Below are positions 1 to 64,000 of a DNA stretch of 64,000 nucleotides, one piece after another. Below the pieces are notes generated by a model. The model had not been told where the DNA came from. It was given only the letters and a program-made list of their open reading frames with translations, and ran no database searches. Position numbers and translations under genes: made by a program. The stretch's first letter is position 1. Each line of letters begins with the position of its first letter. The stretch covers positions 119,211,593 through 119,275,592 of the forward strand of contig NC_090378.1 in the NCBI RefSeq assembly GCF_036365525.1. Direction: 5' to 3'. Source of the DNA: Heterodontus francisci (taxonomy: Eukaryota).

Positions 1-3000
1 TACATGACACTTCACAATCCAGTCTGTGTACTCAGGTACATCACACTTCACAATCCAGTCTGTGTACTCAGGTACATCAGACTTCACAATGAAGTCTGCG
101 TACTCAGGTATATAACACTTCACAAACCAGACTGTGTACTCAGCTACATCACACTTCGCAATCCAGTCTGTGTACACAGATACATCACACTTCACAATCC
201 AGTCTGTGTACTCAGGTACATCACACTTCGCAATGCAGTCTGTGTACACAGGTACATCACTCTTCACAATCCGGGCTATGTACTCAGGTACATCACACTT
301 CACAATCCAGTCTGTGTACTCAGGTACATCACACTTCACAATCCGGTCTGTGTACTCAGGTACATCACACTTCACAATCCAGTCTGTGTACTCAGGTACG
401 TCACTCTTCACAATCTGGGCTGTGTACTCAGGTACATCACACTTCACAATCCAGTCTGTGTGCTCAGGTACATTACACTTCACAATCCAGTCTGTGTACT
501 CAGGTACATCACACTTCACAATCCAGTCTGTGTACTCAGGTACATCACACTTCACAATCCGGTCTGTGTGCTCAGGTACATTACACTTCACAATCCAGTC
601 TGTGTACTCGGGTACATCACACTTCACAATCCAGTCTGTGTATTCAGGTACATCACACTTCACAATCCAGTCTGTATACTCAGGTACATCACACTTCACA
701 ATCCAGTCTGTGTACTCAGGTACATCACACTTCACAGTCCAGTCTGTGTACTCAGATACATCACACTTCACAATCCAGTCTGTGTACACAGGTACATCAC
801 ACTTCACAAACCAGACTGTGTACTCAGGTACATCACACTTCACAATCCAATCTGTGCACTCAGATACATCACACTTCACAATCCGGTCTGTGTACTCAGG
901 TACATCACACTTCACAATCCATTCTGTGTACTCAGGTACATCACACTTCACAATCCAGTCTGTGTACTCAGGTACATCACACTTCACAATTCTGTCTGAG
1001 TACTCAGGTACATCACGCTTCACGAATCCAGTCTGTGTACTCAGGTACATCACACTTCACAATTCTGTCTGAGTACTCAGGTACATCATTCTTCACAATC
1101 CAGTCTGTGTACTCAGATACATCACACTTCACAATCCAGTCTGTATACTCAGGTACATCACACTTCACAATCCAGTCTGTGTACTCAGGTACATCACACT
1201 TCACAGTCCAGAATGTGTACTCAGATACATCACACTTCACAATCCAGTCTGTGTACACAGGTACATCACACTTCACAAACCAGTCTGTGTACTCAGGTAC
1301 ATCACACTTCACAATCCATTCTGTGTACTCAGGTACATCACACTTCACAATCCTATCTTTGTACTCAGGTACATCACACTTCGCAATCCATTCTGTGTAC
1401 TCAGGTACATCACACTTCACAATCCATTCTGTGTACTCAGGTGCATCACACTTCACAATCCATTCTGTGTACTCAGATACATCACACTTCACAATCCATT
1501 CTGTGTACTCAGGTACATCACACTTCACAATCCAGACTGTGTACTCAGGTACATCACACTTCACAATCCATTCTGTGTACTCAGATACATCACACTAAAA
1601 CAATCCGGTCTGTGTACTCAGGTACATCACACTTCACAATCCAGTCTGTGTACTCAGGTACATCACACTTCACAATCCAGGCTGTGTACTCAGGAACATC
1701 ACACTTCACAATCTAGTCTGTGTACTCAGGTATATCACACTTCTCAATCCAGTCAGTGTACTCAGGAACATCACACTTCTCAATCCGGTCTGTGTACTCA
1801 GGTGCATCACACTTCACAATCCTGTCTGTGTACTCAGGAACATCACACTTCAAAATCCAGTCTGTGTACTCAGGTACATCACACTTCACAATTCAGTCTG
1901 TGTACTCAGGTACACCACACTTCTCAATCCAGTCAGTGTACTCAGGAACATCACACTTCTCAATCCGGTCTGTGTACTCAGGTATATAACACTTCACAAA
2001 CCAGACTGTGTACTCAGGTACATCACACTTCGCAATCCAGTCTGTGTACACAGATACATCACACTTCACAATCCAGTCTGTGTACTCAGGTACATCACAC
2101 TTCGTAATGCAGTCTGTGTACACAGGTACATCACTCTTCACAATCCGGGCTATGTACTCAGGTACATCACACTTCACAATCCAGTCTGTGTACCCAGGTA
2201 CATCACACTTCACAATCCGGTCTGTGTACTCAGGTACATCACACTTCACAATCCAGTCTGTGTACTCAGGTACATCACACTTCACAATTCTGTCTGTGTA
2301 CTCAGGTACATCACACTTCACAATCCAGTCTGTGTACTCAAATACATCACACTTCACAATCCAGTCTGTATACTCAGGTACATCACACTTCACAATCCAG
2401 TCTGTGTACTCAGGTACATCACACTTCACAGTCCAGTCTGTGTACTCAGATCCATCACACTTCACAATCCAGTCTGTGTACACAGGTACATCACACTTCA
2501 CAAACCAGACTGTGTACTCAGGTATATCACACTTCACAATCCAATCTGTGTACTCAGATACATCACACTTCACAATCCGGTCTGTGTACTCAGGTACATC
2601 ACACTTCACAATCCATTCTGTGTACTCAGGTACATCACACTTCACAATCCAGTCTGTGTACTCGGGTACATCACGCTTCACAATCCAGTCTGTGTACTCA
2701 GGTACATCACACTTCACAATTCTGTCTGAGTACTCAGGTACATCACTCTTCACAATCCAGTCTGTGTACTCAGATACATCACACTTCACAATCCAGTCAG
2801 TATACTCAGGTACATCACACTTCACAATCCAGTCTGTGTACTCAGGTACATCACACTTCACAGTCCAGACTGTGTACTCAGATACATCACACTTCACAAT
2901 CCAGTCAGTGTACACAGGTACATCACACTTCACAAACCAGACTGTGTACTCAGGTACATCACACTTCACAATCCATTCTGTGTACTCAGGTACATCACAC

Positions 3001-3661
3001 TTCACAATGCATTCTGTGTACTCAGATACATCACACTTCACAGTCCAGTCTGTGTACTCAGGTACATCACACTTCACAATCCAATCTTTGTACTCAGATA
3101 CATCACACTAAAACAATCCGGTCTGTGTACTCAGGTACATCACACTTCACAATCCAGTCTGTGTACTCAGGTACATCACACTTCACAATCCAGGCTGTGT
3201 ACTCAGGAACATCACACTTCACAATCTAGTCTGTGTACTCAGGTATATCACACTTCACAATCCAGTCTGTGTACTCAGGAACATCACACTTCAAAATCCA
3301 GTCTGTGTACTCAGGTACATCACACTTCACAATTCAGTCTGTGTACTCAGGTACATCACACTTCTCAATCCAGTCAGTGTACTCAGGAACATCACACTTC
3401 TCAATCCGGTCTGTGTACTCAGGTACATCACACTTCACAATCCAGTCTGTGTACTCAGGTACATCACACTTCACAATCCAGTCTGTGTACTCAGGTACAT
3501 CACACTTCACAATCCAGTCTGTGTACTCAGGAACATCACACTTCACAGTCCAGTCTGTGTGCTCAGGTACATCACACTTCACAGTCCTGTCTGTGTACTC
3601 AGGTAGATCACACTTCACAATCCAGTCGGTGTACTCAGGAACATCACACTTCACAATCCAG
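1..3661. repeat. 36-bp minisatellite array (TACATCACACTTCACAATCCAGTCTGTGTACTCAGG)n, ~100 copies, runs off the window start
   Basis: Direct tandem repetition; ORFs show a 12-aa period (YITLHNPVCVLR). Confidence 0.98.
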
Positions 3662-4141
3662 TATGAATACAACATGCAGTGTTTCACTCACAAGTCTTAT
3701 CCTAATTCTACTTTATCTACATCTACATTCCATTCATACTGCCACTGAATCAGAGCACATCAAAGATACATAAAAGTGATATCAGAATAACCACATGGAG
3801 CCAGCAAAGGCTCTTTATTCCTCTCTATCCCTTCAAATCATCCTGTTTCAATGGTTATATTGCCCTCTGAAGCTCCATGATTATATTGCTGTTACAAATT
3901 CCTCTGATGATTTGATTAATATAAACACAAGTGAGCACATTAACATTTCCAGAGTATCAGAGACATGGATGAGTGAATTGCAGTACAAGTAGAGGCCACC
4001 CCAATGTCTGAGTGCTCCAGTGGAAGCTCAGACTGTGGTATTGTAATCTGAGCTTGCTGCCACACAGGCTCTGACTGCTGCCATCATGGCTGTGGATGCC
4101 AGTGCTCAAAGGGGCTTGCAGGCTCACACAGCAGCCCAGCA

Positions 4142-7100
4142 CCAAGTCCAGCTTGATGGAGTACTGCTTCAACAGATACCAAACTCGGAGAATTGGGGAT
4201 TGAGAGAATTCAGTGCAATGACTGAAGAGATTCTGTTCTGATCTTTTGCAAAACACGGAGCAGTCTGAGTGATGAAGCGGGAGACAGCGAGACCTGGTGA
4301 TCAGCTCTAAGTGTTTCTAGATACTAGTCTAGAAAGTAAAACATGGCAGGGAACCTCAGCCCCGTGGAATACACATCCTGTGTCATGTGGGAAATCCTGG
4401 ACACTTCTCATGACCTGGATGACCACATGTACAGGAAGTGTCACCGGTTACAGCAGCTCATGCTCTGGGTTTCGGAGTTTGAGCAGTGACTGGAGTCACC
4501 ATGCAGCATCCACGAGGCTGAGAGCTTTCTGGAGGTGGTCACCCTGCAGTTTAAAAATGTGCTGGCAGAGGGGGAATGGGTGAGGGCCAGAAGAACAAGG
4601 AGGACCAGGCATGCAGGACAGTGATCCCATGAGTGCGTCTCAATCTCTAACTGGTATTCAGTTCTGAATACTGGTCAGAGTGATGGTTCCACTGGGGTGT
4701 GCAGGCAGAGCCAAGTCCACAGCACCATGGGTGTCTCAGCTGTACAGGGAGGGAGGAAGAAGAGTTGAAGAGCAATAGTGGGAGGGACTTCGATAGTGAG
4801 GAGAATAGACAGGTGCTTCTGTGACTACAGAGGTGTTACCATGATGGTATGTTGCCTCCCTGGTGCCAGGGACAAGGATATCACTGAGAGTCAGCAGGAC
4901 ATTCTGACAGGGGAGAGTGAACAGCCAGAGGTCGTGGTCCATATTGGCACCAATGACAGAGGCAGAAGGAGGGATGAGGTCCTGATGCAGAATTTAGGCA
5001 GCTAGGAGGGAGATTGAAAAGCAGAACCTCCAAAGTATTAATCTCCAGATTACTCCCAGTGCCACGCGTTAGTGAGTACAGAAATAGGAAGATAGAGCTG
5101 ATGAATACATAGAGCTGGAGATATTATGCAGGAGGGAGGGCTTTAGATTCCTGAGGCTTTGGGACTGCTTCTGGAGGAGGTGGGACCTGGACAAGACGGA
5201 CTGTTTGCAAATCAACAGGGCCGGGACCAATATCCTCGCAGTGAGTTTTACTCGTGCTGTTGGGGAGAGTTTAAACTAGCTGAGCACAGGGATGGGAACC
5301 TGAGATTAGATTCAGAAGAGAGAGAAGTAAAGTTGGAAATGGAAGGCAGTAAATTAGTCAGCGTGTTTGGAAGGCAGAGAAAACGAAGGTTAGAAAATAA
5401 ACAAGGGAGTTTGACAAAGCTAAATAATATATACTTCAATACAAGTTGAGGAAATAAGGCAGATGAGCTGAGAGCACAGATTGACAACATGGCACTATGA
5501 TATTATAGCTATTACTGAGACATGGCTGAAAGAAGGGCAGGAATGGCAGCTCAACATTCCTAATTACAGGGTTTTCAGACGAGACAGAGATGGGGATATC
5601 TCAGGAGGGGGTGAGTTGCAATATTGATTAAAGAAACAATTATAGCTGTGAGGAGAGAAGATAAGGTGGAAGGATAAACAAATGTTGCCATATGGGTTGA
5701 ACTGAAGAACAAAACAGGGGCAATCACACTACTGGGAGTGTGCTATAGACCCTGAAACTGTTAGAAGGAGAGAGAAGAGCAAATATGTGGACAAATTTCA
5801 GAACTGCAAAAACAATTAAACAATAATAGTGGGGGATTTCAACTGCCCCAATATTAACTGGGGTAGAGTTTATGTGAAAGACTCAGTGGTCACAGAATTC
5901 TTCAAATGCATTGAGGAGAACATTGTTATCCAGTATGTATCAAGTCCAAAAAGAGGGATTGCGAGACTGGACATAATTTTAGGGAATGAAGCTGGGCAGG
6001 TGGAAGGGGGATCGGACGGGGTGCACTTTGATGGAAGTGATCATAATTCAGTTTGATTTAGGATAGTTATGGAAAAGGACAAAGACAAACCAGGAATAAA
6101 AGTTCTCAATTGGGGAAAAGCTAATTTTACTAAGCTGAAATGTGATTTAGCTAAATGGGATTGGAAACAGTTACTTGAAAGTAAATCAGTGCTGGATCAG
6201 TGGGAGGCATTCAAGGAAGAGATAGTGAGGGTTCAGATCAAGTATGTTCCCTTAAAGAAAAAGGGTGGGACTAACAAATCCAGAGTCTTGTGGATGTCAA
6301 GGGGCTGAAAGGAGAGGATAAAGTAAAACAGGAAGATTAATGACAGATACCAAGGCAGAAAATCGAGAGGAGTATAAAAAGTGTAGGGGTGAAATTAAAA
6401 AGGAAATTAGGAAAGCAAAGAAAGGGCATGAAAAAAATTGGCAAGTCAAATAAAATCAAGAAAACTAAAGGTTGTTTTATAAATACGGAAAGGCAGGATT
6501 ATAATGAAAGAAAGAGTAGAGCCTATTTGGGTCCACCAGGGTAACCTGTGGATGAAGGAGGAGGATTCGCATTTGTTTTCACTAAAGAGAGGGATGATAC
6601 AGAAATTGCAATCAGGGAGGAGGAGTGTGCAATGTTAGATAAAACTAATATAATGAGATGAGATATTAAGGGATTTAACATGTTTGAAAGTGGTTAAATC
6701 ACCAAGCCCAGATGAAATGCATCCTAGGCTGTTAAATGAAGCAAGAGAAGAAACAGCAGAGGCTCTGACCATCATTTTCCAATATTCTCTGTCTACAGGT
6801 GTGGTGCCAGAGGACTGGAGGACAGTTCACATTGTACCATTGTTTAAAACGGGAGAAAGGAATAGACCGAGTAATTATAGGCCAGTCAGCCTACCTCCAG
6901 TGGTGGGAAAAATATTGGAAAAAGCTCTGAGGGACAGGATAAATATTCATTTAGACAGACATGGATTAGTCAAAGATATTCAGCATGGATTTGTTAAGGG
7001 AAGGTTGTGTCTGACTAACGTGATTGAATTTTTTGAAGAGGAAACAAGGAGGGTCGATGAGGGTAGTGCATTTGATGTAGTCTCTATGGATGATACCTAG

Positions 7101-8710
7101 GTTTATGATAAAGACCCAGATGACAGACTGGTCATGAAAGAAAAAGCCCAGGGGACCAAGGCAAAGTGACAAGATGGATTCAAAATTGGCTCAGAGGCAG
7201 GAAACAAAGGATTGATGGGTGTTTTTGTGACTGGAAGACTTTCCAAATGGGTTCTGCAAGGTTCAGTACCAGGTCTCTTGCTTTTTGCAGGATATGTCAA
7301 TGATTTGGACTTCAATGTAAAGGCCTGTGACCCGACCGGGACCCGACGGGACCCGACGACATGTGTTGGGTTCAGGTCGGGTTGGGCCCCTCTTCCAGGT
7401 CCGGCTTTCGGGCTCAGGTCGGGCTGGGTTCGGGTCCAGGTCCGGGTCAGGCTGGACACAGGCGGTTATTGCTCTTCTGGTCAGTATTAAAATTAAATAA
7501 AACTTACCTGAGCTGGGAGACCGGGACGTCAAGCAGCGAAACTGAGTGTGCGCAGTGAATGAGTGACATCTCTATGATGCCATCACACACATGCTGTAGC
7601 TTCCTGGAGGTTCCGAGTCGGAAGGTAAGGAAAGGGATGGTCGATTCGGGCTCGGGTCGGGTCGGGCTTGGGGCAAAATCGGAGGGACTCGGGCCAGGTC
7701 GGGCTCGGGTCCACTGTGGTTCGGTCTGGTTTGAGTTGGGTTCTTTTTCCCCGACCTGAGCAGGCCTTTACTTCAATGTAACGGGTATGAATAAGAAATT
7801 TGCAGACAATACAAACATTGTCCGTGTGGTTGTTAATAAATAAGAAAGCTGTAGACTGCAGGAAAATATCATTGGACGAGTCAGGTGGGCAGAGCAGTGG
7901 CAAATGGAGTTCAATCCGGAGAAGTGTGAGGTAATGCATTTGGGGAAGGCTGACAAGGCAAAGGAATACACAATAAATTGTAGGTTACTGAGAAATGTAG
8001 AGGAACAGAGGGACCTTGGAATGCACGTTCACAGATCCCTGAAAGTGGCTGGACAGGTAGATATGGTGGTCAAGAAGGCACATGGGATACTTGTCTTCAT
8101 TAACTGAGACATGAAATATAAGAACTGGGAGGTTATACTGGAACTGTATAAAACACTAGTTAGTCCACAGCTGGAGTACTGTGTGCAGTTCTGGTCACCG
8201 CACACCGCAGGAAAGATGGGATTGCACTGGAGAGGATACAAAGGAGATTTACAAGGATGTTGCTGGGACCGGAGAATTTTAGTTACGAGGGAAGATATGA
8301 TCGGCTGGGGTTGTTTTCTTTGGAACAGAGAGGGCTGAGGAGAGACCTAAGTGAAGTTTATAAAATTATGAGGGGTCTCGACAGAGTGGATAGGAAGGAT
8401 CTATTCCCCTTGGCTGAAGGGTCCATAACCAGAGGCATAGATTTAGGGTCAGATGTAGGAGGTTTAGAGGTGATTCAGGGGGACATTTTAACCCAGAGGG
8501 TGGTGGGGATCTGGAACTCACTACCTGAAAGGATGGTAGAGGCAGAAACCCTCGTAACATTTAAAAAGTTCTTGGATATGGACTTGAAGTGATAAAGACT
8601 ATGGACCAAGAGCTGGAAAGTGGGATTAGGCTGGATGGCTCCTTGTCGGATAGTGTGGACACAATGGGCTGAATGGCCTCCTTCTGTGCTGTAAATTATA
8701 TGATTTCTGT
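4142..8710 (+). mobile_element. Near full-length degraded CR1 LINE (ORF1 SGNH-esterase-like, APE endonuclease, RT, 3' UTR)
   Basis: VCCLPGAR..VVVHIGTND (ORF1); GDFNCPNINW and SDHNSV (endonuclease); NYRPVSL, QHGFVKGRLCLTN, EYCVQFWSP (RT); typical GGCTGAATGGCCTCCTTCTG 3' end. Many stops and frameshifts. Confidence 0.93.
7318..7770. mobile_element. Non-autonomous hAT element (MITE, 453 bp) inserted in the CR1 RT
   Basis: TIRs TAAAGGCCTG...CAGGCCTTTA; perfect 8-bp TSD CTTCAATG (7310-7317 and 7771-7778); many CCCGA/TCGGG subterminal motifs. Confidence 0.92.
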
Positions 8711-9064
8711 AACTGTGCTCCAGCAGATTACTAGGATTGTGGCGGTGTCACCCGGGGCAGTGACAGTGGCTCCGTGGAGCACAAACCTGCTGTCCTCTCT
8801 CAGGATGAAAGTGTTTATATTCCCACCACTGTCACTCTCCAGTACCCCTGCTGTTGCCTGTTAGTCAGCCAGCTAAATACTGCCACCCATGCTGAGGTGC
8901 TGCAGTCTGAAGCCAGGCCTCCTCGGCCTAGAGCAGCTTGAGTACTTCCTGCAAGGCTATCTGCAGTCTCCCCCAGTGAAAGTCAGTAACCTTCCACCAG
9001 CCATGCTGTATCCACTGGGGTAGCACTGTGTAGGAGCACTAGAACAGGCAAAGGACCCACAAGA

Positions 9065-9325
9065 CAGGTCTAATGCAGGTGGGAGGTATACAGTAAATGG
9101 CAGAACCCTTATTACTATTGACAGGCAGAGAGATCTGGGCGTACAGGTCCACAGGTCACTGAAAGTGGCAACGCAGGTGGATAAGGTAGTCAAGAAGACA
9201 TACGGCATGCTTGCCTTCATCGGTCGGGGCATAGAGTATAAAAATTGGCAAGTCATGCTGCAGCTGCACAGAACCTTAGTTAGGCCACACTTAGAATATT
9301 GTGTGCAATTCTGGTCGCCACTCAA
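9065..9325 (+). mobile_element. CR1 RT C-terminal fragment
   Basis: QRDLGVQVHRSLKVATQVDKVVKK...EYCVQFWSP. Confidence 0.88.
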
Positions 9326-9569
9326 CAGCATAGATATCTGACTAGAGACTGCATCAGTGTTGATAAAGTGGCTTATCCAGCTACTTACACAGAATTACAA
9401 CAGTCTTTAGTGACCTTAATGTGTTGTCATCACCTCACCGAAAGTGAGTAGTACTTTTATACCCCTTAACCTTGCATCGATTCTCACTACTGAGTGAAAT
9501 CAAGGTAACATTTTAACAAATCTATTCTACATCCTGTCAAAGAGCAAATAATATCTAGCACAGCACAAG

Positions 9570-11090
9570 GAAGGGAAAACCCGAGTAATTACAGGCCAGT
9601 CAGCCTAACTGCAGTGGTGGGAAAATTATTGGAAACATTCTGATAGACCATATAAATCATCATTTAGAGAGGCACAGATTGATCCAGGACAGTGATCTTG
9701 GATTTGTTAAGGGAAGGTCATGTCTGATTAAGTTGATTGAATTTTTTGAGGAGGTTACAAGGAGCGTCAATGAGGGCAGCATGTTTGATGCAGTCTACAT
9801 GGAGTTTAGCAAGGCTTTTGATAAGGTTCCACATGGCAGACTGTTCAGAAAATTAAAAGCCCATGGGATCCGAGGGAAAGTGGGAAATTGGATCAGTGAC
9901 AGGAAGCAAAGGATTCTGGTTGGCAGGTGTTTTGTGACTGGAAGTTTCTTTCCAGTGGGTTCCACAGGTCTCAGTACTGGGTCCCTCACTATTTGTGTAT
10001 ATATCAGTGATTTAAACTTCAATGTCGGGGCATGATTAAAAAGATTGCAGATGATGCAAAGATTGTCCGTGTGGTGGATAGTGAGGAAGAAAGCTGTAGA
10101 CTGCAGGAAGATATCAATGGACTGGTCAGGTGAGCAGAAAAATGGCAAATGGAACTTAATCCAGAGAAATGAGAGGGAATGAATTTGGGCAGGACAAACC
10201 AGGCAAATGAATATACAATAAATGGAGGATTCTGAGAAGTGTAGAGGAATAGAGGGAACTTGGAGTTTATCTGCACAGCTCCCTGAAAGTAGCAGGACAG
10301 GTAGAAAAGGTGGTCAAAAAGGCATACGGAATACTTTCCATTATTAGCTGAGGCCTGGACTATAATAGCAAGGCGGTTATTCTAGAACTGTATAAAACAC
10401 TAGTTGGAACCATAGAAAGGTTACGGCACAGAAAGAGGCCATTCAGCCCATCGTGGCTGCGCTGGCTGAACAAACAAGCTGCCCATTCTAATCCCACCTT
10501 CCGGCACCTGGTCCATAACCTGGCAGGTTACAGCACTTCAGGTGCAGGTCCAGGTACCTTTTCAATGAGTTGAGGGTTTCTGCCTTCACCACCGATCCAG
10601 GCAGTGAATTCCAGATACCCACCACCCTCTGGGTGAAAATGTGTTTCCTCATGTCCTCTCTAATCCTTCCACCAATCACCTTAAATCAGTGGATCGTTAG
10701 ACCACAGCTAGAATACTGTGTACAGTTCTGGTCACCACATTACAGGAAGAATGTGATCACACAAGAGAGGGTACAGAGGAGATTTACAAGGATGTTACCA
10801 GGAATGGAGAATTTCAGCTATGAGGAAAGATTGGATTGGCTGGGGTTGTTATCTTTGAAACAGAGGAGGCTGAGGGGAGGTTTAATTGAGGTGTATAAAA
10901 TTATGAGGGGCCTAGATAGAGTGAATAGGAAGGACCTATTTCCCTCAGCAGAGAGGTCAATAACCAGGAGGCATAGACTTAAAGTAATTGGTGGAAGGAT
11001 TAGAGGTGAGTTGAGGAGTAATTCTTTCAGCCAGAGGGTGGTGGGGGTCTGGAACTCACTGCCTGAAAGGGTGGTAGAGGCAGAAACATT
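9570..11090 (+). mobile_element. Degraded CR1 RT region with a nested - strand CR1 3' fragment (~10410-10688)
   Basis: GFVKGRSCLIKLIEFFEEVT, FSKAFDKVPHGRL, QRVVGVWNSLPE; the nested fragment reads FTQRVVGIWNSLP on the - strand. Confidence 0.9.
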
Positions 11091-11179
11091 TCAGTGCTGA
11101 AATGGTTAATAGTAAGAGTAATTAAAGAGACCGTGTCCCTTTAAGACACAGTTAACCTGGCAGAAACTCTAACTATAGA

Positions 11180-12242
11180 ACATAGAACATAGAACATCGA
11201 ACATTACAGCGCAGTACAGGCCCTTCGGCCCTCGATGTTGCGCCGACCTGTGAAACCATCTGACCTACACTATTCCATTTTCATCCATATGTCTATCCAA
11301 TGACCACTTAAATGCCCTTAAAGTTGGCGAGTCTACTGCTGTTGCAGGCAGGGCGTTCCACGCCCCTACTACTCTCTGTGTAAAGAAACTACCTCTCACA
11401 TCTGTCCTAAATCTATCACCCCTCAACTTAAAGCTATGTCCCCTCATGTTTGCCATCACCATCCGAGGAAAAAGGCTCTCACTATCCACCCTGTCCAATC
11501 CTCTGATTATCTTATATGTCTCTATTAAGTCACCTCTTCTCCTCCTTCTCTCTAACGAAAACAACCTCAAGTCCCTCAGCCTTTCCTCCTAAGACCTTCC
11601 CTCCATACCAGGCAACATCCTAGTAAATCTCCTCTGCACCTTTTCCAAAGCTTCCACATCCTTCCTATAATGCGGTGACCAGAACTGCACGCAATACTCC
11701 AGGTGCGGCCGCACCAGAGTTCTGTTCAGCTGCATCATGACCTCGTGGCTCCGAAACTCGATCCCCCTACTAATAAAAGCTAACACACCATATGCCTTCT
11801 CAACAGCTCTATTAACCTGGGTGGCAACTTTCAGGGATTTATGTACCTGGACACCAAGATCTCTCTGCTCATCTACACTACCAAGAATCTTCCCATTAGC
11901 CCAGTACTCTGCATTGCTGTTACTCCTTCCAAAGTGAATCACCTCACACTTCTCCGCATTAAACTCCATTTGCCATCTCTCAGCCCAGCTCTGCAGCCTA
12001 TCTATGTCCCTCTGTACCCTACAACATCCTTCGGCACTATCCACAACTCCACCGACCTTCGTGTCATCCGCAAATTTACTAACCCACCCTTCTACACCCT
12101 CATCCAGGTCATTTATAAAAATGACAAACAGCAGTGGCCCCAAAACAGATCCTTGCGGTACACCACTAGAAACTATACTCCAGGATGAACATTTACCATC
12201 AACAACCACCCTCTGTCTTCTTTCAGCTTGCCAATTTCTGAT
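11180..12242 (-). mobile_element. 5'-truncated young CR1 (RT C-terminus plus (TTCTATG)n tail)
   Basis: SGVPQGSVLGPLLF, KFADDTK; tail reads (CATAGAA)n on +; probable TSD CTATAGA/CTATAAA. Confidence 0.93.
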
Positions 12243-12263
12243 CTATAAATCAGTCTATCTGGA

Positions 12264-13196
12264 TCCCTCCTCTATCTTAGACTCTAAAATACTGGTGGCT
12301 GTAAGTGTAAGATTGAGTGATGGTGTCTCTTTATCTTCCTTGTTTTCTGCCTCTTCCTCCCTGACTGGGAAGCTCCCAGTTTTCGGGTACCTGAAATGAA
12401 TATGGACAAGGATTGGGTTGTGGTGAGGGGAGAGGAGAAAGTAAGAAGTGCATGTTTACACCGTCTGCAGCTTGAGAGTCTGAAGAGATTGTGTGATGAG
12501 AGAAGGAGGATAAGGTATACAGACAACCTTATCATCGATCTCTCCAGCCCCACCAGTGTCCATAGCCTCAGCGATGCCCCTTCCCATATTGACCAGCACT
12601 GTCTCCTCCGTGAGGGTTAAAATCTGCAGACCTGCTTGTCCGCCTCCAGTTCCTTCTTGTTGCCTCTATTATGAACCACCTTCTCCTATAAGAAAGAGAG
12701 AAGTGTGAGAGTGAGTGTCCTGTAATATGTTTGATGTGGCTGTCATGGTTGAATAGCTGTGTGCTAGCTGTGAGTTGTTGGTACAAGGTTGGCAGTAATG
12801 CTAAGTGTGTGAGGGTGAGGTAAATCCTATGAATTGAAGGGTTGAATACTGATTTATAGAGACTGTTGGTGGCTGGGTGATGTGGGTTTGGTGAATTGAG
12901 CAATGGATGAGGTTAGTGATGCAGTTGGTAGGATCTGCCATTTGAAGATGCACTCAGTCACCTTGACAACTCGTGTCAGATCATTAAACTTCTTCCTGCA
13001 TTCTTGTTCTTGGAGCAACACTCCTGACATTGAGCTCTGCTATTACTTCTTCACACTGTCTCTTGATCATCTATCTGGAGGAGTTCCTGCCTCTCTGTGG
13101 ATACTGGATGTCTCTCCTTCTTTCCACTTCTTCCACCAAGACCTGTAACACATCATCAGAAAAGCTTGGTGCACGCTCTCTCACACGTTCAGCCAT
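12264..13196 (-). pseudogene. Intron-containing Myb/SANT-like (NAIF1-like) gene remnant of a PIF/Harbinger transposon; exons 13196-12962, 12685-12528, 12390-~12264
   Basis: Manual translation: MAERVRERAPSFSDDVLQVLVEEVERRRDIQYP...SVAPRTRMQ/RKKFNDLTRVVK | EKVVHNR/RTGGGQAGLQILTLTEETVL. GT-AG introns, one in-frame stop and frameshifts. Confidence 0.75.
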
Positions 13197-13859
13197 TCCT
13201 CAAAGTATCACAGTGCCATTCCACCTCCACTTTTCCTCCTGTGGTGAGTTCCTCATTTCTACTGGATTGTCTGGTGGCCCAAAGTGCAGACCAGACCTCA
13301 GAAAGAGAAACCTGTTGCTGTCCACAACTCACCAGCCCAATGGAAATGAGATCAGTGACCCAGTGTTGGTGGTGCCGTGGACTTCACCATTCAGGTACTG
13401 GGATCATTGTTCACATTCCCAAAAATAGGTGCACCTGAATTCCTAGGCCCAGGTTTATCACTGTAGCTATTCTGACAGAGGGCAGGAAAGCATGTTTCTA
13501 GTCTCTGTTTGAAGCCAATGTTTTGAAACATCACGCACATTAAGATCTTCCTCAGAGAACTGGTTCATCACAGCAGTCTTTGTGAAGATAGTGAATCACT
13601 TTTAAAAGGATTTCCTGATGTTCTGAAATAATGGTTATATTTCACTTTAAATTTCTGTACCCAGTGCCACACTCGGACAGATTTCCTCAGCATATTGAGG
13701 TCTCGGTAAATTGCTGAGAAAAATCTCATTGTAGGTGTCACTGATCCTGCCTCTGAAACAAAGAGTGTGAACACTTCAGTTTCAACAAGTCACTAATCCT
13801 CAATATCCAGTTCTTTCATTTACGATGACAGACATTGCCCCTTTCCTCTATATATTACA

Positions 13860-15120
13860 AGATATTAATGGAAGAGGAAGGCCATTCGGCCCACCTTAGC
13901 TCCTCCATTGATGATGACCCTAAAGTCTCCCCAATGCAGCATCCAGCTGGTTCTTCCATGACTTTCATTTCCATTACTTTATCTGGGAATCCATTCCATG
14001 ATTAGTCACTCTGATATGAAGAAAGACTCCTTGATATTAGTCCTGAAGCTGCCTTTTACTAATTTGAATGTGTGGCCTCCAGCTCTTGTCATAATTTAAT
14101 TGGAAGTAATTGTTGGGATTTACTTTTTCCAGAATAAATACCAAGGACATATTTCTGTTACCTGATGATTCAATATCCAACATCAGACCAAGAATATTCT
14201 TTAGACACAGGTGAATGTGAGTGTGACCCAATTTTTATTCTGTAAAATTGTTGTATGTGTCCGCCCAGTGTTTAGTGACCCAGTGTTTCCTGTCAATGGC
14301 ACCATGGTCTGGGAAAGGGAGCAGATTTGGACAGTCGGGAATAATGTCGTATTCCCACCCTGAGCAAAATTTAGCCCCCCTGCTACAACCACGGTTAAGC
14401 ACCTATTCCCCACCCCCCACATGTGGAGGAGAGCGGGGGAGGGTGGGGACTTGTCCGTCTCCCTCTTATCGATACTCCTCAGGAGCAGCTGGTGGAAATT
14501 GGAAGTCGCTCCAAGGTTACGACTGTAATGACCCTAATGTGCTGCAGTTTGAACTGGCAGCGAAAATCAACTTTCATCTGTAGCTGAAGATGCTGCTTCT
14601 GCTTCAATTTGTGAAGTTGTGTTTTGTGTTTATTATCTCGGGAAGTAAACACAGAAGCAGAAACCCAGCAAAGAACAAAGCCCCAGATATGAGCCTCCAA
14701 ATGAGCACTTAACTGTTACTCTGCTATGTAGAATATAGGGACAGGGGTAGGCCATTCAGCCCCTTCAAGACTGTTCCATCATTCAGTTCAATCATGGCTG
14801 ATCTGTACTCCATTTACCTGCCTTTGATCCATATTCCTTGTTATTCTTATCCAATAAAAATCAGTCAATCTCTGCCTTTAAAATGTCAATTGACCAACAT
14901 CTCCAATGTTTTAGAGGAGAGAATTCCAATTTCCACCACCCTTTGTGTGAAGAAGTACTTCCTGATTTCGAATCTTCTAATTTTAGGATTATGTCACCTT
15001 GTTGTGGATTCCCGAACTTGATAAAATAACTTCTCTACATCAAACCTATCAAATCCTTTTATTACTTTAAGCACCTTAATTAAATCATCTGTTCAACTTT
15101 CTAAACTCAGAGGAATACAA
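13860..15120 (-). mobile_element. Two old CR1 3'-end fragments (~13860-14130 and ~14730-15120)
   Basis: GGCCATTCGGCCC / GGCCATTCAGCCC reverse 3' UTR motifs; reverse complement of the FTQRVV-like segment. Confidence 0.6.
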
Positions 15121-16219
15121 GACAATATTTGGTAACTTCACAAATGCATTTTAACAGGAGTTTGTGAGTTTTATATAAAAACTTGAATTAAATTAAAGTG
15201 TCAGTTTCCAATCACTGTACATGTTACTCACTAGAAAGTCTGTATGTAGGGATGTCAGATTATTACAGAATCAGGTTTCCTGTGATGCCCCCATGATTGA
15301 ATAGCCTGTTGCCACCCACTGTCAACCTGTTTCACCGAGGAGCAATTGAGGTGATTAATTTGATGCTATTGTTAATTTGATTTGTGAAGAATTATTTCCA
15401 CAGAACACACACACATTCTCGGAGTGAAAATTAGTTCCAATTGAACCATTGATCCAGGATGGTACATTTTGTACAACCATATCAGTTTGAGATAATGAGG
15501 TCTGTTAACATATTCCAAAGAGGAAATTGATCCCTCGAGGAGAGCAATCCAGGGGTGAAAATGGGAAGATGAATTACTATTCTCTAATTTTGTTTGATTA
15601 TGTTTGGCAATCAAAGTGTATTTACACAGAAACTTCTCTTCTGAGATTCAGTGGGAATATAATCGAGAACAGGGAAGATTTGTACCTTGTTAGTGAAAGG
15701 AGCAGGCTTGATGAGCAGAATGGCCTTTTCTTGTTATATGCTTTCCTATATCCTTGTGTGTATCTCCCACATCCAACATTCCAGAGCAACAGACCAAGAG
15801 ACACCTGGAAGCAAATGTCTGCTCAGGGCCCTGGTGGATTATAAACTCCTGTCGACCATACTTGAGTATGACTAATGGTTCAGTGTATTCTGTGTATGTG
15901 ACAGCGATGACAGTCAATAGAGGGCACCCTTTACTAAGTAGTTAAACTATCCTGGGCCTAATGCAGTTCACTGCTTTGCTGCTTTATAAACAGTAACATT
16001 CTTTGTACAGCTTGCTGGGCATTTGTGCTTGAAGTGAAATTGTGTTTCGAGAAAATAATTTCCGAGCTGGTTCGTGTGATGTTGATTATTACTGATTTCA
16101 CTGAGAAACAAAGTTAGTGCATCATTTAATAGGATAGGGATGTGGTTCGGGTCTGTCTGAATGTGCTGTGTAGTTCACTCACTGTCAGTGTGGGCAGATT
16201 CTGTCATTTGTGATCACAT

Positions 16220-17226
16220 TGGAAGCATTGTGAATTGTGAGGAGGATAGTGTAGAACTTCCAAAGCACATAGACAGGTTGGTGGAATGGGCAGACAAGTG
16301 GCAGATGAAATTTAATGTAGAAATGTGTGAAGTGATTTATTTTGGTAGAAAGAATGTGGAGAAACAATATAAAATAAAGGGTAAAATTCTAAAGTGGGTG
16401 CAGTAACAGAGGGACCTGGGTGTATATGTGTGTAAATGATTGCAGTGGCAGGACAGGTTGTGAGGGTGGTTAATAAAGCATACATCATCCTAAGTTTTAT
16501 CAGTAAGGGCACAGAGTACAAAAGCAAGGAAGTTATGTTAAACTTGTATAAAACACTGGTTCATCGTCAACTGGAGCATTGCATCCAGTTCTGAGCACCA
16601 CACGAAAGGAAGGATGTGAAGGCATTAGAGAGGGTGCAGAAAAGATTCACAAGAATAGTTCCAGGAACGAGGAACTTCAGTTATGTAGATAGATTGGAGA
16701 AGCTGGGGCTGAGAGGGGATTTGATCGAGGTATTCAAAATCATGAGGGGTCTGGACAGAGCAGATAGAGAGAAACTGCTCCCACTGAAGGAAGGATCGAG
16801 AACCAGAGGGCACAGATTTAAGATAATCGGCAAAAGAAGCAATGGAGACATGAAGAAAACCTTTTCACACAGCGAGTGGTTAGAATCTGAAATGCACTGT
16901 CTGAGAGTGTGGTGGAAGCAGATACAAGCATCCGAACATAGGAATTAGGAGCAGGAGGAGGCCACTCGGCCCCTCGAGCCTGCTGCACTATTCAATAAGA
17001 TCATGGCTGATCTGATTGTAACCACGACTCCACATTCCCACCTCCCTCTGAGAACCTTTCTCCCTCTTCCTTATCAAGAATCTATCTCCCTCTGCCTTAA
17101 AAATATTTAAGGACTCTGCTTCCACTGCCTTTTTATTATTGTCTGAAAAGGAAGAATGTGCAGGGCTACGGGGAGAAGGCGGGAGTGTGGCACACTCTGA
17201 ATTGCTCATTCTGAGAACCAGCACAA
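16220..17226. mobile_element. CR1 RT fragment (+, 16220-16925) with adjoining short CR1 3' fragments
   Basis: WADKWQMKFNVEMCEVIYFGRKN; ERVQKRFTRIVPG. Confidence 0.88.
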
Positions 17227-20200
17227 AGAAACATAGAAAATAGGAGCAGGAATAGGCCATTCGGCCCTTCAGGCCTGCTCCGCCATTCAAAAAAGATCAT
17301 GGCTGATAGTTTAATTCAGTTTCCTGTTCCTGCTTTCTCTCCATATCCCTTGATCCCTTTGGCATTCAGAAATATATTTTTCTCCTTCTTGAATATATTT
17401 TAATGACTTGGCCTCCATTGCCTTCTGCGGTAGAGAATTCCACAGGTTCACCACCCTCTGAGTGAAGAAATTTCTCCTCATCTCGGTTCTAAATGGCATA
17501 CCCCATATCCTGAGACAGTTACCCCTGGTTCTGGACTCCCCAGCCATCAGGAACATCCTCCCTGCATCTAGCCCGTCTAGTCCTGTTAGAATTTTATAGG
17601 TTTCTATGAGATCCCCTCTCATTCTTCTAAACTCTAGTGAATATAGGCCTAGTCGATCCATTCTCTCCTCATACGTCAATCCTGCCATTCCAGGAATCAG
17701 CCTAGTAAATCTTCTTTGCACTCCCTCCATGGCAAGAACATCTTCCTCAGATGAGGAGACTAAAACTGCACAATATACTCCAGACGTGGTCTCACCAAGG
17801 CCCTGTATAAAGAACAAAGAACAAAGAAAATTACAGCACAGGAACAGGCCCTTCGGCCCTCCAAGCCTACGCCGATCCAAATCCTCTATCTAAAACTGTC
17901 GCCTATTTTCTAAGGGTCTGTATCTCTTTACTTCCTGCCCATTCATGTATCTGTCTAGATACATCTTAAAAGACGCTATCGTGCCCGCGTCTACCACCTC
18001 CGCTGGTAATGCATTCCATGCACCCACCACCCTCTGCGTAAAGAACTTTCCACGCATATCCCCCCTAAACTTTTCCCCTTTCACTTTGAACTCGTGTCCC
18101 CTTGTAATTGAATCCCCCACTCTGGGAAAAAGCTTCTTGCTATCCACCCTGTCTATACCTCTCATGATTTTGTACACCTCAATCAGGTCCCCCCTCAACC
18201 TCCGTCTTTCTAATGAAAATAATCCTAATCTACTCAACCTCTCTTCATAGCTAGCGCCCTCCATACCAGGCAACATCCTGGTGAATCTCCTCTGCACCCT
18301 CTCCAAAGCATCCACATCCTTTTGGTAATGTGGCGACCAGAACTGCACGCAGTATTCCAAATGTGGCCGAACCAAAGTCCTATACAACTGTAACATGACC
18401 TGCCAACTCTTGTACTCAATACCCCGTCCGATGAAGGAAAGCATGCCGTATGCCTTCTTGACCACTCTATTGACCTGCGTTGCCATCTTCAGGGAACAAT
18501 GGACCTGAACACCCAAATCTCTCTGTACATCAATTTTCCCCAGGACTTTTCCATTTACTGTATAGTTCACTCTTGAATTGGATCTTCCAAAATGCATCAC
18601 CTCGCATTTGCCCTGATTGAACTCCATCTGCCATTTCTCTGCCCAACTCTCCAGTCTATCTATATTCTGCTGTATTCTCTGACAGTCCCCTTCAGTATCT
18701 GCTACTCCACCAATCTTAGTGTCGTCTGCAAACTTGCTAATCAGACCACCTATACTTTCCTCCAAATCATTTATGTATATCACAAACAACAGTGGTCCCA
18801 GCACGGATCCCTGTGGAACACCACTGGTCACACGTCTCCATTTTGAGAAACTCCCTTCCACTGCTACTCTCTGTCTCCTGTTGCCCAGCCAGTTCTTTAT
18901 CCATCTAGCTAGTACACCTTGGACCCCATGCGCCTTCACTTTCTCCATCAGCCTACCATGGGGAATCTTATCAAACGCCTTACTGAAGTCCATGTATATG
19001 ACATCTACAGCCCTTCCCTCATCAATCAACTTTGTCACTTCCTCAAAGAATTCTATTAAGTTGGTAAGACATGACCTTCCCTGCACAAAACCATGTTGCC
19101 TATCACTGATAAGCCCATTTTCTTCCAGATGGGAAGAGATCCTATCCCTCAGTATCTTCTCCAGCAGCTTCCCTACCACTGACATCAGGCTCACCGGTCT
19201 ATAATTACCTGGATTTTCCCTGCTACCCTTCTTAAGCAAGGGGACAACATTAGCAATTCTCCAGTCCTCCGGGACCTCACCCGTGTTTAAGGATGTTGCA
19301 AAGATATCTGTTAAGGCCCCAACTATTTCCTCTCTCGCTTCCCACAGTTACCTGGGATAGATCCCATCCGGACCTGGGGACTTGTCCACCTTAATGCCTT
19401 TTTGAATACCCAACACTTCCTCCCTCCTTATGCCGACTTGACCTAGAGTAATCAAACATCTGTCCCTAACCTCAACATCCGTCATGTCCCTCTCCTCAGT
19501 GAATACCGATGCAAAGTACTCGTTTAGAATCTCACCCATTTTCTCTGACTCCACGCATAACTTTCCTCCTTTGTCCTTGAGTGGGCCAATCCTTTCTCTA
19601 GTTACCCTCTTGCTCCTTATATATGAATAAAAGGCTTTGGGATTTTCCTTAACCCTGTTTGCTAAAGATATTTCATGACCCCTTTTAGCCCTATTAATTC
19701 CTCGTTTCAGATTGCGCCTACAATCCCGATATTCTTTCAAAGCTTCGTCTTTCTTCAGCCGCCTAGACCTTATGTGTGCTTCCTTTTTCCTCTTAGCTAG
19801 TCTCACAATTTCACCTGTCATGCATGGTTCCCTAATCTTGCCATTTCTGCCCCTCATTTTCACAGGAACATGTCTCTCCTGTACGCTAATCAACCTCTCT
19901 TTAAAAGCCTCCCACATATCAAAAGTGGATTTACCTTCAAACAGCTGCTCCCAATCTACATTCCCCAGCTCCTGCCGAATTTTGGTATAGTTGGCCTTCC
20001 CCCAATTTAGCACCCTTCCTTTAGGACCACTCTCGTCTGCAGTAAGACATCCTTACTCCGGTACTCAAATCCTCTTGCAATGAAGGCCAACATCCCATTT
20101 GCCTTCCTAACTGCTTGCAGCACCTGAATGCTTGCTTTCAGTGACTGGTGTACAAGGACACCCAGGTCTCGTTGCACCTTCCCCTTACCCAATCTATCAC

Positions 20201-20830
20201 CATACAGATAATCTGCCTTTCTATTATTACAACCAAAGTGGATTACTTCACATTTATCCACATTATACTGCATCTGCCATGCATTTGCCCATTCACCCAA
20301 CTTGTGCAAATCACATTGAAGCCTCTTTGTATCCTTCTCACAGATCACTCGCACCCCACCACCACCTCCCGCCCCCCCCGCCCTCCTCCAGCTTTGTGTC
20401 GTCTGCAAACTTGGAAATGTTACATTTGGTTCCCTCACCCAAGTCATTAATATATATTGTGAATAGCTGGGGCCCAAGCACTGATCCCTGCCATACCCCA
20501 CTCGTCACTGCCTGCCACTCGGAAAAGACCCATTTATTCCTATTCTCTGTTTCCTGTCTGTAAACCAATTCTCATTCCATGCCAATATATTACCCCCAAT
20601 CCCATGTGCTTTAATTTTGCCCACGAGCCTCTTACGTGGGACCTTATCAAAAGCCTTCTGAAAATCCAAATACACCACATCCACTGGTTATCTATTATCT
20701 ATTATCCTTATCATCCTTATCTATTCTACTAGTTACAGCCTCAAAAAACTCCAGTCGATTTGATAAGCATGATCTCCCTTCCGTAAACCCATGCTGACTT
20801 TGTCCAATCCCATTTATGCTTTCCAGGTGT
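17227..20830 (-). mobile_element. CR1 fragment (17227-17807 plus 20037-20830) interrupted by a younger CR1
   Basis: The sequence GCCCTGTATAA|CTGCAGTAAGAC is continuous across the insertion; [22 protein letters not shown]. Confidence 0.9.
17808..20036 (-). mobile_element. Young 5'-truncated CR1 ORF2, one in-frame stop, (TTCTTTG)n tail
   Basis: ORFs 20013-19348 and 19239-17890 share a frame and are separated by a single TAA; complete RT motifs (PQGSVLGP, FADD). Confidence 0.96.
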
Positions 20831-20839
20831 TCACAGAAA

Positions 20840-21770
20840 TGACGGGCCGATTGGGTTTTATTCATGTGCTCTACAATTACTGAGGACTGTGGATTATGAT
20901 TTATGTGCTATTTCCCTTCAATATCCAGCAGTTTCAAAGTCACTGGCATTCCCTTTCCAGTAAAGTGTCTTTCCTGATCTGATCCCATGATCCGTGGTAG
21001 TCACCTTCTGGAGAATATCTCCTTCACCAGGATTTTCGAGATACTTCAGTGGGTAGCTGCGTTACATGGAACTGCCTCAACCCATTTGGTGAAGTTATCA
21101 ACCAGAATAAACAGTATTTATTCCCACTGCTGGAAGTTGGAAGAGATTCTATAAAATCTATATGCACACTGCCAAGGTCCTTCTAATCTTTGGGTGTGCC
21201 CCAAAGGTGCCTTTCTCCTCTGTAGGTCTGGATTATTGGCTGCACAAATCAACAATTATGAAAAAATCCTCCACATCCTCTGTCTGATGAGGCCACCATC
21301 CCACCACATTCACTCTTTTCCATGTTCCCTCTGCACTAGGATGTCCTGCTCCTGGTCCCTCCATGTACTAATCAGAGAAAATCTTCCCTCTGGGTTGTAG
21401 GCACCACCCACTTGTCATTTTTAAATAACATCCCTTCTTTAATTCCCATTTCAGCTCTTCCACAGGGTCTCTCAACAGTCTCCTCCTTTTCTAGTTTGTT
21501 TAACACCTCCCTGAGTGCTGGATCCAACTTTTTCACTTCTATAAGATCACTCACTCTCACTGGCTCAACCACTGCCATCATTGCTATTTCTCCCACTTCT
21601 TCCATGGGATCCCAAGACTCTCCTCCTATAGCGCCTTTCTTTGCTAGTATGTCTTCTTTCTCGTTTCCTCCCCATCTCACCTCTGTCTTAGCATGAGCCT
21701 TCATTTTGTGTATATAATAGTCATATTTCCCCTCATTGTTCCTGATCACCTGCAGCACTGTCTTCAGCAT
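20840..21770 (-). mobile_element. Degraded retrovirus-like/LTR pol fragment (RNase H C-terminus, tether, integrase)
   Basis: IHKMKAHAK...GNEKEDILAKKGA (RNase H end); KWVVPTTQRED; LVDNFTKWVEAVPC and GSDQERHFTG (integrase core). Confidence 0.8.
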
Positions 21771-21772
21771 AG

Positions 21773-22115
21773 TGTTACAAGAATTTTACTTTTTGTACTC
21801 AGAACTTAGAATTCTTTGTGTTTTAAAAACTGAGAAAAGGACTTTCACTCAGTGGACATTGACCTGCAAATAGCTGAATTTTTTGGATGTTGACTCTGTA
21901 CAAAAGAACTGGGAAGCAGACAGTTTCAAGGAAACAGCAAGGGGTTTTGACCTGCTCAGAGCAACACTTTGAATGACTGGAGAGACTGTCTTGTCATGTG
22001 ATTGGTTCAGGAAGGTTTGCTTTCACTTTTGACACTTTTTAAAACCAATGAGTTGGAAAAAGAGCAAGCATTTTTGGAATTTGGCTGTGACCTGCCTGGA
22101 GAGAGAGAAAGACCC
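21773..22115 (+). mobile_element. LTR-like fragment
   Basis: Starts TGTTACA at the pol breakpoint; has CCAAT and AG-rich tract; 3' end not defined. Confidence 0.35.
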
Positions 22116-22119
22116 GCTG

Positions 22120-22349
22120 TGTAGAGGAATAGGACACCAATTTAAGGAGGTTGGTAAAGGAACCAATGATGACATGAGGAAAAACTGTTTTACCCAGAGA
22201 GTGGTCAGGATCTGGAATGAACTGTCTGAGAGTATGGTGGAGGCTGATTCAATCGGGGCTTTCAGAAGGGGATTGGATAAACACCTGAAGAGAAACGATT
22301 TGCAGGGCTATGGGGAAAAGGCAGGGGAGTGGGATGAGTTGAGTTGCTT
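22120..22349 (+). mobile_element. CR1 3' fragment
   Basis: FTQRVVRIWNELSE. Confidence 0.8.
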
Positions 22350-23480
22350 TTATTTCATTCGTTCATGGGATGTGGGTGCCGCTGGCCAGGCCAGCATTTA
22401 TTGATCATCTCTAATTGCCCTTGAGAAGGTGGTGGTGAGCTGCCTTCTTGAACCACTGCAGTCTATTTGGGGTAGGTACACCCACAGTGGTGTTAGGAAG
22501 GGAGTTCCAGGTTTTTGACCCTCCATCAGTGAAGGAACGGCGATACAGTTCCAAATCAGGATGGTGTGTGACTTGGAGGGGAACTTGCAGGTGGTGGTAT
22601 TCCCATGGATTTGCTGCCCTTGTCCTTCCAGTTGGTAGAGGTCGCGGATTTGGAAGGTGCTGTCTAAGGAGCCTTGGTGCATTGCTGCAGTGCATCTTGT
22701 AGATGGTACACACTGCTGTCACTGTGCTTCAGTGATGGAGGGCGTGAATGTTTGTGGATGAGGTGCCAATCAAGAAGCTGCGTTGTCCTGGATGGTGTCG
22801 AGCTTCTTGAGTGTTGTTGGAACTGCACCCATTCAGGCAAGTGGAGGGTATTCCATCACACTCCTGCCTTGTGCCTTATGGGCAGGCTTTGGGGAGTCAG
22901 GAGGTGCGTTACTCACTGCAGGATTCCTAGCCTCTGACCTGCTCTTGTAGCCACGGTATTTATATGGCTACTTCAGTTAAGTTTCTGGTCAATGGTAACT
23001 CCCAGGATGTTGATAGTGAGGGATTCAGTGATTGTAATGCCATTGAATGTTGGTTGGATTCTTCTTGTTGGAGATGGTCATTGCCTGGCACTTGTGTGGC
23101 GCGAATGTTACTTGCCACTTATCAGCCCAAGCCTGGATATTGTCCAGGTCTTGCTGCATTTCTACATGGACTGCTTCAGTATCTGAGGAGTTATGAATGA
23201 AACTGAACATTGTGCAATTATCAATGAACATCCCCACTTCTGATCTTATGATTGAAGGAAGCTCTTTGATGAAGCAGCTGAAGATGGATGAACCTGGGGC
23301 ACTACCCTGAGGAACTCCTGCAGCGATGTCCTGGAGATGAGATGACTGACCACCAACAACAACAGTCATCTTCTGTTATGCTCGGTATGACTCCAACCAG
23401 TGGAGAGATTTCCCCGATTCCCCTTGACTCCAGTTTTACTGGGGCTCCTTGATGCCGTACCCAGTCAAATGCTGTCTTTA
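22350..23480 (-). mobile_element. CR1/L2-group LINE of a second family (RT C-terminus plus 3' UTR)
   Basis: AGVPQGS..IFSCFIKELPSIIRSEVGMF..WADKWQVTFAPHKCQAM; same 3' end as the copies at 33810 and 43645. Confidence 0.88.
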
Positions 23481-23569
23481 TGCCTTTTGGAAAAAGCTGG
23501 CACAGATATGACAGGCCGAATGGCCTCCTTCTGTGTTGTAACCATTCAATGAGCCTATGATTCTCACAG

Positions 23570-23657
23570 CCATTGTGGGATTTGAACTCCCACACTTTGG
23601 ATTATTAGTCCACTGGATTCCTAGTTGAGTATCATATCCACTTCATCACCGTACCCA
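23570..23657 (-). mobile_element. tRNA-derived SINE head fragment
   Basis: The - strand reads GGGTACGGTG...GAGTTCAAATCCCAC (B-box-like). Confidence 0.45.
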
Positions 23658-24400
23658 TAACAAAGATCAAATTACAGAATGAGAGACAAGTTTTGTTTTA
23701 AATGAACAAAACATGAGACTGCAATGCATTCTGTGTATAACTGGGGACTGAACAAAAAAGTGGTGTATGGGCTGTTCCTGGTTTGAGGAAGAAACTTGTA
23801 AATTTTCCAAGTTTCTATCCCAGTTTTCCCTGTCCCCTGTGGACTGTAAGCACTGGGAGGTTGTGTTCTGTCAGTGAGAGTGCTGTAGACATGGAACTTG
23901 CTTTTTGTCTGCACCTTTCTGTGACTTTTCAGCTCATTGCTAAGTCTGAGACCTGGAATCTTGTCCTGTTACACTATTGTGGAATTTATACAGAGTTCCA
24001 GTGGCCTATAATTGTGCCTTAAAACTGGAAAGTAATTCCATCGCTGAACCTCCTAACATTGAATCTGACTGATGCTGGTTCTGATGTACAATCAGACTCA
24101 CCAATTCCAACTCTCAGAAGACACAACAATCAGAGAAAGGTCTCGGTCACAACTTCCAAACTCACTGTTCTCCAGTAAACAGAGCTCCTTTCCTTAATGG
24201 ACATTGTGAATGCTCAATGGCCAACAAGGACATGGGAGCAACCAACATACCAGGATGTATTGTTACCCAGTGGTGCAGTGTACTTCACATGGGAGAACAG
24301 CACAGAGTCAAAGAGCTCGACATTTCACCATGAATCTTCTAGAGACAGACAACATTGTAATTTGTGTGGAATACTATGTGAAGTTTAACTTTGGGAGAAA

Positions 24401-27400
24401 GTCCAGATGGAGCTGCCCTGGGACAGAACACAATGTCCAGATGGAGCTGCCCTGGGACAGAACACAATGTCCAGATGGAGCTGCCCTGGGACAGAACACA
24501 ATGTCCAGATGGAGCTGCCCTGGGGGAGAACACAATGTCAAGATGAAGCTGCCCTGGGGGAGAACACAATGTCCAGATGGAGCTGCCCTGGGACGGAACA
24601 CAATGTCCAGATGGAGCTGCTATGGGACAGAACACAATGTCCAGATGGAGCTGCCCTGGGACAGAACACAATGTCCAGATGGAGCTGCCCTGGGACAGAA
24701 CACAATGTCAAGATGAAGCTGCCCTGGGGGAAGAACACAATGTCCAGATGGAAATGCCCTGGGACAGAACACAATGTCCAGATGGAGCTGTCCTGGGACA
24801 GAACACAATGTCCAGATGGAGCTGTCCTGGGGGAGAACACAATGTCCAGATGGAAATGCCCTGGGACAGAACACAATGTCCAGATGGAGCTGCCCTGGGA
24901 CAGAACACAATGTCAAGATGAAGCTGCCCTGGGGGAGAACACAATGTCCAGATGGAGCTGTCCTGGGACAGAACACAATGTCCAGATGGAGCTGTCCTGG
25001 GGGAGAACACAATGTCCAGATGGAAATGCCCTGGGACAGAACACAATGTCCAGATGGAGCTGTCCTGGGGGAGAACACAATGTCCAGATGGAGCTGCCCT
25101 GGGACAGAACACAATGTCCAGATGGAGCTGCCCTGGGACAGAACACAATGTCCAGATGGAGCTGCCCTGGGGGAGAACAAAATGTCCAGATGGAGCTGCC
25201 CTGGGGGAGAACACAATGTCCAGATGGAGCTGCCCTGGGACAGAACACAATGTCCAGATGGAGCTGCCCTGGGGGAGAACACAATGTCCAGATGGAGCTG
25301 CCCTGGGGGAGAACACAATGTCCAGATGGAGCTGCCCTGGGACAGAACACAATGTCCAGATGGAGCTGCACTGGGGGAGAACACAATGTCAGGATGAAGC
25401 TGCCCTGGGGGAGAACACAATGTCCAGATGGAAATGCCCTGGGACAGAACACAATGTCCAGATGGAGCTGTCCTGGGGGAGAACACAATGTCCAGATGGA
25501 AATGCCCTGGGACAGAACACAATGTCCAGATGGAGCTGCCCTGGGACAGAACACAATGTCAAGATGAAGCTGCCCTGGGACAGAACACAATGTCCAGATG
25601 GAGCTGTCCTGGGACAGAACACAATGTCCAGATGGAGCTGTCCTGGGGGAGAACACAATGTCCAGATGGAAATGCCCTGGGACAGAACACAATGTCCAGA
25701 TGGAGCTGTCCTGGGGGAGAACACAATGTCCAGATGGAGCTGCCCTGGGACAGAACACAATGTCCAGATGGAGCTGCCCTGGGACAGAACACAATGTCCA
25801 GATGGAGCTGCCCTGGGGGAGAACAAAATGTCCAGATGGAGCTGCCCTGGGGGAGAACACAATGTCCAGATGGAGCTGCCCTGGGACAGAACACAATGTC
25901 CAGATGGAGCTGCACTGGGGGAGAACACAATGTCAAGATGAAGCTGCCCTGGGGGAGAACACAACGTCCAGATGGAGCTGCCCTGGGACGGAACACAATG
26001 TCCAGATGGAGCTGCTATGGGACAGAACACAATGTCCAGATGGAGCTGCCCTCGGACAGAACACAATGTCCAGATGGAGCTGCCCTGGGGGAGAACACAA
26101 TGTCCAGATGGAGCTGCCCTGGGGGAGAACACAATGTCCAGATGGAGCTGCCCTGGGACAGAACACAATGTCCAGATGGAGCTGCACTGGGGGAGAACAC
26201 AATGTCAGGATGAAGCTGCCCTGGGGGAGAACACAACGTCCAGATGGAGCTGCCCTGGGACGGAACACAATGTCCAGATGGAGCTGCTATGGGACAGAAC
26301 ACAATGTCCAGATGGAGCTGCCCTCGGACAGAACACAATGTCCAGATGGAGCTGCCCTGGGACAGAACACAATGTCCAGATGGAGCTGCCCTGGGGAAGA
26401 ACACAATGTCCAGTTGGAGCTGCCCTGGGGGTGAACACAATGTCCAGATGGAGCTGCCCTGGGGGTGAACACAATGTCCAGATGGAGCTGCCCTGGGACA
26501 GAACACAATGTCCAGATGGAGCTGCCCTGGGGGTGAACACAATGTCCAGATGGAGCTGCCCTGGGGGTGAACACAATGTCCAGATGGAGCTGCCCTGGGG
26601 GTGAACACAATGTCCAGATGGAGCTGCCCTGGGACAGAACACAATGTCCAGATGGAGCTGCCCTGGGACGGAACACAATGTCCAGATGGAGCTGCCCTGG
26701 GGGTGAACACAATGTCCAGATGGAGCTGCCCTGGGACAGAACACAATGTCCAGATGGAGCTGCCCTGGGACGGAACACAATGTCCAGATGGAGCTGTCCT
26801 GGGGAAGAACACAATGTCAAGATGAAGCTGCCCTGGGGGAGAACACAACGTCCAGATGGAGCTGCCCTGGGACGGAACACAATGTCCAGATGGAGCTGCC
26901 CTGGGACGGAACACAATGTCCAGATGGAGCTGCCCTGGGACAGAACACAATGTCCAGATGGAGCTGCCCTGGGACGGAACACAATGTCCAGATGGAGCTG
27001 CCCTGGGACAGAACACAATGTCCAGATGGAGCTGTCCTGGGGAAGAACACAATGTCAAGATGAAGCTGCCCTGGGGGAGAACACAACGTCCAGATGGAGC
27101 TGCCCTGGGACGGAACACAATGTCCAGATGGAGCTGCCCTGGGACAGAACACAATGTCCAGATGGAGCTGCCCTGGGACAGAACACAATGTCCAGATGGA
27201 ACTGTCCTGGGACGGAACACAATGTCCAGAAGGAGCTGCCCTGGGACAGAACACAATGTCCAGAAGGAGCTGTCCTGGGGAAGAACACAATGTCCAGATG
27301 GAACTGTCCTGGGACAGAACACAATGTCCAGATGGATTTGCCCTGGGGAAGAACACAATGTCCAGATGGATTTGCCCTGGGGAAGAACACAATGTCCAGA

Positions 27401-30400
27401 TGGAACTGTCCTGGGACGGAACACAATGTCCAGATGGAGCTGCCCTGGGGAAGAACACAATGTCCAGATGGAGCTGCCCTGGGACAGAACACAATGTCCA
27501 GATGGAGCTGCCCTGGGGAAGAACACAATGTCCAGATGGAACTGTCCTGGGACGGAACACAATGTCCAGATGGAGCTGCCCTGGGGAAGAACACAATGTC
27601 CAGATGGAGCTGCCCTGGGACAGAACACAATGTCCAGATGGAGATGCTCTGGGACAGAACACAATGTCCAGATGAAGCTGCCCTGGGGAAGAACACAATG
27701 TCCAGATGGAGCTGCCCTGGGACGGAACACAATGTCCAGAAGGAGCTGCCCTGGGGAAGAACACAATGTCCAGATGGAACTGTCCTGGGACGGAACACAA
27801 TGTCCAGATGGAGCTGCCCTGGGGAAGAACACAATGTCCAGATGGAGATGCTCTGGGACAGAACACAATGTCCAGATGAAGCTGCCCTGGGACAGAACAC
27901 AATGTCCAGATGGAAATGCCCTGGGGAAGAACACAATGTCCAGATGGAACTGTCCTGGGACGGAACACAATGTCCAGATGGAGCTGCCCTGGGACAGAAC
28001 ACAATGTCCAGATGGAGATGCTCTGGGACAGAACACAATGTCCAGATGAAGCTGCCCTGGGGAAGAACACAATGTCCAGATGGAGATGCTCTGGGACAGA
28101 ACACAATGTCCAGATGAAGCTGCCCTGGGGAAGAACACAATGTCCAGATGGAGCTGCCCTGGGGGAGAACACAATGTCCAGATGGAGCTGTCCTGGGGAA
28201 GAACACAATGTCCAGATGGAGCTGCCCTGGGGGAGAACACAATGTCCAGATGGAGCTGCCCTGGGACAGAACACAATGTCCAGATGGAGCTGCCCTGGGG
28301 GAGAACACAATGTCCAGATGGAGCTGCCCTGGGACAGAACACAATGTCCAGATGGAGCTGCCCTGGGGGAGAACACAATGTCCAGATGGAGCTGCCCTGG
28401 GACAGAACACAATGTCCAGATGGAGCTGCCCTGGGACAGAACACAATGTCCAGATGGAACTGCCCTGGGACGGAACACAATGTCCAGAAGGAGCTGCCCT
28501 GGGGAAGAACACAATGTCCAGATGGAGCTGCCCTGGGGGAGAACACAATGTCCAGATGGAGCTGTCCTGGGACAGAACACAATGTCCAAATGGAGCTGTC
28601 CTGGGGAAGAACACAATGTCCAGATGGAACTGCCCTGGGACGGAACACAATGTCCAGAAGGAGCTGCCCTGGGGAAGAACACAATGTCCAGATGGAGCTG
28701 CCCTGGGACAGAACACAATGTCCAGATGGAGCTGTCCTGGGACAGAACACAATGTCCAGATGGAGCTGTCCTGGGGAAGAACACAATGTCCAGATGGAGC
28801 TGCCCTGGGACAGAACACAATGTCCAGATGGAGCTGCACTGGGACAGAACACAATGTCCAGATGGAGCTGTCCTGGGGAAGAACACAATGTCCAGATGGA
28901 GCTGCCCTGGGACAGAACACAATGTCCAGAAGGAGCTGCCCTGGGACGGAACACAATGTCCAGATGGAGCTGCCCTGGGACGGAACACAATGTCCAGATG
29001 GAGCTGTCCTGGGGGAGAACACAATGTCCAGATGGAGCTGTCCTGGGGAAGAACACAATGTCCAGATGGAGCTGTCCTGGGGAAGAACACAATGTCCAGA
29101 TGGAGCTGCCCTGGGACAGAACACAATGTCCAGATGGAGCTGCCCTGGGGGAGAACACAATGTCCAGATGGAGCTGCCCTGGGACAGAACACAATGTCCA
29201 GATGGAGCTGCCCTGGGACAGAACACAATGTCCAGATGGAACTGCCCTGGGACGGAACACAATGTCCAGAAGGAGCTGCCCTGGGGAAGAACACAATGTC
29301 CAGATGGAGCTGCCCTGGGGGAGAACACAATGTCCAGATGGAGCTGTCCTGGGACAGAACACAATGTCCAGATGGAGCTGTCCTGGGGAAGAACACAATG
29401 TCCAGATGGAACTGCCCTGGGACGGAACACAATGTCCAGAAGGAGCTGCCCTGGGGAAGAACACAATGTCCAGATGGAGCTGCCCTGGGACAGAACACAA
29501 TGTCCAGATGGAGCTGTCCTGGGACAGAACACAATGTCCAGATGGAGCTGTCCTGGGGAAGAACACAATGTCCAGATGGAGCTGCCCTGGGACAGAACAC
29601 AATGTCCAGATGGAGCTGCACTGGGACAGAACACAATGTCCAGATGGAGCTGTCCTGGGGAAGAACACAATGTCCAGATGGAGCTGCCCTGGGACAGAAC
29701 ACAATGTCCAGAAGGAGCTGCCCTGGGACGGAACACAATGTCCAGATGGAGCTGCCCTGGGACGGAACACAATGTCCAGATGGAGCTGTCCTGGGGGAGA
29801 ACACAATGTCCAGATGGAGCTGTCCTGGGGAAGAACACAATGTCCAGATGGAGCTGTCCTGGGGAAGAACACAATGTCCAGATGGAGCTGCCCTGGGGGA
29901 GAACACAATGTCCAGATGGAGCTGCCCTGGGACGGAACACAATGTCCAGATGGAGCTGTCCTGGGGGAGAACACAATGTCCAGATGGAGCTGTCCTGGGG
30001 AAGAACACAATGTCCAGATGGAGCTGCCCTGGGGGAGAACACAATGTCCAGATGGAGCTGTCCTGGGGGAGAACACAATGTCCAAATGGAGCTGTCCTGG
30101 GGAAGAACACAATGTCCAGATGGAGCTGCCCTGGGGGAGAACACAATGTCCAGATGGAGCTGCCCTGGGACGGAACACAATGTCCAGATGGAGCTGCCCG
30201 GGGGGAGAACACAATGTCCAGATGGAGCTGTCCTGGGGAAGAACACAATGTCCAGATGGAGCTGCCCTGGGGGAGAACACAATGTCCAGATGGAGCTGCC
30301 CTGGGACGGAACACAATGTCCAGATGGAGCTGTCCTGGGGGAGAACACAATGTCCAGATGGAGCTGTCCTGGGGAAGAACACAATGTCCAGATGGAGCTG

Positions 30401-31006
30401 CCCTGGGGGAGAACACAATGTCCAGATGGAGCTGTCCTGGGGGAGAACACAATGTCCAAATGGAGCTGTCCTGGGGAAGAACACAATGTCCAGATGGAGC
30501 TGCCCTGGGGGAGAACACAATGTCCAGATGGAGCTGCCCTGGGACGGAACACAATGTCCAGATGGAGCTGCCCGGGGGGAGAACACAATGTCCAGATGGA
30601 GCTGTCCTGGGGAAGAACACAATGTCCAGATGGAGCTGCCCTGGGGGAGAACACAATGTCCAGATGGAGCTGTCCTGGGGGAGAACACAATGTCCAGATG
30701 GAGCTGCCCTGGGGAAGAACACAATGTCCAGATGGAGCTGCCCTGGGACGGAACACAATGTCCAGATGGAGCTGTCCTGGGGGAGAACACAATGTCCAGA
30801 TGGAGCTGCCCTGGGACAGAACACAATGTCCAGATGGAGCTGTCCTGGGACAGAACACAATGTCCAGATGGAGCTGCCCTGGGACGGAACACAATGTCCA
30901 GATGGAGCTGCCCTGGGACAGAACACAATGTCCAGATGGAGCTGCCCTGGGACAGAACACAATGTCCAGATGGAGCTGTCCTGGGACAGAACACAATGTC
31001 CAGATG
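24401..31006. repeat. 34-bp minisatellite array (GTCCAGATGGAGCTGCCCTGGGACAGAACACAAT)n, ~194 copies
   Basis: Direct tandem repetition with higher-order blocks. Confidence 0.98.
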
Positions 31007-33805
31007 GACCTGGCCCAGTGGCAGGTGTACAAAGAGAAGAAGGGTGCGCTGAGGGACCTGCAGCTCGTAGAGTCCGAGGCGTGTACATGAGGTCGTGGAT
31101 CCAGATACTGGAAGATTTGGACCACGCATGACCCTTCTTCTACTCGCTGGAAAAATGGCAGGGCGTCATTAAGCAGCTTGTTGAGCTGCTGTCTGATGAC
31201 GGATCTTCCATCACGAATCCGGAGGGAATGGGCCTCCTGGTCCGCACCTATTACAGTGTGTTATTCTCTCCGGATCCATCCAACGACGATGCAAGCAGAG
31301 TTTTGTGGGAGGACCTGCCGCAGGTCAGCCCGGACGGTGCCAAAGGATTGGAGACCCCTCTCACGTTGGTGCCCTGCACCAGCTCGCGAAGGGCAACTCC
31401 CTGGGGCTGGATGGGCTGACCGTGGAGTTCCTCAGGATGTTCTGGGACATCCTGGGGGACGATTATGCATGGGTTCTGGGGGACGATTACGTGTGGGTGT
31501 TGGTGGAAATGCAGGCGACCGGCGAGATGCCCCTCTCGTGGTGCAGGTCGGTCATCGTCCTGCTGCTGAAGAGGCGCAATCTCCACTTGCTTAAAGTCCG
31601 GTCTCCGTCCTCAGTACCAGCCTGGGCTCTGTGCTGGCCCACATGATCCACCCCGACCAGTTCTACAATATTCCGGGCCGGTCCATCCAGGACAACATCC
31701 TCCTCGTCCGAGACCTGATCCAGCTTTTCCAGAGGATTGCTCTGTTGATCGCCTTTCTCTCCCTTGATCAGGAGAAGGCGTTCGACAGTTTGAATCAAGA
31801 ATACCTTTTCAGGACTCTGCACGCATTCAGATTTGGGCCGCATTTTGTGGCCCGGGTACGACTTTTATACGTCGCTGCAGAGTGTCTGGTCAAAGTTAAC
31901 TGGTCCTTGACGGCGCCCCTTCGCTTTGGGAGAGGAGTGCGCCAGGGATGCCTCATTTCCAGCCAATTGTACACCATCTGTGTGGAGCCATTCCTTTGCT
32001 TGCTTCACAGGAAGTTGAAGGGCTGGCCATGCGGGTTGTCCTCTTGGCTTACGCCGATGACGTGCTCCTCACGATCATAGGTCCCATTGACTTGCGGAGG
32101 ATGCGTGACTGCCGGCAGACCTTTCCCACGTCCTCCCCAAGGATCAGTTGGGAGAAATATTCCAGATTCCTGGTGGGTCAGTGGCAGGTCGACTCACTGC
32201 CGGAGGAGTTGACACCTTTTGCGTGGAGCACCATGCACCTCCTCTATCTGGGACTCCAACTTAGCCCCGCTGAGGAAGCCTGGCCGGCAAAGTGGCAGGA
32301 ATTGGAGGCGAAAGTCACCAGTTGGCTGGGGCGCTGGACAGGACTGCTCCGAGTGCTTTCCGACAGGGGCCGTGCGCTGGTCATAAACCAACTGGTGGCC
32401 TTGATGCTGTGGTATGGTTGGCCATTTTGGCTCCGCCCCCTGCATTTGCCACCAAGATCCAGAAGAAGCTTGTCGATTTCTTCTGGGGCAAGAGGAAACA
32501 CTGGGTCTCTGCTGCGGTCCTGAGTCTCCCAATTGAGGAGGGCGGCCAGTCGCTGGCGTGCTTCCGGACCCAGGCTGTGAAGCTCCACCTTCAGACCCTG
32601 TACGCGGAGCTGCCTCCCAGATGGGGTGTGCTGCCAAGGGCACTGCCTTCAAGACAACACGCAGCTCCCAGTGGAGAACGTTAGCTGTGCCTCTCTGAGG
32701 GAGTTGCCTGTCTTTTACCGGGATCTATTCAGAGTCTGGAACATGGTCGCCTCCAGTCAGCGCGTTCCCTCGTTGGCGGAGGAGAACGCCTCGGCTGTCC
32801 TGGTGGCCAGCTCCGGCGACGGACCAATGGGTGAAGGAATAGCTGAAGCCTCTGGGACACCCCTCATTGCAGGTTGCGAGGGGACACGGGAGAGCGAAGC
32901 GTTCCCAGCAGAACTGAGCCCCATTCGGCGGAACTGCTCATCGGACCCAGGCCCCAAAACCATCCTCAGGAGCCGGTCGCGCTGAAACCAAGCCGCTTCT
33001 TGGAAGTACCCTCTGTGCCATTCCAATCGGCATGGAGGTGTTTCCTGTACAGGCTATTCCTGCACACTCTCTACTTCCTTGCCCTCGTCAGCGGGCCGGA
33101 CACGGCCTGGCAGTCCGTGTTGACATCTGGCAGCGAGGGGAAACCACAGTGGGGGTCTCTCTAAGCAGGAGTCTTCCCCATTTACATTGGGGACCTGGGG
33201 TGGAGGGTGCTGCACAGGGCAGTCCCATGCACTAGTCTTTTAAGTAGGTTCACGGACCCCCAGGCCGCCTGTAATTTCTGCAGCCTGGACAAGTTTGTGT
33301 TCCATGTTTATATGGAATGTGCGAGGTTGCTGCCCCTCTTTGAGTATTTGAAGGGGCTGCTCCTCAAGTTTTGGCTGCACTTCAGTCCCACGCTCCTGAT
33401 CTTTGGCCACCCGGGGCGGAGGGGCGTGGGCCGGGGGAAGGATCTCCTCATCGGTCTGCTCCTGGGCCTGGCCAAGGTGGCAATTCACAGGTCCAGGCTG
33501 CGGACCGTCAGGGGGTCCATCCGCCCTGATTGCCTGCTCCTCTTCCCAGGTTATGTTCTCGCCTGGGTGTCCCTGCAGAAGGAGCATGCGGTGTCCGCGG
33601 GTTCGATCGAGGCCTTCTGCGACCGGTGGTCATCGCAGGGGCTGGAGTGCATCATCAATGCTGAGAATGGCATTTTAATCAGATTTCTGTTCTATTTATC
33701 TGTTTTTAATAAAGTTATTTTATAAAATGCATTTTAAAGGGGACCTGAGGAATAAAGGCCCCCTCAGCAAAATAAAAGGGGCCTGGGGTATAAAGGCTTC
33801 CTTCC
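31007..33805 (+). mobile_element. 5'-truncated degraded Tx1-type (L1 clade) non-LTR retrotransposon ORF2 plus 3' UTR
   Basis: GLDGLTVEF, IHPDQFYNIPGRSIQDNI, LDQEKAFD, GVRQGC, AYADDV, C-terminal CNFC..H....C knuckle; AATAAA near 33708. Confidence 0.9.
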
Positions 33806-33809
33806 AAAT

Positions 33810-34162
33810 AAACAAGATGCACTGCAGCAACGCACCAAGTCTCCTTAGACAGAACCTTCCAAACCCACGACCTCTACCACCAAGAAGGACAAGGGCAGCA
33901 AATACATGGGAACAGCACCACCTGTAATTTCCCCTCCAATCCACACACCATCCTGACCTGGAAGTATATCGCTGTTCCTTCACTGTCACTGGGTCAAAAT
34001 CCTGGAACTCCCTTCCTAACAGCTCTGTGGGTTCACCTACACCACACGGACTGCAGCAGTTCAAGAAGGCAGCTCACCACCACCTTCTCACGGGCAATTA
34101 GGGATGGGCAATAAATGCTGGCCTGGCCAGCGGCACCCACATCCCAAGAAAGAATTTTAAAA
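33810..34162 (+). mobile_element. 3' fragment of the second CR1/L2-group LINE
   Basis: Reverse-complement match to 22350-22720. Confidence 0.85.
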
Positions 34163-35136
34163 ATGTAGATCAAAGCAGATTCCAACAACAGGCCCGAGGG
34201 GCTGAATGGCCTCCTTCAGTGTTGTGTGATTCTCGGATTCGATGGTAAAAGCTGATGACATTAATGGAAAGTAGTGACAGAAAAATTACAACATCGATCA
34301 GGTAAATATTCCTGACTCAGAGGGGAATATGTTTGGAATAATAAGGAAAACAAGGAAACAGAGGGAAAACCGTTGGAATTATTCAGATTACAGTTTGGAG
34401 CCATGATGAGAGAGATAAAGTAGCCAAGGGAAAGCTTCACTGGGAGAGTTCAGGTATCAGAGGTTCGGGCTCTCCACAGGTAATGACCCCCTCGCTCTCA
34501 AAATCATCATCATCACCATCTCCTCAAAAAATCCACACTCAACCAATGTGTCCTTGTAAACTACCCCATCACTAATCTCCCTTTCCTCTCCAAAGTGTGA
34601 ATGTATTTTTGCCTCATTAATCTGTGCCCATTTTCCCCAGACTTCCCTCTTTAAATCTCTCCAATCAGGTGGATAGGGCTGGAATTTCATATCGGGGGCA
34701 GGAAATGGACGTCGGGACTGTTTCCGGGTCCCAAACCCGTCCCTGGGGGGGAAACAGAAATGAGTTCCGGGTTTCACAGTGGTGACCAGTTAATTAATGC
34801 AGGAACGGGGGTTTTGGGGGGCAGCTCAAGTGTGAGTCCAATTTAAACTCACCACGGCAGCCATTCCTGTGGCCGCTGTTTGAGTGCTCATACTGCAGAG
34901 TGGGAGAACACAGAGCACTTGATTTACATAATGGTCCAGCAAAGCCAGAGGCCTGGCTGCCTTCCCGCTGGTCACATGGCCACCCAATTGTCCGTGGCAG
35001 CCTCGCCCCCTGTTCTTCTGCCCTCACGATGCCAAGAGGGTGACGATCCTCTCCACTGCCCAATCACTCACAGCCCACTCCAGCCCAATGGAGAGTGATG
35101 TCCTCAGGACTTAGTGAGGTTTAGCCGAGTTTAGGA

Positions 35137-36612
35137 TGAGATATGTGAGACTGAGACTGCAGGCTGTTAAACACAAAGGCTTCTTCTTTATTCTGTTTTA
35201 TTTCCACTTTCCCTTTGCTAGCCTGTGTGTTCTACAGTGGCTTCAAGTTAACAAAATGTACAATGCAATTTCAAAACACTGCAACACGACATTCCTCCCC
35301 TTCTCAGTAAGTGAGAGATGTTGTATGTGTCAATGGTTTGTTTCCAAAAATGTAAAGTATAAACTTACACATAAATAGTTCACTTCGTTATCTATTCACC
35401 TATGTATGATGGGCATTTTCTCTCACAAGTAGGATATTGTCTGACATCAGGTGAAGTCTCATTTAACTCATGTTCTTCATCGGAGGTGTCGATGCTGAAA
35501 TTGGATTCAATGTTTACGAGAGGTGTTTTCAGTGTTTGAAGAATGACACGTTTCTTGTGATAATTTGTGAATCGTGCTCAGCAGTGATCATTGATCCTTT
35601 TGTGTTGGTCACAACAAATGGTTGGATGTTATAAGGGGTTGTTTGTTTTCCAACATGACCATCACGTTTCACAAGTACTTTATCTCCTGGCTTTAATGGT
35701 GTAGCTCGAAGTTTCATGTTTCGTTCTGCATTTACCTTCAATCTATCCTTCTGATATCGATCGTGTTGGTGTATATGTTGATCATTAGCTCCGTAGGGTA
35801 ATTGAGGAAGACGTGTGCACAGAGGATGTGTAAAGATGAGAGTGACTGGAGGTTTTCCAGTAGTTGAGTTTGGAGTCACTCTGTAATTATGAAGAAAGTG
35901 ATATAACTCTTGCTCCCATGACTTGTTCACAGCTGTCGCTGTACGTATCACTATTTTCAAGGTTCACATAAATGTCTCGACTTCTCCATTAGCTCTTGGC
36001 CAATGGGGTGTGATTTCCCTATGAGTGAACACTAGGTAGTTTGTGAATTTACTGAACTCATTGCTGTTGAATGGGGGTTCATTGTCACTTCTTACTGTTT
36101 GAGGGATTCCAAACAAGGTAAAGATCTGGTCAAGCTTTGGAATCACTGCTTTTGTTGGAGTTGACTTAACTAATTCCACGATTGGGAATCTGCTGTAGTC
36201 GTCAGTGACAACAAGCAGGTGTTCACCTGTGGGTAAATCTGTGAAATCAACACTGACACAATCCCTGGTCCTGGAGGTAGTTCAGACATCACGAGAGGAT
36301 CATGAAGATTTGACATTGTGGGTAGTTGACATGGTAAACACTGATTGATTTTATCTCTACCATGCAGTTCATTCCTGGAACCCAAACCATTTGCCTAAGG
36401 AGTTGTTTGCTATTGACTATTCCCTGGTGTCCTTTATTAACAACACATTCTCTTAATGAGTGTGGAATGACCATACAGTTGTTGTGTAATATGAGATCAG
36501 ATGTCGTTGTAACAGTGAGCTCATTTCGAACATTGGTGTGAAGATCTTGTAGTGTGTCAGAATTAATCTGTAGACATTTCTCGATCACGTCTTTCCAGTT
36601 TCGTGATTTGAT
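35137..36612 (-). mobile_element. Gypsy-type LTR retrotransposon remnant: integrase, PPT (35292-35305) and short 3' LTR (~35137-35291)
   Basis: GHQGIVNSK; FGIPQTVRSDNEPPFNS..PRANGEVE; YRVTPNSTTG. The PPT GAGAAGGGGAGGAA is directly followed by TGTCGTG, and the LTR contains AATAAA. Confidence 0.88.
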
Positions 36613-36614
36613 AG

Positions 36615-37575
36615 CAGGGATGTCCAACCTTTTCGTGTCAGGGGCCAGATTACAATTTTTACCCTCCAGTAGGGGGCCAGTGAGAACATTTCGGACGATA
36701 AAGGCATTAAAAATGTATCCTTGTATGAAAACTATAACAAATGTGCATTTTTATGAAGAAGCTTTAAATGAGAAGTAATTTATTGACTTACTTTCTCATT
36801 ACTATGTTGAACATTGATTTAGTGACCTACCTGACATTGTTTTTGCTTGCATTAATACTCAATCTCTGCCCACACACTTGACGTAGCGATGCAGTGTATT
36901 CCAGAATGATGTCCATGTGTCAGAGAGATATTGATCTTTCTTCCTCTCTCCTCTTGCTCTCTGTATCTCTCTGTCTCTCTTTCCCCCCTCCATCTCTCTC
37001 TCCCCCTCTCAGTCCCACCCTCTCCCCTACCTCTGTCTCCCCACTCTCTCTATCAGTCTCCCTCTGTCTGTCCCACTATCCCCTCTCTCTGTCTCTCTCT
37101 CTCCCTCTCTCGCTGCCCCTTCTTTCTCTTACTCCCTGCTCTCTTTCTCTGTTTGTCTCTCACTCCCTCCTCCTCACTGCCTGCTCCCCAGTCCCTGATC
37201 CCTGCTCCCCACCCTCCACTTCCCACTCTCCACTGCCCACTCTCCACTGCCCACTCTCCTCTCCCCACTACCCACACTCCACTCCCCACTCCACGCTCTC
37301 CACTCCCCACTGTCCGTTCTCCAATCCCCACTCCACGCTCCACTCCACGCTTTCCACTCCCCGCTCTCCAATCCCGGCTCCCCTGTCTCTGCTGCCCATT
37401 CCCCATCTGTTCATTCTCCATCAATGTGGATTCCAGAGACAGGATGTGAATGACACTCTCCCGCTGGGCACAGCCACGTTGTGTGGGTCGGGGATCCTCA
37501 CAAAAATAGAGCTGCCCACCGAAGTGCTTTGCAGGGCTGAAGTCTGGCCCATGGGCCGTATGCTGGAGAACCATA
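36615..37575 (+). mobile_element. Probable hAT/Charlie-like non-autonomous element containing a pyrimidine-rich (CT)n/(CCACT)n tract (~36935-37400)
   Basis: Left end CAGGGATGTCCAACCT; degenerate right end GGGCCGTATGCTGGAGAACC; no clear TSD. Confidence 0.45.
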
Positions 37576-37671
37576 TTCTAATTCTTCACCTCCAAGTGTC
37601 AAAGTGAGGCCTTTTTCCTTGTGACGTCTGTGATAGTGAAACGTGCCATTGCATCTTCAAAACGTAGCAGC

Positions 37672-39870
37672 CACACCTACAGACAGTACTGGGTAACACA
37701 CTCAAACTCAGAGATACACACCTACAGACAGTACTGGGTAACACACTCAAACTCAGAGACACACACCTACAGACAGTACTGGGTAACACACTCAAACTCA
37801 GAGACACACACCTACAGACAGTACTGGGTAACACACTCAAACTCAGAGACACACACCTACAGACAGTACTGGGTAACACACTCACACTCAGAGACACACA
37901 CCTACAGACAGGACTTGGTAACACACCCAAACTCAGAGACACACACCTACAGACAGTACTGGGTAACACACTCAAACTCAGAGACACACACCTACAGACA
38001 GTACTGGGTAACACACTCAATCTCAGAGACACACACCTACAGACAGTACTGGGTAACACACTCAATCTCAGAGACACACACCTACGGACAGTACTGGGTA
38101 ACACACTCAAACTCAGAGACACACACCTACAGACAGTACTGGGTAACACACTCAAACTCAGAGACACACACCTACAGACAGTACTGGGTAACACACTCAA
38201 ACTCAGAGACACACACCTACAGACAGTATTGGGTAACACACTCAAAATCAGAGACACCCACCTACAGACAGTACTGGGTAACACACTCAAACTCAGAGAC
38301 ACACACCTACAGACAGTACTGGGTAACACACTCAAACTCAGAGACACACACCTACAGACAGTACTGGGTAACATACTCAAACTCAGAGACACACACCTAC
38401 AGACAGTACTGGGTAACACACTCAAACTCAGAGACACACACCTACAGACAGTACTGGGTAACACACTCAAACTCAGAGATACACACCTACAGACAGTACT
38501 GGGTAACACACTCAAACTCAGAGACACACACCTACAGACAGTACTGGGTAACACACTCAAACTCAGAGACACACACCTACAGACAGTACTGGGTAACACA
38601 CTCAAACTCAGAGATACACACCTACAGACAGTACTGGGTAACACACTCAAACTCAGAGACACACACCTACAGACAGTACTGGGTAACATACTCAAACTCA
38701 GAGACACACACCTACAGACAGTACTGGGTAACACACTCAAACTCAGAGATACACACCTACAGACAGTACTGGGTAACACACTCAAACTCAGAGATACACA
38801 CCTACAGACAGTACTGGGTAACACACTCAAACTCAGAGACACACACCGACAGACAGTTCTGGGTAACACACTCAAACTCAGAGACACACACCTACAGACA
38901 GTACTGGGTAACACACTCAAACTCAGAGACACACACCTACAGACAGTACTGGGTAACACACTCAAACTCAGAGATACACACCTACAGACAGTACTGGGTA
39001 ACACACTCAAACTCAGAGACACACACCTACAGACAGTACTGGGTAACACACTCAAACTCAGAGACACACACCTACAGACAGTACTGGGTAACAGACTCAA
39101 ACTCAGAGACACACACCTACAGACAGTACTGGGTAACACACTCAAACTCAGAGACACACACCTACAGACAGTGCTGGGTAACACACTCACACTCAGAGAC
39201 ACACACCTACAGACAGTACTGGGTAACACACTCAAACTCAGAGACACACACCTACAGACAGTACTGGGTAACACACTCACACTCAGAGACACACACCTAC
39301 AGACAGTACTGGGTAACACACTCACACTCAGAGACACACACCTGCAGACAGTACTGGGTAACACACTCACACTCAGAGACACACACCTACAGACAGTACA
39401 GGGTAACACACTCACACTCAGAGACACACACCTACAGACAGTACTGGGTAACACACTCAAACTCAGAGACACACACCTACAGACAGTACTGGGTAACACA
39501 CCCACACTCAGAGATACACACCTCCAGACAGAACTGGGTAGCACACCCACACTCAGAGATACACACCTACCGACAGAACTGGGTAACTCACCCACAATCA
39601 GAGATACACACCTGCAGACAGTACTGGGTAACACACTCAAACTCAGAGACACACACCTGCAGACAGTACTGTTTAACACACCCACACTCAGAGACACACA
39701 CCTGCAGACAGTACTGGGTAAGACACATACTCAGAGACACGCACCTACAGACAGTACTGGGTAACACACCCACACTCAGAGACACACACCTGCAGACAGT
39801 ACTGGGTAAGACACACACTCAGAGACACACACCTACAGACAGTACTGGGTAACAGACCCATACTCAGAGG
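37672..39870. repeat. 45-bp minisatellite, subarray A (CCTACAGACAGTACTGGGTAACACACTCAAACTCAGAGACACACA)n, ~48 copies
   Basis: Direct tandem repetition; 15-aa period in ORFs. Confidence 0.97.
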
Positions 39871-39939
39871 AACCCACCAAATGACTGCACTGTGTAATAC
39901 ACACATCCTTAGACATACACACCTACTGAGAGTACTGGA

Positions 39940-40368
39940 TAGCTATAAAGAGAGACTGGATAGGCTAGGGTTGTTTTCCTTCGAGCAGAGAAGGCTGATG
40001 GATGACCTGATTGAGGTATATAAAATTATGAGGTGCATTGATAGGATAGATAGGAAGAAACCTTTTGCCTTAGTGGAGGGGTCAATAACCAGTGTGCATA
40101 GATTGAAGCTAAGAGGCAGGAGGCTTAGAGGAAAAGAATTTTCACCCAGAGGGTGGTGCGAATCTGGAACGCACTGCCTGAAGACTTGGTAGAGGCAGGA
40201 ACCCTCACAACATTTAAGATGTATTTAGATGAGCACTTGAAATGCCATAGCATACAAGGCTACGGGCCAAGTGCCAGAAAATGTGATTAGAATAAATCGG
40301 TGCTTGATGGTTGGCAAAGACACGATGGGCTGAAGGGCCTGGTTCTGTGCTGTATAACTCTATGATTC
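39940..40368 (+). mobile_element. CR1 3' fragment inside the 45-bp array
   Basis: SYKERLDRLGLFSFEQRRL; 3' UTR ends CTCTATGATTCTA. Confidence 0.9.
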
Positions 40369-40369
40369 T

Positions 40370-41650
40370 ATAACACACCCACACTCAGAATCACACACCT
40401 ACAGACAGTACTGGGTAACCCACACACACTCAGAGACACAAACCTACAGACAGGACAGGGTAACCCACACACACTCAGACACACACACCTACAGACAGTA
40501 CTGGGTAACCCACACACACTCAGAGACACACACCTACAGACAGGACAGGGTAACCCACACACACTCAGACACACACACCTACAGACAGTACTGGGTAACC
40601 CACACACACTCAGAGACACACACCTACAGACAGGACAGGGTAACCCACACACACTTAGACACACACACCTACAGACAGGACAGGGTAACCCACACACACT
40701 CAGACACGCACACTTACAGACAGTATAGGGTAACCCACACACACTCAGACACACACACCTACAGACAGTACTGGGTTACCCACACACACTCAGACACACA
40801 CATCTACAGACAGTACAGGGTAACCCACACACACTCAGATACACACACCTACAGACAGTACAGGGTAACCCACACACACTCAGACACACATACCTACAGA
40901 CAGTACTGGGTAACCCACACACACTCAGACACACACACTGACATACAGTCCTGGGTAACCCACACACACTCAGACACACACACCTCCAGACAATACAGGG
41001 TAACCCACACACACTCAGACACACACACCTACAGACAGTACAGGGTAACCCACACACACTCAGACACACACACCTACAGACAGTACAGGGTAACCCACAC
41101 ACACACAGACACACACACCTACAGACAGTACTGTGTAACCCACACACACTCAGACACACACACCGACATACAGTACTGGGTAACCCACACACACTCAGAC
41201 ACACACACCTCCAGACAATACAGGGTAACCCACACACACTCAGACACACACACCTACAGACAGTACAGGGTAACCCACACACACTCAGACACACACACCT
41301 ACAGACAGTACAGGGTAACCCACACACACACCTACAGACAGTACTGTGTAACCCACACACACTCAGACACACACACCGACAGACAGTACAGGGTAACCCA
41401 CACACACACAGACACACACACCTACAGACAGTACTGTGTAACGCACACACACTCAGACACACACAGCAACATACAGTACTGGGTAACCCACACATACTCA
41501 GACACACACACCTACAGACAGTACAGGGTAACCCACACACACTCAGACACACACACCTACAGACAGTACAGGGTAACCCACACACACGCAGACACACACA
41601 CCTACAGACAGTATTGGGTAACCCACACACACTCCGAAACACACACCTAC
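40370..41650. repeat. 45-bp minisatellite, subarray B (CCTACAGACAGTACAGGGTAACCCACACACACTCAGACACACACA)n, ~28 copies
   Basis: Direct tandem repetition; variant consensus of subarray A. Confidence 0.96.
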
Positions 41651-42170
41651 AGGATGTAAATGTGTTGGAATCAGTTCAGAGAAGGTTTATTAGACTAATA
41701 CTTGGAATGTGCAGGTTTTCCTCTGAGGAAAGGTTGGACAGGTTAGGTTTATATCCACTGGAGTTTAGAAGAGTAAGAGGTGACTTGATGGAGACATATA
41801 AGATTCCTGAGGGGTTTTGACAGGGTGGATGTGGAAAGGTTGTTTCTTCTTGTTGAAGAAACTAGAACTTGGGGTCACTATTTAAAAATAAGGTGTCACC
41901 CATTTAATACAGAGTTGAGAATTCTTTTATTTCCAAGGGTCGTGACTCTTTGGAACTCTCTTTCTCAAAAGGCGATGGAAGCAGAGTCTATAAATATTTT
42001 TAAGGCAGAGGTGGATAGATTCTTGATAAGCAAGGGGGTGAAAGGTTATCATGGGTAGGAGGGAATGTGGTGTTGAGATTACAATCAGATCAGCCATGAT
42101 CTTATTGAATGGTGGAGCAGGTTCGAGGGGCCGAGTGGCCTACTCCTGCTCCTAATTCATATGTTTGTAT
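41651..42170 (+). mobile_element. CR1 3' fragment
   Basis: LESVQRRFIRLI...RLDRLGLYPLEFRRVRGDL. Confidence 0.9.
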
Positions 42171-42420
42171 TTATGTTTGTAATCAAATCTTATGCTAATG
42201 TGCTATTGATTGAGAGTTCAACCAGCCAATCATTAGAATCACTTGCTGAAATACAGCCAATCAACTGACAGGAATGTGGGACATTTCCAAAGTACTCCCG
42301 AGACATTTACTGAATATTCTTAATGTTTATTACCTTTTACAGATTTACACTTACAGTAAAAAGACTTGAATAAACAGCTCAGTGAGAGGAAGCTGGAGAA
42401 ATTCACAGGGAGAATGAAGG

Positions 42421-42426
42421 TTTATT
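42421..42426 (-). terminator. Probable polyadenylation signal (AATAAA) of the kappa C exon; an alternative lies at 42326-42331
   Basis: TTTATT on +, about 430 bp past the stop codon. Confidence 0.7.
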
Positions 42427-42620
42427 AAAACAGTTGTGGAGATTTTCTCAATAACATGAGAATCCTGTCGCTTTAAACAGAGACTAAACTTTAAATTGTA
42501 ACTGCAGGGTGAGCAGGAAGGAGGTCTGGTTTACTGAGCGGTGACTTCTGAGGTTCATATTATTTTAGCTCAGCTGACAGTCTTCAGCATCTTAGAGAGG
42601 TTTTACTTGGCATCACGAGT

Positions 42621-42700
42621 CTACATTGTCCAATCAAACACTCCCAGGGCAGGTACAGTACGGGTTAGATACAGAGTAAAGCCCCCTCTACACTGTCCCA
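42621..42700. repeat. Single ~67-bp unit of a common chondrichthyan repeat within the kappa 3' UTR
   Basis: Flanked by the direct repeat CTACA(T/C)TGTCC at 67-bp spacing; the family is recognised from recollection. Confidence 0.45.
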
Positions 42701-42855
42701 ATTTAGTGCCTTAACCCCTGATCCTCAGAGGTGTCTCAGACCCAGTCACGAGAAGGAAGAGAGTTGAAATTCCGTGCTGACAATGACCTTTATCCTCCCA
42801 GCTCACCCCTGTTATATTTAAAGTTGTGTCTCCTCTGCGGACTGTCTCTAACATT

Positions 42856-43184
42856 CTACACACATTCTGATCTGCTCACACTCTTACTGAGGGGAGAGGA
42901 CAGGGTCTCGTGGGTGAGGGCACAGGAGAAGCGGGCGTTGGACTCCCAGTCAGAGCCAGAGAGGGTCAGCAGGCTGCTGACACTGTAGGTGCTGTCCGAA
43001 GCTCGCAGGTAATTGCTGGTCTGAACTCCGGCCGAAATGGCTGCACCGTCCTTCTTCCACTCCACCCCCACTTCATCGGGATAGAAGTGATCGGCAAGGC
43101 ACACCAGGGTGGCAGTGCCCTTGGCCTTGACCTCCTCCGGCGAGGGGGGCATCAGGGTCAGTGTGGGTTGAGACTTCTCTCGGC
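42856..43184 (-). CDS. IGKC: Immunoglobulin kappa-type (shark type III/NS4-like) light-chain constant exon, intact
   Basis: Polypyrimidine TTTCAG acceptor, phase 1. Reads (S)REKSQPTLTLMPPSPEEVKAKGTATLVCLADHFYPDEVGVEWKKDG...STYSVSSLLTL..DW...FSCALTHETLSSPLSKSVSRSECV*. Has both C1 cysteines, the conserved Trp and the penultimate inter-chain Cys. Confidence 0.97.
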
Positions 43185-43214
43185 CTGAAAGAGAAGAGAA
43201 AAACTGTTAATCAC

Positions 43215-43450
43215 TGCATGTTTGTGTATTTCTGTGTTCTATTTGTATATTTTTTGCTCTCTGTATATATTTGTGTGTTTTATGTATATATTTGTGTCTT
43301 TTGTCGGTATATTTGTGTGTCCTCTGTATATATTTGTGTGTTTCATGTATTTATTTGTGTGTTCTGTCTGTACATTTGTGTATTCTCTGTGTATATTTGT
43401 GTGTTCTATGTGTATATTTATGTGTATGTTTCTGTGGGTGTTTCTGTGTT
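43215..43450. repeat. Degenerate ~20-bp TG/TA-rich low-complexity repeat just upstream of the C acceptor
   Basis: TGTATATTTGTGTG-like units. Confidence 0.85.
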
Positions 43451-43644
43451 TGGAATTGTCACATCAGATAACAGACAGCTGAGTTAATGAACTGCAGCTG
43501 GTGTTGAATCGTTAGAAATGAGCACCATCACTTCTTAATTTGCCTCGCTTGCTAGGTTTAGTCTAAAATACAAAGACAGTGGATGGTTTGATGTTCAACT
43601 GGTTAAATTGTGTTTGACTGCTCTTGGAAGTATGATATGGTAGT

Positions 43645-44492
43645 TTTTTTTATTCATTCATGGGATGTGGGCGTCGCTGGCCAGGCCAGCATTTATTGCC
43701 CATCACTAATAGCCCTTGAGAAGGTGGTGGTGAGCTGCCTTCTTGAACTGCTGCAGTCCATGTGGGGTAGGTACACCCACAGTGCTGTTAGGCAGGGAGT
43801 TCCAGGATTTTGACCCAGTGACAGTGAAGGAACGGCGATATAGTTCCAAGTCAGGATGGTGTGTGGCTTGGAGGAGAACTTGCAGGTGGTGGTGTTCCCA
43901 TGCAACTGCTGGCCTTTCCTCCTAGGTGGCCAGCCTTTGACCTGCTCTTGTAGCCACAGTATTTACAGGGCTACTGCAGTTCAGGTTCTGGTCAATGGTA
44001 ACCCTCAGGATGTTGATAGTGGGGGATTCAGCGATCGTAATGCCATTGAATGTCAAGGGGAGATGGTTAGATTCTTTCTTATTTGAGATAGTCATTGCCT
44101 TTCACTTGTGTGACGCGAATGTTACTTGTTACTTATCAGCCCAAGCGTGGACAGTGTCCAGGTTTTGCTGCATTTCTAGATAGTCTGTTTCCGTTTCTGT
44201 GGATTCGCGAATGGTGCTGAAGGATGTGCAATCATCAGCGAACATCCCCTCTTCTGACCTTATGGTGGAGGGAAGGTCATTGATGAAGCAGCTGAAGATG
44301 GTTGGGCCTAGGACACTATGCTGAGGAACTCCTGCAGTGACGTCCTGGAGCTGAGATGATTGACCTCCAACAACCACAGCTATCTTCCTTTGTGCTAGGT
44401 ATGACTCCAAACAGTCGAGAGATTTCCCCCTGATTCACACTGACTCTAGTTTTGCTCGGGCTCCTTGATTCCAGACTCAAATGCTGCCTTGA
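43645..44492 (-). mobile_element. Second-family CR1/L2-group LINE fragment with an internal deletion, in the J-C intron
   Basis: AGVPQHSVLGPTIFSCFINDLPS..MFADDC. Confidence 0.88.
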
Positions 44493-44494
44493 TG

Positions 44495-47400
44495 ACAGTT
44501 ATTACTGAAATGAGTCTGAAAGAAGGGCAGGAATGGCAGCTCAATATTCCTGATACTGAGTTTCCCAACGGGATAGAGAGGGAGAGAAAAAAGGAGAAGG
44601 GTTTCACAATATTAGTCAAAAGAAAAAATCGCAGCTGTGAGGAGGGATGATATTCAAGCAGGATCATCGAATGAGGACATCTGAATGAACGTAGGAACAA
44701 AAAAGGGGCAATCACATTGCTGCACTATATACAGACCAGGGGTCGGTAACCTTTATTACCTGAAGAGACTGTTTTCAAAAATATTACCTAAAATAAAAAC
44801 TACTGGCAGTGTCAAGACCAAAATTCAGCATTTCTAAACCAAATACCTTCTAAATTGCCAAGTGTCTCTGGTAGAATGCACACTTTGTATATATAATAAA
44901 TAAAATACATGTATTGAATTTATGTATCAATAGAAAAAAAGTCAAAATCAGAATAGGTTTCACTCTGAATTATTGCATTTTTTTGACTTGTTTTTGTATA
45001 ATTTTGTCAGTAAAGTCAAAATTTAAAAAAAAAATTTAAATTCAGATGTGCAGAATTAAGACAATTTTTTCAGCTATTGATTCTCGTAATAAAAAAGAAG
45101 TTTCTAATAGCAGAATAATTTATCATCTCAGTGATATTAGAAACAATAATGGTCACAAACATAAAAGCTGTTCCTCCAATGGAAGCTGTACCACTCAAAC
45201 AAGTTCATTTAGACAATGATGATGCTTTTCATTTAAATAATCATTTGAAACTATAAAGTACAACATAATGATTAGCCTTTTATCCCCACAATAAAAACAC
45301 AGTTTACTTTCCTTGACTGAATTTTTTCGGCCTTTTTCATGTTAATGTGATCCAACTGGAAAAGGTTGGCAGCTGTAAATGAGCTGTTAAAGAGTCACAT
45401 GTGGCTCCGGAGCCGCAGGTTCCAGACTCCTGCTATAGACCCTCAAACAGTCAGAGGGAGAGAGAAGAGCAAATGTGTCGGCAAATTACTGAAAAGTGCA
45501 GAAACAACAGGCCAGTAATAGGAGGGGATTTCAACTTTCCAAATATTAACTGGGATAAATTCAGTATAAAAGGTGCAGAGGGTGCAGAATTCCTAAAATA
45601 CATTCGGGAGAACTTTTCTCATCAGTAGAAAGACCAACAAGAGAAGATACAGTTCTGGACTTAGTTTTCAGGAATGAATCTGGGCAGGTGGAAGGGGATC
45701 AATGTGAGAGTGTTTTAGTGGCAGTGATTATAATTCAGTTAGATTTAGAGCAGTTATAGAAAAGGATAAAGATGGACCAAGAGTAAAAGTTTTAAACTGG
45801 GGAAAGGCCAATTTTACTAAGCTGAGATGTGATTTGTCAGAATTAGACTGGAAACAGCTACTTGAAGGTAAATCAGTGTCAGAGCAGTGGGAGGCATTCA
45901 AGGAGGAGATAGTGAGGGCTCAGAACAAACATGTTCCCACAAAGAAAAAGGGTGAGACTCCCAAATCTCCATTTACCACAGATGGTAAAGAGCATACACA
46001 GTAGGATAAGGTACAAAAGGGAAACTTATATCGGATACTGAGATCTTGATACTGCAGAAAACCTGGAGAAGTGTAGAGAGTTCAGGGGTGAAATTGAAAA
46101 GGAAATTAGGGAAACAAAGAGAGGACATGAAAAAATATTAGCTAGTAAAATCAAGGAAAACCCAAAGATGTTTAATAAATACATAAAGAGCCGGAGAGTC
46201 ACTAAGAAAAGAGCGGGGTAAATTGGAGTCCAAAAACCTAACCTGTGTGTGGAGGCGGAGGATGTGGACATGTTTCTGAATGAATACTTTGTGCCTTTTT
46301 TCACAGAGAGTGACAAAGCAGACATTGTAGTGAAGGAGGAGGAGTGTGAAATCTTGGATGGGATAAACTTAGTGAGGGAGGAAATATTAAGGTGTTTCAC
46401 ATCCTTGAAAATGGATAAATCACCAGGCCCAGGTGAAATGTATCCCAGGCTGCAAAGGAAGCAATGGGAGAAATAGCGGAGGCTCTGATCCTCATTTTCC
46501 AATTCTCTCTGGTTAAAGGCATGGTGCCTGAGGACTGGAGGACTGCTAATGTTGTACTGTTGTTTAAAAAGGAAAGAATGGATGGACCAAGTAATTACAG
46601 ATCAGTCAGCATAACCTCGGCAGTGGGAAAATTATTGGAAAAAGTTCTGAGAGACAGTAAAAACCATCATTTAGAGAAACACGGGATTAATTCAGGACAG
46701 TCAGCATGGATTTGTTAAGGGAAGTTTGTGTCTGACTAACGATTACATTTCATGAGGAGGTTACAAGGAGTGTCAAAGTGGGCGTCATGTTTGAAAGAGT
46801 CTACATGGATTTTAGCAAGGCCTTTGATAAGATCCCACATGGCAGACTGGTCAGAAAATTAAAAGCCCATGGGATCCAAGGAAAAGTGGGAAATTGGATC
46901 AAAAATTGAGTCAGTGACAGGAAGCAAAGTTTTATTGTCGGTGGGTGTTTTTGTGAGTGGAAAGCTGTTTTCAGTGGGGTTCTGCAGGGCTCAGTACTGG
47001 GTCCACTGCTGATTATAGTGTCTTTCAATGATTTAGATTTAAATGGAAGGGGTATTAAGAAGTTTGTAGATGATACAAAAATAGGCCTTGCGGTTGATAA
47101 TGAGGAACAAGGCTGCAGACTGCAGGAAGATATCAATGGACTGGTCAGGTGGGCAGAAAAATAGCAAATGGAATTCAGTCCAGAGAAATGTGAGGTAATG
47201 CATTTGGGGAGGACAAACGAGGCAAAGGAATATCCAATAAATGGGATGATACTGAGAAGTGTAGAGGAACTGAGGGACCTTGGAGTTCATGTCCACAGAT
47301 CCCTGAAGGTAGCAGGACAGCTAGATAAGGTGGTTAAGAAGGCTTACGGGATGCTTGCCCTTATTCGCTGAGGCCTGGAGTATAAGGTTAAGGAGGTTAT

Positions 47401-47990
47401 GCCAGAACTGTAGAAAACACTAGTTAGACCACAGCTAGAAAACTGTGTACAGTTCTGGTTACCACATTACAGGAAGGATGTGATCAAACAAGAGGGGGTA
47501 CAGAGGAGATTTACGAGGATGTTACCAGGAATGGAGAATTTTACCTATGAGGAAAGATAGGATCGGCTGGGATTGTTATCTCTGGAACAGAGGAGACTGA
47601 GGGGAGATTTAATTGAGGTGTATAAAATTATGAGGGGCCTAGATAGAGTGGATAGGAAGGACCTACTTCCCGCAGCAGAGAGGTCAATAACCCAGCGGCA
47701 TAGATTTAAATTAATTGGTGGAAGGATGAGAGGTGAATTGAGGAGTAATTTTTTCACCCAGAGGGTGTTGGGGGTCTGGAATTCACTGCCTGAAAGGGTG
47801 GGAGAGGCAGAAACTCTCATCACATTGAAAAAACACTTGGATATGCACTTGAGGTGCCGAAACCTACAGGGATATGGGAATAAGAGCTGGAAAGTGGAAT
47901 TAGGTTTGTTAACTCATTTTCAGCTGGCATGGAAACCATGGGCCGAATGGCCTCATCTGCATTGTAAATCTTTCTATGTTTCTCTGTTTA
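44495..47990 (+). mobile_element. Long degraded CR1 ORF2 (endonuclease plus RT plus 3' UTR), antisense within the J-C intron
   Basis: GGDFNFPNINW, KSPGPGEMYPR, NYRSVS, FTQRVLGVWNSLPE. Confidence 0.93.
44737..45432. mobile_element. hAT-Charlie-type non-autonomous element nested in the CR1
   Basis: Termini CAGGGGTCGGTAACC...GGTTCCAGACTCCTG; degenerate 8-bp TSD ATACAGAC/CTATAGAC; the CR1 resumes on both sides. Confidence 0.8.
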
Positions 47991-48421
47991 AACGTCTCGA
48001 ATGAAGGTTTGTCACCAATTCAGCACTGAAATGGTTAATAGTAAGAGTGTTTAAAGACTCAGTGTCCCTTTAAGACACTGTTAACCTGACAGGAAGCTTG
48101 AACTGTAGATCAGTCTATCTGGAGGAAACAGGCTCAGTGTTAACAAATCTCAGATCACACACACATCCGGAGAACTTTCTCCGAGAACACTGGAGCAGAC
48201 TTGTATCAACACATGTCAGAAAGGATTCATGTTGGGTGTCGGTGTGGAAGGTTTTCGATTTCATTTAAAACCTTCTTGTCCAACACTGGGGTGAGGTCAA
48301 GGGTGAGGTTATAATCAGTCTCAGTGTACTGGGGTCAGGCAGGGTCACTGCTCCAAATGATCCCATGACCCCTGGAAGGTGAGAGTGTGCGCGAGGGTCA
48401 GGATCAGGAGCCTCCAAACTC

Positions 48422-48820
48422 AAAGAAAGACTTGCATTTCTATAGTGCCTGTCACCACCTCAGGATGTCCCAAAGTGTTTTATGGCCAATTGTGCACAGC
48501 AAGATCCCAGACAGCTGAGTGATAATGAGCAGATAATCTGATTTTCAGTGCTGTTGGTTGAGTGATAAACATTGTCCAGAACACCGAGGAGAACTCCCCT
48601 GCTCTTCTAATAGCGCAGTGGGATCCTTTACATTCACCTGAGAGGGCAGACGTCAGTTTGTCTCATCTGAAAGACAGCACCTCTGACAATGCAGCACTCC
48701 CTCAATACTGCACTGCAGTGTCAGCCTGGATTATGTGCTCCAGTCTCTGGAGTGGGACCTGAAGCCACGACATTCTGACTCAGAGGTGAGAGTGTTACCC
48801 ACTGAGGCAACACTAACACC
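48422..48820 (-). mobile_element. DeuSINE (SacSINE1-like); a second partial copy lies at ~49220-49423
   Basis: Reverse complement of the Deu core GGAGTGCTGCATTGTCAGAGGTGCTGTCTTTCAGATGAGAC; tRNA-like head; shared 3' tail AAGAAAGACTTG(C/T)ATTT. Confidence 0.75.
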
Positions 48821-49423
48821 TCACAGTCGAATAGCCTGCCATTCTCAACCTCCCGGCTCACACTTGGAGGAATGAGGCCACTTGGGGAGGGTGGAGCTGT
48901 GCCCCAGCCAGAGATAGTGCCTTCAGGAGAGAGATGGAGAGCAGATTGTGGGAGACCTGTAGTCTAGAGGGGTGACATTTAACCAGTCGATGGCAGGTGC
49001 TGAGCCCTTTCCCCGTAAGTATTATGTAAGTTGATGGGGAAAGTGGGAGGGGCACTAGAGTAACACCTTTGTTGCTGCTGAAACTCTTGCTATCTGCTCG
49101 GACATGTATAATAAACACACAGACAAATCAGACAAACATTAGTCAGTTTTCTGTGGATTTTCTGCTGGGTTCAGCTTTAATCAACAGGGGTATTGTGGGA
49201 GCTCCCGGTTAATAAAAAGAGAAGAAAGACTTGTATTTATATCGAGTATTTCACACCTCAGGACCTCCCAAAGTCATTTACAGACAATGAAGGACTTGTT
49301 TAAAGAGCAGTCACTGTTGGAATGTAGGAAATGTGGCAGACAATTTGTGCACAGCAAGATCCCACAAACAGCAATGAGGTAAATGAACATTTTCAGTGAC
49401 GTCGGTTCAGAGATAAATATCAG

Positions 49424-50375
49424 TGTCATGCAGGCCCCCACCTGCCAAGAATGAGGCACATTAATTTCGCCATATGAACACTGCTTTTTAATCTGTTGCT
49501 GGAGTAAAGAAAGAACTTGTTTTTAAAAAACAGCACCACGCCCTTGACTGGAAAGACATTGGCATAATAACAGACAGTACTTGGAAGGGACAAAAGACCA
49601 TTTCCTGACAAATTCAATCCACAATGGACTTTTGATTACCAGACATTGAGGGTGGAGGAGCTCCCATTCCAGCTTGACTGCTAAGATGGCCGACTACACC
49701 ATCGGACATGGTCAGACCAGTTTAGTCACATGACTAACTGGCTGTTGTAGTTTTTTGAATTTGAACTTGCCACAGAGAATTTGAACTCAGAAAGCTGTTT
49801 GCTCCTGGACTGAAAAGACTTTTCAAGGCTGGCTTGCCACTGTCTCTCTCCCGTCGGCTTTCATCTCTCTCACCAGCTTCAGAAATCATTGAAGACATAT
49901 GAACCGCAAGAGGGAAAAGTCTCCCACAGTGAACAAAGTTTAAGAAGAATACTGGGCCCCAATGAAAAGCAAGATCTACCGACAAGCAAGGACTACAGTG
50001 AGCTCGAAGCACAGTAACAAAAACTCTCTTCAGAGATTGCCTCAAACCTCTGCACTTTATTTTTCTTCTGCTCTTTTCTGTCTCTATTTGCATGTGTGTA
50101 TCGCATATGCATGCTAGCATGGGGCATGGCGTGTATCCGTACGCGTTAACTGAATTAGAGTTTTAGTTTAAGTTTTAATAAATTTCACCTTTCTTCTTTA
50201 AACCTAAGAAAACCTGTTTGTGCTCATTTCTTTGCCTCACAATTGGAAAGCGGTGAACAAGGATTCACCGAGAAGGAGCTCAAAACACAGTGTGTTTCAA
50301 ATTAAATCTTGTTACAGTAAGACCAGGTGAAGGCTGTGAAAGACCCCGAGAGACTTTCATCACCTGGTCAGAACA
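49424..50375 (+). mobile_element. Solo LTR (~950 bp) in the J-C intron
   Basis: TGTCATG...GAACA termini, AATAAA at 50177, approximate TSD ATCAG/ATCGA; it interrupts the SINE copy. Confidence 0.65.
50086..50093. promoter_or_regulatory. Perfect Ig octamer ATTTGCAT (function unproven)
   Basis: Exact motif about 820 bp into the J-C intron, inside the solo LTR. Confidence 0.3.
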
Positions 50376-50910
50376 ATCGACCTGAACTCGACCCAAAGAC
50401 AAAGCAACTGAGAGTCTCCCCAAAACCCTGGAACACTGAAGCCACTGGATTGGGAGCCCTGCTGTCACTGTTTGTCATCAGAACTTTGACGAGATAAGCA
50501 GGGAGTGGACAGAACAGAGTTAAAGCTGGGGAAGGGGGAACCTCGGTGTCTCACTGTGCTGGTGCTGAGATCAGTTATATCAGAGACTGTGACAGAGACC
50601 CAGAGCTCACACTGAGACTGGCAGGAGTCTAGTGAGGGATTTCACTCCATGGAGCAGGAATGTGACCACAGTCTGCAAACGTCCAGATCTCCTCTACACA
50701 CTCGGTAAATGTTGGTTGCTTATATCTTGCTGGTTAAAGGGGGAATGTAACTAAAGAAATACAGCTGGGCACCCTGTTATACACAGTGCTCTTCAATGAA
50801 CCATTTCATTGACTGCAGCTCCTTACTAACACCTTCCACTATTCAGCATTTGTGTTTTAGAATGTTTCAGTATTTAAAGGATTAATAACGGAGGATTGAG
50901 GTTTACTTAC

Positions 50911-50945
50911 TCAGTCTGAGCTTGGTTCCTTTACCGAACGTTAAC
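50911..50945 (-). CDS. IGKJ: Immunoglobulin kappa-type J segment (LTFGKGTKLRL+S), unrearranged
   Basis: FGxG motif; donor A|GTAAGT, phase 1, splices in frame to the C exon (A+GC = Ser); adjacent RSS. Confidence 0.96.
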
Positions 50946-50984
50946 CACACTGACAGCTTCCAGTGCAGGGGCTGTACAATATCC
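50946..50984 (+). promoter_or_regulatory. Recombination signal sequence with 23-bp spacer: CACACTG-23-ACAATATCC
   Basis: Heptamer 50946-50952 (6/7), spacer 50953-50975, nonamer 50976-50984 (7/9). A 23-RSS on J is the kappa configuration. Confidence 0.92.
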
Positions 50985-51585
50985 TCTGCTCTCTGTTTCA
51001 CTCACTCACTCTCACCCTCTCTCTGTCTTTCACTGTCACTGTGTCTTTCTCTCTGTCACTCTTTGCCTGTGTGTATGTGTGTCTCTGTCTCTCACACTCT
51101 CTCCATATATATATATTTGTATCTGTCTCTATGTGTGCTTCTGTCTGTCTCTGTCTGTGTGTGTCGTTCACAGAGTGTTGCACTCTGTCTCTGCTACTTT
51201 GGGTTTCTCTCACATTCTGTCTCTCTCTCATTGTTTTCTCTCACTCTGTCTCTTTCACTCTCTCATTATGTCCCTCTCTCTCACTCCCTGTTACTCTGTC
51301 TCTGTCACACGCTCTCTCTCTCTCACACTCTCTCTCAATCTGTCTCTCTCTTTCTCTCACTCACTGTCTCTCTTTCTCACTCTCTCTCACTCTCTCTCTC
51401 TTTCTCACTCTCACTATCTCATTCAGTCTCACTCTGTCTCTATTTTTCTCCCTCTCGCTGTCTTTCTCTTTCTCTCTCTCTCACTCTCACACTTTGTCTC
51501 TCTTTCTCACTCTGTCTCTCTTTTTCTCCCTCTCACTCTCTCTCTCTTTCTCTCTCTCTCACTTTCTCTCTCTCTGTCTCTCACA
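50985..51585. repeat. Degenerate (TC)n microsatellite abutting the J RSS
   Basis: Direct observation. Confidence 0.95.
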
Positions 51586-52400
51586 GACTGGGATGAATTC
51601 TCCCGGTGCCATGGAGACGGGGATCTCATTTGGAGGTTGGGCAGGACTGGGAAAAATACGACGAGCCGTGTCAACATGGCTCCCTGACACATTCCCGCCT
51701 CCGGGTTACTTTCCCATGGGTGTACTGGGAACCGGTCATCTGCTGGCTCCATGGAGATGGGCAGACAATTAGAGCAATGAAGTTCACATTTAGGGGCCAT
51801 TTTTGAGCCGGTGCTGGTATTTTACCAACGTCGGAGCGGCCTCCCCACCCCCGAGTGTGGAGGCCGCCAGTTCAATGGAGGAGCCCTCCCGGCAGCAGGC
51901 CAGGGGACCATCGGAGACGGAGACTCTATGTCCCAATGACAGAGCTACAGGGATGAAAAGCTGCAGTCCCGCCTGTGAATAATCCTGTGGAGGAGTTTCC
52001 TAACCCTAACCCTCTTCAACCTGATGGCCCAACTGGCTTCAGCCCTTTGTATTTTACTATTCCTCTGCAGGCAGCCGAGGGCGTCTCCATGTTGAGGGGC
52101 CCTCACTCTCGCCTGCCTGTTTCAGCAGGGCCCACCTCTCCCGGTGGAGCTGCCAGCCTGACATCACTGTGGGCCCTCTGATTGGGCCTGCAGGCTCGGG
52201 AGCCTGACCGCCATCATTAATAGGACAGTGAGTGTGGAGGTGACCAATTAGGAGGCTGCCTCCCAGAAAGTTGCTCCGGCGAGTGCTGATGACATGGGCA
52301 GGCTCGGGACCCTCATACAGGCCAGACGTCAGAGTCCCAATGTCCACTGGGCCAACCAGCCATCTCTCTCTCTCACGCTGTCCCTCTTGTGCTCTTTCCC

Positions 52401-52559
52401 NNNNNNNNNNNNNNNNNNNNNNNNNNNNNNNNNNNNNNNNNNNNNNNNNNNNNNNNNNNNNNNNNNNNNNNNNNNNNNNNNNNNNNNNNNNNNNNNNNNN
52501 NNNNNNNNNNNNNNNNNNNNNNNNNNNNNNNNNNNNNNNNNNNNNNNNNNNNNNNNNNN
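52401..52559. other. Assembly gap (159 N) between TC-rich flanks
   Basis: Run of N. Confidence 1.
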
Positions 52560-52654
52560 CCCCCAATATCTCTCTTTCTGTCATTCTCTCTCTCCCACTG
52601 TCTCTGTTTCTCTCTCTCTCCTACTGTCTCTGCTTCACTCTCTCTCTCTGTTTG

Positions 52655-53300
52655 AATTCCATGCCGCCGTGCTTGGGAAAGTTGGGAATTCTACTTGTCG
52701 ATGATAAATCTTCCAGCTGCTCTTCCCACCACATCAGATGGAAAAACCTGGAGCCACTCAATTCCTGGAAAATGAAAATCTCCCAGCAAACCGAGCTCAC
52801 CTGCCTGTGCCCTGGAAAAAAGGGGAGGAGTGTTTCTGTAAATGTGATGTTTCTGTTGCTGACTCTGGTCTTCCTCATGGACCATTTGAAAACAGTGAGT
52901 TTCAGAGTCGGTGGATCATGTCTACATGGAGTGGGAGAGGTTGTGGCCCCTGTTCCATTATTTGAAGGGGCTGCTCCTCATCCTCTGGTTCTAATTCAGG
53001 CCCACGCTCCTGATCTTTGGCCACCCAGTGCAGAGGGGAGTGGGCAGGTTGGAGGCCCCTCCTCGTGGGTCTGCTCCTGGGCCTGGCCAAGGTGTCCATC
53101 CACTGGCCCGAGTTGGATGGGACCCATGGGGGTGGTGCCACTGGCTGCCAGTCTATCTACCACGGCTTTGTCCCCACCCGGGTGGCCCTGGAGAAGGAGC
53201 AGGGGGTGTCTGCTGGGTCACTTGAGGCCTTCAGGCTGCAGTGGGCACCACAGGGACAGGAGTGTGTAGTGGATAGTGAAAATAACATCAGGCTTTAATT
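52655..53300 (+). mobile_element. Tx1-type ORF2 3' fragment
   Basis: LLVGLLLGLAKVSIH..RVALEKEQGVSAGSLEAFRLQWAPQG, homologous to 33400-33680. Confidence 0.85.
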
Positions 53301-53774
53301 TGTTCAGTTTGCTTTCTATTTATGATTTCAGTTTTATTCATTTCGACACTTTTCTAAATTGGATTTTGATTGGTGAAAATTGTGTCAAGCAGATAGTCCA
53401 ATCAGATGAGAAGAAACCTGTTTCCATAGTAACTGACCTGGGGTGTCTGACCAGGGGTGGGGGGTCAATAATAATGATCAATAATTAGTCTGTGCTCATG
53501 AAGCGACTCCACCAGAACCCAGAGAGAATCGAATGAAGCAAAATGTCAAATCTCCAGAGCTGTGAGATTCTCACTGATGAAGACAGCAGCTCCTCGTCCT
53601 CTCTAAACTCCTCCATCCTTTCCCAATTCCTCACACCGTTCAGGGGAATGTTTCTGTCAACACTCTCATCGACACATGTGGCAGCACTGCACAAAACAGG
53701 AAATATTTCCCAGATATATAAGACTGGAGATTGAAGCAACTGTTTTAATACACCGTCTGCTTATTAGATAATAA

Positions 53775-56700
53775 ATATAACTGTGGGATGTGTCAGTACA
53801 GGAGGTGGGACTGTGTGTCCATTATTATATATTATATATAACTGTGGGATGTGTCAGTACAGGAGGTGGGACTGTGTGTCCATTATTATATATTTTATAT
53901 AACTGTGGGTTGTGTCAGTACAGGAGGTGGGACTGTGTGTCCATTATTATATATTATATAAAACTGTGGGATGTGTCAGTACAGGAGGTGGGACTGTGTG
54001 TCCATTATTATATATTATATAAAACTGTGGGTTGTGTCAGTGCAGGAGGTGGGACTGTGTTTCCATTATGATATATTATATATAACTGTGGGTTGTGTCA
54101 GTACAGGAGGTGGGACTGTGTGTCCATTATTATATATTTTATATAACTGTGAGATGTGTCAGTACAGGAGGTGGGACTGTGTGTCCATTATTATATATTA
54201 TATAAAACTGTGGGTTGTGTCAGTTCAGGAGGTGGGACTGTGTTTCCATTATTATATATTATATCTAACTGTGGGTTGTGTCAGTACAGGAGGTGGGACT
54301 GTGTGTCCATTATTATATATTATATATAACTGTGGGATGTGTCAGTACAGGAAGTGGGAATGTGTGTCCATTATTATATATTATATATAACTGTGGGACG
54401 TGTCAGTACAGGAGGTGGGACTGTGTGTCCATTATTATATATTATATCTAACTGTGGGATGTGTCAGTACAGGAAGTGGGAATGTGTGTCCATTGTCATA
54501 TATTATTTTATACTGTGGGATGTTTCAGTTCAGGAGGTGGGAATGTGTATCCATTATTATATATTATATATAACTGTGGGACGTGTCAGTACAGGAAGTG
54601 GGAATGTGTATCCATTATTACATATTATATATAACTGTGGGACGTGTCAGTGCAGGAAGTGGGAATGTATATCCATTATTATATATTATATATAACTGTG
54701 GGATGTGTCAGTGCAGGAGGTGGGACTGTGTATCCATTATTATATATTATATATAACTGTGGGACGTGTCAGTACAGGAATGGGGAATGTGTATCCATTA
54801 TTATATATTATTCTTTACTGAGGGATGTGTCAGTACAGGAGGTGGGACTGTGTATCCATTATTATATTTTATATATTACTGTGGGATGTGTCGGTGCAGG
54901 AGGTGGGACTGTGTATCCATTATTATATATAATTTTTTACTGTGGGACGTGTCAGTCCAGGAAGTGGGAATGTGTATCCATTATTATATATTATATAAAA
55001 CTGTGGGATGTGTCGGTGCAGGAGGTGGGACTGTGTATCCATTATTATATATTATTTTTTACTGTGGGATGTGTCAGTACAGGAGGTGGGAATGTGTATC
55101 CATTATTATATATTATATATTACTGTGGGACGTGTCGGTGCAGGAGGTGGGACTGTGTATCCATTATTATATATTATATATAACTGTGGGATGTGTCAGT
55201 ACAGGAGGTGGGACTGTGTGTCCATTATTGTATATTTTATATAACTGTGAGATGTGTCAGTACAGGAGGTGGGACTGTGTGTCCATTATGATATATTATA
55301 TAAAACTGTGGGTTGTGTCAGTGCAGGAGGTGGGACTGTGTTTCCATTATGATATATTATATATAACTGTGGGTTGTGTCAGTACAGGAGGTGGGACTGT
55401 GTATCCATTATTATATATTATATAAAACTGTGGGATGTGTCGGTGCAGGAGGTGGGACTGTGTATCCATTATTATATATTATTTTTTACTGTGGGATGTG
55501 TCAGTACAGGAGGTGGGAATGTGTATCCATTATTATATATTATATATTACTGTGGGACGTGTCGGTGCAGGAGGTGGGACTGTGTATCCATTATTATATA
55601 TTATATATAACTGTGGGATGTGTCAGTACAGGAGGTGGGACTGTGTGTCCATTATTGTATATTTTATATAACTGTGAGATGTGTCAGTACAGGAGGTGGG
55701 ACTGTGTGTCCATTATTATATATTATATATAACTGTGGGATGTGTCAGTCCAGGAGGTGGGACTGTGTGTCCATTATTCTATATTATATATAACTGTGGG
55801 ATGTGTCAGTACAGGAGGTGGGACTGTGTGTCCATTATTATATATTTTATATAACTGTGGGACGTGTCAGTACAGGAAGTGGGAATGTGTGTCCATTGTT
55901 ATATATTATTTTTTACTGTGGGATGTTTCAGTTCAGGAAGTGGGAATGTGTATCCATTATTACATATTATATATAACTGTGAGACGTGTCAGTACAGGAG
56001 GTGGGACTGTGTGTCCATTATTATATATTTTATATAACTGTGAGATGTGTCAGTACAGGAGGTGGGACTGTGTGTCCATTATGATATATTATATAAAACT
56101 GTGGGTTGTGTCAGTTCAGGAGGTGGGACTGTGTTTCCATTATGATATATTATATATAACTGTGGGTTGTGTCAGTACAGGAGGTGGGACTGTGTGTCCA
56201 TTATTATATATTATATATAACTGTGGGACGTGTCAGTACAGGAAGTGGGAATGTGTGTCCATTGTTATATATTATTTTTTACTGTGGGATGTTTCAGTTC
56301 AGGAAGTGGGAATGTGTATCCATTATTACATATTATATATAACTGTGGGATGTGTCAGTGCAGGAGGTGGGATTGTGTATCCATTATTATATTTTATATA
56401 TTACTGTGGGATGTGTCGGTGCAGGAGGTGGGACTGTGTGTCCATTATTATATATTATATATAACTGTGGGATGTGTCAGTACAGCAATTGGGAATGTGT
56501 GTCCAATATTATATATTATATATAACTGTGGGATGTGTCAGTGCAGGAGGTGGGACTGTGTGTCCATTATTATATGTTATATATAAATGTGGGACGTGTC
56601 AGTACAGGAGGTGGGACTGTGTGTCCATTATTATATATTATATATAACTGTGGGACGTGTCAGTGCAGGAGGCGTGACTGTGTGTCCATTATTATATATT

Positions 56701-59700
56701 ATATATAACTGTGGGATGTGTCAGTACAGGAGGTGGGACTGTGTGTCCATTATTATATATTATCTCTAACTGTGGGATGTATCAGTGCAGGAGGCGTGAC
56801 TGTGTGTCCATTATTATATATTTCTCTAACTGTGGGACGTGTCAGTACAGGAATTGGGAATGTGTATCCATTATTATATATTATATATAACTGTGGGACG
56901 TGTCAGTACAGGAAGTGGGAATGTGTATCCATTATTACATATTATATATAACTGTGGGATGTGTCAGTGCAGGAGGTGGGACTGTGTGTCCATTATTATA
57001 TATTATATATAACTGTGGGATGTGTCAGTACAGGAAGTGGGAATGTGTATCCATTATTACATATATATAACTGTGGGATGTGTCAGTGCAGGAGGTGGGA
57101 CTGTGTATCCATTATTATATTTTATATATTACTGTGGGATGTGTCAGTGCAGGAGGTGGGAATGTGTATCCATTATTATATATTATTTTTTACTGTGGGA
57201 TGTGTCAGTACAGGAGGTGGGATTGTGTATCCATTATTATATGTTATATATAACTGTGGGATGTATCAGTACAGGAGGTGGGATTGTGTATCCATTATTA
57301 TATGTTATATATAACTGTGGGATGTGTCAGTGCAGGAGGTGGGACTGTGTATCCATTATTATATATTATTTTTTACTGTGGGATGTGTCAGTACAGGAGG
57401 TGGGAATGTGTATCCATTATTATATATTATATATTACTGTGGGATGTGTCGGTGCAGGAGGTGGGACTGTGTATCCATTATTATATATTATTTTTTACTG
57501 TGGGATGTGTCAGTACAGGAGGTGGGAATGTGTATCCATTATTATATGTTATATATAACTGTGGGATGTGTCAGTGCAGGAGGTGGGACTGTGTATCCAT
57601 TATTATATATTATTTTTTACTGTGGGATGTGTCAGTACAGGAGGTGGGAATGTGTATCCATTATTATATATTATATATTACTGTGGGATGTGTCGGTGCA
57701 GGAGGTGGGACTGTGTATCCATTATTATATATTATTTTTTACTGTGGGATGTGTCAGTACAGGAGGTGGGAATGTGTATCCATTATTATATATTATATAT
57801 TACTGTGGGATGTGTCGGTGCAGGAGGTGGGACTGTGTATCCATTATTATATATTATTTTTTACTGTGGGATGTGTCAGTGCAGGAGGTGGGAATGTGTA
57901 TCCATTATTATATATTATATATAACTGTGGGATGTGTCGGTGCAGGAGGTGGGACTGTGTATCCATTATTATATATTATATATAACTGTGGGATGTGTCA
58001 GTACAGGAGGTGGGAATGTGTATCCATTATTATATATTATATATTACTGTGGGACGTGTCGGTGCAGGAGGTGGGACTGTGTATCCATTATTATATATTA
58101 TATATAACTGTGGGATGTGTCAGTACAGGAGGTGGGACTGTGTGTCCATTATTGTATATTTTATATAACTGTGAGATGTGTCAGTACAGGAGGTGGGACT
58201 GTGTGTCCATTATTATATATTATATAAAACTGTGGGTTGTGTCAGTGCAGGAGGTGGGACTGTGGTTCCATTATGATATATTATATATAACTGTGGGTTG
58301 TGTCAGTACAGGAGGTGGGACTGTGTGTCCATTATTATATATTTTATATAACTGTGAGATGTGTCAGTACAGGAGGTGGGACTGTGTGTCCATTATGATA
58401 TATTATATAAAACTGTGGGTTGTGTCAGTTCAGGAGGTGGGACTGTGGTTCCATTATGATATATTATATATAACTGTGGGTTGTGTCAGTACAGGAGGTG
58501 GGACTGTGTGTCCATTATTGTATATTTTATATAACTGTGAGATGTGTCTGTACAGGAGGTGGGAATGTGTATCCATTATTATATATTATTTTTTACTGTG
58601 GGACGTGTCTGTACAGGAGGTGGAAATGTGTATCCATTATTATATATTATCTTTAACTGTGGGATGTGTCAGTGCAGGAGGTGGGACTGTGTGTCCATTA
58701 TTATATATTATATATAACTGTGGGATGTGTCAGTGCAGGAGGTGGGACTGTGTATCCATTATTATATATTATTGTTTACTGTGGGATGTGTCAGTACAGA
58801 AGGTGGGAATGTGTATCCATTATTATATGTTATATATAACTGTGGGATGTGTCAGTGCAGGAGGTGGGACTGTGCGTCCATTATTATATATTATATATAA
58901 CTGTGGGACGTGTCAGTACAGGAAGTGGGAATGTGTGTCCATTGTTATATATTATTTTTTACTGTGGGATGTTTCAGTACAGGCAGTGGGAATGTGTATC
59001 CATTATTATATATTATCTTTAACTGTGGGATGTGTCAGTGCAGGAGGTGGGACTGTGTGTCCATTATTATATATTTTATATAACTGTGAGATGTGTCAGT
59101 ACAGGAGGTGGGACTGTGTGTCCATTATGATATATTATATAAAACTGTGGGTTGTGTCAGTTCAGGAGGTGGGACTGTGTTTCCATTATGATATATTATA
59201 TATAACTGTGGGTTGTGTCAGTACAGGAGGTGGGACTGTGTGTCCATTATTGTATATTTTATATAACTGTGAGATGTGTCAGTACAGGAGGTGGGACTGT
59301 GTGTCCATTATTATATATTATATAAAACTGTGGGTTGTGTCAGTGCAGGAGGTGGGACTGTGGTTCCATTATGATATATTATATATAACTGTGGGTTGTG
59401 TCAGTACAGGAGGTGGGACTGTGTGTCCATTATTATATATTTTATATAACTGTGAGATGTGTCAGTACAGGAGGTGGGACTGTGTGTCCATTATGATATA
59501 TTATATAAAACTGTGGGTTGTGTCAGTTCAGGAGGTGGGACTGTGTTTCCATTATGATATATTATATATAACTGTGGGTTGTGTCAGTACAGGAGGTGGG
59601 ACTGTGTGTCCATTATTATATATTATATATAACTGTGGGACGTGTCAGTACAGGAAGTGGGAATGTGTGTCCATTGTTATATATTATTTTTTACTGTGGG

Positions 59701-62700
59701 ATGTTTCAGTACAGGAGGTGGGAATGTGTATCCATTATTATATATTATATGTAACTGTGGGACGTGTCAGTGCAGGAAGTGGGACAGTGTATCCATTATT
59801 ATATATTATATATAACTGTGGGACGTGTCAGTACAGGAAGTGGGAATGTGTGTCCATTGTTATATATTATTTTTTACTGTGGGATGTGTCAGTACAGGAA
59901 GTGGGAATGTGTATCCATTATTACATATTATATATAACTGTGGGACGTGTCAGTGCAGGAAGTGGGACAGTGTATCCATTATTATATATTATATATAACT
60001 GTGGGTTGTGTCAGTACAGGAGGTGGGACTGTGTGTCCATTATTATATATTATATATAACTGTGGGACGTGTCAGTACAGGAAGTGGGAATGTGTGTCCA
60101 TTGTTATATATTATTTTTTACTGTGGGATGTGTCAGTACAGGAAGTGGGAATGTGTATCCATTATTACATATTATATATAACTGTGGGACGTGTCAGTGC
60201 AGGAAGTGGGACAGTGTATCCATTATTATATATTATATATAACTGTGGGATGTGTCAGTGCAGGAGGTGGGACTGTGTATCCATTATTATATATTATATA
60301 TAACTGTGGGATGTGTCAGTACAGGAGGAGGGACTGTGTGTCCATTATTGTATATTTTATATAACAGTGAGATGTGTCAGTACAGGAGGTGGGAATGTGT
60401 ATCCATTATTATATATTATTTTTTACTGTGGGACGTGTCTGTACAGGAGGTGGGAATGTGTATCCATTATTATATATTATATATCACTGTGGGATGTGTC
60501 AGTACAGGAGGAGGGACTGTGTGTCCATTATTGTATATTTTATATAACTGTGAGATGTGTCTGTACAGGAGGTGGGAATGTGTATCCATTATTATATATT
60601 ATTTTTTACTGTGGGACGTGTCTGTACAGGAGGTGGAAATGTGTATCCATTATTATATATTATCTTTAACTGTGGGATGTGTCAGTGCAGGAGGTGGGAC
60701 TGTGTGTCCATTATTATATATTTTATATAACTGTGAGATGTGTCAGTACAGGAGGTGGGACTGTGTGTCCATTATGATATATTATATAAAACTGTGGGTT
60801 GTGTCAGTTCAGGAGGTGGGACTGTGTTTCCATTATGATATATTATATATAACTGTGGGTTGTGTCAGTACAGGAGGTGGGACTGTGTGTCCATTATTAT
60901 ATATTATATATAACTGTGGGACGTGTCAGTACAGGAAGTGGGAATGTGTGTCCATTGTTATATATTATTTTTTACTGTGGGATGTTTCAGTACAGGAGGT
61001 GGGAATGTGTATCCATTATTATATATTATATGTAACTGTGGGACGTGTCAGTACAGGAAGTGGGAATGTGTATCCATTATTACATATTATATATAACTGT
61101 GGGACGTGTCAGTGCAGGAAGTGGGACAGTGTATCCATTATTATATATTATATATAACTGTGGGATGTGTCAGTGCAGGAGGTGGGACTGTGTATCCATT
61201 ATTATATATTATATATAACTGTGGGACATGTCAGTACAGGAATTGGGAATGTGTGTCCAATATTATATATTATATATAACTGTGGGATGTGTCAGTGCAG
61301 GAGGTGGGACTGTGTGTCCATTATTATATATTATATATAACTGTGGGACATGTCAGTACAGGAATTGGGAATGTGTGTCCAATATTATATATTATATATA
61401 ACTGTGGGATGTATCAGTACAGGAAGTGGGACTGTGTGTCCATTATTATATGTTATATATAAATGTGGGACGTGTCAGTACAGGAGGTGGGACTGTGTGT
61501 CCAATATTATATATTATATATAACTGTGGGACGTGTCAGTGCAGGAGGCGTGACTGTGTGTCCATTATTGTATATTATATATAACTGTGGGATGTGTCAG
61601 TACAGGAGGTGGGACTGTGTGTCCATTATTATATATTTCTCTAACTGTGGGACGTGTCAGTACAGGAAGTGGGAATGTGTATCCATTATTATATATTATA
61701 TATAACTGTGGGACGTGTCAGTACAGGAAGTGGGAATGTGTATCCATTATTACATATTATATATAACTGTGGGATGTGTCAGTGCAGGAGGTGGGACTGT
61801 GTATCCATTATTATATTTTATATATTACTGTGGGATGTGTCAGTGCAGGAGGTGGGAATGTGTATCCATTATTATATGTTATATATAACTGTGGGATGTG
61901 TCAGTGCAGGAGGTGGGACTGTGTGTCCATTATAATATATTATTTTTTACTGAGGGATGTGTCAGTACAGGAGGTGGGATTGTGTATCCATTATTATATA
62001 TTATATATAACTGTGGGATGTGTCGGTGCAGGAGGTGGGACTGTGTATCCATTATTATATATTATTTTTTACCGTGGGACGTGTCAGTCCAGGAAGTGGG
62101 AACGTGTATCCATTATTATATATTATATATAACTGTGGGATGTGTCGGTGCAGGAGGTGGGACTGTGTGTACATTATTATATATTATTTTTTACTGTGGG
62201 ATGTGTCAGTGCAGGAGGTGGGAATGTGTATCCATTATTATATATTATATATAAATGTGGGATGTGTCAGTGCAGGAGGTGGGAATGTGTATCCATTATT
62301 ATATATTATATATAACTGTGGGATGTGTCGGTGCAGGAGGTGGGACTGTGTATCCATTATTATATATTATTTTTTACTGTGGGATGTGTCGGTGCAGGAG
62401 GTGGGACTGTGTATCCATTATTATATATTATTTTTTACTGTGGGATGTGTCAGTACAGGAGGTGGGAATGTGTATCCATTATTATATATTATATATTACT
62501 GTGGGACGTGTCGGTGCAGGAGGTGAGACTGTGTATCCATTATTATATATTATATATAACTGTGGGATGTGTCAGTACAGGAGGTGGGACTGTGTGTCCA
62601 TTATTGTATATTTTATATAACTGTGAGATGTGTCAGTACAGGAGGTGGGACTGTGTGTCCATTATTATATATTATATAAAACTGTGGGTTGTGTCAGTGC

Positions 62701-64000
62701 AGGAGGTGGGACTGTGGTTCCATTATGATATATTATATATAACTGTGGGTTGTGTCAGTACAGGAGGTGGGACTGTGTGTCCATTATTATATATTTTATA
62801 TAACTGTGAGATGTGTCAGTACAGGAGGTGGGACTGTGTGTCCATTATGATATATTATATAAAACTGTGGGTTGTGTCAGTTCAGGAGGTGGGACTGTGT
62901 TTCCATTATGATATATTATATATAACTGTGGGTTGTGTCAGTACAGGAGGTGGGACTGTGTGTCCATTATTATATATTATATATAACTGTGGGACGTGTC
63001 AGTACAGGAAGTGGGAATGTGTGTCCATTGTTATATATTATTTTTTACTGTGGGATGTTTCAGTACAGGAGGTGGGAATGTGTATCCATTATTATATATT
63101 ATATGTAACTGTGGGACGTGTCAGTACAGGAAGTGGGAATGTGTATCCATTATTACATATTATATATAACTGTGGGACGTGTCAGTGCAGGAAGTGGGAC
63201 AGTGTATCCATTATTATATATTATATATAACTGTGGGATGTGTCAGTGCAGGAGGTGGGACTGTGTATCCATTATTATATATTATATATAACTGTGGGAT
63301 GTGTCAGTACAGGAGGAGGGAATGTGTGTCCATTATTGTATATTTTATATAACAGTGAGATGTGTCAGTACAGGAGGTGGGAATGTGTATCCATTATTAT
63401 ATATTATTTTTTACTGTGGGACGTGTCTGTACAGGAGGTGGAAATGTGTATCCATTACTATATATTATCTTTAACTGTGGGATGTGTCAGTGCAGGAGGT
63501 GGGACTGTGTGTCCATTATTATATATTATATATAACTGTGGGATGTGTCAGTGCAGGAGGTGGGACTGTGTATCCATTATTATATATTATTGTTTACTGT
63601 GGGATGTGTCAGTACAGAAGGTGGGAATGTGTATCCATTATTATATGTTATATATAACTGTGGGATGTGTCAGTACAGGAAGTGGGAATGTGTATCCATT
63701 ATTATATATTATATATAACTGTGGGATGTGTCAGTGCAGGAGGTGGGACTGTGTGTCCATTATTATATATTATATATAACTGTGGGACGTGTCAGTACAG
63801 GAAGTGGGAATGTGTGTCCATTGTTATATATTATTTTTTACTGTGGGATGTTTCAGTACAGGAAGTGGGAATGTGTATCCATTATTATATATTATATATA
63901 ACTGTGGGATGTGTCAGTGCAGGAGGTGGGACTGTGTGTCCATTATTATATATTATATATAACTGTGGGACGTGTCAGTACAGGAAGTGGGAATGTGTGT
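53775..64000. repeat. 61-bp satellite array (CTGTGGGATGTGTCAGTACAGGAGGTGGGACTGTGTGTCCATTATTATATATTATATATAA)n, >165 copies, runs off the window end
   Basis: Direct tandem repetition with 2-mer and 3-mer higher-order periods. Confidence 0.98.

Follow-up and report, generated by a model that had tools for sequence, protein, structure and literature searches.

A horn shark immunoglobulin kappa cluster with a 61-bp satellite array between V and J

Components of the kappa cluster

The 64,000-nucleotide stretch of horn shark DNA analysed here (the window) carries the J and C segments of an immunoglobulin kappa gene on its minus strand. The features of the cluster, in window coordinates unless stated otherwise, are as follows:

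42326..42426, minus strand: two predicted AATAAA polyadenylation-type signals, starting at 42426 and 42331
42856..43184, minus strand: Ig kappa C exon, with AG acceptor, open frame and stop at 42856
43185..50910, minus strand: J-C intron of 7,726 bases, GT..AG on this strand, joint 43183/50910 present in RNA-like contigs
50911..50945, minus strand: J kappa coding segment (LTFGKGTKLRL)
50946..50984, minus strand: 23-RSS of J, CAC intact, nonamer weak
50985..53760: non-satellite part of the V-J interval, 2.8 kb of GA-rich tracts and unique sequence
53761..64000: start of the 61-bp satellite array, which runs past the window to extended position 174,638
L012:646-673 (extended 174,646-174,673), minus strand, outside the window: perfect 12-RSS of V, adjoining the end of the array
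L012:674-1210, minus strand: V kappa gene with leader exon, 186-base intron and open V exon (Pfam V-set, E 1e-18)

An earlier reading made from the letters alone (the sequence-only reading) had judged J, its 23-RSS, the splice sites, C and the polyadenylation signal to be functional in appearance, and by sequence criteria all of these are indeed real and intact. The C exon (43184-42856) encodes 107 amino acids before its stop and matches the Pfam C1-set domain with E 2e-23; its identity is 100% with kappa-like records of horn shark, 95% with a kappa secretory-form record of the same species and 85% with a nurse shark record. The donor GTAAGT lies immediately 3' of the J coding segment (50945-50911), and the spliced J-C product reads LTFGKGTKLRLSREKSQ. 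Measured against the consensus signals, the J heptamer CACACTG has one mismatch and the nonamer ACAATATCC has two. The AATAAA signals stand 429 and 524 bases 3' of the C stop, beyond the interval (42856..64000) that the sequence-only reading had covered.

That reading had reported a J-C unit without a V partner. The window itself contains none: a tblastn search with the locus's own V returned a single match, of E 0.68, on the C exon, and a scan of both strands of the window gave no 12-spacer RSS with at most 4 mismatches. Beyond the window, however, lies an intact V of the kappa type, 123,729 bases upstream of J and directly behind the satellite array; its 12-RSS is perfect (CACAGTG-12-ACAAAAACC). 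This V is 73-77% identical to bamboo shark gene models, and an octamer-like word lies about 115 bases upstream of its ATG. V, J and C are all in one orientation, with the 12-RSS on V and the 23-RSS on J. The J-C unit of the window is part of a complete V-J-C kappa cluster and not an orphan; its sequence places the cluster among the V-J-C genes of the cartilaginous-fish Ig kappa (type III/NS4) kind.

Satellite arrays across 28 clusters

V, J and C each occur 28 times in the locus, in strictly alternating V-J-C triplets with no surplus V, and the clusters within one arm all share the same orientation. V frames are open in 28/28, leader donors are GT in 27/28 and V heptamers read CACAGTG in 28/28; the J heptamer retains CAC in 27/28, cluster 13 being the exception, the J nonamer is identical in 28/28, and the J type TTA-ACG-TTC is common to clusters 10, 13, 17, 22 and 28. 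All 28 C exons are open, and since the C of the window is nucleotide-identical in 13 of the clusters, the C-exon SNPs that had been proposed as a marker of the locus cannot serve as one. None of the 28 clusters is a germline-joined gene. The V-J distance ranges from 7,540 to 216,650 bases (median 49 kb; 0/28 under 7.5 kb), and the shortest interval was read end to end. From V to the J of the next cluster the distance is at least 105 kb; it is shorter than the longest within-cluster interval (217 kb) in 6 of 26 cases and shorter than the 124 kb of the window's own cluster in two. Clusters 9-11 mirror clusters 23-21, their V-J lengths agreeing within 61-407 bases. Clusters 10 and 22 are colinear but differ in indels the size of a unit and in a single 0.7-1 kb insertion of non-satellite sequence; one of the two could be a haplotype duplicate, because only about 10 differences separate them over 106,000 aligned bases. 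By pattern search, control stretches L095 and L096 gave no V and L093 no J. The horn shark kappa record P0087 did not match one particular cluster among the 28, and a PDB search added no information.

In the window's cluster the array measures about 121 kb, or about 1,980 units of 61 bp, and encloses a 2.2-kb piece of an RTE-type LINE (Pfam RVT_1, E 3e-23) and two shorter non-satellite fragments. The suggestion that V had been displaced by satellite expansion is thus the one that holds: an intact V with its 12-RSS sits behind these units, and the normal V just beyond the satellite that the sequence-only reading had envisaged is the one found there. The arrangement recurs throughout the locus. 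In 28/28 clusters the array begins 5 bases past the V nonamer and stops 2.7-5.4 kb short of J, and 48 of 48 sampled mid-interval stretches consist of satellite (k-mer cover 0.77-1.00). As they stand in one assembly, the arrays range from 55 to about 3,500 units, a spread of about 60-fold; their units diverge from one another by about 10%, and those sampled contain no N letters. Exact matches to a 31-base word of the unit number 7,162 across the genome, where the kappa intervals by themselves would be expected to supply about 7,900; the satellite is essentially confined to kappa V-J intervals. In bamboo, zebra, basking and cat sharks, read-through gene models contain the peptide encoded by the RSS and first unit; to judge from gene models in three other shark orders, the unit appears to be an old motif that follows the RSS. 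Its confinement to V-J intervals and its origin in such a motif together make expansion in place likely.

The flanks of the clusters repeatedly contain other minisatellite arrays, with 23-45-bp units and lengths of 1-27 kb. Two further candidate elements were considered. A possible CTCF site within the unit, right after the V signal, has 3 mismatches to a 14-letter motif and is equalled by 175 of 3,000 shuffles, which is not beyond chance; 12-spacer look-alikes in the array have 5 mismatches at best and were rejected.

Transcripts and the mode of V-J joining

The J-C joint 43183/50910 was present in four of the four runs examined (X1, X2, X7 and X13), which consist of contigs taken as RNA-like on a tool's guess; the three organism-A runs represent one sample, possibly the assembled animal. 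Loose ends of V type occur at J, and of J type at V. A single base separates one loose-end consensus from V10/22, and likewise from V13, all of which go with the J type of the window. Typable consensuses fit within-cluster V/J types and none needs an inter-cluster pair, although minority inter-cluster joins would be invisible in a consensus. The base unique to V10/22 accounts for 5.7% of summed depth, against 6-9% for letters absent from every germline V; the V10/13/22 doublet, at 19%, is the sole variant above that background, contig depth being unable to rank genes by use. Among the DNA runs, X16 (organism C) gave no alignment to V, and the coverage of X3 stops short of the RSS end of V. By the evidence of the RNA-like contigs, the kappa family is rearranged and spliced; for the window's own cluster the same data are suggestive. 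Given J-C splicing and V-J joins in these contigs, RAG likely joins across the arrays.

We consider it probable (about three chances in four) that the locus is a complete, unrearranged V-J-C cluster whose V and J stand 124 kb apart through a satellite that grew in place, and that RAG joins them by deleting the whole array. The 61-bp satellite would have arisen from old sequence right behind the recombination signal of V; tandem amplification of this post-RSS motif would have occurred once in this lineage, the product then being copied along with the cluster, and array lengths would later have drifted through unequal exchange. Like the other minisatellites of the duplicated block, the array most likely persists as a passenger that is tolerated. 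Joining would take place mostly within one cluster, and spanning 7-217 kb would call for long-range synapsis by looping, scanning or array compaction. Among the observations that count against this explanation, the array is absent from no cluster, which neutrality does not require, and the likeness of the unit junction to a 23-RSS beats 98.8% of shuffles.

A somewhat unlikely alternative is that the locus behaves in part as a translocon, with V also joining the J-C of downstream clusters, a source of combinatorial diversity and of secondary rearrangement (editing). Within-cluster V-J distances overlap those between clusters, which makes use of a V from another cluster conceivable; if RAG must already span 50-200 kb, downstream J-C units would be within its reach, and the common orientation of the clusters of an arm agrees with this. 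Zebrafish light-chain genes likewise form many linked V-J-C clusters mutually within reach, and inter-cluster joins are reported (PMC3014032); those shown there are inversional, whereas here the orientation of V and J is a deletional one. In nurse shark IgH, on the other hand, joining is reported to be confined to the minilocus (PMC2435157). The typable loose ends fit within-cluster types, and the strict 1:1:1 triplets, with no surplus V upstream of a shared J-C, also argue against such exchange.

It seems quite unlikely that selection maintains the array as a regulator, with thousands of weak 23-RSS look-alikes, oriented like the V signal, serving as decoys or brakes on each cluster and aiding light-chain exclusion. 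The mammalian kappa-deleting element provides a rough parallel for a role of this kind. The array of the window's cluster contains about 1,640 heptamer-23-nonamer matches with at most 4 mismatches (37 with 3) and 18 perfect heptamers; on the strand of the V signal CAC occurs 7,624 times, against 110 on the other, 248 of 20,000 shuffles that preserve the dinucleotides of the unit score equally well, and the array is present in 28/28 clusters and hardly elsewhere. However, the pattern was recognized post hoc, the typical unit has 4 mismatches and its usual nonamer lacks an A-run. The look-alike arises only where two units meet, and the last, single-copy-like unit lacks it, as expected of a by-product of tandem copying; the 60-fold range of array lengths speaks for little constraint. 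Under the 12/23 rule a 23-signal does not pair with a 23-RSS, which leaves these signals unable to pair with that of J. They may, weakly, be regarded as putative cryptic 23-RSS at the tandem junction. Cryptic signals cuttable by RAG are described for mouse gamma-satellite (Cowell et al. 2003, PMC2193808), a tandem repeat that, as here, combines a CAC heptamer with a 23 spacer and a weak nonamer; unlike the mouse repeat, the present array lies between V and J of an antigen-receptor gene and is known from sequence.

It is highly improbable that assembly has inflated the array lengths and produced the mirror copy of the window's cluster. Long satellites are hard to assemble, and the near-equal V-J lengths of clusters 9-11 and 23-21 would fit such an error, but the sampled arrays are free of N and their units differ from each other; clusters 10 and 22, colinear as they are, carry the indels and the insertion described above, and even the shortest interval, read from end to end, measures 7.5 kb. 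The chance that J-C is an orphan able to accept V from elsewhere, or that its V was lost in the N run, as the absence of V from the window had suggested, is negligible: V was located upstream, the triplets number 28:28:28, and the N run, present as described at 1.4 kb from J, has 159 letters, too few for a 300-base V exon and its signal, and is spanned in a near-identical sister cluster, where the same flanks lie 159 bases apart with no V between.

Comparison with known loci and significance

As in nurse shark NS4 and horn shark type III kappa genes, each cluster has one V, J and C and a 186-base leader intron, and its V and J are separate segments that carry a 12-RSS and a 23-RSS; unlike most NS4 genes, in which V and J are 502-524 bases apart, the interval is 124 kb here (7.5-217 kb over the 28 clusters) and is filled by a locus-specific satellite (Lee et al. 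2000, PMC2193156; PMC5192425). Several nurse shark kappa genes are germline-joined, against 0/28 here. Shark IgH miniloci are, like these clusters, independent and at least 100 kb apart, with segments about 400 bases from one another and joining within the minilocus, presumably without locus contraction (PMC2435157); in the present locus, by contrast, the distance within a cluster equals that between clusters, and the window's V-J interval is 123.7 kb where a compact minilocus would have about 0.5 kb. The probable long-distance kappa V-to-J joining from a near-consensus V 12-RSS has a counterpart in mouse Igk, a translocon with many V and the CTCF-based Cer/Sis elements (Zhang et al. 2024, PMC11153149); unlike it, the shark locus has a single V for each J, its J nonamer is weak, and the satellite unit contains no convincing CTCF motif.

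In the standard account of shark loci, segments lie a few hundred bases apart and join within their cluster, perhaps without locus contraction (PMC2435157), and long-range synapsis is thought unnecessary for such compact clusters. Here the V and J of a whole isotype are 15 to 430 times farther apart, a distance comparable to the spacing of the clusters themselves, and yet V-J-C transcripts appear to be made. We regard this satellite-split spacing as a new form of shark kappa cluster. We would predict that germline V-J PCR and short-read assemblies overlook such genes. The 28 near-identical clusters, in which mainly the length of the spacer varies (7.5-217 kb), make up a natural series suited to asking what confines joining to a cluster, whether looping or RAG scanning brings V to J, and by what route clusters become a translocon. 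One could speculate, unlikely as it is, that the kappa locus has left the compact state altogether, with long-range synapsis forced upon it, array length and cryptic 23-RSS tuning the firing of each cluster, and V reaching the J-C of its neighbours. If so, the horn shark would possess a living intermediate between cluster and translocon, with editing, reached by way of a repeat.

The V segment of cluster 10

The kappa J and C of the window belong to cluster 10 of 28. As the sequence-only reading held, the J, its 23-RSS, the splice donor and acceptor, the open C exon and the AATAAA signals are all present and intact on the minus strand, and our spliced J-C frame agrees with the one written there. 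The C is 100% identical to kappa-like records of the horn shark (Heterodontus francisci).

Features of the window
50945-50911, minus strand: J kappa; 23-RSS with CAC kept and a weak nonamer; GTAAGT donor
43184-42856, minus strand: C kappa exon; AG acceptor; 107-residue open frame
429 and 524 bases past the stop of this C: AATAAA signals
1-3662, 24401-31012 and 37672-41652: minisatellite arrays of 36, 34 and 45 bp

A scan of the window for a V and a 12-RSS found neither, as had been reported. Reading on for 200 kb past the window end (coordinates extended accordingly), we found that a 61-bp satellite of about 1,980 units begins at 53,761 and reaches extended position 174,638. A V exon lies directly behind it, with the signal CACAGTG-12-ACAAAAACC; its leader exon, an intron of 186 bases and an octamer-like word are also present. 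The V end is 123,729 bases from the J start. Of the three explanations offered for the missing V, displacement by the satellite is thus the one borne out. The proposal of an orphan J-C is wrong for this locus, which has its own V behind the array, as does the next J-C upstream. Loss of the V in the N run near J fails, since its 159 letters are too few to hold a V and the corresponding flanks in the near-identical cluster 22 are likewise 159 bases apart with no V between them. A true orphan kappa J does lie on another chromosome (C2, 125446242-125446356; stretch L079:4700-4850). Its frame is intact, its heptamer and donor context are altered, and unrelated sequence cuts in after about 25 bases; a pattern search of the 10 kb read found neither V nor C.

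Twenty-eight clusters and one satellite

Searches of the genome, which score best candidates only and may miss further diverged copies, returned 28 each of kappa C, V and J with flank on the same chromosome (C8, 115.67-124.82 Mb). These sort into 28 strict V-J-C triplets, 15 minus and 13 plus, head to head. V and J are 7,540-216,650 bases apart, with a median of about 49 kb, and none are germline-joined, an anatomy read from a single assembly. V frames and C exons are open in 28 of 28; a GT leader donor is present in 27 V (cluster 4, L024, has AT), and CAC is retained in 27 J heptamers. In cluster 13 (L059) the heptamer has CAT while V and C are intact. The most diverged C exons are those of clusters 28 (L160) and 17 (L155); no AATAAA was found in the roughly 680 bases read past the C stop of cluster 28, which has the longest array. 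The C of a horn shark secretory-form kappa record, P0087, is of the common type in its first half and carries in its second five residues of cluster 17's C, four of them in no other cluster; by its sequence it would be either a recombinant allele or a chimeric clone.

Clusters 9-10-11 (119.1-119.53 Mb) are mirrored by 23-22-21 (122.8-123.25 Mb), and V proteins are identical within pairs 6/12, 18/24 and 19/25. Compared base by base, clusters 10 and 22 show about 10 differences over 106,000 bases, counted in four blocks free of indels (two more, with inner indels, were excluded); they also differ by indels the size of a unit and by one insertion that is not satellite. Either the inverted duplication is very recent or one copy is a haplotype duplicate.

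In all 28 clusters the satellite starts 5 bases past the V nonamer and ends 2.7-5.4 kb before J, and all 48 mid-interval stretches consist of it; clusters 3, 4, 6, 10, 22 and 26 were read end to end, and most others (not 2, 12 and 19) were sampled mid-interval. All told, the satellite amounts to about 1.5 Mb in some 24,500 units. A 31-base word of the unit occurs 7,162 times genome-wide, where a rough scaling-up of the kappa intervals alone predicts some 7,900, which leaves little room for the satellite elsewhere. Satellite cover was at most 0.006 in nine control regions of other Ig loci of this genome: two germline-joined VJ, four with signals 0.3-1 kb apart, one with V less than 5 kb from C, and two in which pattern search found no V. 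On contig C46 (16.27-16.87 Mb), 37 light-chain C exons recur with a period of about 16 kb; in the two clusters read there, about 380 bases separate the V signal from that of J, in contrast to kappa.

Probable joining across the arrays

RAG pairs a 12-RSS with a 23-RSS. In cluster 10 it would join the V and J signals by deleting 124 kb, which would need long-range synapsis; in the nurse shark IgH model, by contrast, gaps are 400 bases and joining stays within the minilocus, presumably without contraction (PMC2435157 and PMC12227049). The J-C joint at 43183/50910 is found in RNA-like contigs of four runs, none recorded as RNA; three of the runs come from a single sample of this species and the fourth from a related species. 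At the 5' end of J, runs X1 and X2 have loose ends with the sequence of a kappa V CDR3; on V, the loose ends of X1 and X9 read as J. Summed depth in X1 drops from more than 200,000 over the V exon to 150-370 over its signal and the first unit. The anatomy is shown, as are joining and splicing at the level of the family. Since every assembled kappa V lies at least 7.5 kb from J, joining across the arrays is the likely source of the V-J joins. For this very cluster, rearrangement is suggested only: a doublet limited to V10, V13 and V22 accounts for 19% of summed depth, and a base limited to V10/22 for 5.7%, where letters that no germline V has reach 6-9%. One loose-end consensus (12 contigs), on the J type of these clusters, differs by 1 base from V10/22 and likewise by 1 from V13. 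Contig depth cannot rank genes.

Joining between clusters is plausible, because the V-to-next-J distance is below 217 kb in 6 of 26 cases and below 124 kb in 2, and it is reported for zebrafish (PMC3014032); the typeable loose-end consensuses, however, fit within-cluster V/J pairs. A weak 23-RSS look-alike at the unit junction, oriented as the V signal, has a real but minority chance of being functional. The look-alike is matched by 248 of 20,000 shuffles and is missing from the last unit; mouse gamma satellite offers a precedent for low cryptic-RSS activity (PMC2193808). We rate the look-alike a probable by-product.

Origin and significance of the array

Translation through the V signal gives HSETEPYKNLNTHSPTSCTDTSHSYI and, in the next frame, YTVRQSLTKTSIHTVPPPVLTHPTV. 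Gene models that continue across the kappa V signal carry the same peptides in bamboo shark (4 of 12 proteins viewed) and in zebra shark, basking shark and cloudy catshark (P0111, P0091, P0093, P0104, P0107 and P0108, among 30 records), sharks that we take to span four orders. These read-through models argue that the unit is ancestral sequence behind the V signal, common to the four orders; being protein models, they speak to the motif and not to arrays. In the zebra shark model, which may hide a predicted intron, V is followed by one copy of the motif, then by an E/R-rich tract and by J, all in about 107 residues; horn shark kappa has this order too. Conservation of the motif is no evidence of function, since non-coding read-through upstream is conserved too (P0004, compared by eye). 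The array probably arose in place by tandem copying, before the clusters multiplied, and is old enough to contain LINE pieces, identified as RVT_1 by Pfam and presumably RTE-type.

LINE pieces (reverse transcriptase) inside arrays
L009:8972-10000 with L010:1-1134
L137

In cluster 28 a 394-base fragment repeats about every 3.5 kb and was likely amplified with the array. The window's 36-, 34- and 45-bp minisatellites recur downstream of the next cluster's C at other lengths, up to 27 kb. With several other minisatellites in the duplicated block and an old, LINE-bearing array, we favor the view of the array as a repeat-prone passenger.

The leader intron of nurse shark NS4 is 186 bases, as in horn shark kappa, whereas its V-J distance is mostly 502-524 bases (PMC2193156) against 7,540-216,650 here. 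Automatic gene models already span V to J in some of the 28 clusters; a search of article listings turned up no account of shark kappa genes whose V-J intervals are long and filled with satellite. We regard the locus as a novel form of the shark kappa cluster. Its layout lets cluster-restricted joining be tested directly, and a rearranged V13, given the CAT in its own J heptamer, would mark joining between clusters.
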